Shown piece by piece: positions 1 through 64,000 of a stretch of DNA of 64,000 nt. The notes below the pieces were generated by a model that made no database searches, had not been told where the DNA came from, and saw only the letters and a list, made by a program, of their open reading frames with translations. A program made the translations under genes and the position numbers. The first letter of the stretch is position 1. Each line of letters begins with the position of its first letter. The stretch is from Podarcis filfolensis (taxonomy: Eukaryota): the NCBI GenBank assembly GCA_964270895.1, contig OZ185437.1; one strand, 5' to 3'.

Positions 1-1310
1 GTGCTGTCCTTCCTTCCCTGCAGCTTTCACAACATTAGACCGGACCGTGTCACGTGGGTGGCGTTCAGGTGTGTGTGGGGGGGGGAGGGCTGGACGCAGC
101 ATCCTAACAAATAAAAGCATGCGTTCTCGTTGGTAAACAAAACCCCTGCTTTTTAGAAGATGCGGGTTTTTATTTATTTTAATTATTAGTTTTCCTTCCA
201 TGTTTGGCCATGAGGACCAGTAAGTTGATCCTAGGCATGTTTACTTAGAAGCAAGTCTCACTCTAGATTCAATAGGGCTGGCTCTCAAATAAGCGTCCAG
301 ACAAAAGATTTGCCGCCTAGCTCCTCTTGGCCCTCAGAACCATGGTTGCTTCATTCATCACCATACACCTGGCCCAGAAGTCAGCAAGCAGTTTGGGCAA
401 AGGACGGTTGTTGCTTTTTTGCAGAGAATGGGGTGGGTCCCTGATGGAGCCCATTGCCACTTACTCAAATGACATTGATGCAAAGGCCTACTGGCATGGA
501 TTGGCATGGACTGTTCTTCCAAACCCCTCTTGGAAGGGGAAGGGTGACAGCAGAGCTTACTAGCTGCTGAATCCTATCATAAGGAACAGCTAATTTTCCC
601 ACCCATGTTACCCGAGATGCCTCTGCAGATGGGAAAAAACTGTTCACAATGCAGGCGATATTCTTCCTCCCAATTTAGGGTGGCAAGTGTGAGGTTCTCC
701 TTACAAGCCTAAGAAACAGTCTAGAGCAGATCTAAATGCCAAGGCCATTTAGCAAACTTCCATTTGTCTTCCCATTATGGTTTTCATCACTGTCCCTTGA
801 AATCTACTTCTTCCTGTATTTATAAAAGTAATTTTTCTTTTGTTAGACATTTTCTTTCTTTCTGCAGAGAGTCCACTGACTGAGGACAACTTGTCCTTTT
901 TCTGTTATGAAGTGCATCTTCTTTTCCAATTAGCTTCCTGCTTACCGCTTTAAAGATGACTTCCATCATACATATTTAAGAATCCATCAGTAGAGTAATC
1001 TTGATGTCAATAATTGGAAAAGGGAAGCCTTGTGGTTATGGGAATGTTGTTGCGCAACCAGGCAAACAAACATTAACAAATCAATGAACGTTTCAAAAAA
1101 TTGTGCATTTACTTGTATCTAACAGGACATGAATGATTATTACTTCACAACTGTACACTGTGGGAATGGGAGTGAAATGCTTCCTCTCTCTCCCCCTCCC
1201 CCCCAATTAGCCCACAATTGGAAAGCCAGAACAGAGACCTGGGTTCAGAACCACATTCTGCATCAAGTTTGCTAGGTGACCTTGAAATAATGATTATCTA
1301 AGAGTGTAGG

Positions 1311-1530
1311 CAGTGGTGAAGCTGCATGCTCCGCTACCAGGGGTGGAGAGCAGGTGGGGGTGTGGCTGGCGCCCCCCCCCCGGGGGGGCATGACGTGCAC
1401 CTGTGGGGGCATGGCGTCCGCCACATGGGGGGCATGGCGCATGTCTGGGGGGGCACCACGATGGCACCCTACTGGAATAATGGTATCGGGGGCGATCTGC
1501 TTCCTCCACACTCTGGTTCCTCCGCCAGTG
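1311..1530. mobile_element. GC-rich hAT-type MITE with perfect 8-bp TSD
   Basis: AGTGTAGG at 1303-1310 and 1531-1538; imperfect TIRs CAGTGGTGAAG / CACTGGCGGAG; internal GGGGGCATG repeats. Confidence 0.75.
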
Positions 1531-1615
1531 AGTGTAGGTTACGAGGAAGATGGGAGTATAGAGTCAGTTATGCCACCGGATCTCCTTAAAAGGGAAAGGA
1601 GGGGAATATGTAATA

Positions 1616-1861
1616 CAGTGGTACCTCTGGATGCGTACGGGATCCGTTCTGGAGCCCTGTTCGCATCCTGAAGCGAACGCAACCCGCGTCCCTGCGTCTG
1701 CGGGTTGCGATTCGCCGCTTCCACACATAACGTCATCTTGAGAGTCTGCGCATGTGCAAACGGCGAAACCCGGAAGTAACGCATTCTGTTACTTCTGGGT
1801 TGCCGCGGAGCACAACCCGAAAATGCTCAAGCCGAAGCTACTTCAACCTGAGGTATGACTG
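1616..1861. mobile_element. Tc1/mariner (Tigger-like) MITE, family A
   Basis: Ends CAGTGGTACCTC...GAGGTATGACTG with TA on both sides; similar to 7622-7866 and 39915-40149. Confidence 0.85.
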
Positions 1862-1947
1862 TACAACTATTTCTATTGCGTGTACTTTGGCTTAGTTAAG
1901 ATACTGGGCATAGCTCCAAAGGTTTTCCAGAAAAGGTGAATCATATA

Positions 1948-2169
1948 CAGTGGTACCTGGGTTAAGAACTTAATTCGTTTTGGATGTCCGTTCTTAAGCT
2001 GAAACTGTTCCTAACCTGAGGTACCACTTTAGCTAATGGGGTCTCCTGCTGCTGCTGCACCGCCGCCTGATTTCTGTTCTTATCCTGAAGCAAAGTTCTT
2101 AACCCGAGGTACTATTTCTGGGTTAGCGGAGTCTGTAACCTGAAGCATCTGTAACCCAAAGTACCACTG
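1948..2169. mobile_element. Tc1/mariner MITE, family B
   Basis: CAGTGGTACC...GTACCACTG with TA TSD; near-identical to 35545-35770 and 46188-46394. Confidence 0.88.
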
Positions 2170-3133
2170 TAGTTTAGCTCAGAAAACTGGGATCTAGTTT
2201 CAATCCCTTTGTGTACTAAATCTATGGAAAATATACGGAGTATACTTAATATAGACACTATACCTTTGGTGATACCCAGAGAATCTGCCATTCACATTTC
2301 AGATGAGTTGGTATATTAATTTGGTGCTAATTAGTAGTAATAAAGCTCACTGGCTTTTTGTCATGGAATACCATAGTAGTTTATCGTTTGTTAACAGGGT
2401 GCAACAGATGGAGCTGAAAATTTCCTGAATTTGGTAGCTATATGGCCACTATATAGATATTCCAGCAGAAGGTTGGACTTAATGGGGCAGTGGTTTTTAC
2501 ACCTTATAATCTCCTACCATAGAAGTCAAGACTTCAAACCTCTAGCTACTTAATGGGAAGCAAACCCCATTAAACTGAATGGTACCTGCTTCAGAATCGT
2601 CATATAGAGTCAGGGCTAGATTTCTCTCAGTAGGAATGTGGCAATTTTGTGCAATCCAAAATATCTTGCTAGAATTCTTGTTTTCCCACAATCCTTACTG
2701 TCACAGTAGTGACTGAAAGGCACAGAGTTCCTCAAATAAAAAAGCCCTCATGAATGGTTTCAACTTCTACAAGTGTTAAAATCTGTGTTCTTTCCATAGT
2801 TCTATTTTTATTTACATGTTTCCTTAAGACTTCTTTTCCCATTTATCTGATAAAAAGCAAGAGCTATACAAGATTGTATCTGCCCCTATTCAACCCACTG
2901 CTGACAGCACAGCCCTTTGCTATCAACAGTGAGCGATAACAGTGAGTAGTGGCAGATATACTCTGCTGTAATTCTTGCCTTAATTGTTTCTAGGGTGCAA
3001 GACTATAAGGTAGGACCAGCTTTGTTCTCCTGAAGCCAGGATCAAAGAGATATAAAAGGCTGCTAAAATACAGAAACAGGAAGTTAATAAAACATTTGCT
3101 ACACAAATAGCCTAAAGCCATGGTTCCATGTTA

Positions 3134-3386
3134 AAGGTAAAGGTACCCCTGCCCGGACGGGCCAGTCGTGTCCGACTCTAGGGTTGTGCGCCCATCTCAC
3201 TTAAGAGGCCGGGGGCCAGCGCTGTCCAGAGACACTTCCGGGTCACGTGGCCAGTGTGACAAAGCTGCTCTGGCGAGCCAGCACCAGCGCAGCACACGGA
3301 AACGCCGTTTACCTTCCCGCTATAACGCAGTACCTATTTATCTACTTGCACTTAGGGGTGCTTTCGAACTGCTAGGTGGGCAGGAG
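3134..3386 (-). mobile_element. 5'-truncated Sauria SINE with 13-bp TSD
   Basis: (ACCTTT)n tail and Sauria SINE body; TGGTTCCATGTTA duplicated at 3121-3133 and 3387-3399. Confidence 0.9.
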
Positions 3387-3848
3387 TGGTTCCATGTTAC
3401 TACCAACAAAAACAGCTGCTGGTGAGGAACAACATCCTTTAAGTACCCAACCTCAGCTATTTCTCCACGGACAACAAATAATGCTGCAAGAGTCTCCATT
3501 CATTGCAAAGCAAAGCAGTAATTTGGGGAAGTTTCATAGAATTATCCCATCTTTTACTTTTACAAAAATAAACCTGCAACACAATTTTGCCTTGCAAAAT
3601 TCTATTGAGAAGTGCCTACATTTTTATTGCTAGAGATGGAATGTGTCTGTTCCTCTGATTAGGCACCAATGGTGCTATTGCAACCAACCTCACATGAAAT
3701 ATTAATTGTAATATTTAATGGAATTATTCTTCATCGTTTCTAAGGGTGGTAAAAGCTATTTTAGCAAAAAGCTTTTGTGGTTTGCTGGTGCAGTTCAGAT
3801 TTTAGAATTTAGCATAAGAAGGAATAAGTCTTAGCTACTGCTATTTTT

Positions 3849-3995
3849 TGGTTGGACAGTGTTCTCGAAGCTACTGTACTAACATGAGTTTGACCAAACT
3901 GCAGGAGGCAGTGGAATACAGGAGTGCCTGGCGTGCTCTGGTCCAGGGGGTCACGAAGAGTCTGACACGACTAAGCAACAGCAACAACAACAAAT
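3849..3995 (+). mobile_element. BovB/RTE LINE 3' end fragment
   Basis: Encodes SLTKLQEAVEYRSAWRALVQGVTKS and ends in a (CAA)n tail; homologous to 34741-35108. Confidence 0.85.
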
Positions 3996-4557
3996 TGCAA
4001 TTTTTTAAGACCAGTTTATTTCTAGGCATTACCTTCATGAAGAGACCAGATTTACACTACTCCGCCCCCTCCAGTTTGTGATATGTTTTCTAAGCACAAT
4101 TTCCAATCCAAGCTTCTTTAAGTCAGGTGACCTCAGTATCTAGTGGAGTACAGCTTACCCTACCATTTCCTTAGATCACTGGACAAGCCTTAATTTCCAT
4201 TCTGGATACCATACCAAGGTCCCACGGAATCTAGTGATCAGAATGTGCCAAGGCACAGTTCAAGTGACAAAAACATTCTAGCATCTGTCCCTACAGCTAT
4301 GGAGAATGCATGGCTGTATTTTGCCACAAGCATACGTGTTTCCAACATGATAGTCACATGATGATGTCCCCATTTCCTAGCCCTGCATTTCCACATAGGA
4401 ACAGTGCATTAAGCAGCCCTCTGCTCACCCACATATTGAACCACAGCTCTTAACAAGTCAAGAAATAGTCCTTGCATTGATTTAAGTCTTGGTGCCATCG
4501 CATGTACCCATAACAACATATCTGAAGATTAACAGGCAAGCAAGAAATAAGTAGGGG

Positions 4558-4563
4558 TTTATT
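4558..4563 (-). terminator. Candidate COQ3 polyadenylation signal AATAAA
   Basis: First AATAAA I found on the minus strand after the COQ3 stop, about 400 nt downstream; not verified. Confidence 0.4.
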
Positions 4564-4967
4564 TCTTAGACAAGCTGCTGAACTAGGATAATAAAAAGCA
4601 ATTCAGCTATTTTACAAATACAAAATGTAGCATTTTAAACCAGTAACTCTAAAGTCTATGAAAATAATTATTTTCTGGAATTTTAGAGGCATGCATTTTA
4701 AGAACTCTTTCACAAAGAACTGCCCCTTTCCCAAAAACTTGCACAGCACACCTAATCTGTAGGTATACAATTGACTCATTATTTAACATAACCCATCTCT
4801 GAAATCTTTGTAGATCTGATACTGTGGAGAATGAACCATTCTTTACCACAAGACAGACTGGCAGACACATTCTAACATCCAGCACTGTGAACACAATACT
4901 GCTTGTTCCTTCCTGGTTCATTATAGTCATTTATGCAAATCTTCCTCCAACTTCCTACTACCTCTGG

Positions 4968-5173
4968 CTATAATGTCTTAGCCAGAGGTTCTGATGCCAT
5001 AGTTTTTGTCTGGAGCTGCTCTTTGTCTGTCTCTAGATTTGGATCCACTTGTTCCTGCATATCTGCTTTTACAGCATGGAGTGCATAGTTAATACTAGTG
5101 CTTTCAGTCCAGCTCCAGGACCCAAACAGGGGGTTGTACAACATTCCTTTCACTGTCTTGACTAAAAAGCCAT
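4968..5173 (-). CDS. COQ3: COQ3 terminal coding exon (NGFLVKTVKGMLYNPLFGSWSWTESTSINYALHAVK...AKTL*)
   Basis: Acceptor CTTTCTTACAG; TAG at 4968-4970. Confidence 0.95.
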
Positions 5174-8100
5174 CTGTAAGAAAGGAGAGAGAGACAGCAT
5201 AAGGAGACTATTCTTAAAAAGGTCCTAACATCCACAGTAAACATGTGCAAAATTTCCTGTAATGTCATTCTGGCACAATGGTGGTGTTGTCTCAATAAAC
5301 TGCGAGCCAAAGCAGCATTACGAACAGGTTTTAAATCTTGATGCTATCAAAACATTCAAGAATGTCCATCCCAAGTAAAATGTATCTTGCTGAATACAGT
5401 GCTACAAAGTCAAATTAGCACCTGGCTGATTATTTTTGAATTGTGACTAAAATCACAGGTTAACACATGCATTAACCCAAACTCAGAGTCAAAACAAAAT
5501 ACCTATCTTTAGAAAGTTGATGTTTATAATCATTTTTAAAGGACACCTACAATTTACACACCAACATTTTACACATCAGATGATCCAATAGTCAGTGTTT
5601 AGGTATATCTACATGTTCCTGTGTGTGTATATACCACTTCATCATTTCATTGTCAGCCCTCTCCCTCCCCCAAGTGGAATAAACACTGTTACCCAAACCT
5701 GCCACTTGTAGAACGGCACACTTGCCCCTTCCCAACCCCCTGATATCATACAGTAAATCTTCTCACTGATGCTTAATTAACATAAATTCCTAAAGCAGAG
5801 AAACTGTTTTATGATAGAATCCCTTCTGAAAAAAACACTTTAAATGCAACCTACAAAAATCAGGGTGAAAACAGGACACCAAAAAAGGACTAACAGGGCA
5901 AACCTATGTTCACTCGGAAGAAAGTCCTATTTAATTCAATAGAGCTCAACCCCAGGTAAGTGGGGTTAGAACTGCAGGACTCACTTCTGACAGGGACAAG
6001 ATGCTGCTCTCCCTGACACCTTCCCCCATTTAATTATTTACAGTCATTCTTCACCACTCTTCATCAAAGGATTCCAGGGTTGTGGGTGTAAGTGTGAACA
6101 AATTCACAACACTGTCTTTCACTTCCTGGTGTAAGCCTGGCAGGTCTTTTGATTTAGAAGAGTTTGGATTTGATATCCCGCTTTATCACTACTCAAAGGA
6201 GTCTCAAAGCGGCTAACATTCTCCTTTCCCTTCCTCCCCCACAACAAACACTCTGTGAGGTGAGTGGGGCTGAGAGACTTCAGTGTGACTAGCCCAAGGT
6301 CACCCAGCAGCTGCAGGTGGAGGAGCGGAGACGCGAACCCAGTTCCCCAGATTACGAGACTACCGCTCTTAACCACTACACCACACTGGCTCTAGATTTA
6401 GTATTTCATACACCTTAGATTCCCCCCACCCATTGACTACATATGATTACTCTGCAAAGCATGCTTGCTTTATGCGACACCTGTATCAAGGGATAGTTAA
6501 GGTCAGCTAGCAGCCAAACTTGAAGGAAGTTACTGACTATGTCCTTTCATTGGGGTTTAAACACTTACTTGACTCTAGGAGCCTCTCTAGCTCCTCAGGC
6601 GGTATGAACTTCTCCCAATCATGGGTGCCTGTCGGAACAATGCCCAATACTCTCTCAGCTACCACAATGCCAAAGATGTAGGACAGCTGTGATTTGTTGA
6701 TTGTAGTAATAAATAAGGAGCCTTCCGGCTTAAACAACAACAGCACAAGTGTTAGCACATCTGTCATATATACACAATATAACTAGCAGCATCCAGTTAG
6801 CGTGTGAAAATCAGGATTGTCACCAAAGTAAATAAAAAAAAATGTGGTTCAAGCTTAAATTGATTTTAAAAATCTTTACAGATTTTCAAGACATTGCAGC
6901 AGACACCATCTTAGAAAAAGAATTTCCTTACATATGTGCATATAATGCTTCTTCAAATATTATGCTTGCCTCCAGTTTTCTGGAATAAAACTATTTTAAA
7001 ATTCTGCCATCCCTACAAATACTGGCATCTTTCATGCCAATCACCAGATTTTTAATTGGTGAAACTAGCCTATCAGCCAAGTAATGTAGCCCTAAACATG
7101 TAGGCCTAGCCAAAACATATTTGCATGCATCAATTCAAAAACAGGTCTCATCAGAGCTGTTTGAATTTGTACTATAAGCAATGCAATTTACACTGAAGCC
7201 AAATTCAAATTTATTCATGTTACTATGGTTCTGAGATTGGTATACAGAATATCTGTTAAGCGTTACTGCAATATTTTTGTGCACTAATAACTGTTTGGCT
7301 GGTTTCTATAAGAAAACAATCTAGGGCCCCATCTGCATTCTATATTCAAAGCAGGATTGTATCACTTTAACAGTCATGTCTTTCCCCGCAAAATCCAGGG
7401 AACAGTAGTTTGTTAAGGGTGCTGAAAGTTGTGACAAGACTGCTATTCCTCTCGCAGAGGAATCTAATGGTTTAACAGTCAATCCCTCTTCGCAGGGAAT
7501 GCTGAGAGTTGTAGCTCTGTGAGGAACAGGGTGCCACAAGCCACACGGCAGGGTTATGTTATCGATAAACTACTATTATTTACCCTGGGGCCCTTGGGAT
7601 AAATAGAACTCAAAATATCTGCAGTCATACCTCATGTTACGTTTGCTTCATGTTATGTTTTTTCAGGTTGCGTCTCGTGGCGACGACAGAAAGGGTTACT
7701 TCCGGGTTTCGTCGCTCACGCATGCACAGAAGCACTAAATCGTGCTTTGCGCATGCGCACAAGCGCCAAATCGCACCAGCGTAGATACAGTGCTTCAGGT
7801 TGCGGGCTTTTCTTGTTGCGAACGGGCCTCTGGAACGGATCCCGTTCGCAACCAGAGGTACCACTGTACTTATTTATTTTGTGTTTTATAATTTATTTCC
7901 TTCATGTTTTTAGATCTGTACCCAGAACCCATTTATTGTCTGTTTAACATTTATTACCTCAGCAGGAAAAAGTGCAATATTCTAAAGGTTGTGTTTGTTT
8001 TCAATATGGATAATTTGAATCAATAAGGGTTGCATAAAATTACACTCTTTAGCACAAAGCAAATCAAAAAAAGGAAACCAATGCAAAACATTTCTTATAA

Positions 8101-11100
8101 TCAGCAGCTCAATTTTATAGTGCAAATGATTCAGCATTCTTTTTTTGCTTTCTTCCAACTCACTTTTAACACTTTGCTGCAGCACCTGATAAACATTTCC
8201 ACATCAGCCACATGTTCTACAACTTCAGAAGCTACAATGACGTCAAATGTGTCTGATGCCTCTTCCACAATATCCTCTAGCGTACAGGATTTGTACTGTA
8301 CTCTTTTAGCCAGGACTGGGTCAAATGATTTATGCAGTTCTGCTGTTCTAATGCTGTCTTCCAGAGGATCAATCCCAGTAACCGAAGCTCCCAGTCTACC
8401 TAGAGGCTAAGACCATAGACCCGTTAGTCTTTTCTGCTTAAAAAAAAATAGAATATGTAACCAAGTTGTTATTTGATTAGAAGGAAGTTACTGAAGAGCG
8501 TAAACTCCGAAGCTTCCTCCCTAACATCTATCCCTTTGGTGTCTCTCCACCCCCACCCCCACCCAAAAAACCCCCCTACTGGAATAATATAAGGGACAGC
8601 CCAATAATATTCAATTATTTAACTTTTTCTAGGTTGATTAAGGAGAACCGATCATCATAAGCATAGTTGCAGTTTAGACTGCCAGTTATAATAAATAGCT
8701 AATTATTTTGTCTTCTAGAAATTGTAGATCACAAATACACACTATGAGAAGTAAATCATGCATAAGGCTTCAATCCTGTCAGCACCTACTTTGAGAAGTA
8801 AATCATGCATAAGGCTTCAATCCTGTCAGCACCTACTTGGAAGTAAGGATCACTGAACACAGTGCAAAATAAAAGTAAAAAAAAAAAAACTTTGTGGAAG
8901 TTCCAGCAAATTAGGGAACTTCAACCCTTTCCACAAAATCAGTTGAAGTGTGTTCCGGCTCACAGTTTAGCTCTACAGCTAAATTCTGCATTTCCAGCAA
9001 GAACACAGCAACGTCCTGCCTGCACATAATAAATATGTGCATCGGCACACACACCATACCACTTTGCTTTACTCGACTATCTTACTCTAAATAATACCAT
9101 AATGAACTAATAGAGCAGATTGCAAGAGAGACTTCTAGTTAAACAAGTACTTGGAAGAACGAAATAAGCACTATTCAAAACTTCAGTGCTGTGCTACTTC
9201 AAAACAAAGGGTCAGGGATAAGAAAATTTATTATCAAAAGTTGTAAGCCCTACCTCAGTTAACAATCCACCACCACAGCCAACATCCAGGATCTTCACAC
9301 CAGAGAGAGGGCTTCCAGGCTGATGATCATTTCTCATATTTAAAACAGTATCTCTTACACAAAGTACAAAACAAATTATGTTTTAATTATGACCGTCCAC
9401 CAGTAAAGAGCTTTTAGTTGATCAAGTACACTTGCATATTACCAAAGCCTCAAAATGTTTGCCTTGTTGAGATATGGAATGAAATCGGGAAACTTTCTGA
9501 TTACTAAACAAAGGTTTAGGTTTATAAGAGGAAGAGTCATCCTTAATATTCTCTTCTTTTTCATCTCCTATTATAATACACACTCCAGAATCAACACTGG
9601 CTCAAAAATAAAGACCCATATGCTTACCTCATAGCTCCTATTATTAAAACACACCCTCACTAAGTGAAATTGGTCTCCACTAAGCTCAAATCCTATACAC
9701 CTTTATATGAGAGAAAGCCCCATTCAGCTCATTGGCACGTACTTGTGAATAGGACTGCTCATTCAGTCTACCACTTAAAGTCTACAGCTCCAGTTGTAAT
9801 AGCTTTGTACTCAGTAAATATTTAAGCTAAGCAATACAAATGAAGACACCTCTACTCTAAAAGGTGATGTGTTACAATTTTCAGATTCCCAGAAGTATGT
9901 AAAAGCTGACCCATTCCAAAACCTTACCTAATAAATGGCACTCTAATATCATTCATAGAATGAAGAGCTGCATAATCTCCATGCTCATCCCACCATTTAT
10001 GTGCCAGGAGTTGGAATTTTTTCATCTCCTTTGGATCGACTGTTGTTTGTGACATGCTGTAGTGTCGCTCTGTGAGTAACCTAAACATCAAAGGTGTTAC
10101 TACATTAGGTGGCATAAAAACAGGGATCAGCTAGCAAAAATTGATTTTAGAAGTGCAACAAGAAGTTTCCTTTATGGAAAAGAGAAATTTCACGAGTGGA
10201 TAAATTCAGATTACAGTTGGACCCCACATGATCGTTCCTTACATTGAAGGCTAATTTATTTGGGAAATAGTTTTATCAATGGCTAATAAACACAACAGCT
10301 TCATGGAAGCTGTTCAGGGAGTGACATTATGCCTCTGAATACCAATTGGTGGAGTATGAAAGATGGTGGTTTTCACGGCCTGCTTATGAACTTCAAAAAA
10401 ATCTAGCTAGCCACCCTAGGGTTAGTTGGGCCCTTGGTTTGAATCAACAGAGCACTTATTACATTCATGTTGACAAAGTCTAGCATGCAGAGACCCAATT
10501 ATATCTATTAGAGACTACAAACTATCTGACCTATGTAGAGACAAATAATTCACAAATCACATCCAGTAGTCCCTGAGGTGGATGTGCCAAATCCTGCTGC
10601 CCAATATATATAAATTATGCCTTACCACCATGTAATGACCCTTTTGTTTGAATAAAACAAATGGCTGTCCATTAGCAAGGTTTGCCATGCCACTACGTAA
10701 AACATTGGTGGCAGGGACACTAACATAGTGGCACAAAATGTGCTTTATGCTTATAATACAAAGGCACAAGCGCCCAGAATGCTACTAGTTTGTAGGCCAT
10801 GTACCAAGAGAGTTACAGATTACACTACTGTTATTTTTTTACTTATTAAGAAATGTATGAAAACCATAACCCCCTCAAAAAAAACCCACAACCTTCATTT
10901 TGAGCTGAGTCGATCATTATGAAGTAATCAGAAAATACAGAAAGTGTGGGAGGTCATTATTTTTGTTTATTACTATGTTATGCATTTTTGTGTTTTTATA
11001 TTGTAAACCACTCTGTGATCCTTGGATGAAGGATGGAACAGAAATTTAATAGATAAGAATAATACTCACATTGTGTTCCTCGCTTGAATCAAACTAACAA

Positions 11101-12906
11101 ATATATGATATTTTAACTGATTTTTACACCTCTTAAGGAAGGGTATTTGGAGTATTTGAGGAGGCTGTCCATAGTGGTTACCTGGAGAGAGAGAAGTAAA
11201 GCAATTTTTGTTGTAAGCTTCCTGGCCCAACAATTTTTAAAACTGCTAAGAATCCCTAATACATCTGAGTTTCTAGCTGAACAGGTTAGCACCTATTTTC
11301 TACAAACAATGGCTGCAAACGGTTGGCTCATGTAACATTTTGGAGTTCTTTCAGCAGCATATAATGTTTTGCACATTTTCATAATTAGTCTCAGGAATCA
11401 GATTGTTTTAATCCAAAAGGGGAACCATGTGCTACCACAGTTATACATAAGTTATGTTTGTGACACTGCTTTTTAATGGGCTAAAACTACTATGTGCAAG
11501 AGCTCCTTTTCCCATATTGACACACCATTGCTATAAGATCAGCAGATCAGGCACTCCTCATCTAATATGGTGCAAGAGTCAAGAAAAGGCCCTTTTCGGT
11601 GGTGGATCCTTGCACCTTGGGATCCTTCCACATGCATCTTGCCTTTACAGATCCAAGTAGCTAGTAAACACAGCTTTTCAGCGGGTAATTGGAGGAGATG
11701 AGACCTGATTGTTACTGTGATGAAAAACTGTTATTCAGTGATTTGTTGTATGTTTTTAATGGATTTTACATATCCTTATTTACTTGCTTTGATTTTAAAC
11801 TATCCTGTGGCCTACCTCGAAGGTGAAAGATCCACACCCTCACACTCCAGTGATAATTTCAATGCAAACTTAACATTCAATAGAATAAGCTAGTGACATG
11901 AGGATCAGACAACTTGGTTGGGGCTGTGAAAATTCATCCAAAGTTAGATGGCAAAGCTATTTACCCACCTTCTACTGCATTAGCAGCACACCCTTGCACC
12001 TTGCAAAATTGCATAACCAGCAAATCGAGGGCCCTGTTCCCAAGGACCTTACAATCAACAGACAGCGGGGAAACACTACAATGGCAGGGGCAGGCAAATG
12101 CGACGAAACCTATCTAGAGCTTTGGCTGTAATCCGTGACAGCTGAAACAATGGGGTAAAAGGAAAAGTTAAGCTCACCAGGCATGAATGCAACAGGTGCT
12201 GTTTTCTGCTATGTCAATTGGTAGGGCTGTAACTGGTAGGGTTTTTCCTAAACAAAAAAACTCAGTAACTTCCAGGGTGTCCTGGTTTTTTTTACTTTTA
12301 GAAATATGGCAGCCCTACCAGAGGAAGCCCCGCTTGCTAGGGTTGCCGCCTGCCCTGTACAATACAGGATTGTCCCCTATTCGGATCTGAAATGCTGCGT
12401 CCTGTATTGATACACTTTTGTCTTCTCTCTCTTGCTCTCTCTCGTTAGGGATCCTCTCCAAATGCATGTGAAAGGTCCTGTATTTAAGCCAAGCGCAGAC
12501 AGATTTACAAATCCATTTGTAGGGTGGGTGGGTCGGTGTGACCAATTCCAAAAGGATCGTCCTGGTAGGCTGCAGCAGATTGTAATTAAATGCTTTGAAG
12601 TCACTTCAGCACCAGATTTGGGGGCGGGGGGGGGGGAATCGGCTCCCCAAGCCTTTTACCAGAGCAAAGGTGCCAATTCCGCAGGGATAACAAGGAGCCA
12701 CCCAGCCGGAGATACGTGCGGAAGTAGCCCGTCAGCATGCAAGAACACCGAAGGTAGGGCAGGACCCCAAAGCCACGGCGAAGCGCAAAGGCTTACTCAC
12801 AGGAACTCAGGGCGCGCCGGCAAGCCGCCCAGCCTCCCGCCATCTCCCCGCGGAAGACCCACAGCCGCCTGGCCCGGCTGAGGCAGCCGCTCTGCCAGCC
12901 CTTCAT
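4968..12906 (-). CDS. COQ3: Ubiquinone biosynthesis O-methyltransferase, mitochondrial; complete spliced CDS, join of 12801-12906, 11070-11181, 9928-10080, 9254-9353, 8164-8406, 6569-6728, 4968-5173 (1080 nt, 359 aa)
   Basis: Manual exon assembly, all GT-AG and frame-consistent. Contains SAM-binding motif ILDVGCGGG, plus HKWWDEHGDYAALHSMNDIRVPFIR, FDVIVASEVVEHV and PEGSLFITTINK, all typical of COQ3/UbiG. The Arg-rich N-terminus resembles a mitochondrial presequence. Confidence 0.96.
6158..6392 (-). mobile_element. tRNA-CORE SINE (Squam3-like), near full length
   Basis: Head GAGCCAGTGTGGTGTAGTGGTTAAGAGC with an A box and a degenerate B box; CORE-like GGGTGACCTTGGGCTAGTCAC; probable TSD T(T/A)GATTTAG. 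Confidence 0.8.
6569..6728 (-). CDS. COQ3: COQ3 coding exon 6 (PEGSLFITTINKSQLSYIFGIVVAERVLGIVPTGTHDWEKFIPPEELERLLES)
   Basis: Acceptor TTGTTTAAG, donor A|GTAAGT; 160 nt. Confidence 0.96.
7622..7866. mobile_element. Tc1/mariner MITE, family A (diverged)
   Basis: CAGTCATACCTC...GAGGTACCACTG; similar to 1616-1861 in reverse orientation. Confidence 0.8.
8164..8406 (-). CDS. COQ3: COQ3 coding exon 5 (PLGRLGASVTGIDPLEDSIRTAELHKSFDPVLAKRVQYKSCTLEDIVEEASDTFDVIVASEVVEHVADVEMFIRCCSKVLK)
   Basis: Acceptor TCTTAG, donor AAA|GTGAGT; 243 nt. Confidence 0.96.
8745..8838. repeat. Perfect 47-bp tandem duplication
   Basis: TGAGAAGTAAATCATGCATAAGGCTTCAATCCTGTCAGCACCTACTT at 8745-8791 and 8792-8838. Confidence 0.95.
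9254..9353 (-). CDS. COQ3: COQ3 coding exon 4 (DTVLNMRNDHQPGSPLSGVKILDVGCGGGLLTE)
   Basis: SAM-binding motif I; acceptor TTTGTGTAAG, donor GAG|GTAGG; 100 nt. Confidence 0.95.
9928..10080 (-). CDS. COQ3: COQ3 coding exon 3 (LLTERHYSMSQTTVDPKEMKKFQLLAHKWWDEHGDYAALHSMNDIRVPFIR)
   Basis: Acceptor TGTTTAG, donor AG|GTAAG; 153 nt. Confidence 0.96.
11070..11181 (-). CDS. COQ3: COQ3 coding exon 2 (CNHYGQPPQILQIPFLKRCKNQLKYHIFVSLIQARNTM), poorly conserved presequence region
   Basis: Strong acceptor TTCTCTCTCTCCAG and donor AT|GTGAGT; 112 nt, open, bridges phase 1 to phase 2 exactly. Confidence 0.8.
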
Positions 12907-13140
12907 GGCTCAAGCTGATCTCCGCGCGGTGCCACTCTCAGGCGGGGCTCCACCTCCCGGTCCCTGCACCTACCAATAGGGCTCGCCGTTTCCAGCCACA
13001 ACCCGCGCTCAGCTTCCGGTTCCGGCGAGAAGAGACGCAGCTTTTAGGAATAGCGCCACGGTCATCCTGAAAGGCTGCTGGGGGAAACAGCCCTGCAGCA
13101 AAGTCAGACTGTAGCCCTGCTCGCGGGTGGCGAGGAAGCC
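12700..13140 (-). promoter_or_regulatory. COQ3 CpG-island promoter with tandem ETS/GABP-like motif and CCAAT
   Basis: CpG/GC-rich stretch over exon 1; CCGGAACCGGAAG on minus at 13013-13025; CCAAT at 12973-12977. GABP/NRF-2 sites are typical of nuclear-encoded mitochondrial genes. Confidence 0.75.
12801..12906 (-). CDS. COQ3: COQ3 coding exon 1 (MKGWQSGCLSRARRLWVFRGEMAGGWAACRRALSS)
   Basis: ATG at 12906 inside the CpG island; donor T|GTGAGT; 106 nt, ends in phase 1. Confidence 0.85.
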
Positions 13141-13149
13141 GCTTTTTTG

Positions 13150-13800
13150 AGCAGTTTATTTGTTAGTTTATTTAAAAAATATATATTTATGTACCGCTGT
13201 GTCATTAAAAAACAAACAAACCACACACACCCAAATCGGTTAGCAGCAATAAAACATAAAACCATACAATAAAAGACAAATAGGAAAAAGTTAAGAACAC
13301 AGGCATCAATTTACTACTGTGGGAAGGATGCATTCTTAATTTTCTTCATAGGCCTGAATAGAGAAGTTTACACCAAGGCTGACACAGAAGGAGCTTGCTG
13401 AATAATGGCAGATCATTCCACAGGACTGGGCAGATGACACCAAAGGTTCCCTTTGTTATTGTCCAAGGAGCCGCCCCAACTTGGGGAGTGACAGACGATG
13501 CTCCTGCAGATGATCTCTGGGATATAAGGATTCAGGCAATTCCTGAGGTACCCTGGACCTAAATTAGTGCAAGAACCTTGAACCTGGTTCCACAGTAAGT
13601 GAGCAGTCAAAGCAGCTGTTTTAGCAATGGCATCACAGGTTCTTGACCAGAAGCTTCTGTCAGCTTCATTCTGCACCTGTTGGGAGTTTCCAAACCAGAC
13701 CAAGGGCAGGTCCACATAGAACACATTACAGTAATCCAGCCTCGAGGTTACCAATACATGGACAACAGCAGCCAAGTTATCCCTGTCCAGGAATAACTAT
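13150..13800 (-). mobile_element. Degenerate L2-clade LINE 3' fragment
   Basis: Translation VHVLVTSRLDYCNVFY...QVQN...LGPGYLRNCL is typical of the L2 RT C-terminus; AT-rich tail toward 13150. Confidence 0.8.
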
Positions 13801-14529
13801 AGTTGGTGAATCAGACAAAGCTGGTAAAAAGTTTAAAGGGGGGTGACTCTTGTTTTAGGTCTTTCTCAGCAATCATCAGTCTCTGTTCTAGCCTTTCCTT
13901 ATTGCAACGTTTCAATATATATTTCGTAAAGTGGAGAATAAAATGGCTGGAGCAACAAATGTATATTTTAATTTGTACAGTAGGCTAATTTCACCAGCCA
14001 AGCACTCGAGTGTGGCCTGGCTCGCAGATCGATGTTCCCTTCCTGCCTTTATGGCTTGCACATGAGGGGAGAAAAAACTTCTGGTTGTTTACAATCTTGT
14101 ACATGGGATGGTTCTCCGTGAGACCTTCAACCTCCAATAACTCTTCAATTGTCTCTTCATTCAGCACAGAGAATAGACTCTTATCTAGGCAACTGTTTTG
14201 ATTCCACAAGCACTAGAATAATTGGCAGGGTGTGTAAGAAAGGTGATTAAATTATAAGAAGGTAGGTAACTGATTGTATGGGCTGGTGATGGCACAAGGC
14301 ACTAAAACCCAAATAGGCCCAGACAGCCTCCTTCTCTCACTTCTTTGGATCCAAGTCAATATGTTTATCATATTCTGTAGAAAAATTAATTATAGCTCCA
14401 GTAAAGGAAACTCAATTTACTTAAAGGCTCATTGTGACAAGAGTTTGGTCCCACCATTCTCTCTGTGATGTGTTATATAGACCATTAAGTAAAACCTATG
14501 AACCTTTTAAATAGGAAGAGTATGCTCTC

Positions 14530-14535
14530 TTTATT
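14530..14535 (-). terminator. Candidate PNISR distal poly(A) signal AATAAA
   Basis: AATAAA ending about 1.3 kb of AT-rich, UTR-like sequence with no recognised repeats. Confidence 0.4.
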
Positions 14536-15812
14536 GGCATACAGACATTACTGAAATTAGTGCACTTGTGTGAATGAAATTTCCATTGATACAGGGAGTG
14601 ACAAATCCAGCTGGTGTAGTATATAAAAAGCTTCATGCACAATCTTGTTTACTTAACAAATAGAAGTCTAGTTTAAAAAGTGGATGCAGTAGATCATAGA
14701 AAGCTGTATTCCTCAGTACTTCATTTTAAAATAAATGGGAGCACTGAAAAAAATCTTTGCCCCCACTGTTTTAATTTTTGAACCAAATCTCTCAGATTCT
14801 TAGTTATCTAAAAACCAGTTTATCCTTAGAGCTTGTTTCTCTTCTTTCGTTTAAAACTACAGTAGGTTGAATTCATGGAGAAAGGGATGGGAGGACTCTG
14901 GGCAACATAATTGTTTGGTGCAGTTCTTTTTATGCAATATTTACTGGAAGATTTAATGGAACATTCCCAATTGCATATGCCACTGCATTCGTTAGCCATT
15001 TTTAAAGGGTATATTTAGTCAGCAGAATTATATTTAAAAACCAAAAAGCATAATACCCCTCATCAGAATGTATTATTTGACATTTTGAAGTTCCCAAGAA
15101 CTCAAAATGTTTGTTGACAGTTGTTTGGGATGGGCAGGTTGTAAATTTGCAGTTTGCAAATGCCTGTTTTTACGAGTTCAGTTCTATCAGCCAAAAGACC
15201 ATCTCTCTAGATGGTTAATATGTTGGAAAAAGAAGTTTAAAAACTGTCTTGTTTTTTAAAGTGAAACCATATTTCTAGTAATAAGTTGCAAGACCAGACC
15301 TAGTTATTTTTATGAACCTTCTGTATCACAGAGTTATTTAATGCAGAAGTTATAGAGTAATAAAACAAATGAATCCAAAATAGATTCTAGCTTCTCTAAC
15401 CATATGAACCATTATAGAGTGTGCTTTTTAACACAGAAGTAGGATATTGAGGAATAGAGTTTCAAAGTTACAAACTCACATCATACATGTTGTTTACTTG
15501 CACTTCGCTACTATTTGTGCTTGGCTAATATTGGTATGTTGTACAATAAGAATTATGCACATTTTAGTCACAGACAGTAGGATGATAATTCAATAAATGT
15601 TTTTTAAAAACAAAACCCTACAGTTCATTTTAACAATTCTTTTGCCCAGGTACTGACCGACCTTGAATTATCCAAGGAGGAAACTTAAAACACTGAGAAA
15701 ATTTAAAACTGACAAACTGTTCAGTATTTTACAAAAGTGTATTGTAAAAAAAAAAAAGTAATTTAAAATAAATTAAAATACAAGAATTTAAACAAAAAAT
15801 GAACTAAAGAAC

Positions 15813-15818
15813 TTTATT
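15813..15818 (-). terminator. PNISR proximal poly(A) signal AATAAA
   Basis: AATAAA with an upstream UGUA and a downstream U-rich tract on the minus strand. Confidence 0.65.
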
Positions 15819-16121
15819 GACATCACAGTACATTCAATAGCAATTTTAAGAACATTACAGCTGAAAGAGAATGGCATATTTCATAGTCTTAGTAAGCACT
15901 ACTAAGGAAAAATGTAAATACAAAGAAATCCTAGCAAGTACTTAACTCCGAGCAGCGTTTCCCAAAAATACAGCTATTTACAGATTATTTTTTTAAAAAG
16001 GAGGGTTCAGCTTTCACCTACACAGCCACAACTGTAGCCTCTATAATGAGCCTCTATAATGAGACAAGCCCTTAAAAACTCATGGAATTTTTAAATCGTA
16101 TGACTAGTGCCATATCATTCC

Positions 16122-16152
16122 TCAGCGTTTACGACGTGGAGGAGTCATTGAT
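16122..16152 (-). CDS. PNISR: Predicted alternative terminal PNISR exon (R)SMTPPRRKR*
   Basis: Very strong acceptor TTTCTCTTTATTTTTCAG at 16153, joinable in frame to donor AG|GTAGTA inside the last codon. Confidence 0.7.
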
Positions 16153-16398
16153 CTGAAAAATAAAGAGAAAGGGAGGGAAATTAAAGAGGAAAAGAACTAT
16201 CAAAAAACACACACGTTAGGCTTAAAAACTTAAATTTTCTTAGTTGGAAATCAATGCTATCAAAGTCGTTCCCATCCGCCGCCACCCCCACCCCACCGAG
16301 AATAATCTAGCTTAACTTGTAAAATATATAGTTGCAGGCATGATGATGAACAAAAACAGAAATAAATACATAAATCAAACAAGATACTTAAAAGAATA

Positions 16399-17516
16399 CT
16401 ACCTTGATCGTGATTTAGACTTGTGTTTGCGGCTTGCCTTCTTACCAGACCTTTGAGATTTCTCCACGGACCGCGACCGACTATGCTTTGCTTTCTTAGA
16501 CTTCTTTTCTTTGCTGCTGCCTGGTGACTCAGAACTGCTCCTTGTGCTAGATTCCGAACCTGAGTGCTTTTTGCTCTCTTTGGTAGAACTTTTCTTGCTT
16601 TCCTGCCTAGAATCATGCCTTAATGTTTTTGAGGAAACTGAATCGCTACGAGAGACCGTTCTTTCACTATCTCTTTTCCTCTTTAATCTCTCATCATGAT
16701 TGCCAGCTTTACTGTCTTTTTCTTCTTTTCTCTGTTTCTCTTTGCGCTTCTCCTGGTCTCTCTCCCTCTCTCTGTTCTTTTTCTTGTCTTTTTCTAGGCT
16801 CCTGCTGCGTTCCTTTTTCCTCTCCTGAACTTTACTATCGTGGCTGTGTTTGTGCCTGTTTCCACTTTCACTTCTACGCTGGTCCTCACTTTTACGCCTA
16901 TCTCGACTCCCACTACGAGTGGAAAGGCTAGCAAGTCTATCCCTTGAGTGACTATCACTTCTACGCCTCTCCCAGTTTCGGTCATGGGAAGGACTACGAT
17001 TTCGCCTCCTCTCCCCCCTGTCTGCACTCCTATGTCTACTAGATCTCCGCCTTTCTCTTACCTTGCCCCTACTCCTGCTCCTCTCTCTCCTGTTTCTGTG
17101 AGAATAGCTCCTGCTTCTGCTGCGCCTAACCTTATGTGAAGGTGATCTACTGTGGCTACGCCTCTTTTTCCTTTTAGGGGAAGAAGAATGTGAAGAGCTG
17201 CGACTGCTGCCAGAGCTACTGCTATAGGATGAACTAGAGGCTGTGCTGCTGCTACTACTGCTACTACTTCTGCTGTTGGCACTCGAACTACCACTGCTTG
17301 AACTTTTTGACCTACTCCTCCCTATTCTCTCTTTTTCTTTAACCTCTTTTTTGGGTTCAGCATCTGGTGTCATTTGCTTTGGAGATTTTTTCTTTTCACT
17401 GAACACATCCGCCTCCACCTCTTCTTTTGCATCCTCTGGTGGTGAACTGCTGTTTTGCTCTTTACTGGTGAGTTCACTCATCTCTTTAGCAATTTTCTCA
17501 TTCTGGAGCTTTTCTT
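16399..17516 (-). CDS. PNISR: PNISR last coding exon, RS/Ser/Lys-rich domain
   Basis: Acceptor TACTTCGGCAG; long open frame with a poly-Ser tract and RS dipeptides; TAG at 16399-16401. Confidence 0.96.
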
Positions 17517-20500
17517 CTGCCGAAGTAAGTGCATAAAAGAAACAAATACAAAAATACAAAAATCACGCCAAGCAAGATGGCAGAGATACAAGAAATCTCT
17601 CCCTACCGTCCACTAATGGCCAGTGTATCAACAAGGCAACATAGTATAACATTACTTCTTTTATATTACTTCTTTTCTGTAGCTATTTGAAAGTCAATGG
17701 AGCTTATTTACAAGTGAACATGAATTAGATTGGGTTTTTAATCATCAATAATTCCCTTTTTAATAGGGTTTTGAAGCAAGTATATAAATGGAACCTAAAC
17801 AATAATCACAATAAATATCTATGAAATATCTCTGTTGCCATGGGCAACTGTAAACTGGCAGTCTCAATGAATTCAGAGGAATCTTTGTAATATGTGTGTT
17901 CCTGGAATCTCTGTACTGGAAAGTGTGTGCCTTTCCCCAAGGATTTCTTCATGCTATAGCTAATTCTGCCTCTATTCTATCCAAAGATTCTAGCAGATTC
18001 TTTACTTGTTACATTCTGGATGTGAGCCAGTCCTTGTGTATCCAACTCTTAACAGATCTTAGGAATTACAATGGCCAAGGCCTCTGCTTATGAAATTTTA
18101 CTATCTGTGTTATTGACAGAGGTGAGGTCACCTAAAGATAAAACTATTTGGAGTTGTGAACTAGTATCAAAGCACAGAGAAAACCCCAAATTCCTCAGTT
18201 ACCTGTAATGTACTCTATAGCTCAGGCTTGTGTACATGGTGCATTATTCTGCGCTTGGCTCTCAGGTTGCAAGTTAGGGTACAAGCTGGCACATAAGTCT
18301 GAGAGGTTGGAAACCACTGCTGCTGTCGTCAATTCTGAACCAAACACACATCCTACCTTCCAGCTGTTTCTCTAGCAATAGCTGCTGTTCTCTCTCCTTT
18401 CTCCAAAATGCTTCTTGTTTTTGCCTGATTCTGTGTCGCAGTTCCTCGTCATCAGTATCGGATGACTCAGAGCCTCTGTCGCTCCTCTCATCGTCACTGT
18501 CTCCTGATCCATAACCACCCAGTCCACCTGCGTGCATAAAGCCTAGTCTATCACGAGGGAAGATTAATCCTGGTTCTTAATATTTCTGCAGGGCAAAGAG
18601 GAGAGTATATTGCCCATCTTTCACTTCTTCACTGAAGAAGCCACTTATTCTGGAGGAAGTGCCAAAGGTGGTTGACTGGATGTTCAAGGCCCACACATTT
18701 GACCTGCTGTTCAGTATCTGGTTTTACTTCTTCCGGAATAGCTTGCCATGTTTTCCAGCAAGCAATCGCTATGGTTACATACTTTCCCGTTAAGTATATG
18801 GGTAAAAAAGCTCTTTACAGAGCCAGTACCAAATGCTTAGTGTACATCAGCAAGAGCATATACACAGGAGTGCAGTGCCTAAGACCTGTCCCTGAAGACA
18901 TCTTTGCAATGATTTCAGCCAGCTTCAATATCCAGGGCTTTAAAAAGTCCCAAATGCCAATCAATTTTCTACTGTTCAGAAAAGACTGTACATTAAAGAG
19001 GTACAGGTATGGAATAGGAATGGACTTCTCTTCCCCCAAAAGATAGATCTGGAAAAACTAACAGGACTAGCAGAAAGTAATACTGAACATCTGATACAGA
19101 AGCATTCTTACTTTCTTTTTTATGTTCTCTTCAGTATTAGTTGACTAATACATTTAAGCTAACGTGAAAGATTTTTTTACTAGTAGTAAAAATATTTAAT
19201 ATAACAAGTTACTAAAATTGTATAATGTTACACTGATATTTCAAACATTTTTTTAAAAACTATTACATCTCAGAATGTAATTCTTAATTTCATATCCAGC
19301 ATATCCCAATATTACACTAACTGCTGGCTATGAGAACTCAAAACATACATTTGTTGTGTGGACTGCTGGCAGGACAAAACTGTAGATTTTTATTGGTTTC
19401 TTTTATCAAAGCACACACTAATAGCTGAATTAAAAACAGGAGAAAAATTCCTCCAAATTCACTTTATTTAGATACTGTAGTAGCTATCTGGTGCAAAACA
19501 TTTCATTTACAGGACAGGCTTACATTATGTTTACAATGGAAATAACACCACTGTACAATTTCGCGTATTTTAATAGGTTTATTTGCAAGATAAGCCCTTT
19601 CTAAGAAACACAAAAGTTATCAGATGCTTGCCTATTGCATGTTGGGCAGTTTCAATACATATTTAGAAATGCAAGCCAGAGCAATCTCCCCATTAAGTCC
19701 CTCTCAAAACTGGGAACATACTTACCAAGTCCAGTNNNNNNNNNNNNNNNNNNNNNNNNNNNNNNNNNNNNNNNNNNNNNNNNNNNNNNNNNNNNNNNNN
19801 NNNNNNNNNNNNNNNNNNNNNNNNNNNNNNNNNNNNNNNNNNNNNNNNNNNNNNNNNNNNNNNNNNNNNNNNNNNNNNNNNNNNNNNNNNNNNAGAAAAA
19901 ACATTAAAAACGTAATCCATTGAAAACCCAGTTATTTTCTGGCCACGAATGTTTAGAAATTTAAACTGTGAATTAATAGTGGATAGATCAGTTTCTTATA
20001 GTTATACATTTCCAAGTTAATAAATTTCATCTGCACAGAACTGTATATAATTATTTACTCACAACTACATGGAATAAAGCTGCCTATTTTCGTAAAAAGA
20101 AAATAGCTGGCTAACAGTGAAAGCAAATTCATTCATAATTCAAGTATGCCTTAAGTTTTACTCAGCTAAATTTGAACTACAATTATCTAAAATATGTAAA
20201 CATTTAAAATAAATAAATGACATTCTATAGGAAAGAAATGGAATAACTGAAGTTAACTCACAATACACTGCACAGAACAATACACTGCACAGGACAATAG
20301 TATATGATTATTACAACTGAATTTTTGCAACTTTTCTTCCTTAACATACAGACTGCTTTTAGGTACAGATACTATGGATTTAAATGTTCTAGGACATGCA
20401 AAAGGATATTTAATTAAAGTACTAGAAAGCCTAAACATACCTTTTATTGCTTTACGATGGGCATCTTTAGCCACGTAATATATTTCTTCATTTGTGACAT

Positions 20501-23500
20501 CTAGGAGAATTTCTGTCAGCAGCATTTTTGTCAGTAACATCTAAACAATTATAAATATAAAATCCCCAGTTCAAACACAATTCTCAGCAAACCCTTGCAA
20601 TTCTATTCGGTTATTCAGGTTAGGAAGCATAATGGTTCCTTTACCCATGATTTCTTGGAACTACTGAAGAAAGCATTGGGCTCACACTATGCAACTTCTT
20701 ACATGTTCAACCACAAGCAACGTACTTTAAAATGTACCTATTTGTTCAGTATGCACAGCAGTTCACCTTGCATTCAGTGATGTGTAGTCAAGTAATGAAA
20801 GCAGATGGAAACAGAGTTTGGGAGAGAAGAGCGCTACAAGCACATTTCACATACATCTTTTCTGAGTAAGAGAATCAAGATCCTTATAGGAATCTGTTGA
20901 TCCTATAAATCAAGAGCTTGAATTATCTAAAGTTTGCTCAAGCATTTATAAACCTTTGGGTATGTTATGTGTACCTAACTTGACTCTAGCCATTCTCTCC
21001 CCTCGCCATGCATCTTATATCAGCACCATATCAGTGACATCCAGTGTCGCGCTAGCCGATAACTTTACAAAAGGTCATATATGTCCACTTTTTTGCCCAA
21101 ATTTGGTTCTATGTCCTTTCTCAAGCCGGTCATATGTGTAGTTAAATGACAATGCTGGTTGTGTGGCTTTAAAGTTGGAGTGCATACAACCATTTTGTTC
21201 TTGCCTTAATAGCTACTAGTGGAAGCACTAGTGGAGGCACAGAGAACTTGCTTGCTAGCAGGCTTGCTAGCTTTCTCTAGCTTAGCCCAAGGGGAACAGC
21301 TTTTTCTAATAACTAAGAGTGCAAATTTTAACTAATTAAGGACAGGTTGATTAAAGTTGTTTTTATTCAACTCAAAAAGGAATCCTTGCTTAATTGTTTA
21401 AAAAAATGTTTTTAAGTAAGCATAAACAACAGGTGACAGACACCATCTTTAAAGAGGCACCCCCTTCAATTATGTAAAGGAGGGAATGCCTCTCTAAAAT
21501 TGCACTTGCTGCAAAATACATGTACACTATCTAAAAACAGAGTTTTCTGCAAACTATTATTTTAGTCAAATGAATTTTAACAAAAATTAATTAAATCAGC
21601 ATTATTTGATAAACCAACTATGATTTCTTTAAATAGAATGGCAGCCCTACTAATAAGCAAGCTCATACAGGCATGGCCAATGAAATGGTCCCAAACTCAT
21701 CCATACCATCTGATACTCCTTTTCTTCCTCTGTCATTTCTGGTTCGCTTTGCTCCTCTTGAGGAGCTGGAGAGGGACTTCTACTGACTTTTCCACTACTT
21801 GTAGCTTCTACGTTATCAAGATCTTCATCTTCTTCATCACTATCCTATAAGAAAAGAGTTATGAAATAGGTTAAAATACGGGTTAGTATTCAATGCAGCA
21901 TTATTACAACTGTTCTGTCAGTGCAATAAACTTTTTCACTTACAAATTTACTTTTCTGAGGTAACCGTGGTCCATCTTCTTCTCCTGTGTGAGCATTTTC
22001 CTTTTTTTCTTTCTTAGACAACTGAGAACGCTGCTGCTCCATTCTCTCTTTCTCTAGCTTCTTTTGCTTTTCTCGTTCCATCTTCTCTAGGCCCTCACGA
22101 ATCCATGCAGGCAGAGTTCGGCGTTTAACAGCATCTAAATATTCATACAGAAAAATAGTTTCTTAAAAATGAACCCATTCATTTTCTTTTTAAGCTCATC
22201 AGATAATTGATGTGTTTGAGGTTTTTAGGATGTTTCACGGGGAGAAAGTCACTGTAGCTTTCTAATTCTCTTCCTAGGCTAAGCTAGACATTGTGGTGGC
22301 AAAGACATAAATAGGAGTTGGGATGTGGCTAAGGTAAAGGACCCCTGGACAGTTAAGTCCAGTGAAAGGCGACTATGGGGTTGAAGTGCTCATCTCGCTT
22401 TCAGGCCGAGGGAGCTGGCGTTTGTCCACAGACAGCTTTCTGGGTCATATGGCTAGCATGATAAACTGCTTCTGGCGCAAGAGAACACCGCGACGGAAAC
22501 CAGAGCGCACGGAAACGCCTTTTACCTTCCCGCCACAGCAGTATCTATTTATCTACTTGCACTGGCGTGCTTTTGAACTGCTAGGTAGGCAGGAGCTGGG
22601 ACAGAGCTACAGGAGCTCACACCGCCATTTGAAATCCACAGCATAGGAAGGTGCAAGGGAAATCTCCTGCCCATGCATTCTCTCAGCATTTTCTCTCCTA
22701 TTGGGGCTCCAAGATCAGCACGCTCAAGCTGTGATAGTACTGTACTGATAACAGGAGCTGGTTCAGCCCAAGGCACTACATTTATTAAAATTAATATGAT
22801 GAGGACATACCGATTTGAGGAGTCTCCTGTTTTGCAGGTAATGTGATAGGTGAACGCTGGCGATCTCTGAATGCTGGCCTCTCCCTTCGATTCTGAGGTG
22901 GTGCAGGAGGTGCTGGAGGACCTGGAGGGCCTGGTGGTCCAGGCTGCCAGTAAGGTGGATGAAACCCACCTTGAGGTGGACCAAAATTAGCCCCATGCTG
23001 AAAGAGTAATGAAGCTCATTTTCTTTCAGATCAATGCTACACATTTCCTAACTTTAATATTTGGTCTGTACAAAAATGCACAGTAGAAAGAACCTTACTA
23101 AAGTTGAATAGAAGCCCTTTTAATATTTTAAGGGACAGCCTATATTCTCTGAACTGTGAAAGTGACAGTTTCAGAAAAGAAAATTGACTAGTCCTTCTCA
23201 TTTCAGAATTCAGAAATAGGAATTTTGCATTACTGTAACACAACATAAATAAACTGGAAAAGTTCCAAGTCCCTTCTGTATTGGATGGGTGTTGGAAGAG
23301 AAGATTTAAGTAGATAAATTAATTATATTAATTTCAACTACAATTATCAGCTTGATTTATAGTTCAAAGGAAAGCCACCGTAGCTGCAGTAAGCCAGCTG
23401 CTAGTTTGGGATATAAAGTCAAGGAACATAACATCTAAGTTTCTTTCTTTTTAAATCATACTTGCCCCCGGTTATGAGAGTTGTAAATTAGTTTATGCTA

Positions 23501-26500
23501 TCTCTGTTCTAAGGAATGGTGTGGGTTTTTTGGCTGCCTCTTACTGTTTAATTTCATTTTAATTGTTATATGTCGTACTTTAATATTTTTGTAAGCTGCC
23601 TAGGGAAACTATATAAGTGTGATATGTGTGAGAACAATCCGCATAGCAATGTCTGCGTCAATCTCAGTCCCAAAAATTCAATGTGTTTATTTTTATTTGT
23701 GCGTAGAGCTTCAGCTGACCAATCTAACAATTACATTAAAGTCTGCAGCATTTTTCTCAGTTAAAAAAGGCCAGGGGGAAAAACTTGTAATATCTACATC
23801 TAATAAGCATGTGGGGATTTGACACAGAAGTGAAAAAGGGAAAAGAAAGAGCACTGAAAGAGTCATTCTCCACTGATGTTTACTTAAAAAAATCATTTAC
23901 AACTTCATATTTGACTGCCATATACCATACTTTATAACACTGTATAACATTGACAAACTGTTTATAATGGCAATTCAGAAAAGTGTAGGCATGTTTAAGT
24001 GCCACTGAAATTAATGGAACTTGGCACTTCCTCTGAAAAGCCTAATCCAGAAAGCCCACACAGACTCAAAAGCATAAATGTGCACAGCGGTCCACACTGC
24101 TCACTTCAATCCACACACCTAAAGAAATATACACGTCCAGTAAAATGAATGGAGATGCTTTTTCAGGTAGAGGTGTTGCTTGCACATACTGGGACTCTTG
24201 CCCAGGAAAAATAACAGAACCAGAGTAAATGGCTATAATTTTGGCCAGTTCTACACTTCTAAATTACTGTATTTCAGAGAAGCTTAGTTGTGTGCAGGAG
24301 CGCAGAATTCATTTTGGAAACTGATATTGTGGGCATAATTCACCTTTATGAATCAAATCAAACTGGTGAGAGGTGGAAAATAAATACTAAATCATCTAGG
24401 CTATCTTTCTAAACAGGCAGTTCCTTCTCAGAATACACTTGTTCATGTATTTAAGCATTTTGTTTTCTTTCATATTTTTCTCTTTTACACAAAACTTATT
24501 GCATTGGAAAACAAGGTGTTTTAAGAACCAACTTATAAAGAGGTGTTCACAATGCAGGTGGTTTGCAGATGACAAATTGTATCTGAGCAAACAATAAAAC
24601 TTGTGGATTCTGTTGAAAATCAGCACTAGAGGCACAACTCCGTGGAATGGGCTCTGCATGCTTACAATATTTAAGCAAGAAATGTTTCACCTGATAGTCA
24701 AACTGGTTCACTGGGCCCATTGCAAAGTTATCAGGTGGTGGTCCCCCAAAGTTGTGATTATTCTGACTAAATATATGCCTGTTGTCAGGGGCAAATTCCC
24801 CACTGTCCTGACTGTTGCTGTCTTCCGATGGAGGAACAATATCCATTGGGCCTGGTGCTGGAGGAATCCATGGCTGCTCTGGAGGTGGATGAGGGGGTTG
24901 GTGGGGCATGCTCCAGTCTGTTTGGATTTAAAATCAAAATGTTAACAACTCATTTTTTTCATTTCTTCTCTTGAGACTTTCAAAATAAAACCTTTAATGT
25001 AAAATACACACAAATATATACCTTAATAAAGCTAGCATTCATTGTTTGTGTCCGGTCTATCACTGATATTCCTTCTTGATTTTTGTTTGCTGGCTAAATA
25101 TACCATGAAATCAACCAAAATCAGGACGATCTTGTGTTTCATCATCCATAACGTACTAAGAGCTAGTTGTGGACTTGAAAAAGGATCATGAAACAAGCCA
25201 GTGAGGAAGAACACTGTTCTTGGCTAGTTTATCCAAGTAGCTTACCATTTCCCTTAGCATATAGCTGTACTAGGCACAAAGGCAGAACTGAGGATGGGGG
25301 GACAGGGATGACTTTCAACTATACATTTCCATACTGTATCCTTTAACCAGCCTAATTTTAAATACATATAAGAGTTTGTAAAACTGAAAAATCCTTCATG
25401 TACATTAAGCAATGTACCCTAAGTACATTTGTGCCATTTTAACAAATAAAGTTAGCCCATTTGAAGCATAGAGGAAGAACAGCAGCAACTGCTGAAAAAG
25501 CACCAGACTTACTGGTATGAAAGTCTGTGTATGAAATGTCTGTGAGGGAACAGAAAACATTTTGATCTATAGATTGCTATCTGACCAGAACCTGAATCTG
25601 ACTACAGCTGGCTGATTAAGGCAGCATCTAGGTGCGTATCACAGAGCACTACAAAGGGCAGAACTATATGCTCTAATTTACATTCTGTGCATTAACAGAG
25701 AAAATAATTCAAAGCCAATGAGGTTTGGATCTTGCAGTCAATTTGCCTTTTCCAAGGACGCTCCAGGCTTTGAAAGATAGAGCATATCAGTGTTAGAATC
25801 CAAAAGCAAAGAGGAAAGTATTAAAAAACAAACCTGGCTGCCACATTCTGTTGAAGTTTGGATCACCCTGAAAGTTGCCATGGTTGTTTGGACCAGGCTC
25901 CATGCCTGTCATCTCCTGGCCATTTGGCATCATCCCTTGCTGTTCCACTACACTCTGCTGCCCCGAAGCTTCTCGCTGAGCAATCCATGCTTGAGCTAAT
26001 GCTGCCCAGTCAATTTGGCCTAGAAATAAAATTAGATTTTCAACGTACAGATTTCCATGGCAGAATTAGGAAGACATATTTGTCAAGCCCATCAGAACAG
26101 CACCTTATTCACATGTCATAGGAAGTATATTAAAAGCTTACTTTTAAAAGTGTCCTTCACATAATTTATATGCATTAATCTAACACTATTTTCTGTTTCA
26201 AATAAGGCAAATAATCATTAGATTTAGGCTGTAATCCTATATACACACACATAGAAATGAGCCCCAGTGAACACAGTGGGACTTCCTTCTTAAGACTGCA
26301 CCTTAAGACTACCAAAGCAGTTCATTGTCCTATTACAGTTTCTTCCAATCCTCCATTTCAAAAATATCTAATAAACAGAATTTGTCAGCTGTATTCAGAG
26401 AATGAAACCTGTAATGGTACTAATACTCCAGTTGCTATAATGCACATACATATTTAGCATGCATACTTAAGCTTCAATGGATTTAGTGAAACTTATTCCT

Positions 26501-27433
26501 GAATATGTAGGAATGGGCTGCACCCCTGCAATCCTGAACACACACCAATTTTAATGGGATTTAAAGATTTAAGCAGTCTACATGAAGGCTTGCTGCCTAA
26601 AAGGTTCAAATCAACATCACACTGAAGTCAAGGGGAAAACTGCCGATGGATTTAAATTGATGTGGTATGCGCCTGTTTTAAATTGCAGCCTATCTTCTTT
26701 CTCCCATCTCCCAGAAGCTATTTTTTGGGGGGGAAATACTTTTCAGCCAGACAACCTAAATTTACTATCATTTTCAAGGCTGAAAGTTGCAATATTATCT
26801 TTGTGTACCCATGTTACCCAAGTAGGATTCATTGTAAGTATTCTAGCAGAGCCCGGGTCTTTAGTTAGTGCATTCTGATCTGATTGAGGGGTGCTGGTGC
26901 TGACCATAATAGTTTTAAAACACTGTAACAAATTGTCAACCAACCTACTTCAAGTCAACATACAAGAAATCAAAAGATAGCAAATAAAATACTAACAGTT
27001 GTATTCAACCTAGTGTTACGTGTACAAGGTTTTCCACTTGTGCAATGGAATTCTCACCCTCTCTCCTTCCCTTGCCTCCCCAATTTATTACAGGGGTTCC
27101 CTCAATTTTCTGCAGATTTGGGGAGGCCTTGGGGTGCAAGCAGTGGATGTGAGAGGGAGAAAGTTTCGTTGTGCTAATGAGAATCCTTGCACTGGTGGGA
27201 CATGTTAGTTGCATGCTGCCCTATGGAACAGATTAGCTTGATTAATTCTGTAGCAGGTGAAAGATCATGTCCTCGTCAAATTCCTAAAATGCTAATTGCT
27301 GTGCTAGCTTTTATCTTGAAAGCACTTTTCCAGCTATTCACTTACTTGGATCTTGCTGGTGCTGAAATGACTGCATCCATTGCTGCTGATTCAAAGGCCA
27401 CTGTTGCCAAGGCTGTCCGCTTTGATCCCACAT
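16399..27433 (-). CDS. PNISR: Arginine/serine-rich protein PNISR (SFRS18); join of 27346-27433, 25834-26019, 24691-24917, 22811-22997, 21944-22134, 21707-21844, 20441-20540, a short exon ending at 19726 (mostly in N gap), 18357-18527, 16399-17516
   Basis: Starts MWDQSGQPWQQWPLNQQQWMQSFQHQQDPSQIDWAALAQAWIAQRE; contains RRTLPAWIREGLEKMERE and MLLTKMLLTEILLDVT; ends in an RS/K-rich tail SRKHKSKSRSR. Phases are consistent across all exons if the gapped exon is a multiple of 3 nt. Confidence 0.96.
18357..18527 (-). CDS. PNISR: PNISR coding exon 9 (GLGGYGSGDSDDERSDRGSESSDTDDEELRHRIRQKQEAFWRKEREQQLLLEKQLE)
   Basis: Weak acceptor TTTATGCACGCAG, donor G|GTAGGA; 171 nt. Confidence 0.94.
19726..19735 (-). 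CDS. PNISR: Visible 3' end (TGL) of PNISR coding exon 8; the remainder lies in the N gap
   Basis: ACTGGACTTG|GTAAGT abuts the gap; matches the end of the conserved APAKQLAQSSALASLTGL segment, which is otherwise missing. Confidence 0.85.
19736..19893. other. Assembly gap (158 N)
   Basis: Run of n characters. Confidence 0.99.
20441..20540 (-). CDS. PNISR: PNISR coding exon 7 (MLLTKMLLTEILLDVTNEEIYYVAKDAHRKAIK)
   Basis: Acceptor TTGTTTAG, donor G|GTATGT; 100 nt. Confidence 0.95.
21707..21844 (-). CDS. PNISR: PNISR coding exon 6 (DSDEEDEDLDNVEAT...EEEKEYQM)
   Basis: Acceptor TTTCTTATAG, donor ATG|GTATGG; 138 nt. Confidence 0.95.
21944..22134 (-). CDS. PNISR: PNISR coding exon 5 (DAVKRRTLPAWIREGLEKMEREKQKK...QKSKF)
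   Basis: Acceptor ATTTAG, donor TTT|GTAAGT; 191 nt. Confidence 0.95.
22331..22632 (-). mobile_element. Sauria SINE, diverged, lacking most of the head
   Basis: AAGGTAAAGGACCCCTGG...GGAAACGCC...CTATTTATCTACTTGCAC, similar to 47914-48260. Confidence 0.85.
22811..22997 (-). CDS. PNISR: PNISR coding exon 4 (HGANFGPPQGGFHPPYWQPGPPGPPGPPAPPAPPQNRRERP...ETPQI)
   Basis: Acceptor CTCTTTCAG, donor G|GTATGT; 187 nt. Confidence 0.94.
24691..24917 (-). CDS. PNISR: PNISR coding exon 3 (DWSMPHQPPHPPPEQPW...VNQFDYQ)
   Basis: Acceptor CAAACAG, donor CAG|GTGAAA; 227 nt. Confidence 0.94.
25834..26019 (-). CDS. PNISR: PNISR coding exon 2 (SQIDWAALAQAWIAQREASGQQ...NFNRMWQP)
   Basis: Acceptor TTTCTAG, weak donor G|GTTTGT; 186 nt. 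Confidence 0.92.
27346..27433 (-). CDS. PNISR: PNISR first coding exon, CDS part (MWDQSGQ...QDP)
   Basis: ATG at 27433; donor A|GTAAGT; 88 nt coding. Confidence 0.95.
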
Positions 27434-28567
27434 CTTTAGTTCTTTATATATTCTACATTTAATCAAAAATAACAGTTGATGTTTGAGTTGAAGCTTCATG
27501 TGTTTAGAGTCATTTAACTCTTTCAAAAGTCATAAATTATATTTTAAACTAAAATTAACTACCCAAACATTATCTCAAACAGATCAAGTAGCATTTCCAT
27601 TTTGTTCCAATTCCTGGTAGCATCCAGAAACACTTATATACCAGACAATTGCAAATAACAGAACTGCCATTTCATATTGCAGGATTGTCATCAGTTGAGA
27701 AACAAGTAAACACTTCCAGAACTTTACACTTTCAGAAAACTGGTCAATTTAGATTTACATGAATTCCTAACAAAATTGTGAAGGAGAGGGAAACAACAAT
27801 AAACACTTTTGGGAAATAAATATATTGTGAAAAGATGTCTAGAAGAGTTGCCAAATCACAGGCACTGGCCCAGAAGTGCCTTCCAAAGAACTGCTGTCAG
27901 GAAAGATTAATTTAGTCTCTGTGACTAGACAGGTGATAACAAAAGTGTTCTCAAAGCACACTATGACTCTGAAGTGGCAACAAAAGCTAATTAATTATTG
28001 AGACTATAATGTATTATCATTTGCTTAAATAAAACTGCTACTGGGCGGGGTGGGGTGGGGAGTAGACCAGAAAGGTATCAATATGCTTTAAGAGACATGT
28101 TCCTTAGAAATACTTCTGGATACCTACAGAAACATTCCTACTAAGTACGATTCAACAAATATTTGTAACAATATTATTACAATTTCAAAAATGAAATTAT
28201 TATTATTATTTTATTGTAAATATTACACAAACACAGACAAACTCATAACAGGGGAAAGTGTAACTTCCTTCCTTACAATTCTATGAACGCTACCCTAAGC
28301 AGTGGAAACTACTGAAGAAAATGAGTATTTCTATTCTCCCAAGCAAACATGCTGGACCACTTTTTCTCATCACCACTCTGCTTGATCACTAAGGTCAGCA
28401 TCTGAGGCTCTTTCCCATGTGCTTCAACGCTGTATAGTAAGGCATGTGGCTACAAAGTATAAAAAGAGAATCACCTGTTCACTGTTCACATGCCAACTTG
28501 CCTGTGGAATGTTCTCCCCTGGGAGGCTCACCTGGCATTCACTTTGATGTCATTTTGGCACCAAATA

Positions 28568-28570
<3 letters not shown>

Positions 28571-28599
<29 letters not shown>
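28571..28599. repeat. (CA)n microsatellite
   Basis: About 14 CA units. Confidence 0.95.
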
Positions 28600-28603
<4 letters not shown>

Positions 28604-28716
28604 CCAATCTTCCAACATATTTATTACACTCCACTGATTTTTTATTTTATTATTATTGTATTTAGGTGTTACAAACAATTTATTAAAATAAATTGTTGTA
28701 TTATTTTCTAAGCTGC

Positions 28717-28755
28717 AATAATAATAATAATAATAATAATAGTAATAATAATAAT
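28717..28755. repeat. (AAT)n microsatellite adjoining an L2-like 3' tail remnant
   Basis: About 12 AAT units with one AGT, followed by TTTATTTATACCCCGCCC. Confidence 0.9.
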
Positions 28756-29304
28756 TTTTATTTATACCCCGCCCTGCCCAGCCAAGGCCGGGCTCTGGGA
28801 ATATATCCAGAATGGAAGGTGCTTGATATACATCTTTGAAATTATTATATACTGGATACAAAGAACCATGAACAAGAGATTTGAAAAAACAGCTTGCACA
28901 AAAATTCATATATAATAACAGGCAAGGGGAGGAATTCAACACCATACAGTAATGTGATTTGTCTTGCCAGATGGAATGCTCCCCTCTAACACCCCCCAGC
29001 CAATTTTGGGGGGCACACAGTGGAGAGAGGGAGCCCTGCTGAACAAGCAGAAGTCCTTGCACAGGGCTTTCATTGATGAGACTCATTCATCCATTGAATC
29101 CCACCCTTGGTTTATACTATAGCAGTTCAGATGCATCCACTAAGAGGCTGCAGAAGCTCTTGTGCAAGCAGGTGAATTTACTTTTACTTTCTTTGCACAA
29201 CATTCCAGTGTGAGATGGAAGACAATCTTTCCATAAACAGCAGGAAGCCATCTTCAAATCCAACCACTTGGTTTTGCCTCCAGTGTTTCACAGAAGCCCT
29301 ATAG

Positions 29305-29441
29305 CAGGAGTAGTCAATGTGGTGCCCTCCGGTTGTTGTCAGACTTCAACTCCCATCAACCCAATCATTGACTATAATGGTTGGGGCTGATAGGAGTTGA
29401 AGTTCAACAATGTCTGGAGGGCACCACTTTGCCTACCCCTG
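29305..29441. mobile_element. Palindromic hAT-like MITE
   Basis: Long imperfect inverted arms (GTGGTGCCCTCC...GGAGGGCACCAC); degenerate 8-bp flanks CCCTATAG / CCCTAGAA. Confidence 0.75.
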
Positions 29442-30583
29442 CCCTAGAATATTAGGGTACTAATCTACATGTGTTATTAAGACTGGATTTGTTTCCACTT
29501 GACTGAATAGGAAATACTTTACTTTACTAGATCTAGACATATTGTCCCTTCATGAACTATCCCTTCCATCTTTTGCCTTGTTTCTGAATGCCTTGCTCTT
29601 CTGGTGCAGCTAAGATACAATATTCCAGGCTTGAATTTTACAAGGGGGAACCCCAATTCCTTCTGATGCAGTTGGATTTAGAATCTAGAAATATGCTAAT
29701 GTTCAAACCATTCATATAAATTAAGACATGACCTATAGTTTCTGGGATTTTTAAACTTTTTGAACGAACAGAAGTGACAACAAACAATCCTACGATCATC
29801 TAGTACACAAGAAAAGTTATGCCATGATATATTTACACATAAAATATCTCACAGAACTATAAAATAGGTCTCTCCTTCATAAGTATTGTTTAATTCCAAA
29901 TGATGTGAAATTTGAAATACTAGAACTCATTCCGCTGGATTACCAATTTCCAAAGTAAATTCTAACAGATTGCTATTGCCTAGTTTTTATTATGTTTTAA
30001 TCCATTAGAGACCAATATCTTACTTATATTAAGAAAAACAATTATGGAATGCACTTCCTAATAATTTTGGGAAAATATTTTACTATGTTTTTCTGTATCA
30101 GAGCATTCCAAACATAAATGAAAAAGTTGCCTTTTGATTCTTGCCTTCTCCTCTATTTGCCTACTCTTCTTGTTGAACAGTATACAATTTCCAGGTGGAA
30201 AGTGTCAGTACAGAACCACTGAAAAGCAACACTCTATCTTACATGCCGCCCCAATTCTCATACATTCAGCTGAGATGGCACTGCAGCAGAATAATGATGA
30301 ATGAGTGGCACAAGACCACCCTCTCCTCCATGTATAACTGGCTCATCTGCTTAAGTTTGCATGGTGACATATTAATGTGACTTTATCCCTTCAAAGAGCA
30401 GGGGGAGCTCACAAGTCAAATGGGCATATGCAGAGAGCCAAGTTCGCACTAGAGACTGTTTATGTGTAGGTGAGGAGCAGCCGACATTGGTCCTCCACTG
30501 CTAAACTATTTTAACATGAGCCAGACAGTAAGTTTTCATCTATAAATATTCCCAAAATATGAATCATTTTCTTCTTCTGTACT

Positions 30584-30719
30584 AGGTGTAGGGAAGCTTT
30601 CACCCTCCAGATGTTGCTGAACTACTACTTCCATCATCCTTAGCCATTGGTCATGCTTGCAGTGTTGATGAGAGTTCTAGTTCAGCAACACCTGGAGGCC
30701 CAAAGGTTCTCCACATCTG
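30584..30719. mobile_element. Palindromic hAT-like MITE, same family as 29305-29441
   Basis: CCCTCCAGATGTTGCTGAACTAC...TAGTTCAGCAACACCTGGAGG. Confidence 0.7.
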
Positions 30720-32834
30720 TTCTAGATCTTCTACCATTTGTACATGCATTATTTTTCAGTGTTCTAAAAAATGATGCAATTGATACCTTTTTGATCTCAA
30801 ATGCTTTACTTCTATTAATAAAAGTTTCAAAATTATTCTTTCTGCCTTTGAACTTGCATCCCCAAGCTGGCTACCTACTCTCAGCAGATGGGAATATATG
30901 TGTAATTTCAGTAAAGGGCTGAAAACAGATGACCAGAACATACTAAACATACATGACTCCAACACAATCTAACATATGTACTCTATATAGAAGAGGCTGC
31001 AATTTCCTGTTTGTTACTAGTACCATGCTACATATGTTTCACTAAGATCTTCAATAGGTGCTCCCATCATCTGAGGTGCAACAGGTGGCTAAAGAAAACA
31101 ACCTACTCATTTTTCTTACAATTGGAGTGGATAGCCCTCCAATTGTAGAATGCTGTACCCAGGGAGCATTGCCTGAAAACGCCTGTAATTTCATGAGTAA
31201 GCAAATACCTATTTTCTGTTCAAGCCTTTTAATCCTATCTACATTACTTTTATGCTTTGGTGTTTGCTTTTATGCTGTTTGTTTATACTATGGTTTTTTA
31301 ATGTTTTTAATTTTAATCTTTTATAAACTATCCTGGAAAACTGTAGAACAGATTTGACCTGAACTAAAATCTATTTAATGGAAAACACTATTTCCCCTAA
31401 TTCTCAGACACCAGTTTGACTACACAGGATCATATGCAACAAGATACCTTCCTCGATTTCAGGCATTTAACAAATATATTTTACTTTTAAAGCCAAACTG
31501 GTCCTTTATATTTTATATTTATATTTCTTTAACTAATATCATATGCCTTGTATATGTCTATTTTGTCCTCTATTAAGCACACTGAAAATTCCAACAAGCA
31601 AAATGTTGCTGAGAAGCCATTAAGAGCATTCCCAGAACACCCATCACAGTATAACTAAGTCAGCTCCCAAAAATAAACTGCAATTGGCAAAAATGTGGCC
31701 AAGGCTGATGTACGATTTTGCTGAAAAGTAAACTTGGGTGCAGATGTTTCACGCATTAGGTGTGTGAAGTTATTCAAGCTTCAATGATTTCCAGAAGTGC
31801 AGCAAAGCCTTCCTGTCTGGAGTTTTGACAGCCAAAGTTTTGACACCCATGTGGTAATTTTAATTTCTAAATATTTTAACTAGGTAGTCTGTTTTTACTT
31901 TATTTTCTTGAGCTGCTATTATTCATCCCAAACCTTTCGAAAGAGGTGGGACTTAAAAAAAAAAAAAATATTTAGACAATGGCTGGTACAGAGAGACATC
32001 TGGATGTTATCAACATAGATTACCCAACAGTGAATTTTTGACTATCAGAGTATTTCAGTTTTCAGTGTATGTTGAGAAGTGTATGAAGTTGATAAGTATG
32101 TTTTAGTACCTTAGTTTCCCACCATAACCCCACTTATCTAGAAGTCTTATTGAATACAATAAGACCTACTTCTGAGCAGACTACGTTAGAATTAAGTTAT
32201 CAAAATAGCTGTATGATTTGAACACTATATGTTAGCATGGACAAGATAAGTCCTTTTGTACATATTCCTGAACACTGCATTCTACGTGCATTTCCATCAA
32301 TAATGTAACTGGTTCCATGCATACTGAAGCTTCTTTTCCATGAAATATTTACACTCAGGCCATCCAGAGTTGGTATACAGTGGGGACTAAGAACTGTCAA
32401 CTGTGAATTCCCTGTTTAAAATCTCAAAGCCATTAACTCAGCTGGTAGCATTCAGCAAAATTGCTACTCTCTCTTTCCTCCTCTTCCCATCTACAATGTC
32501 AGAATACTCTCCTACATTACAGAATCTTTATTAGGATTACTTAGATAGTGCATGTAAAACCACTTGAACTGCTGAAATAATCTGTATATAAAAGCTTAGT
32601 TCCCACCCCAATTTTTTGTGTACACAATCACAGATTTTACTGCTGTGAAGCAAAATGAAGTAGAGTGTTTCAGTTAGCACACATGCTTTCATAGCAAAAA
32701 TGTGAAAGGTTGCAAATTACCGGTAATCCTAACCATGATAATCTTTTATTTATTTCATTTATAGTTCAACTTTCTTCCATCATGGAACCCAAATCATTAT
32801 ACAGAAAGTTCCCAGACTGTCTCCCATCCCGGCA

Positions 32835-33190
32835 CTGATTATTTATTGCGTTTATATCCCACGCTTACTCCCCAAGGGACCCAGGCAGGCAAATAAGATA
32901 CACAACTTAAAAACAAAAAGCCAAAACATCCTGAAAACAATCAGTTAAAAAATCTCATGTATCAAAATCCATGGTAAATAGGTGCGTTTTCAGCATTTGC
33001 CAGAAGCTGTATAATGAGGATGCCAGAATAATGAGAAGATAACACAACTTCAGGGTTGCCACAGAAAATATGTTCTGCCACCGCTCCTCTTTGAGCATCT
33101 AGGGGCTAAGGAAACACCAAGGGGACTCCCCCTCTGCCGATCTGTGCAAGATCCGTGAGGTTAGAGCTGCCTTCCTGAGCCTCAATGCTT
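32835..33190 (-). mobile_element. Old L2-like 3' fragment
   Basis: TTATTTATTGCGTTTATATCCCAC tail-type motif followed by degenerate L2-like sequence. Confidence 0.5.
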
Positions 33191-33429
33191 GCGGCTAGGC
33201 CTCACTAAACTGAACAATGCTTACTGCCAAGTAAACATGTGCAGGGTACTGTTGAAAAACATCATCACAGTTCAAATGAATAACTGCAAGAATTTGACAA
33301 ACATTTTTGGGCCAGACGATTATGTAGCGAAGTATGAATTGCTTTACACGAGGGGAAAACCCACTTAGCTTAAAAAGCATCTATCCCCATTAGGGCAACT
33401 ATCAGCCAGTAATCCTATATCATAAAAAC

Positions 33430-34520
33430 GCCTATCGAGCCAATGGGCGTGACTGACTCCATCCCTTCCCTCCAGGCACCACGAGCAACAAAACCACCAC
33501 CGGCCCCAAACGTCAAACCCCATATATTTCATTCCGATCAACCGGGAGCGCACCGGCGCATGCGCATTATGGATTCGTAACGGGTTTTAATCTCAACCCG
33601 CCCGTTCAGTACCACAGCTAGGACAACGGCGCATGCGCAAAAGGGGGTGGGTACGTGAGGGGTGGGGGAAAGAGAACCTCGAGAAAAAGGGTTACGTGCA
33701 GTAAATAAGCGCCCGCTGCGAGTCAACCACTGTGGGGGAATCGAGAAGGGCGAATCCCTGCACGCTTCTTCACATGGGCCCAGAGGGCAGACCCCTCCCC
33801 GCCCCCACCTTCTCAACCGCCCCGGCTGCTGGGACAACAGCGCCGAGCCCTGGCGCGCCCCCTGACGGCGAAGGGAAAGGCGCCCCAGTCCTTCGGCGGC
33901 GTCGAGCGTCTTTTCAACGGCAGCCGCCCTGTGGGCCGTTACTCACCCCCTCCCGCTCCTTCCCCGCCGACCGGCGGCACTAGCAGCTCTTGGGCTGCCT
34001 CCGTCTCTCCGGTAGGCTTTTTCCCCGAACCACACAAAATGGCGCCCGCTAGGACTCACCCGGAACAGAAACTCACGTCACTGGAACCCGCTGGAGAAAG
34101 CGGTCCGACCGCCATCTTTGGTAAGGGCAGACGCGGCTCCTGAGAGACTCCCCTAACGAGATGTGGGCGGGGGGGGGGTTAGCCATTATGGGGCTAAAAA
34201 AGCCCCACTATTGACAAGAGAATACGGGTCCTCCGAAATATATGCTAGGAAGAGGAAAGAGTCCTTTCATGTCTGCTGGTTTTAATCTCCCTCTGCTCTT
34301 CCCCGCCACTGACACCTTTTAGGGTTCGGATTAAGTTTATTCTGCCGGCGCCATTTTTAGGAAGGGCGCAACGCCTTTTCTTCCGCTCTTGGCATTTCCG
34401 CCTCGAGGCGAGGCTTGGGAAGGGCAGCGGCGCGTGCCTGGTGGCTCTAAGGTGTGTTCCTGGTTGCTGGCAAGAAAGCCAGTGGAGCTGCGCATGCAGA
34501 ACGGAGGATTAGTGAGACCG
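33430..34520 (-). promoter_or_regulatory. PNISR CpG-island promoter with YY1 and NRF1 motifs
   Basis: CpG-rich. YY1-like motifs at 34036-34044 (+), 34109-34118 (-) and 34349-34357 (-). NRF1 palindrome GCGCATGCGC at 33556-33565 and 33629-33638. Confidence 0.8.
34060..34125 (-). other. PNISR: PNISR non-coding first exon (5' boundary approximate)
   Basis: In the CpG island; starts near YY1-type AAGATGGCGG; canonical donor CGG|GTGAGT at 34059 and a second donor at 34076. Confidence 0.65.
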
Positions 34521-34740
34521 TTTCGCACTTCGAGACTACTGCGAATAAGGATGAGCCCAGTGGATGGTCCTTGCAAAATTAAGACATGCCTCACGCTCCT
34601 GTGCATGTTTACCCAGAAATAAATCCTACACTGAATGGTATTATTCCTAGGTGAGTGCGCGTAAGGTTGCAAGCACGGCAAGTGAAGTAGTCTGAGTGAC
34701 CTACATCTAATGCCGCCCTAAACTGCAATTATAAACATTT

Positions 34741-35108
34741 TTTGTTGTTGTTTAGTCGTGTCCGACTCTTCGTGACCCCATGGACCAGAGCACACCAGGC
34801 ACTCCGGTCTTCCACTGCCTCCCACAGTTTAGTCAAACTCATGCTGGTAGCTTCGAGAACACTGTCCAACCATCTCGTCCTCTGTCGTCCCCTTCTCCTT
34901 GTGCCCTCCATCTTTCCCAACATCAGGGTCTTTTCCAGGGAGTCTTCTCTTCTCATGAGGTGGCCAAAGTATTGGAGCCTCAGCTTCACGATCTGTCCTT
35001 CCAGTGAGCACTCAGGGTAGATTTCCTTCAGAATGGATAAGTTTGATCTTCTTGCAGTCCATGGGACTCTCAAGTCTCCTCCAGCACTAGAATTCAAAAG
35101 TATCAATT
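34741..35108 (-). mobile_element. 5'-truncated BovB/RTE LINE with open C-terminal ORF
   Basis: RVPWTARRSNLSILKEIYPECSLEGQIVKLRLQYFGHLMRREDSLEKTLMLGKMEGTRRRGRQRTRWLD is the characteristic BovB/RTE C-terminus; (CAA)n tail. Confidence 0.92.
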
Positions 35109-35544
35109 TATTTAGAAATAAAAATCTGTAGCAGTGAATGTGACGTGCTGCTCGTTTCCATGCAAGTTTGCTTTGCAGTTAGTCCCGCTGAATTTGAGTG
35201 CAACCTACTTCGTAGTAAGTATACAAGTCATCGCAGCTTTATGTCCAAATAAATATGCTCAGAATTTGTGGGTGCACTGCAGCCACAGCCTTCTTATCTA
35301 GATAAAACCCACAGAACTCTAGAGCTGCAATCTTGTGCATTCTTATCTGAGATTTATTAAACGCAATACTTTTAATCATTAATTTATATCCCACTGTTCC
35401 TTAAATTAGCCCAAGGTCCACATTTCATCCTTTCCACACCCCTGCAAGGAAGGTTAGGCTAAGAGATGTGCCTGGTGCAAGCAAGACTGTTGAGTGGTGA
35501 GTTGAAGCCTGGTTTCCCAGATCCTAATCGGATACTCTTAACTA

Positions 35545-35770
35545 CAGTGGTACCTCGGGTTAAGAACTTAATTCGTTCTGGAGATCTGTTCTTAACCTGA
35601 AACTGTTCTTAACCTGAAGCACCACTTTAGCTAATGGGGCCTCCCACTGCTGCTGCGCCACTGGAGCATGATTTCTGTTCTCGTCCTGAAGCAAAGTTCT
35701 TAACCCAAGGTACTATTTCTGGGTTAGCGGAGTCTGTAACCTGAAGCGTCTGTAACCCAAGGTGCCACTG
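35545..35770. mobile_element. Tc1/mariner MITE family B inserted into an older CORE-SINE remnant (about 35375-35785)
   Basis: TIRs and TA TSD; flanks rejoin to a SINE-head-like CTCTTAACTACTATGCTATACTG. Confidence 0.85.
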
Positions 35771-37387
35771 TACTATGCTATACTGATTCTGAGCAAATAT
35801 GCATAAACTCATGCTGTATTCAAATTATGTTAATGTATTTTCACATTCTGTGTTGGAAGGGATTTGCGTGATGTGGGTGTGTCCCTCTGCTTAGTCCTGC
35901 CCAGCTCTGTCATGAGGGAAGCTGTAGCAATAGGCCAGCTGAAGCCACTGCCAGCAGCATCCCTAGGGTGGGGCTGGTGCAGCAAAAGAGTATCTTTCCT
36001 ACCTGCCACCTTGTCTGGTATGAGCAGCAGAGCCGTGCTGCTCCATCAAGCCCTGCCGTTGTTGGCCAGGGACTTGGATAGACTCCTGAGCTTACGGGTA
36101 GGAAAGGACCCTGATCCAATGTACCTCACACATTCCATTTGTTTCCACCTGATTACTGGAGACTCTGCAACTCGCAGAATAGGCAAGCAATAAGGGGCAA
36201 ACTGCAGAGCACAGTATCATTCAAAAAGACATAACACAGCTCTAACCATCTGCAGCTGGATCTCAAGAGGTGCATGTGCCAGATTGCCTGCCTGTGTTTC
36301 TTCTCTGACTTCTTGCAGTGACAGCACTTAACCAAAGCAAAGGTAAGGGAGATGATTCTGCGGCCACATCAAACAAGGCAAACACAGCCGCATCCATCAA
36401 TAGTAAAAGAATCATTTGGCAAGTTAGGGAAGGCATGATCCCCCACCCGTCTTAATGAAATCAAACACAATAATCTGTTTAACATCTGACATTCATTTCT
36501 GGAAATTTCCAACATCTTAAATATACAACACACCTCAGAGAAGTAAGGGAACAATAGATTCTGGGTAAGCTGTGGGTTCAAAATAAGCCCTTTCCCATCC
36601 TAAAGTGGGGTGACTTTAATGAATCCACATACTGAATAAAGTAAGCTTGGAGAAAGAATAATTTAGAAACCAGAATATGACACCGGATTTCAGTTAATAA
36701 TTTATCTTACCCCCTCAAATAAATGTAAACTGAACATTTTTCTCAACTTGTGTGCTGACTTTTATGTTTTATTTTGACAATCAAAAATAAACAAGTGTTT
36801 TTGTATCCCAATGGTATATATTTAGCAGACATTTTCATATTTTGCCTCCATTCAATTAAATACATATTCCTGTTGAACATTCTCTATACATTTTATACAT
36901 AAAATATGTAAAAATACAGTAATAGGTTCATTTATTGCACATACAAAGTAAATTATGCTTGCATTTGTCTTTGCTCATCATTATACAAGTATTCTCTGCA
37001 ATATATTATTGGCCTGAATATTTTAATATAATCCAAGTTTACTAGTATATTGAAATATTAAGGAATAGAAAATCTGTTATTCATAGTGCATTCTAAATTT
37101 ATTCTAAGTATCATCTGCGTCACAAAGTTCCCTGGTTTAATCTATCATATGTAAACCATTGAGGAAAAATATAAAATATTTCATTTCGAAATTAAGTAAT
37201 TTGAAATTCTAGACTTCTTTTCAACTGCTGTTGCCAACAGGCAAATCAAGTTCTCATTGTGCCTTATACGTAAAACAGCGACTCTTGAGTAGCTAAGCGA
37301 ACACCCTTGCCTTAGGAAGTACTGGCCTGATACTTTGTAGCCTAAATTCCAATAGATCCAGGTTTTACAGTGTGCAGTTCCAAGATT

Positions 37388-37406
37388 TCGCCAGAAGATG
37401 GTGCCA
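37388..37406 (+). promoter_or_regulatory. Putative CTCF motif
   Basis: TCGCCAGAAGATGGTGCCA versus consensus TGGCCACCAGGGGGCGCTA, matched by eye. Confidence 0.45.
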
Positions 37407-39783
37407 CTTGCACTGCTCAGTTACCATACTACAGCAGAGGTCGTATCAGATTTCCTTCTATGATGCCTCCTTATCTGAGGAAGTGTTTTACAGTCAGAGG
37501 ACTGATTTCAGTCTGAACCACAACCACACTAACATCGGCATGCTAGTATAGAGAAAAAGAAGTCAAAGGTCAGGAGCCATTTCAAAAGGCTGAAAAGGTG
37601 GAAAGCAAAGATGGAGAGGGAGAATAAGTGATGGTGGAGCATGTCTGTTATTGGGATACTGAATTCTAATTCTAGGGCTGAATATAAATACAAGAGGTGA
37701 AAACCCGAGGTAGTACTAAGAGATTGCAAGGGAGATACGGGCAGAGATCCTTTTTTCAAAAATCATAGAAAACCACTCAACTATGATACCTCCAGAAGTA
37801 GAAAGCTAATTAGGTTTTTGTAGCATGAGTAGAACCCATACACTGTTCATTTGCTATCATTAGCCAGCCAAAGCGAAGCATATTTAAAGCCCACTGATTT
37901 TAATGTGAGCATTAAAAAAGTGTAGTTAACTCCCTTTTAATTTGACAGAATTTAACTTTGGATTGCGTGAATTTTAAAGGATGCTTTTTAGAAAGGTGCC
38001 ACTGAAATTTTTAAATATAATGTCCTTATTTGATGTAGAAACCAAAACACAAATCACATTCCAGAGCTTGTGTATGCATTCTTCAGAACTCCCGTACCAA
38101 TGCATAGGTACCATTTCCTTTCAGTGTAAGAGGTTTTAACCCCTGTTGAAACAGATAACAAATTCCTGTATGCACTTGAATCTTCATGTCTTATCCCCAA
38201 AGTGCTGGAATGCAGCATTTAAAATTAATTCTGAATATGATTGTGCATAAAAAGGTACATCTGAGTAAGCTACATTGCTCTAAATGTGCATGGGTGAGTG
38301 ATGGATTTGTTGAGATACATACGTAATCTAGAAATGATCAGTCACTGAAACCGATTAATTTACTTTAAATTATCAGATTAAATGTGGGTCATCATGGATT
38401 GCTACAGGTCACAACAGCTCTCTCCCCAGTGCTGAGATTATAACATAATATCAATAAATTATCATTAAAATTGGAATTAGTGAGGTGGGTATGGAGACAT
38501 TCTGGATGTATTCTGCAAGAAACTACTCAGAGATAGATGAATACGTATGTGCATGACACACTCACTGCTGTCCTTGTTAAATTGTTAAATTTAAAGCTTG
38601 TTAAAGCTTGTTAAATTGACTCTTTCTTTTGTTTTTAGGAAGCAGTGGGTTGTATCCAACAGTGTTGCTCTGTTGGTAAGCAAAGCTGCTGTGACTGGAA
38701 AGGGAGAGAAACAATTTCCCATGATTCCTCCTCCCTCTTGCAGCCCCTTACTTCTCTTAAATATGCTCTGGAAGCCCCCCCCCCCCCGCCAAACTGCTTT
38801 GCTCCCCATTCCACTGATGGAAGCCTTACCATCGGCTAAGACACATAACTGGTTGGAACCCAATGGCTACAATTTAAAGAGTATCCTAGAATATGAGGGG
38901 TTCAGTGCACAGGAGAAACTTGGATTGTCCTGAAGCTGAAAAGGAGCATCCACAAAGGGATAATATTTCTTTAAAATTCTCCAAGTCCTAAAGTAGATCA
39001 TGTGGTGCACAGGTAAAAAATAAGAAGTAAAAAAACTGCATTTCACATGCGGAGCTAGTCCCACTGTCTTCTGTACAATAGAAATAATATGCACAAATCC
39101 ATATTATTGAGGACAGTAATAAACAGCAGCCCTGATCCTTTGTAAGAGACAGAAATATACCCCCACCCCCATATTTAATAGAAAAGAAGTTGAGTACAGT
39201 CGGTAGTGTATATATTATGTAAATCACAGAAACTAAGAAAATGTATAATTATAAGTTATCCAGTCACCACCCTAAAATGTTGGGTGTGCAGTAAATCAGC
39301 ATGCTTGACTATATGGTGCTTTGCAGATATAAATGGCAGAGAACATAATGTACGACTAGAAAATATATGGATATCTATAAGCAAATGCAAAATGCTACTA
39401 AACCTTCGTAGTACGCTACGTAAATACAATCCTGGTGACAATACAGACAACATAACAGCCTGTTTTTGACTATGTAACTTGCATTTCAAACACAATTCAA
39501 CATATAATATCTCACAAAGTGTAATTCCATAGACCAACACATCATGCAAACAGAACATATCAAGAGAAATTAAAGTCCAATGGATGGTCAGGAGAGTTAG
39601 AATCTATACTGCCTCTCCGTTTAAAAAGGAATTTTGGCCAGTGATTGGATTAACTGGATTAATTTTGTTCCATGTTTCCGTCATACAACAATATGGTATG
39701 TAAACTTGTTGTTTAATTTGTATGTTATGTTACTTAGTTTGTATAAGGATTATGTTACATCATGTTTGTTTAATTTAGAGTAT

Positions 39784-39847
39784 GCACAGCTGACGAAGCC
39801 CGGTTGGGCAAAACAAGGTATTATCCCAGAATCCTTGTCGTGCCATA
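39784..39847 (+). ncRNA. Degenerate type I hammerhead ribozyme motif (probably Penelope-like element relic)
   Basis: CTGACGA core, helix II GCCC/GGGC, AAAA in place of GAAA, helix III CAAGG/CCTTG, GTC cleavage triplet, partial helix I GCAC/GTGC. Confidence 0.55.
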
Positions 39848-39914
39848 CCTTCAAGTTTTCCATCTGATCCGATATCTACATACAAGGAACGTTAGAATCC
39901 TCAAAGCAGCGATA

Positions 39915-40149
39915 CAGTCATACCTCAGGTTGAAGTAGCTTTGGGATGAATTATTTTCGGGTTGTGCTCTGTGGTGACCCGGAAGTAACGGAGCGCGTTA
40001 CTTCCAGGTTTCACCACTTGCGCAGATTCTCAAAATGACGTCATGCGTGGAAGCGGCAAAACGCGACCTGCACAGATGCGTCTTACGTTTACTTCAGGAT
40101 GCAAACGGGGCTACGGAACAGATCCCGTTCGTATCCAGAGGTACCACTG
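39915..40149. mobile_element. Tc1/mariner MITE, family A
   Basis: TA|CAGTCATACCTC...GAGGTACCACTG|TA; reverse copy of 1616-1861. Confidence 0.85.
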
Positions 40150-40569
40150 TACATGGAACATCATAAGATAAGCATACCATATTGTGGTTATTGCCAATAT
40201 GCCAACTTAGGAACCGAATGGACTTGTGAGATGTTATATGTTGAATTGTGTTTGAAATAGAAGTTACATAGTCAAAAACAGCCTGTTGCATTGTGTGTGT
40301 TGTTACTATATCTATAAGTCAAACGTTCTGAAAAAATAGCATAGTGACTATAGTCATGGTGCGTATCTGAATACACTCCCATGTCAAGCACTCATTGAAT
40401 GTGAAAAGGGAGCACATAAGGTAGAAAGGTTCTGTTCTAATGGTTCTGTTCTAATCTACTCCCTGTACTCAACTTTCTGCATATAGAACTCAACATGCAT
40501 TCAGAAGAGAATCAGTTCTAGAAGAACTGTGCAACATGCCCTTTTTTTTTTTTGAATATATGAACTGAC

Positions 40570-40650
40570 AGAATAACAGAATTGTAAAGTTGGAAGGGAC
40601 CCCAAGGGTCATCTAGTCCAGCCCCCTGCAATGCAGGAATCTCAACTAAA
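40570..40650 (-). mobile_element. CR1-type 3' end fragment
   Basis: GAATTGTAAAGTTGGAAGGGACCCCAAGGGTCATCTAGTCCAGCCCCCTGCAATGCAGGAATCT; related copy near 62348-62440. Confidence 0.7.
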
Positions 40651-41521
40651 GCATACACTACAGAGTAGAACTCAATTGTTGAGCTTGCAACTTAACAAAC
40701 TACAGCAATGTTTTAAAGGAACACGATTAGTGAATGGCACAGGCTAACTCTTAATGGTTGCACAATAGAAAGCCTGTGCAATCTCAATCTCTCTCTCTCT
40801 CTCTCTCCCCTCCCTTCTGTACCCCCCCAAAAAGCCTTCTCCAAAGGAGAGGGTTGCACAGTGAGGGTTGTGTTATACTAGCTTGCAGTGGGAGGGGGAA
40901 AATCACCAAAATTAGATGGAAGAATTTTGCTCTAGTCTCTGCTGTACAGTCCTCTGCCTCCCCTTTTTGCAAGGTAGAGAAAGAGACTGCTTATGTGAGC
41001 TGCAACCCTACTTCTGTATTAAGGAAAAATCAGGCACAACTCCAGTTCATTTCTCAATTCATGTTTTTTAAAATTTTGCTTATCCGAAACTGAAATTTCA
41101 CTACAGTATTCAGTTTCCAAGCACATTGTTTCAAATGCATTTTGGGGATTTAAATAATGAGCATGTGGGCCTATATTCAGAGAAACATGAAGTTATTTCC
41201 ACTTACACGAGGTGATTTTCTGGTCCTCCACTCTGGTGGCAGCTCAACATGCCCCTTCCAAAAGCAGCAACACAGGGTGCTGAAACTGCACCCTCTGCTG
41301 TTTGATGGGCAGCTGCCAATCAGCATAGTAAGCTACCCTACTTATGTGTGCATCTAGGTGCTTTGTGCATGCACCAGCTTCTCAGAACGCAAGGCATTGT
41401 TTTTAAAGTAAGAAATCATGGTAAATTTTGTATTAGAGAACAGATAAAAGCACAATATTTACATGTACTGCTGCATTTAAGAAAACACAAAAATAACTTA
41501 GACTTTCAGTATTGATTACAG

Positions 41522-41652
41522 CTACAGTATTCTTTCATAGAAAAGCAAGTAAGCTTGTGAATTTAATACTCTTGATTCTGTAACTGCTTGTACATGGGTA
41601 TCACTGACATAGACCCACTGTCCTACAGTGGCTCCTACAGAGTCTTTCAAAC
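41522..41652 (-). CDS. USP45: USP45 terminal coding exon ([43 protein letters not shown])
   Basis: Acceptor GCATTTCAG; TAG at 41522-41524. Confidence 0.95.
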
Positions 41653-44600
41653 CTGAAATGCAAAAAACAAAACAAAAAGCGTTATTAATTACCATCATAG
41701 TGCAAAAGAGAATTCAATATGACTAAGCCAATAACTGAGAATTTTGAAGGTTTGCTATTGTATAAACTTCACTGAAACTTTGTTTTCATATTCTCAGTAC
41801 TGCCAGCTTTGAACACTGTCTCAGCAAAAGAGTACAAATGAGGAAAGGCAGCGTTTTCCCAACTGCAAGTTAGAGTGAGCTAGGGCGGCCTTGAAAATTG
41901 AAGCTACTTTGTTGGATACTTCCACTGCTCTGTGCTTGGGCAGGGAGACAAGGGCCAAGAGTGGGGGCGGGGGGCAGAGAAGAAATGGAAATAAAAGTGC
42001 ACAGAGCACCAAAACCCCACTACATGAGCAGTGGATTTCTCCTCCTTTCTAGCCTCCTGAGATTTCACTAGAAAATTGTCCATGTTACAAATACATTTCT
42101 GCTTCTGTGCAGGCTACACATTGATATTTTAAAGAAGAGAAAACTTAGCTTCTGAAGATACCCATGTCTACAGTTTATGGGGCTGCTTTGTAAATGCAGA
42201 ATCATTGAGTCTACAGCACAGATATCCAGCAGTCCTGGATAATACACAGAATCCTGAACAATGTGAAATCACATATTATCTCCAATGTAGAAGATACAAG
42301 ATTTCAGCAGTAAATGTTAAGTTAAGAAGAGCCCTGCTGGCCCATCTAGTCCAGCAGTCTTTTGTCATGGTGGCCAATGAGATGCCTATGAGAAGCCTAT
42401 GAGCAGAACCTAAGTGCAATAGTGCTCTTCCCACTGACTTCCAACAACTGGTATTCAGAGGCTTACTGCTCCCAACATAGCCATTCATAGCCTTACTGTC
42501 CATGCATCTGTCTAATATTTTAATGCCATCCAAGTTGGTGGCCATTATTACTACCTTACGTGGGAGAGAATTCCACCATTTTAATTATTATGTGCTGTGT
42601 GAAGAAGTACTTCCTTCAGCATGTCCTGAATCTTCCAGCATCCAGATTCAAAAGTTACTATTTATGACCAAAGGCTGGAAATCTTGAATGTGCAAATTAT
42701 TGCAAGCGTAAGAAACGGAATGTCTTAATTGTCCTTTTGCTGGAAAAAGGTGGGCTGGATCTAAAAGATAAATGTTTATTGTAGCCTGCAGAAGTACTGA
42801 ACTGATAAAACCAACTGCGTGATACCGAGAAAAGGGCATGCATTTAACATACTAGATGCGCGTGTCCCAAAAATACATCATTTTCCTTAGGTACATACCT
42901 TGAACATTTCTGTTGCTAGAAATGTGCTCCAAAATCTTTTTAGATGGTGCTCTGACTTTCACATATGCTGCATAGTGACCTCCTCGCATGGACCCACTAT
43001 GCTCCACTATTCCATAAAGAGAATAGAGAACTTTCCCACCATCTGCCACATTCTTCATTGCAAAAACAAAAGGGAGACAGAAAGAGAAAAATGTTATTTC
43101 CATGCAGTGAGTTTTGAGAACATACTCAGCTTAAAAATATAACAATTAGCAAAAACAGTGACAAGCCTTCACTAATTCTACATCTTAGGCAAGCAAAAGG
43201 TGTTTTGTTTTTTCAGCTATTACCAATTCAATACAGCTATCTTGACTTGGCAGAGAAATGAAGCTTTCTGTGATTTAAGGGGAAGCCCTTAGGCTTCACT
43301 TGAAAACAAAGACAGCTGTAAAAACTGAAGGCTGAAATTATCTTTGAAGTACTGTATAAATTGAAATGGTGCTTCTGACATGCCATACCTTGCAAGAAGC
43401 AGAACAAAACGGAGCCAAGTCCAAAACAAGAGGGAAATCCACATGACGGTTTACTTTCCTTAGACTCATACCAGCCTGAAGAAGAAATGAAATATTTACT
43501 GTTTCTACTTGAGTGCCACCTGAATCCAGCTGTACTGCAAAAGCACAGTACTGAACTTTTTAAATTCAAAGATTCTGAATCGACTACAATGACAAGAACA
43601 GTATACATAAACTGACAAATTTATTTATTTACTTGATACGTTGATAAGAAAATTGCTAAATTCAGTCATGCAGAAATGCAACATAGAAGGCTAAATTGCA
43701 GTACCACGAAGAGAAAAGCTGCATCTGTTGAAATTATGCATTGTACAGAACTAAACTGCATTTTTGAAAAATCCTATAAATCTAAAGATGCACTAAGAAA
43801 ATGGCTTAGTCATTTCTACCTTATTTATTTATAAGCCACACAGTCACAGAAAATATAACAAGGCAGTACACAACATTGAGAGCCAACAAATACTACTCAG
43901 AGTAGACTCTTTGAAATTCATGAACCTTTGTTAGTCATGTGTATTAACTTCAATGGGGTCTGGTCAGAGTAGGGTTAGCATTGGATACCACCCTAAAACA
44001 CATTTTTCTTCGGCTGCGTATAAAAGGATCAAGTCTTTGATATTTCTTCCATAGTCAAAATGTGACATGGATGAGAATAATTTTCATCAGCAGAAGAATC
44101 ACTAGTCACTCTGGAGAAAATACAATTTTACAGAAATTCAGTACAGTCCAAAATTATAACTCCTTTCAATAACACCTTATTTCAAGACTTTACCTGATGA
44201 AATCTTTTCAGATGGAGAACAAGAACAGCAGGAACTGAAGAAATCAACAGCTGCTTTCTGGCATTTGTATATACACCTTCTATTTTCTTTTCTGTACAGA
44301 AAAAAATATACCAATTTAAAAAGCATGGCAGTATTTTTATTTTCTGCAGTATTTTAAGTATGCATACAATCCGCACAAAAATCCAGAAAGGTGAATGTTT
44401 AGTAACAGTCCTATATCCCTATTTTTCAGATGGCAGCTGAGGTTAAATACGCAATGATTTCCCTAAAGTCACCAACACAGCTAAATATCTGAACCAAAAG
44501 TCTCCAAGATTTAATTCCATTTGACTTTCTACTGAAAACACTGGCTCAGTGAACATACTGAATGTTCAAAAATGGTCAGAAGGCCCTCTCCTTTTTTGAT

Positions 44601-47600
44601 GGATATTTTGGACATAATATTGGAGAAAAAATATTTCAGATTTGATTATTAATTTTATAGTCAAACTAAAAGAATGGCTCTGGGAAATCCTGTTGCCCCT
44701 AGCACAGCAAATTTATGTAAGTCCTACTTCAATAGCAACTATCAGTTCTGAAAAGAAGAAAAACCTTCATGTACAGTACAGCAAGTATATGATACACAGA
44801 TATTTATATTACTGCTAATCAGGACTGTGTGCTTTCCCCATGTTTTATACAGGTGAACATGGATGATATTCAGTTTACTGATCATATAGACTTACAACAG
44901 ACACAGTGTTCGATGTTATGATTTATAACTCACACATACAAATTTGTGTAAAAAAAATTTACAGTAAATCCACTTTTGAAACAGATTAGATACAGTCATG
45001 GAAGAAACACTTATCAATTTTTAATTAGCCCAGACACTCAAAACAGTGTCTCCATGCACTGAAGCAATATATCTCTGATTATCGGGTGCTAAGGGCAAAC
45101 AACTTGTGGAAGTAGACAGACCTCAGTCTGGTCCAGCAGGTCATATTTCTAAACTTCTAAATTAGGTTTTGAAGGGAGTAAGTTTCTGCCAGAGAAAATT
45201 CAACTAGAGGAAACTATTGTCACCTAACCACTCTCCAACTGCATTATTTCCCATGTTTACAAACCACAAGACAAATCTCCATATCTTTCATATTGGAGTG
45301 ATTTTGCTGAGAGGAACTGGGAGACATCAATAGAAGAAGAAAAACACTGTAAATGCATTTTGGCCACAAGAGGGCATTAATATACAAATACAAATTAATG
45401 AAAGATGGTGACAAATGCCGTATTTATTTAGGTCCTCTAGAATAAATAAATCACACATGCACGTATAGACAAAACCTATTTATGCTACTGGAATAAATTA
45501 CATATCTGGGGAATCTGCATAAATTTCATCAATCACAAGCTTTGTATTATATGCCAATTAGAGTTAAGGTTTTGTGGAGTTTCTTGTTGTTGTTTTTAAT
45601 TTGAAGTGCTTTGAATGTATCACATCAATATGTAATTGAGTGCATTTGTAGCCAAAATGGCATTATTCACACAGAAGAGGGAGGTTATTAGCATGCTCTG
45701 GAGAATCACAAGTTCTGTAGAGAGACAGCCCAAAGAGGACTGAGTTTGCCTGAGTGAGCATAGAATGACAACCAACTGTCCCAAATCCTGCACGGGAGCA
45801 CTGTACACCACAACCTTATTTTGCAGGCCCCATTTGTGTTTGTGTCATACAAATGTAATGGTTAAAAAGATTTAAGATTATTGAAGAACTGTACTGAGGT
45901 CAAAAAGATTTGCAAAGACATGGTGAGATGAACAGATTCCCCTCAAAAATGCACATTAGTTCAGTCTCTTAAATGTCACTGGTTGTGTTCTGTGGTGCAA
46001 TCATACAGCTTTTCAGGGACTCTTGGTTATACAGCCAGAATCCAAAGAACTATTTTAGGCTGATCAAGGTCTTGGAAATGCCCAAAAAGAGTTCTGAACT
46101 TTATCTCTGGAGAGCGGACTTTCATGCCGGGTGACAAAAGGTCTTTGAAATTCCTCTCTGTTTCAAATGCAGTTTACCATGCAGGATTGGTACCTCTGGT
46201 TACGTACTTAATTCGTTCTGGAGGTCTGTTCTTAACCTGAAACTGTTCTTACCCTAAAGCACCACTTTAGCTAATGGGGCCTCCCGCTGCTGCCACGAGA
46301 TTTCTGTTCTCATCCTGAAGCAAAGTTCTTAACCCGAGGTACTATTTCTAGCGGAATCTATAACCTGAAGCGTATGTAACCCAAGGTACCACTGTAATAC
46401 ATTCCCCGTCCCCCCGCAAGTGTGCCAGAATCATACACTCCTTTGGACCCTGAAAAGTTGTCTATGTGAAACAATATACTCAGCCACCATTTCATTACCT
46501 GTGAAATTTCCTTTCTTCTGGTGCTTCTGTTTCCGTTCCGTACAGTTCTCACACAAAAGTTTGTTGTTTCCCATTAAGAGCTCCACATATGTAAACTGGT
46601 AGAGGCATGACTGAACTGAACATTCTTTAGAACTAGTTATGTAACATTGAGAAAGAGTCTGGAAAGCATTTTGAGGGTTTTGCAGTAACGTGGGGTTCTC
46701 TGCTGAACCGTCTATGTTGTTGGACAGACTTGACAGCTGATCTCTACTGAGAGTCCCTTCAGTCTCACTGACACCACTACCCAAGCAGAGGTTTGATAAG
46801 CCAGTAGTAAGTCCCTCTGTACCGCCATCACTTGATTTGTTACACTGTGATTTAATGCTTGCAGATAAACGTTTATGCTCATCAGTGCACAAGCCAGGTG
46901 TGCTACAAGCTCTGCTGGAAGCAGTTTGCTTAGAATGACTTTCGCTTTCAGAGGCCTCACTGTCTGCCCCAATGCTACTTTCAGAATGACTTGCTTCTTT
47001 TTCACTGCCTTCCGTCTGACTTCCATTTGCTGCAGATTCCATTACCGAACTGCTGTCTCCTGTATATGGAACAGCAGATCTGCCTTCACCTTTAGTGTTT
47101 CTGACTTTTTTGTGCATGATAAAATGTCTTGTATCTTCTTCAGCAGAGGAGGATTTTTTGGCAAATCTTCTTTCATGATTTTCTTGGTTCTGTCAATTTC
47201 CACATCATTAGCAAAAGGGAGGAAAAAAACCCAAACGTAAGTCTGTTGAAAATCCATAAAAGCATTGCACTAACTCTTAAAAGCATTTCAAAAAGATGGT
47301 TTTTAAAAAACAAAAAACAAAACAGTGTTTATTTGCTTTAAAATGTCTTTGGCGATGTACTCCAGCCTGAAATATCCTACCTTTCTGAGACAGAAAAACC
47401 CTTTAACCTATCTTATGGAAACCCTACAGCCCCTCCCAGGTGTTAAGATCAGCAGAAGGGGCTTCTTGGTAGTTCTACTACCCTCAGGAGTTTGGGTGGT
47501 GGTAGTCCTGGAGAGGGCATTCTCTATGGCAGACCCCAATATCCTTGTGGATTTCCATGGTCTTTATATAAGATGACAACAAAACCAGCCACAGAAGGCA

Positions 47601-50600
47601 CAAAGACCTACAATTTGATAATGGTTTTGAGGGGATTCCTTGCACAAATGATGATGATCCACAAGTATCTGTGCATTGGATCCATGTTTTTGCATGGCAG
47701 TGCTGGAAAGCTCTGGATCTGTGATGTTTACAGATTAGTGAACACAGACACAGCTGACCAGTTATTTGATAGGAGTTGCAGGGGAGTCCAGTTTCCTTTC
47801 CCCAAATAACTCGCCTACCCCCATGCCCTTCTCAGTTACTCCACCTTCTGGTTAAGCTACTCAGGTACAGATGAGCTCTGAAAAGTATATAGAGCTGAAA
47901 GATGTAGTGCCTAAAGGTAAAGGGACCCCTGACCATTAGGTCCAGTCGTGGCAGACTCTGGGGTTGCGGCGCTCATCTCGCTTTATTGGCCGAGGGAGCC
48001 AGCGTACAGCGTCATGTGGCCAGCATGACTAAGCCGCTTCTGGCGAATCAGAGCAGTGCACGGAAACGCCGTTTACATTCCCGCTGGAGCAGTACCTATT
48101 TATCTACTTGCACTCTGATGTGCTTTCGAACTGCTAGGTTGGCAGGAGCCGGGACCGAGCAATGGGAGCTCACCCCGTCGTGAGGATTTGAACCGCCGAC
48201 CTTCTGATCGGCAAGTCCTAGGCTCTGTAGTTTAACCCACAGCGCCACCCGCATCCCTAGGTAGTGCCTAGGATATCTTAAATTAAATGCATTAATTTAG
48301 TATTGCAAACAAAAATATTTAATTACTAACTAAACTTAAAGCTTAAATTCAATTTTTGATTCCATGCAATTCAAACTTAGATTCCATCTGTAATAAAATC
48401 TCTTACGCTTTCAAAATCAATTTATCTTAAGGGCTTGTAAAACTTCTGCAATAAATAAAGAAAAAACAGTGGCAGTTCATTCCTCTCATGACTCCAATTC
48501 TACAATATTTCATGGATGGATTATTCTTAACATAAAGCAATTTTGGCTGGTTTGAGCAGTAAGTGGGATATGAAAGCATAAAAAAATGAACGTGTACAAC
48601 TTAAGTAAAACTGAAAGTGTTTAAAAATCCCTCTCGAGAACTATATGAACACTATTATACATTTATCAACACTACAAAGTTTAACTTTGATTAACAAAAG
48701 CAGCATTAGGCTCAGCAAAAAGGATTTAAAAGCCTGCCTTCCAATGAAGTGTTGGTTTTTTTCCAAATGCCCTTGGATATTCAGATATAGCTGGGCTTTC
48801 TGTCATCCTTGGCTAAGGAAAGAGGATCCCAACACATGGTGTTTGGAATTGGCAGTGCCCTATCTCAAAATAAATTTTCTAGTAAATATAAAGATGGTAA
48901 ATATCCCTTAGGTGATAGTCCTAAATTACCTCAGCTGGAACTAAAGTCCACTGAATTCAACCGGGCACACATACAAGTTTATGTTTATATGACCAAGGGG
49001 ACCAAGAAAGCTTTCCACTAGCAACAAGGAACTTTCTAAATGAAAAGTGAACCATTTAACTATAGAGTGTAAAGACCTCTTTAGGTCATTTACACACTCC
49101 TCAGATGTGTTTCTCTTTATTTTAATTCAGACTTTGAATTCTAAAATTAATCAGCCTCTAGACCCTATTAGAATTTTCCCAACTAGCTGTATTATTATGG
49201 GCAAGTCACTCATCTAAAAATGGGAACGGCTTCCATTAATTTCCATGGCTCAAAGCTTATACTCTTAAAAGCCTTTCTAAACAATCAGGAGGAAGGGAAT
49301 TGCACTTTAGTTGCATGGGATCCAAAATACCCTTCCTTACAGAAGCACTTGTATTGGCTGCATCACATTTTCCTAGTGCTCAAATCACAGCCTATGTTGC
49401 TCTTCTCCCAGCAAGCAAGGTCCTTGGATTGAAAATTCTGCCAGGAATGTGGCTGAGCAAGTTTCATGGGCCACCAACAGGCCATCATCATTTCAGGAAA
49501 TGGAAGAGTCCAAGCCTGTACCCCAGAGTAGGGGACCCACTACCAATACCTGCAGGCTCCTGATCCTGATATACTCATCCTCGCTGCTGCTTGTTTATCC
49601 GCCCTCTTGAAAGAAACAAGCAAGGAGAAGGAGCAGAAACCCAGCATGCCTCACTGATTATCTTAGAGGACTGGGCCAGTGGGAGAGGTAAGCAAGTGAG
49701 AAACAACAGCAAGGTAGAGGGCGATCTCATGCCGTATCTTGCCTCAAAGTACCAAAAAGCAGCACTTGGTACTATCAGTGACTTACTGATACTGCTGATG
49801 ACATTCTTGATCACCCCATCCCATGTCTGAGACTGCACAAAAGAGACTTGCATGAAAGTTGAAATTGACTGCTTTCCCACAGGCCAACTATTGGGGGGTG
49901 GGGCGAAACTCATAGTGTTTACAATTATTCAATTCCCATTGAAGGATTTCCCAAATAGCCCCTGAAATTCAGTTCCCTGTATTGCTAAGCTCTGGATTCC
50001 TCCACATACAGTCTGAGCATTCCCACTTGTCTTGCCTTTTAAAAATAAGAAGGGGGGAAGGGAACACAGCACAACTATTATTCTCCATGCATTGTACATG
50101 GCCTCAATTTCTCACTGCTACCTCTGAATCAATATGGATTTTTTCTCCCAAAGATTAAAACATAGCAGGGGCAGACTGTGGACTGATGGTATCGCCACAA
50201 TTCTTTTAGTGAGCTTTGCCACTGTACAAGTGGTAGAATGTTTGAAGGAAGCCTTGTGGTCCAGTTTCTGAAACTGGAAAAATAAAAAAAGCATCTCCTA
50301 ATTCCAGACTCCATTAAAAAAGAGGGGGAGAGTTTCTACAAATTTGCATGACTGCATACAAAGAGATGCCAAGTAGAAGATTTTGTGCTAAGAGCAAATG
50401 CATCAAAATCTGAAACAGACAACAAAAATAAAAATCAAAGCATTTGTGTGTATATGGTAGTGGGGGGGTGGAGAGAAGGGGGGAGAGAGAAAGAGCACAA
50501 TAATGGAAGGGAATGGAAAAATAAAAAGCATAAATAGACATTGAAACCTTAATGCCATCCAAAAATAAATAAGTAGGTTTTAAGATTTTCAGCAATGGTA

Positions 50601-53600
50601 TTTTTAAAGTCAGTGGATTAAAAGAACGACTAGGAGATGGGAAATTCTGCCAGACTGCCTTAGAGGCCTCACGCTCACCACTCAGCTGTTAAGCAAAAAA
50701 TTTTTTCATCTGTCAAATGCTGAAGGATATAGGTTAAAATTTTAAATGAAAAATGGTCTGAAGTATTCTATTTTCAATAAATGATCTAAACATAAAAGCT
50801 TTCCTTGTAAAATAATCTACAGTAGAATATTTGAAGCAAAAAATATCAGCATCTCACATTGTATTAGCACATCATATCTGCAGCATGCTGTGCCACCATC
50901 AGGAAGAACCATGTTAAGAGGCTGAACTATGGTTCATAGGCCCTTGGGCCACTGGAGGCTGAGCACATCATGGAAGCCATGTTCCAAGTCTCCTGGGAGA
51001 CTGTGTTGGCTGCACTTCTCATATAGTACACCCTGCCAACTGATCCACCAAATGGCACGAAGGCTGACTTGTCTGCTCTCTTGGCCAGCCCTGCACTGCT
51101 TGCAATTGCAGCCAGAAGCAAACTTGGACAACACTAGAGGAAAGCAGGGAGGAGGGCACAGAGTGTGGAGAATGAATTTGAAAAGTAGCTTTTTATTTTA
51201 TTTTATTTTAAGAAATAAATATCATTTTTAAACCCTTTTTTTTTTAAAAAATCACCTACAGACACACACACATACAATATTTATAGGTGTGGGTGTGAAT
51301 ACATCACACACATTTAAGTTTCATAAATACAGTACTTTAAAATGTATTAACACCACATCATGAGCCCCGGAAGTATTCGGTGTACATATATCAAAAAATC
51401 TGCAATACAGTGCTGTAGATTAAAAGAGACCTATTCAAACCAAATTTGCAGCAAATTTCCATAAAAATGTGATTTGTTATACAACTAGTTGAACTACAGA
51501 TCAGCAATGCTGTTGCATTCTTACCTTATCTTTTGTTAACAAATGTTTTCTAGACAATTTAGATTGTTGATTATTCAGAGCAGTAACAGAAGAACAGTTG
51601 TACTCAACATCTGCTTCTTGGATATGTTTACCTCTGCTTGTCCTCCCAAAAGGAACAGGTTTTGAGATCTGGAAAATACACATGGTTATTCAAGGTAAAA
51701 CATACAATCTCCTATATAAAAAAATATCTTTCCCCCCTACCTTTTCCAAACAAGAAAGTGCTGGCTTATATCAATATGCACAGGGTAAATCAGACATTTG
51801 ACACTTTAAAAAAATATATATCTGGTTAGTTTACTGGTCAAGTTCTAATCATATCGTGTAAAATAATATTAATGTGTTTAAAAATTTAACTAGATTGTGT
51901 TAATAATTACAAAGACATGTATCTTCTAGAAAACTTCACAAAATTACTGCTCCCAGAAACTTGAGAGAGTAGCAAAGGTCAAGGCTTTCCTTTTAAAAAG
52001 CAAATACAATGGGCTAAATCAGCCTTTTCCAAGCTCAGGTCCCTAGTTGTTGCTGGTATACAGCCCACATCAACCCCAACCATCAGTCATGTTTGAAGGG
52101 AATAATGGAGGTTGCATCTGGGCACCCAAGGCTACAGAAGGCTGGGCTAAGATGTAGTCCTAAGCCTTGAGCACTTGCAATCTATGCAGGGTTGCTCCTT
52201 CAGGAACTCCAGAAGCTGCCTTACACTCGGTCAGGCTACTGTTTCATCTTGCTCAGTAACTAGCAGTGACTTTCCAGTTTTCAAATGGGGTTTTCTCTGT
52301 AGATGTAGGGACTGAACCTGGAACCTTCTACATGCAAAGCACATGCTCTGCTAATAGAGCTTCAGCCCTTCTCCAAGAGCTATGGTCCTGCCCTCAAAAT
52401 GTTCCGACAACTGTAGCTAAGTGTCTATGAACAGCTGTAGAATTTCCAAACATAAATAAAGTAGTCCCTGAGCATTTTCAGAGCACATTCATCTATTATA
52501 AATTCATTTGGGTATTTTATACCCTGCTTTTAGGATTAAAATTTCTCAAAGCCCTTTTTTGTTAAGTTCACGAAGAACTGATGTCTGTCTCACCATTAGG
52601 CTGACTACCTAGGATGGCTGCAGTGTGATAGGTGTAAATCAGCAGTGACTTAGGAGGCTGTCTGAAGTAGGGGAAGAACTTGTGATGCACCTCCCCCAGC
52701 TGTTGTTGGACTCCTAACTCCCATCGGCTTCGAGCAGCACGGCACATGGTCAGAGAAGAGTTTGAGTCCAGCGACAGTTGGGATCTCCACCAGTTCTCCA
52801 TCCCTGCAATATGTGAAGTCTAAGTGTTTCCTACAAAATGGTGGCATCATTGCCTTATTAAGGAGTGCATGCATTTGCACATACATATTCATTACATACA
52901 AGTGGTCAAACATGTAGTAAATTGAACCAGCTTTCCAACTCCAGAACAAGTATAAAAAGTATAAAATTGCTTGAAAAAGAAGACACACACACACAAAAAA
53001 CACAACCCACAAGTAAAAGATCCTGCAAGCTGAATGTAGAGATTTAGCCAACTCCACCTAGCTTTCTTCACTGCACCTTCCATAGTCATTACATGCTGGT
53101 TTCTCTGTTGAGAGATACTGTTTGCTAATCTATTTTACATAGCAGGGTCCTAGGGTTTTAAAGGTCCCCTCCACCTGCTTGACTGGCCATGTACCACATG
53201 CTTCAAGGCATATCCTTCCTTTCTTTTCTATTGGTGACCGGTTAAAGTAATACAGTACAGCTGAAAGTGTGTACTCACATATGCTTGTTTTAATAAATTT
53301 CAATTCACAGAAAAATGTGGTAGATTTGTACATGCATATGGGCTATCCAGTCCAAATCAGTAGCACTAGCCTAAGGAGATCATATGTTGCAGAAAAGCAA
53401 AAGAACTTCAACTCTACAGGTCATACTCAAACATCTGATAAGGCTGGGCCTGTACAGAATACAAACTTCATTTATTTGCTCATTTCAAAGTCGTGAGGCG
53501 GCTTAGATAACCAGCTGAGGACTGCATCCATCAGAAATAGCTCTTTTCCCACAACAGTGATCCTTACCCATCCCCAATAATGCTACTTGTTAAAAATACC

Positions 53601-56600
53601 TGATTGCCTGAAGAAGTTCACCCTTCATGGGTCAACACTGAATAATTTAGGTCATTTATTTTAAATATAACTGATGCGGCTGAGCAAATTCCTTCTCTCC
53701 CACCTGTCCACCCTTCAAATACCAAACACTGTGAGGGTGCTTATACTTTATGAGGAAAACACCTCTTTCCATAAGACAATTCAGTTACACTGCATGTTTT
53801 CACTGTGATAACAGATTCATAGCAGAGAAAATGCTAATAACTACTTGTAACACATCAAGTTAATGCTTATACTGCTCACCTTTTATATCTGACAAGATCA
53901 GTTGTGTGCTTCTGGTATAAAACTAGTATTATCATACAGGCAAAGGGAAATGGCTAGATAATAAATGTGTTTGAATTTATTCATCTTGCATAAGAGTCCC
54001 AATTCAGGAAGAGCAATCCGCACACATTAAAAAGGCTCCAGGCATGATTTATTTTTTTTAAAAAAATCTGATAGTCACCCCTTTGGTCAGTGCAGATGGT
54101 CAAGTTCAGTTTTGCAGTGCCAATATCTAAGGCTGGGTATGGAGAGACTGAATCCTGGCAATCTAATGTTTTGGCTGCTCCAACATCCAGTCAGTGATCC
54201 GCAAACACAGCAGCATGATGCTAATGTAGCAATCGTAGCTATTTATTAAAGAAGTTGTTTCTTACCCTCTCTTCTATTATAGGAAGTGAAAGATCAATGA
54301 AAGGTTCCTTTACTGTGGAAATCTTAGAAGAAAGTAAAAAAAGAAATATATCAAAGTGGAGTATGCATCATTTCTGGTTTCCATCATGCATTAGAATCTA
54401 TAAACAATATCTATAAACAATAAACAAAATTATGTTGTGAACCACCCTGCGATCTTCAGATGAAGGGTGGTAAACAAATTTAATAAATAATAAAAAATTA
54501 ATAATATCTGCCTAATTCAAAAATATTACACACATTAAGGTTTCTTTATGTAGTGAAGAACTTCACAATACTGTTTTAGAAATGAAGTGACTGTGATTTC
54601 ATTTTGGTTGTGTTGTTGTTGTTTTTTAAAAAAGCAAAACGGAAGTATGAACACTGTCAAAATCTAGAGATAGGCATAGATTTCATTCGCAACAGAACAT
54701 TTTGTCTTTTAGAACTTAATTTCAATACTATCAGAACATTATTAGAGGCTAAATTTAGGCACAGAAATCTAAACATGTTTAGTTTTTGGCTGTTTTACAC
54801 CGATTTTAACATGCTCCCCTTTCTCTTAACCACTAGCATCACTTTAGGCTTCAGCAACACAAGAACTCTGGCAATGGGCCTATACTAATAAGCAGAGGCA
54901 GCAAAATGCCCCACTTAGAGACTCCACTGGAAACCCACACATTAACATTTAAAGGTGGGTCATGTTTCTTTCACAGTTGAACTTTGAGAGACACTGATGA
55001 AGTCTTTCCAGATACTAGGAGAGGGAGGGGGAAAGAAATATTTTTTCAAGTCCAGCTACAACTGTATCAATGTGGTGCCTGCCAGCAGGATTCTAGCCTT
55101 GTTTCCTATGGACAGGGACTCTCCATGTCCAAAAAAGCAAGCCAACGTTTGCAGTTCAGGGCACCGGTTTCCAGCGACTAGTCCCTGCCAATGCTGGCAA
55201 GGGAATACGAGTCGGAAACTTGTTTACCAGGGCTGTAGATAGCTCATGCCTGACACCAGCATGAGCAGGATTGCAAGGATGAGGCCACAATGATACAGAA
55301 CAGTTAATCTTTCTGGCAGCCCAATCCTAGCCATATGCATGGATCTAGCTGCTTGCAAAGGCTTTGGCTCAATGACATGTTTTCTGACATTTTGCTTATG
55401 AAGTATTCAACATGCATCACACTCGGTAATTTCCTGGTACAGCAAGTCTTAAGGATGTATTTCCCTCGGTGGTTTTTCCCAGGAGGTATCTTGGGAACAA
55501 ATGGTTCACACAGTTGTTGCAAGATGTTAAATTCCACATTTAAGAACAATTTGCCCCCCAGGGACATTCTGATCTACATTGTGAGGAACACTGCCCTCTT
55601 TCAAGGTAGCAAATCTGGCTCCAGTATTTCCATTTATGCAACTGTTCAGCATCATCACTATGCCAGTAGATAACATCATGAGTAAACATTTCAATATGCC
55701 ACTTCGATGCCACAGACTGCAGGGCTTATTCAGGAATAAATTATTATACTGCTTTTTGATGGTGCAGCATAATAATACTCTAAAACAGGTGTGGCTAACT
55801 GTTTTTTACTTGAAAGCTGACCAAATTCACTACTGACCAACTCTTCAGGGTCCACATGCCAGTGATAAGTGTGGCCATTCCACAAATAGGGGCAAACAGC
55901 TCCCCCCTTCTCAGAAAATCCATGCAGATCAGCTAATTTCAAATGTTTGAGCTAATGACTGAGAAGGTGGAGATTTGGATTCCCATAGGGGTGCTGGGCT
56001 CTGCTCACCTCAGAGCTATCTCTACTTTGAAGTGTGTAGAATTATAATTTTTTGGCTAGAGCTGCAAATTCTGAGGTCTTGAAGAGCAAAGAAACTGGCT
56101 TGGGGGGTTGGATCAGGTCCCCAAACTGGGGGTTAGCCACCCCTGCTCTAGAAAGAGGAGGAGCATCATGGAATGATTAAAATTGTCCCTTGTTATGCTG
56201 GCGTGCAACTGGGTGGTGTGAACAAGTTTGTGGGACAGGGCTAAAGGCTATAGAAAGATTTAAGTCTTTCAATGATGTACTGTATTTAGACTGATATTAT
56301 AAAACAACAAGTCTCCTGAAAGTTATAATGGAATTGCCACACTGGGGAATATCTCATATTTGCTAAAATATGAAAGCCAATATATTGTCAGCTGGCAGAA
56401 CTATATAAGGCTGCTGAACAACTGTCTGTCTACCTACCTATCACCCAGAGCCAGCCTCAGGGATCAGCATTGTTGGGCAACAACTGAGGCCCATGGCCTA
56501 GCGGGGGCCCTCTGCCAATCCCTGGAATCTCTTGGCCCTCTTGTTGCTTCCTATTTAACTGCTCTTGAATCAAAAGGAAAATTAGGGAAGCAAGAAGGAC

Positions 56601-59600
56601 TCACATACCTCCCCCACCCAACACACACACTCTCTTTCTTGAAATTGGTGAAAACAATCCGGAGGGAGGAATGAACAGGTAGCAGAAACAGTAGCAAGGA
56701 GGTTGGTATGCCCAGTTAGGGAAAAGGGCCCACTGAAAGAATTTTGTCAAAAGACCTCACCACCAAAAAAACCCAAACCACCCCCATTTATAACTGGCAC
56801 TACTAACAGCTTCTGGGATATTAGTATTTTCTGTAGATGGCATTTTTAGTTCCATGCTGTGCATGAATAACTAGCTAAGGAACTCTGAAGAGCATGTATA
56901 AGCACACACAAAGACCTATAGGTCTCTGATGATAATGTGACAAACCTGCAGAAGGGTTGAGAAGAACATCTAGTTTTTCTTCAAGCAAGGAAGCAGCTAC
57001 ATGGCAGCTGGAGGGATATGTTATACTTAATGCATAATTAGTTTTTGATCTTACTTTCATTACAGTATTAGAATTCAGATCTCCAACCTAAAATTATCCA
57101 GGTGATCAGGGTTGTTGTTTTTTATGAAACTTCCTTCTCTATATGAAAGTGAAATTTAAAGGGTTGCACTTTGAAATAATCTGTTTTCTAATATACTATT
57201 GCAATACATTGATAAAACAGACAGTACAGAAGTTAATCAAAAAACACAGTACATTCACATCATTAAGTGATCTTTTACTTTAACAAATCAAATTCCAGAA
57301 TACCTACATTTTCACATTCCTCACACATGATAGTGCTAGTCAATTCACCAACAAAGATCCTATCTATGAAGTTCATCTTCACACCCTCTCTTCCATATGC
57401 TGCAAAAACATTACCCTTTTTTAAAGGAGGAAACACATACATCCATTCTAAAAACAATTCATTCTAGGATTTTCTTCTGAAAACAATTAGTGCATTGTAA
57501 GTAAACATCTGCAATACTATCAACACAGAAACGTTTCCATTCATCAGTACTTAATACAGTTTTTGAGAGTGATAAAACATTTAGTTTTGATTTCTGTTTC
57601 AGATAGCTAACAGCATGTATTTCAAAACAAGGGATTAAAATGCAAAATATGACTATACCTATCTATATACTCTTACATAGTGGACATTTTATTATGCTAT
57701 ACTGTACAAAGCATCAACAGCACTTCAGAGTGATCCCACTATGTTTTTCCTCCTTGAGTCTGCCTTAAGTATTAAAGAAGTAACATTTAAGGCAGACTCC
57801 TTTGCAGGGCAATGAGAGGAACTTTTGGTTTTCATATCCAAAACAAGACTCCATAGTAACTTGTAATAAGATATGAAAAGCAAATACTTTAACGTAAATC
57901 ATAATGCTTGTGTTTTAAATTCATAGATAAAAATATATTCCAGCTCATGTTTTTTGTATGTGTGCTTTGATATTTTGACTTATGCAGCTGTTAAGGCAGT
58001 CCTGCTGGTTTTGCCTGAACTTGCTTCCCAGTAAATGTGGAATGTGGCCGTATAAGGTTACAGCCTTATATCTCTGACTTACAGGGTAATTTATGGACAG
58101 CTTAATGCCACAGTTTCTAAGTGGTGATTTGCCTTGAACTAGACTTCATAGACTCACCCTCCAAGGGCTGAGAAAAAGGGGAGGGTGTTTTCCATTCCTT
58201 CCTCCTCTAGCCTTCACCAAACTGAATCCTCAACTTAATTATACTTGAGTAGAGGGCAGCGAGCAGGACTTCCTGACCCACTTAAAATTCTAGCTTCTCC
58301 ATATATTTTTTTTACAGAGGGCTAAAGACAGAAGACAACCTAGCTATGTGAATCATAGCTAGATCGGAGAATCAGGTTACAAGTGTAAAACAAAATGATC
58401 TATGGGAGTGTTTTGCATGCGCACTAGATGGCACCAGAATAATAGGCACAAGCCCTGAAAAAGCCACACGGAACCTCCAGTGTGATTCATTTGAATGAAA
58501 TTATATATTCATGAATACAATATTTCATAGTCAATTTATTTGCAAAAGCAAACTCAAACCAGACTCTGTGCAAGTTAACACAATGGCACATTTGCTAAAT
58601 ACCTTTGACTTTCCTTTTTGTCTCTTCGTCTGCAGTTTTAGTTGTTGGATTATTGAATGCTTTTAAGATTGCAGCTTGTATGCGCTGTAAGAAACATTCA
58701 GCACATATTTTATTTGTGAAAAGTTCAAACTTGCAAGTATATATAAGTGAAAAATATTAAATGAAACAAACAACAACAAATAAGAACATTTGACAATACT
58801 GTCAAAAATACGTAGCCTCTTTCATTTTATACATGGTCAGTAAATTTGAAACTTAAATTGTTAATATTAAAGGTTTCCTTCAGCTGCCCCACTTCAAAGA
58901 TAACTATGTTTCTTCAGGCAAGTAGCAAACTGATTACAGAATTGTAGAATGATTATCTTTTTCCCTCCCTAAAAAAGCCATGGGAGAAACCCTGAAATGC
59001 AAAGTAGAAGACAACAAAATTGCCACCCTAATTTAATTGTTTTAATGGAAAAATGCAGCTGTATTTACTGAGCCAGCTTTCTAACATAAAGCACAATGAC
59101 AAAAGTAATTAAAGTCAACCCGGTATCTTGGTGATGGGGTATTTGTTACAGGGCTCAGAACCTGTGGCTCACCAGATGTTGTTGACCTACAACTCCCATC
59201 ATTCCTGACCACTGGCCATGATGGCTAGTAGCAAAGGGAGTTGTAGTTCAGCAGCAGCTGGAGGGCTACTAGTTCCCTGCGGCTAACATAGAATCTATTA
59301 AAAAAATACTGGTATGGTATAATGGCTAAGCGTGTGAACCGAAGTGCCCAGTTTGCTTTTGCCTCGATGTATATGAATATATTTAACATGTTTCAGCTTT
59401 CTCTCTCTATAAACAACAGCAGCAGAGAGACAAGGCAATCAGAATTGGGCCTGTGTTGGATGTGGGACAGAGATTAGCTCTTTTCCCCACTGTGGTCCAG
59501 ATTGAAATAAAATACACACACACTGAACCTCCTGTAAGCCCTGCCAGGGAAGATTCCATCGGAGTCAATGGAAACTTTATTGCTAGGACTTATAATGACC

Positions 59601-62600
59601 TCAGTGGGATACAATTTCCACTGGGACTTGCTGGGGAGGGAGTGGAAGGGTTAACTCCCTCTCCCCATACATCATGGTTCCAATCCTTAGGGATGCCCTA
59701 GCCCTCTAGCACAATTAAAAATTGTGTTAGGGAGAGTGAGGCCACACACACAACTGAACTTCTGAAATAGAAAATGTTAAGTATTAAGTAAAGCCATAAT
59801 GTTTGAGGGTGGGTTATAGCTAAAACATATATGAACATGGCATTCAATGAAAATCTAATTATATAGTCCACATGTAGCCAAACATTTAAGAACATTAATT
59901 ATCTTCCAACTAAGTCATGTTTTACTATGCAATGGCATTCTAGATATGGGCCTTTCTAAACTCATTCCTCACATGTGCTGATAAGATGTGTCAGTATCAA
60001 CATCAGAAAAGAAGAGGGGGGGGGGAAATACAATTGTATTTCTAACTTAGAAATGATGTACTTGCTCCACTTATACACCTTAAACAGAGAAGTACCATGA
60101 TAAATGTATTTTGAAATATTAACTACATCACTAGTGAACCAAGTAACAGCTTCTACTTCACGAGTATCTGACCTGGCTAGTGTATTAACTCCCAGTGCCT
60201 CAAGCTCTTTGTTCATCTTAAATCCAACAATATACTAAAGAGGGCTAATCAATAAATAACTCAGCAAGTTGGATACCATAAATGGGTTTAAGGCCATAAG
60301 CTACTCCCTTTTTGTTGGGATGAGTGCGTTGAACCATTTATTTAGGTCAAAGAAAACATAGTCTTTGAAGGGTTTGAGTGCAGCTAACAATGGTATCAGA
60401 CATTAATCAATTAGCAGCAGGGTTCAAATACTTCAAGCCCTGGTGTGAAGCATCTCCAGTGCTGGAAAAACCAGACAACGTGCAATTTTGACTGTGGTAT
60501 TGACTATTTCCATTTGCTGTGCCGTTTTCAAAAAAGGCTCACTTGCATACATTAATGTAATTTAGAAGGATGCAAATACAAAGAACACCAAGTGTTTGGG
60601 AATAAGGAAGCATTCTGAGTCCACAAATGAGATTATCAGCATGAATGAAAATTTGAAAGCACTTTAACAGGAAACAAAATGCAGGATCGACAAGCAATAG
60701 AGACTCCTTGCACTTAAAAAAAAAAGTTGTCATAAATTTTACTTTAAAATAGTCTTTATATTATTGTATTTTAAAGGATCAGAAGATTTTTTATTTAAAA
60801 AAATAAAGATCAGATTTTTAAAAAATTATATTTTAATTTATGCAGAATAGATGGTTCAGAAATAAAAGTTTAATATGGGGAAAGTGAAAAACGTGGCTAT
60901 TTGGCAATTTAGGAAGACTGGTCTAAACTTTTACACTCAGAGTAAATACATTTAAGAGGAGCGTGAAAAACAGGAAGTTTTAAAAGATTCTGGTGGCAGA
61001 CAGATTGCTCTAGGCATCCCTTCAAATAAAAAACAAAACACATGGTAGTGACACTCTGTAACAATAGCACGATTAACAGCTGTGGGGTTCCCATGACAGA
61101 CAATGTTGCTCATGTTTTGTTTCAGACTGGCACAACTGTCACGGCTCACAAGATTGACCAGATCCACAAATCTGACATTTTCAGTTTGTCACACATCTAT
61201 AAAATCGAAAAGGGGGAAGGGGGGGGGAATCCCAAGAGCTTTTACTAGTAATGTCCCTTGCTGTGATGCCTGAGGTGATAAATTCCCAGTTCATACTATT
61301 CCACCATTATGGCAAAACATGGGTTTAATTGTTATCAGGGGTGGGATCAAGCTTTGTTTGTCCGTAAGTGGAAATGGGACTAGGAAACAACTTCTACGCA
61401 GCTTTTCTTTTTCTGGTTTAAGTAAGACTAGAATGCATAATTATTGGCAAGGTAATGAAATAAACAAATAACTTTTAAGGCCCAGCAAAGGGTGTGTGCT
61501 AATTTTGGTTTATTTATTCTAACATAGTATTGGCCAACATTCTATTATAGGCAAGCGTTTTCTTGCTATAAAATTTTGCACAAAGCGATCAAGTGTTTCA
61601 AGCTATCAGTTGTGAAAATTAATATCCAATTAATACCTAAACAGGAAAAAATTCCCCCATTTCTACTTTTGCTTCTAAACTAAAGCATCAGCATGTCTGA
61701 AGTGCTCATGCAACAATCTCAATATTTCCCCTCTATGTTTAACCTATAACTTTATTAGCTAATTAAGCATTAGGGATACTTTTATACTCCAACACCCTAA
61801 TAGTGTACATGCAAAACCAAAGCATATTGTAAGCAACCTTGTCCACCATACACGAAGAGCATTTCAATAAAAGCAAAACATGTTGTGTGATGATGACACA
61901 GCTGGACTGTGTGACACAGGACTATGTGCACCACATTACATTGGTTTATTTTCCAGCTGAACAAGTTAGAGGGAGATCCCAGGACAAAGAAAGCAGTTTC
62001 CACATTGACTCATGCCATGTAAGATTTTCTCGTCCTTATTTACACTGTACAGTGACATCTAAGACTTGTGGCTTCAAACCAAGGATTCCACAAGCTATGG
62101 CAAACAACCTGGTGAGTAGCCAGACCTTACTGAAGCTAAGGAGGTGTAAAATTACTGAGAGCCTTATGTTAAATTGCCCTCAGATTAGTAAACAAAGGAA
62201 GACATGAATACAACTAAATAGGAACAAAATAGGAACAAAAAGGAACAAAAACAGACACATATTTGCTACTATTGCACAGATGTGTTAACTTTGCTGGGCC
62301 TGGAGTCCAGGGGTCCTCTCCATGCAGTAATATCTTTAATATAGACTCATAGAATTGCATAGATGGAGGGGACTGCACGGATCATCTCATTCAACACCCT
62401 GCAATGCAGGAATCTTTTGCCCAGCGTGGGGCTTGAACCCAGATTAAGAGTCTATTCTGCTTGTCTCAACTACCACATCAGAGCACCAAAAAATAGTTGA
62501 AATGTAAATTTAAGTCTATTGCCTACTTATTGATTTACAAACATATCACCTTTGTCTCTTCTATTCTCATTGCATCTAGCAAATAGTGGAGAACTTCTTG

Positions 62601-62637
62601 GCTGTCCTGCTGTTGAAATCCCTTAAAGCGAGGAGCC
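41522..62637 (-). CDS. USP45: Ubiquitin carboxyl-terminal hydrolase 45, last 10 coding exons (5' part outside window); join of 62550-62637, 58603-58684, 57308-57399, 54266-54322, 51525-51668, 46499-47189, 44194-44291, 43389-43475, 42899-43052, 41522-41652
   Basis: USP motifs QQQDSQE, CEEC...CENC zinc ligands, LVLHLKRF, His box [14 protein letters not shown] and WVYVSD...[11 protein letters not shown]. All GT-AG and frame-consistent. Sequence and PNISR/COQ3 synteny favour USP45 over paralogue USP16. Confidence 0.95.
42315..42640 (-). mobile_element. CR1 LINE 3' fragment in the last USP45 intron
   Basis: Minus-strand translation [23 protein letters not shown] resembles the CR1 ORF2 C-terminus; CR1-like 3' UTR follows. 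Confidence 0.75.
42899..43052 (-). CDS. USP45: USP45 His-box exon ([39 protein letters not shown]...NVQ)
   Basis: Acceptor GCAATGAAG, donor G|GTATGT; 154 nt; carries the catalytic His motif. Confidence 0.94.
43389..43475 (-). CDS. USP45: USP45 exon ([29 protein letters not shown])
   Basis: Acceptor TTCTTCTTCAG, donor AAG|GTATGG; 87 nt. Confidence 0.95.
44194..44291 (-). CDS. USP45: USP45 exon ([33 protein letters not shown])
   Basis: Acceptor TTCTGTACAG, donor CAG|GTAAAG; 98 nt. Confidence 0.95.
45361..45379 (+). promoter_or_regulatory. Putative CTCF motif
   Basis: TGGCCACAAGAGGGCATTA, matched by eye. Confidence 0.5.
46188..46394. mobile_element. Tc1/mariner MITE family B, left TIR eroded
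   Basis: Near-identical to 1948-2169; ends GGTACCACTG|TA about 100 bp from a USP45 donor. Confidence 0.85.
46499..47189 (-). CDS. USP45: USP45 large insertion-domain exon (NQENHERR...[10 protein letters not shown]...[43 protein letters not shown]...NFT)
   Basis: 691-nt open frame; donor G|GTAATG. The acceptor AATTGACAG has its pyrimidine tract displaced about 20 nt upstream, so the 5' boundary is less certain. Confidence 0.88.
47914..48260 (-). mobile_element. Full-length Sauria SINE with 10-bp TSD
   Basis: tRNA-like head with A box TGGCGCTGTGG and B box GGTTCAAATCC; ACCTTT tail; GTAGTGCCTA at 47904-47913 and 48261-48270. Confidence 0.93.
51525..51668 (-). CDS. USP45: USP45 exon ([23 protein letters not shown]...LLTKDK)
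   Basis: Acceptor ATTTTCCAG, donor AAG|GTAAGA; 144 nt. Confidence 0.92.
52215..52375 (-). mobile_element. Old tRNA-headed SINE remnant
   Basis: Minus strand reads AGAGCATGTGCTTTGCATGTAGAAGGTTCCAGGTTCAGTCCC, a tRNA-like head. Confidence 0.5.
54266..54322 (-). CDS. USP45: USP45 exon ([19 protein letters not shown])
   Basis: Acceptor TTTCTTCTAAG, donor AGG|GTAAGA; 57 nt. Confidence 0.94.
57308..57399 (-). CDS. USP45: USP45 exon ([31 protein letters not shown])
   Basis: Acceptor TTTTTGCAG, donor AAT|GTAGGT; 92 nt. Confidence 0.95.
58418..58436 (+). promoter_or_regulatory. Putative CTCF motif
   Basis: TGCGCACTAGATGGCACCA, matched by eye. Confidence 0.5.
58603..58684 (-). CDS. USP45: USP45 exon ([27 protein letters not shown])
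   Basis: Acceptor TTCTTACAG, donor G|GTATTT; 82 nt. Confidence 0.95.
59149..59279. mobile_element. Palindromic hAT-like MITE, same family as 29305-29441
   Basis: CCAGATGTTGTTGACCTACAACTCCC...GGGAGTTGTAGTTCAGCAGCAGCTGG. Confidence 0.7.
62348..62440 (-). mobile_element. CR1-type 3' end fragment
   Basis: CATAGAATTGCATAGATGGAGGGGACT...CCCTGCAATGCAGGAATCT. Confidence 0.6.
62550..62637 (-). CDS. USP45: USP45 exon ([29 protein letters not shown])
   Basis: Acceptor GTTTTGCAG, donor AAG|GTGATA; 88 nt. Confidence 0.94.
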
Positions 62638-64000
62638 CTGCAAAACGGGAGAGAAGAAATGAGTATGTCTCTAGCAGATGAGTTTTCAGATTCAATAATA
62701 AAATCATACGTTTTCTAAATAAGGTAATTTATATACAAATGTGTGTTTGCTAAGGAATCAAAAGAAAACCATGGCCAAAAAGAGAAAACCACAACAAGAA
62801 ACAGGAATATATAAAGGTGAAAGGGAGGTGGAAAGCATATAAGCTTCAATATGAGACATAGCTGAGAGGCAACAAAACTCAAAACTGTAGGGGCAACGCT
62901 TGAGAAAAGAAACAAACTTATCACAGTGGTGTCAAGTTTCTTCTATACAAGTGAATGGCTGCCATTTGCTCCTATGACAAAAAATAAATGCTGGAATCGT
63001 GGCCAAAACCACCAATCCACCACCTCTGAGATCAAATGGCTGATCTTAAATCTGCAGAGATGTTCACAAATTTATCCAGGCAGCCAATTTTCAGAAGGAC
63101 AGTCCACAGGGCATTACGATTTTAGAATAAATGCTGGAAATTTACAGACCTTCACTCTGAACACATAATGACATGGGGTTTTTTTAGTTCCAGTAAAAAA
63201 AATATTTAAAGGTACTTGAGTTTTGGTATATTGAGGGTTATACAGCACCTATTATAAAGTATATGAAGGCTAATCTTAAAAGTCCTACAATATGTAGAAG
63301 AGCAGGTAGCTTGCTTCTTTGTTGAAAAGAGCAGCAGATTATTGTCACATTAGTGCAGCAAACGGGGCATTTCATTAGCAAAGAAAAGGAGTGCACACTA
63401 CCAGCTGTCTTAGATGCACAATGCCAGGTGCTTAATGAAAATTAAGAATAAGTTTTAGCTCACCATTACCAGCATTGTTCCTATAAAAATATTCAACTTT
63501 CCATAAAAAAACTGTGGCCCTGTTCACACATAATAGTAAAATATAGTTAATGGTTTATAATAATCACACCTGAGTGGGCTCTTTCATTCTTCCCTGCTTG
63601 CGCTAGGGAGAAGCCATGCAAAGCCAGGCTTTCCTGGTAATCAAACTGGACGTACTGATCATAGTTTGTTAAAACAAACCATGATCCCTGGTTCAGACAT
63701 AACACAAAGGGAGGGATCAAATTCCCCACTGCCTGCTCCTCCCTCCCCCCCCAGCAAATATACAGAGTAGTGAAAGAGTCCTCTTAGGTGCATTCACAAT
63801 AAATTGTTAACTGTGGTCTGTCCAAGCAAGACTGCAGAACGCAAATGTGATAGATACATGTATCAGGCTTATAAATAGTGATTAGCCATGGCAAGTAAGT
63901 ACTGTATTGTCTCAAGGTGAAGAGGCCAGAAAGGATTACAGAAGTTTGATCTTTATTTATTTTAGACCTAAACACAGGTCAGCTACAGACTTTGGTGGAC

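Follow-up and report, generated by a model that had tools for sequence, protein, structure and literature searches.

The last coding intron of PNISR in Podarcis filfolensis probably is constitutive and leads to the conserved C-terminus of the protein

The window, by which we mean the whole stretch of 64,000 nucleotides analysed here, carries the gene order USP45-PNISR-COQ3, with all three genes on the minus strand. USP45-like exons lie upstream of PNISR at 58.7-46.5 kb (46512-58687), and COQ3-like exons lie downstream of it at 10.0-5.0 kb (5040-10043). A COQ3-type methyltransferase gene is likewise the next one after PNISR in alligator, pigeon and elephantfish. Exon 22138-21935 of the central gene matches the Pfam family PF15996 (PNISR) at 92.1 bits and exon 20540-20442 matches it at 47.3 bits (cut-off 27), while tblastn with the PNISR proteins of alligator, Varanus, coral snake, pigeon, chicken, bat and a cyprinid recovered 8-9 collinear exons over 27433-16402. 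The highest mean identity to the window's exons, 86%, was found for PNISR of the monitor lizard Varanus. On the evidence of PF15996, exon-by-exon identity and synteny, the gene is PNISR (PNN-interacting serine/arginine-rich protein), as an earlier note on this DNA had proposed from the letters and open reading frames. The large RS-rich exon by itself gave zero Pfam matches, because its sequence is of low complexity.

Several database models merge PNISR with COQ3 or with USP45, reflecting either read-through transcripts or annotation merges. Between exons 20540-20442 and 18528-18358, tblastn detected no counterpart of the small exon for residues ~445-462 of alligator PNISR (APAKQLAQSSALASLTGLG), and a run of 158 N bases (19736-19893) lies inside the interval 20441-18529 that would hold it. 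Elsewhere in the window, an ORF at 34729-35106 on the minus strand is a candidate BovB/RTE-type LINE element that ends ...RRRGRQRTRWLDSV...EDRSAWCALVHGVTKSRTRL, a tail which we take to be typical of the C-terminus of a BovB/RTE-type LINE reverse transcriptase. Together with the lizard and snake matches of PNISR, this element points to a squamate genome.

The 3' end of PNISR is made up of the following features, all read on the minus strand:

16403..17516, minus strand: large, RS/KS-rich penultimate coding exon of PNISR, 1,114 nt, with tblastn matches to alligator, Varanus, bat and fish PNISR
16153..16402, minus strand: last coding intron of PNISR, 250 nt, phase 2, U2-type GT..AG, donor AAG/GTAGTAT
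16372..16402, minus strand: 5' segment of that intron, gtagtattcttttaagtatcttgtttgattt, its first ~30 nt, near-identical in alignments of the amniotes compared
16271..16296, minus strand: G-rich run ggtggggtgggggtggcggcggatggg within the intron, lineage-specific
16153..16180, minus strand: polypyrimidine tract and acceptor ccctccctttctctttatttttcag, with AG at 16154-16153 and A at 16152 as the first exon base
16122..16152, minus strand: start of coding sequence in the last exon, comprising the third base of a split Arg codon, SMTPPRRKR and TGA 16124-16122
14530..16121, minus strand: presumed 3' UTR of the last exon, of predicted extent, with AATAAA at 14535-14530 (local scan for poly(A) signals, excluding 15795-15839)

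Downstream of the presumed 3' UTR, the COQ3 exons begin only at ~10.0 kb. At the other end of this region, the acceptor of the large exon (...ttcggcag/aa gaa aag) agrees with the alligator protein, ...KQLEEEKLQNEKI. The first 2 nt of the exon complete a codon and its last 2 nt, AG, begin a split Arg codon, and from its 1,114 nt with two bases left over it follows that the next intron is in phase 2. The exon ends ...aaa tca cga tca ag/gtagtattc, with 16403 as its last base, so that, read exon by exon, its product ends ...KKASRKHKSKSRSR and SMTPPRRKR with its stop is encoded by the next exon. A long, RS/KS-rich open reading frame in the ORF list (16399-17559, 386 aa) runs beyond this boundary and terminates at TAG 16401-16399, an in-frame stop that overlaps the donor GT at 16402-16401.

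The end of this open reading frame at a stop embedded in a donor explains why the earlier note took TAG to be the gene's stop and described a tail, SMTPPRRKR, that splicing would optionally add. Its reading of the letters was accurate throughout: the donor, the TAG, the 250-nt gap, the acceptor, the frame, the nine residues and the TGA at 16124-16122 all lie where it had placed them. The interpretation differs. In the gene model favoured here, the spliceosome would join AG 16404-16403 to A 16152, giving AGA (R) followed by TCA ATG ACT CCT CCA CGT CGT AAA CGC TGA; the Arg codon would thereby be completed and S-M-T-P-P-R-R-K-R added, with the stop of the spliced mRNA in the last exon. TAG 16401-16399 would belong to the 5' splice site and be translated as a stop only upon retention of the intron, an event predicted to shorten the protein by nine residues. 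As no exon junction would lie 3' of either stop, both isoforms would be expected to escape NMD. The human equivalent of this intron, by exon count, is presumably intron 11 of a 12-exon PNISR gene.

The presence of a stop codon inside a donor is of little help in telling a regulated intron from an ordinary one. In a phase-2 intron, the codon that follows the split one consists of intron positions +2 to +4 and has the form T-R-N, and the consensus GTRAGT turns these positions into TAA or TGA in most phase-2 introns; here, the donor GTAG gives TAG. Because the in-frame stop is thus supplied by the splice-site consensus in most introns of this phase, it is no signal of regulation. A minor-class (U12) intron was also considered for 16153-16402 and was rejected, as the intron ends in GT..AG and its pyrimidine tract is of the U2 type. 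A scan of 15840-18700 against Rfam found no RNA family, and hence no known snoRNA or other described RNA within the intron.

One means of deciding which stop is the usual one is to ask how PNISR proteins end in the databases, where most orthologous models have been predicted computationally. In a word search, the large exon (low-complexity sequence) gave only four PNISR proteins, those of alligator and three fishes, and when the C-terminal 99 residues of the alligator protein were used as the word-search query there was no match besides the query itself. The four C-termini, ...KHKSKSRSRSTTPPRRKR, ...RSASPPRRSRR, ...RSASPSRRKR and ...RSTSPSRRSRR, all take the form ...KHKSKSRSRS[TA][TS]P[PS]RR[KS]R(R); examples of ends that carry the tail are ...SRSRSTTPPRRKR for alligator and ...SRSRSASPSRRKR for fishes. 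The exons of the window, read separately, fit the same RS/KS-rich end, ...KHKSKSRSRS-x-[ST]-P-x-R-R-x-R. Word searches and a cluster look-up then defined a set of 28 database proteins by the exon-end motif S[RH]KHKSKS[RP]S, and 24 of these 28 continue to the C-terminus through the tail R-S-x-[ST]-[PL]-x-[RH]-.... Two others (flounder isoform X5 and an entry from Sinocyclocheilus grahami) stop at ...KSRSR, and the last two have a different end, SVDPTAV. In flounder, the tail is present in isoform X4, of 826 aa, and absent from X5, of 816 aa, which stops at ...KSRSR; the ten residues of the tail are all that separates the two. In mosquitoes (dipterans), PNISR proteins end ...SRSRSRSPSRRRY, similar to the vertebrate tail RSRS-x-SP-x-RR-x-R, and the C-terminal motif may therefore predate vertebrates.

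A second line of evidence comes from the same intron in other vertebrate genomes. Five loci were compared, namely this window and the PNISR loci of alligator, pigeon, camel and elephantfish (the teleost of the set); the rhino locus was left out, its exon-end motif lying beyond the reach of the available sequence. The exon end and donor, intron length, acceptor and tail in each are:

This window: ATCAAG/GTAGTAT, intron of 250 nt, acceptor TTTTTCAG/A, SMTPPRRKR and TGA
Alligator: ATCAAG/GTAGTAT, intron of 241 nt, acceptor CTTTTCAG/G, STTPPRRKR and TGA
Pigeon: ATCAAG/GTAGTAT, intron of 241 nt, acceptor TTTTTCAG/A, STTPLRRKR and TGA
Camel: ATCAAG/GTAGTAT, intron of 239 nt, acceptor TTTTTCAG/A, STTPPRRKR and TGA
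Elephantfish: ATCAAG/GTAGTAT, intron of 456 nt, acceptor CTCTTGCAG/G, SNSPARRWR and TGA

Behind the acceptor, the tail in the four comparison genomes consists of TCA, eight further codons and TGA, and in alligator the annotated CDS terminates exactly at the tail TGA (locus position 37492). The four amniote sequences keep the acceptor YYYTTTTCAG/R, and CGTCGTAAACGCTGAGGAAT in the tail exon is invariant among them. Identity among the amniotes is 89-94% over the last 120 nt of the large exon and 84-94% over the tail coding sequence, and 48-77% across the last coding intron, the middle of which is without conservation (48-57% between the window, the archosaurs and camel). The intron position, phase and splice sites and the frame and stop of the tail are, in the sequences aligned, common to vertebrates from teleost to mammal, and the recurrence of donor, acceptor, phase, tail and stop in four other genomes goes beyond chance. 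The acceptor and the nine-codon frame are, among the other amniotes compared, conserved in alligator, pigeon and camel.

That same conservation bears on the earlier note's ranking of the two ends. With 24 of 28 proteins carrying the tail, with the same intron, tail and TGA in the other genomes and with the alligator CDS ending at that TGA, the tail is best taken as the canonical C-terminus: SMTPPRRKR is, on this comparative evidence, the normal and deeply conserved end of PNISR rather than an alternative or extended one, and ...KSRSR followed by a stop is what retention of the intron would give. We take 16402-16153 to be, with a probability of roughly 0.9, the last coding intron of PNISR and a constitutive one, and we infer that the predominant PNISR mRNA of this species is the spliced one. 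The gene structure described here is already known. The window agrees with the reference structure of PNISR (also SFRS18 or SRrp130) in the position and phase of the intron, in its donor heptamer and type of acceptor, and in the tail motif and stop. It differs from alligator, pigeon and camel in residue 2 of the tail, which is Met in the window and Thr in those three, and from the reference structure in an intron ~10 nt longer, with a lineage-specific G-rich insertion.

The opposite ranking, in which the short protein ending ...KSRSR would be the main product and a minority splicing event would add a CDK-regulated tail with a nuclear localization signal, draws on the fact that the long open reading frame does terminate at the TAG, and on a tail with a T-P-P-R that matches [ST]-P-x-[KR] and with a basic RRKR. 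It is very hard to reconcile with a tail found at the end of most database PNISR proteins, and with the conservation, from teleost to mammal, of tail, frame and stop after this intron. Moreover, the acceptor of this intron has a long and clean pyrimidine tract, PNISR has further basic clusters, and after [ST]-P-x some fishes have H in the place of K or R, while S-P is replaced by S-L in one lineage. We consider this ranking highly improbable, and the "splicing switch" of the earlier note is not borne out, as the form with the tail is the standard one and ...KSRSR an unusual product of intron retention. The correction is of some use in itself, given that an ORF ending in a donor-embedded stop had made the normal C-terminus of PNISR look like an alternative one.

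As to what the tail might do, TPPR and RRKR are both present in the window as candidates for the motifs [ST]-P-x-[KR] and K-[KR]-x-[KR], respectively. Most orthologues retain the [ST]-P dipeptide, with R or H (H in several fishes) as the +3 residue, and the lineage with S-L in place of S-P is one of flatfishes. Another basic cluster, PKRKKRR, occurs in the same large exon, and with other basic clusters in the protein the tail is unlikely to be its only nuclear localization signal. The conserved [ST]-P and basic end of the tail looks most simply like a continuation of the RS domain, and roles as a CDK site or as a nuclear localization signal are guesses from the sequence.

Sequencing runs offer a further, coarser view of the locus. 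Fourteen small runs guessed to be RNA (from five studies with three organism codes) contained 0.78-0.83 of the sampled words of 15700-17520, and six genome-sized runs contained 0.86-0.94 of them. Words touching the intron make up ~16% of 15700-17520, which sets a ceiling of ~0.84 for spliced mRNA, and the shares in the small runs are therefore compatible with spliced mRNA, a comparison that is only suggestive.

The G-runs to which the earlier note had drawn attention are indeed present in the intron, at 16296-16271, and G triplets can help define small introns, although the present data call for no such role. The runs are not conserved: at the corresponding position, alligator, pigeon and camel have either no such run or AT-rich sequence; a single GGG occurs nearby in alligator and in pigeon, and none in camel. 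A conserved splicing element made of these G-runs was accordingly rejected as a candidate.

The donor of the last coding intron is itself unusual. Its bases at +4 to +6 are G, T and A, all three at variance with the consensus. Six further PNISR donors were identified in the window, and in five of these +5 is G. A donor this weak makes appreciable retention possible, and it is conceivable that an intron that is usually spliced also serves as a switch, in which a weak but invariant donor containing TAG permits retention under certain conditions. Retention would then produce either a nuclear-detained transcript, and hence control of PNISR dosage, or a stable mRNA for a protein without the [ST]-P and basic tail. 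Such a switch would be a regulatory layer on top of the constitutive intron and no replacement for it. The GTAGTAT heptamer, with its departures at +4 to +6, is nonetheless identical in all five genomes (AAG/GTAGTAT in the window, alligator, pigeon, camel and the teleost alike), the next ~25 intronic bases, CTTTT(T)AAGTAT[CT]TTGT[CT]TGA, are almost invariant in the amniotes compared, and intron length is steady among these at 239-250 nt. In addition, flounder is annotated with both forms, the S. grahami entry ends ...KSRSR, and PNISR intron retention has been reported in mammals, for intron 10 (PMC10325915) or for an unnamed intron (PMC13219678).

Each of these points also has a simpler reading. 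Where a gene is highly conserved, any of its constitutive introns is expected to show conservation close to the splice sites, the comparison is limited to five genomes, and the middle of the intron lacks conservation. Reads from unspliced pre-mRNA in annotation pipelines may be all that lies behind the predicted isoforms ending at the donor, and the published PNISR retention that was found concerns a different intron, namely intron 10 (>1 kb), which precedes the large exon (PMC10325915), or one left unspecified (PMC13219678). We therefore regard a regulated switch as unlikely, and the constitutive intron remains the preferred explanation.

The retained or detained introns of splicing-regulator genes, described as a class (PMC4281565) and for ARGLU1 (PMC5389617), provide a useful comparison. 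Like detained introns, the PNISR intron is short, has a weak donor and conserved flanks and lies in a gene for an RS-domain protein, and some annotated PNISR isoforms end as retention would predict. Unlike in the detained-intron systems, retention here would cost only nine residues and would create no premature stop 5' of an exon junction. In a further difference, from intron 10 and the other PNISR cases, retention of the last coding intron is absent from the literature found and is a prediction from the sequence.

How a donor that departs from the consensus could be recognized, and perhaps tuned, is also worth considering. Roca et al. (Genes Dev 2012) reportedly described non-canonical recognition of 5' splice sites by U1 through bulged registers. 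AG/GUAGUAU could pair with U1 at -2 to +3 and again at +4 to +7 with one bulged U1 base, and such pairing (AG/GUA plus GUAU) would account for the seven invariant intronic bases. In addition, 16372..16402 includes TAAGTAT, which by eye fits positions +2 to +8 of the 5' splice-site consensus. The donor with its TAG and the ~30 conserved bases may, then, be a selected, tunable site that sets the ratio of full-length to retained PNISR and so allows the gene to regulate itself, a proposal that we put forward as speculative and think doubtful. Its efficiency would perhaps be set by the bulged U1 register or by the nearby U1-like TAAGUAU acting as a decoy, and the retained transcript would be either detained in the nucleus or translated without the phosphorylatable basic tail. 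If true, this would give an RS-domain splicing factor a device for regulating itself, and the rigid conservation of a weak donor and of the bases that follow it may merit attention in research on intron retention in splicing-factor genes.

Other PNISR isoforms were noticed along the way. ORFs that read through two further PNISR donors, at 18274-18537 and 20253-20540 on the minus strand (...EKQLEGRMCVWFRID... and ...HRKAIKGMFRL...), match the C-termini of short isoforms from the monitor lizard (...EKQLEGRLFIWFKIN) and coral snake (...HRKAIKGMFRLL...), and intron-retaining short PNISR isoforms are thus annotated in squamates at other introns. A model of alligator PNISR (613 aa) skips, in frame, ~200 residues from the middle of the RS-rich large exon. 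In bat isoform X4 and a pigeon model, a position internal to the large exon is spliced to that same last acceptor in a different frame (...DQQ[PL]L[SF]VVNAEE), and in the window this alternate tail frame stops at once, after DQ. Either the large exon contains exitron-like internal donors, as the alligator, bat and pigeon models would suggest, or these models are annotation artefacts.
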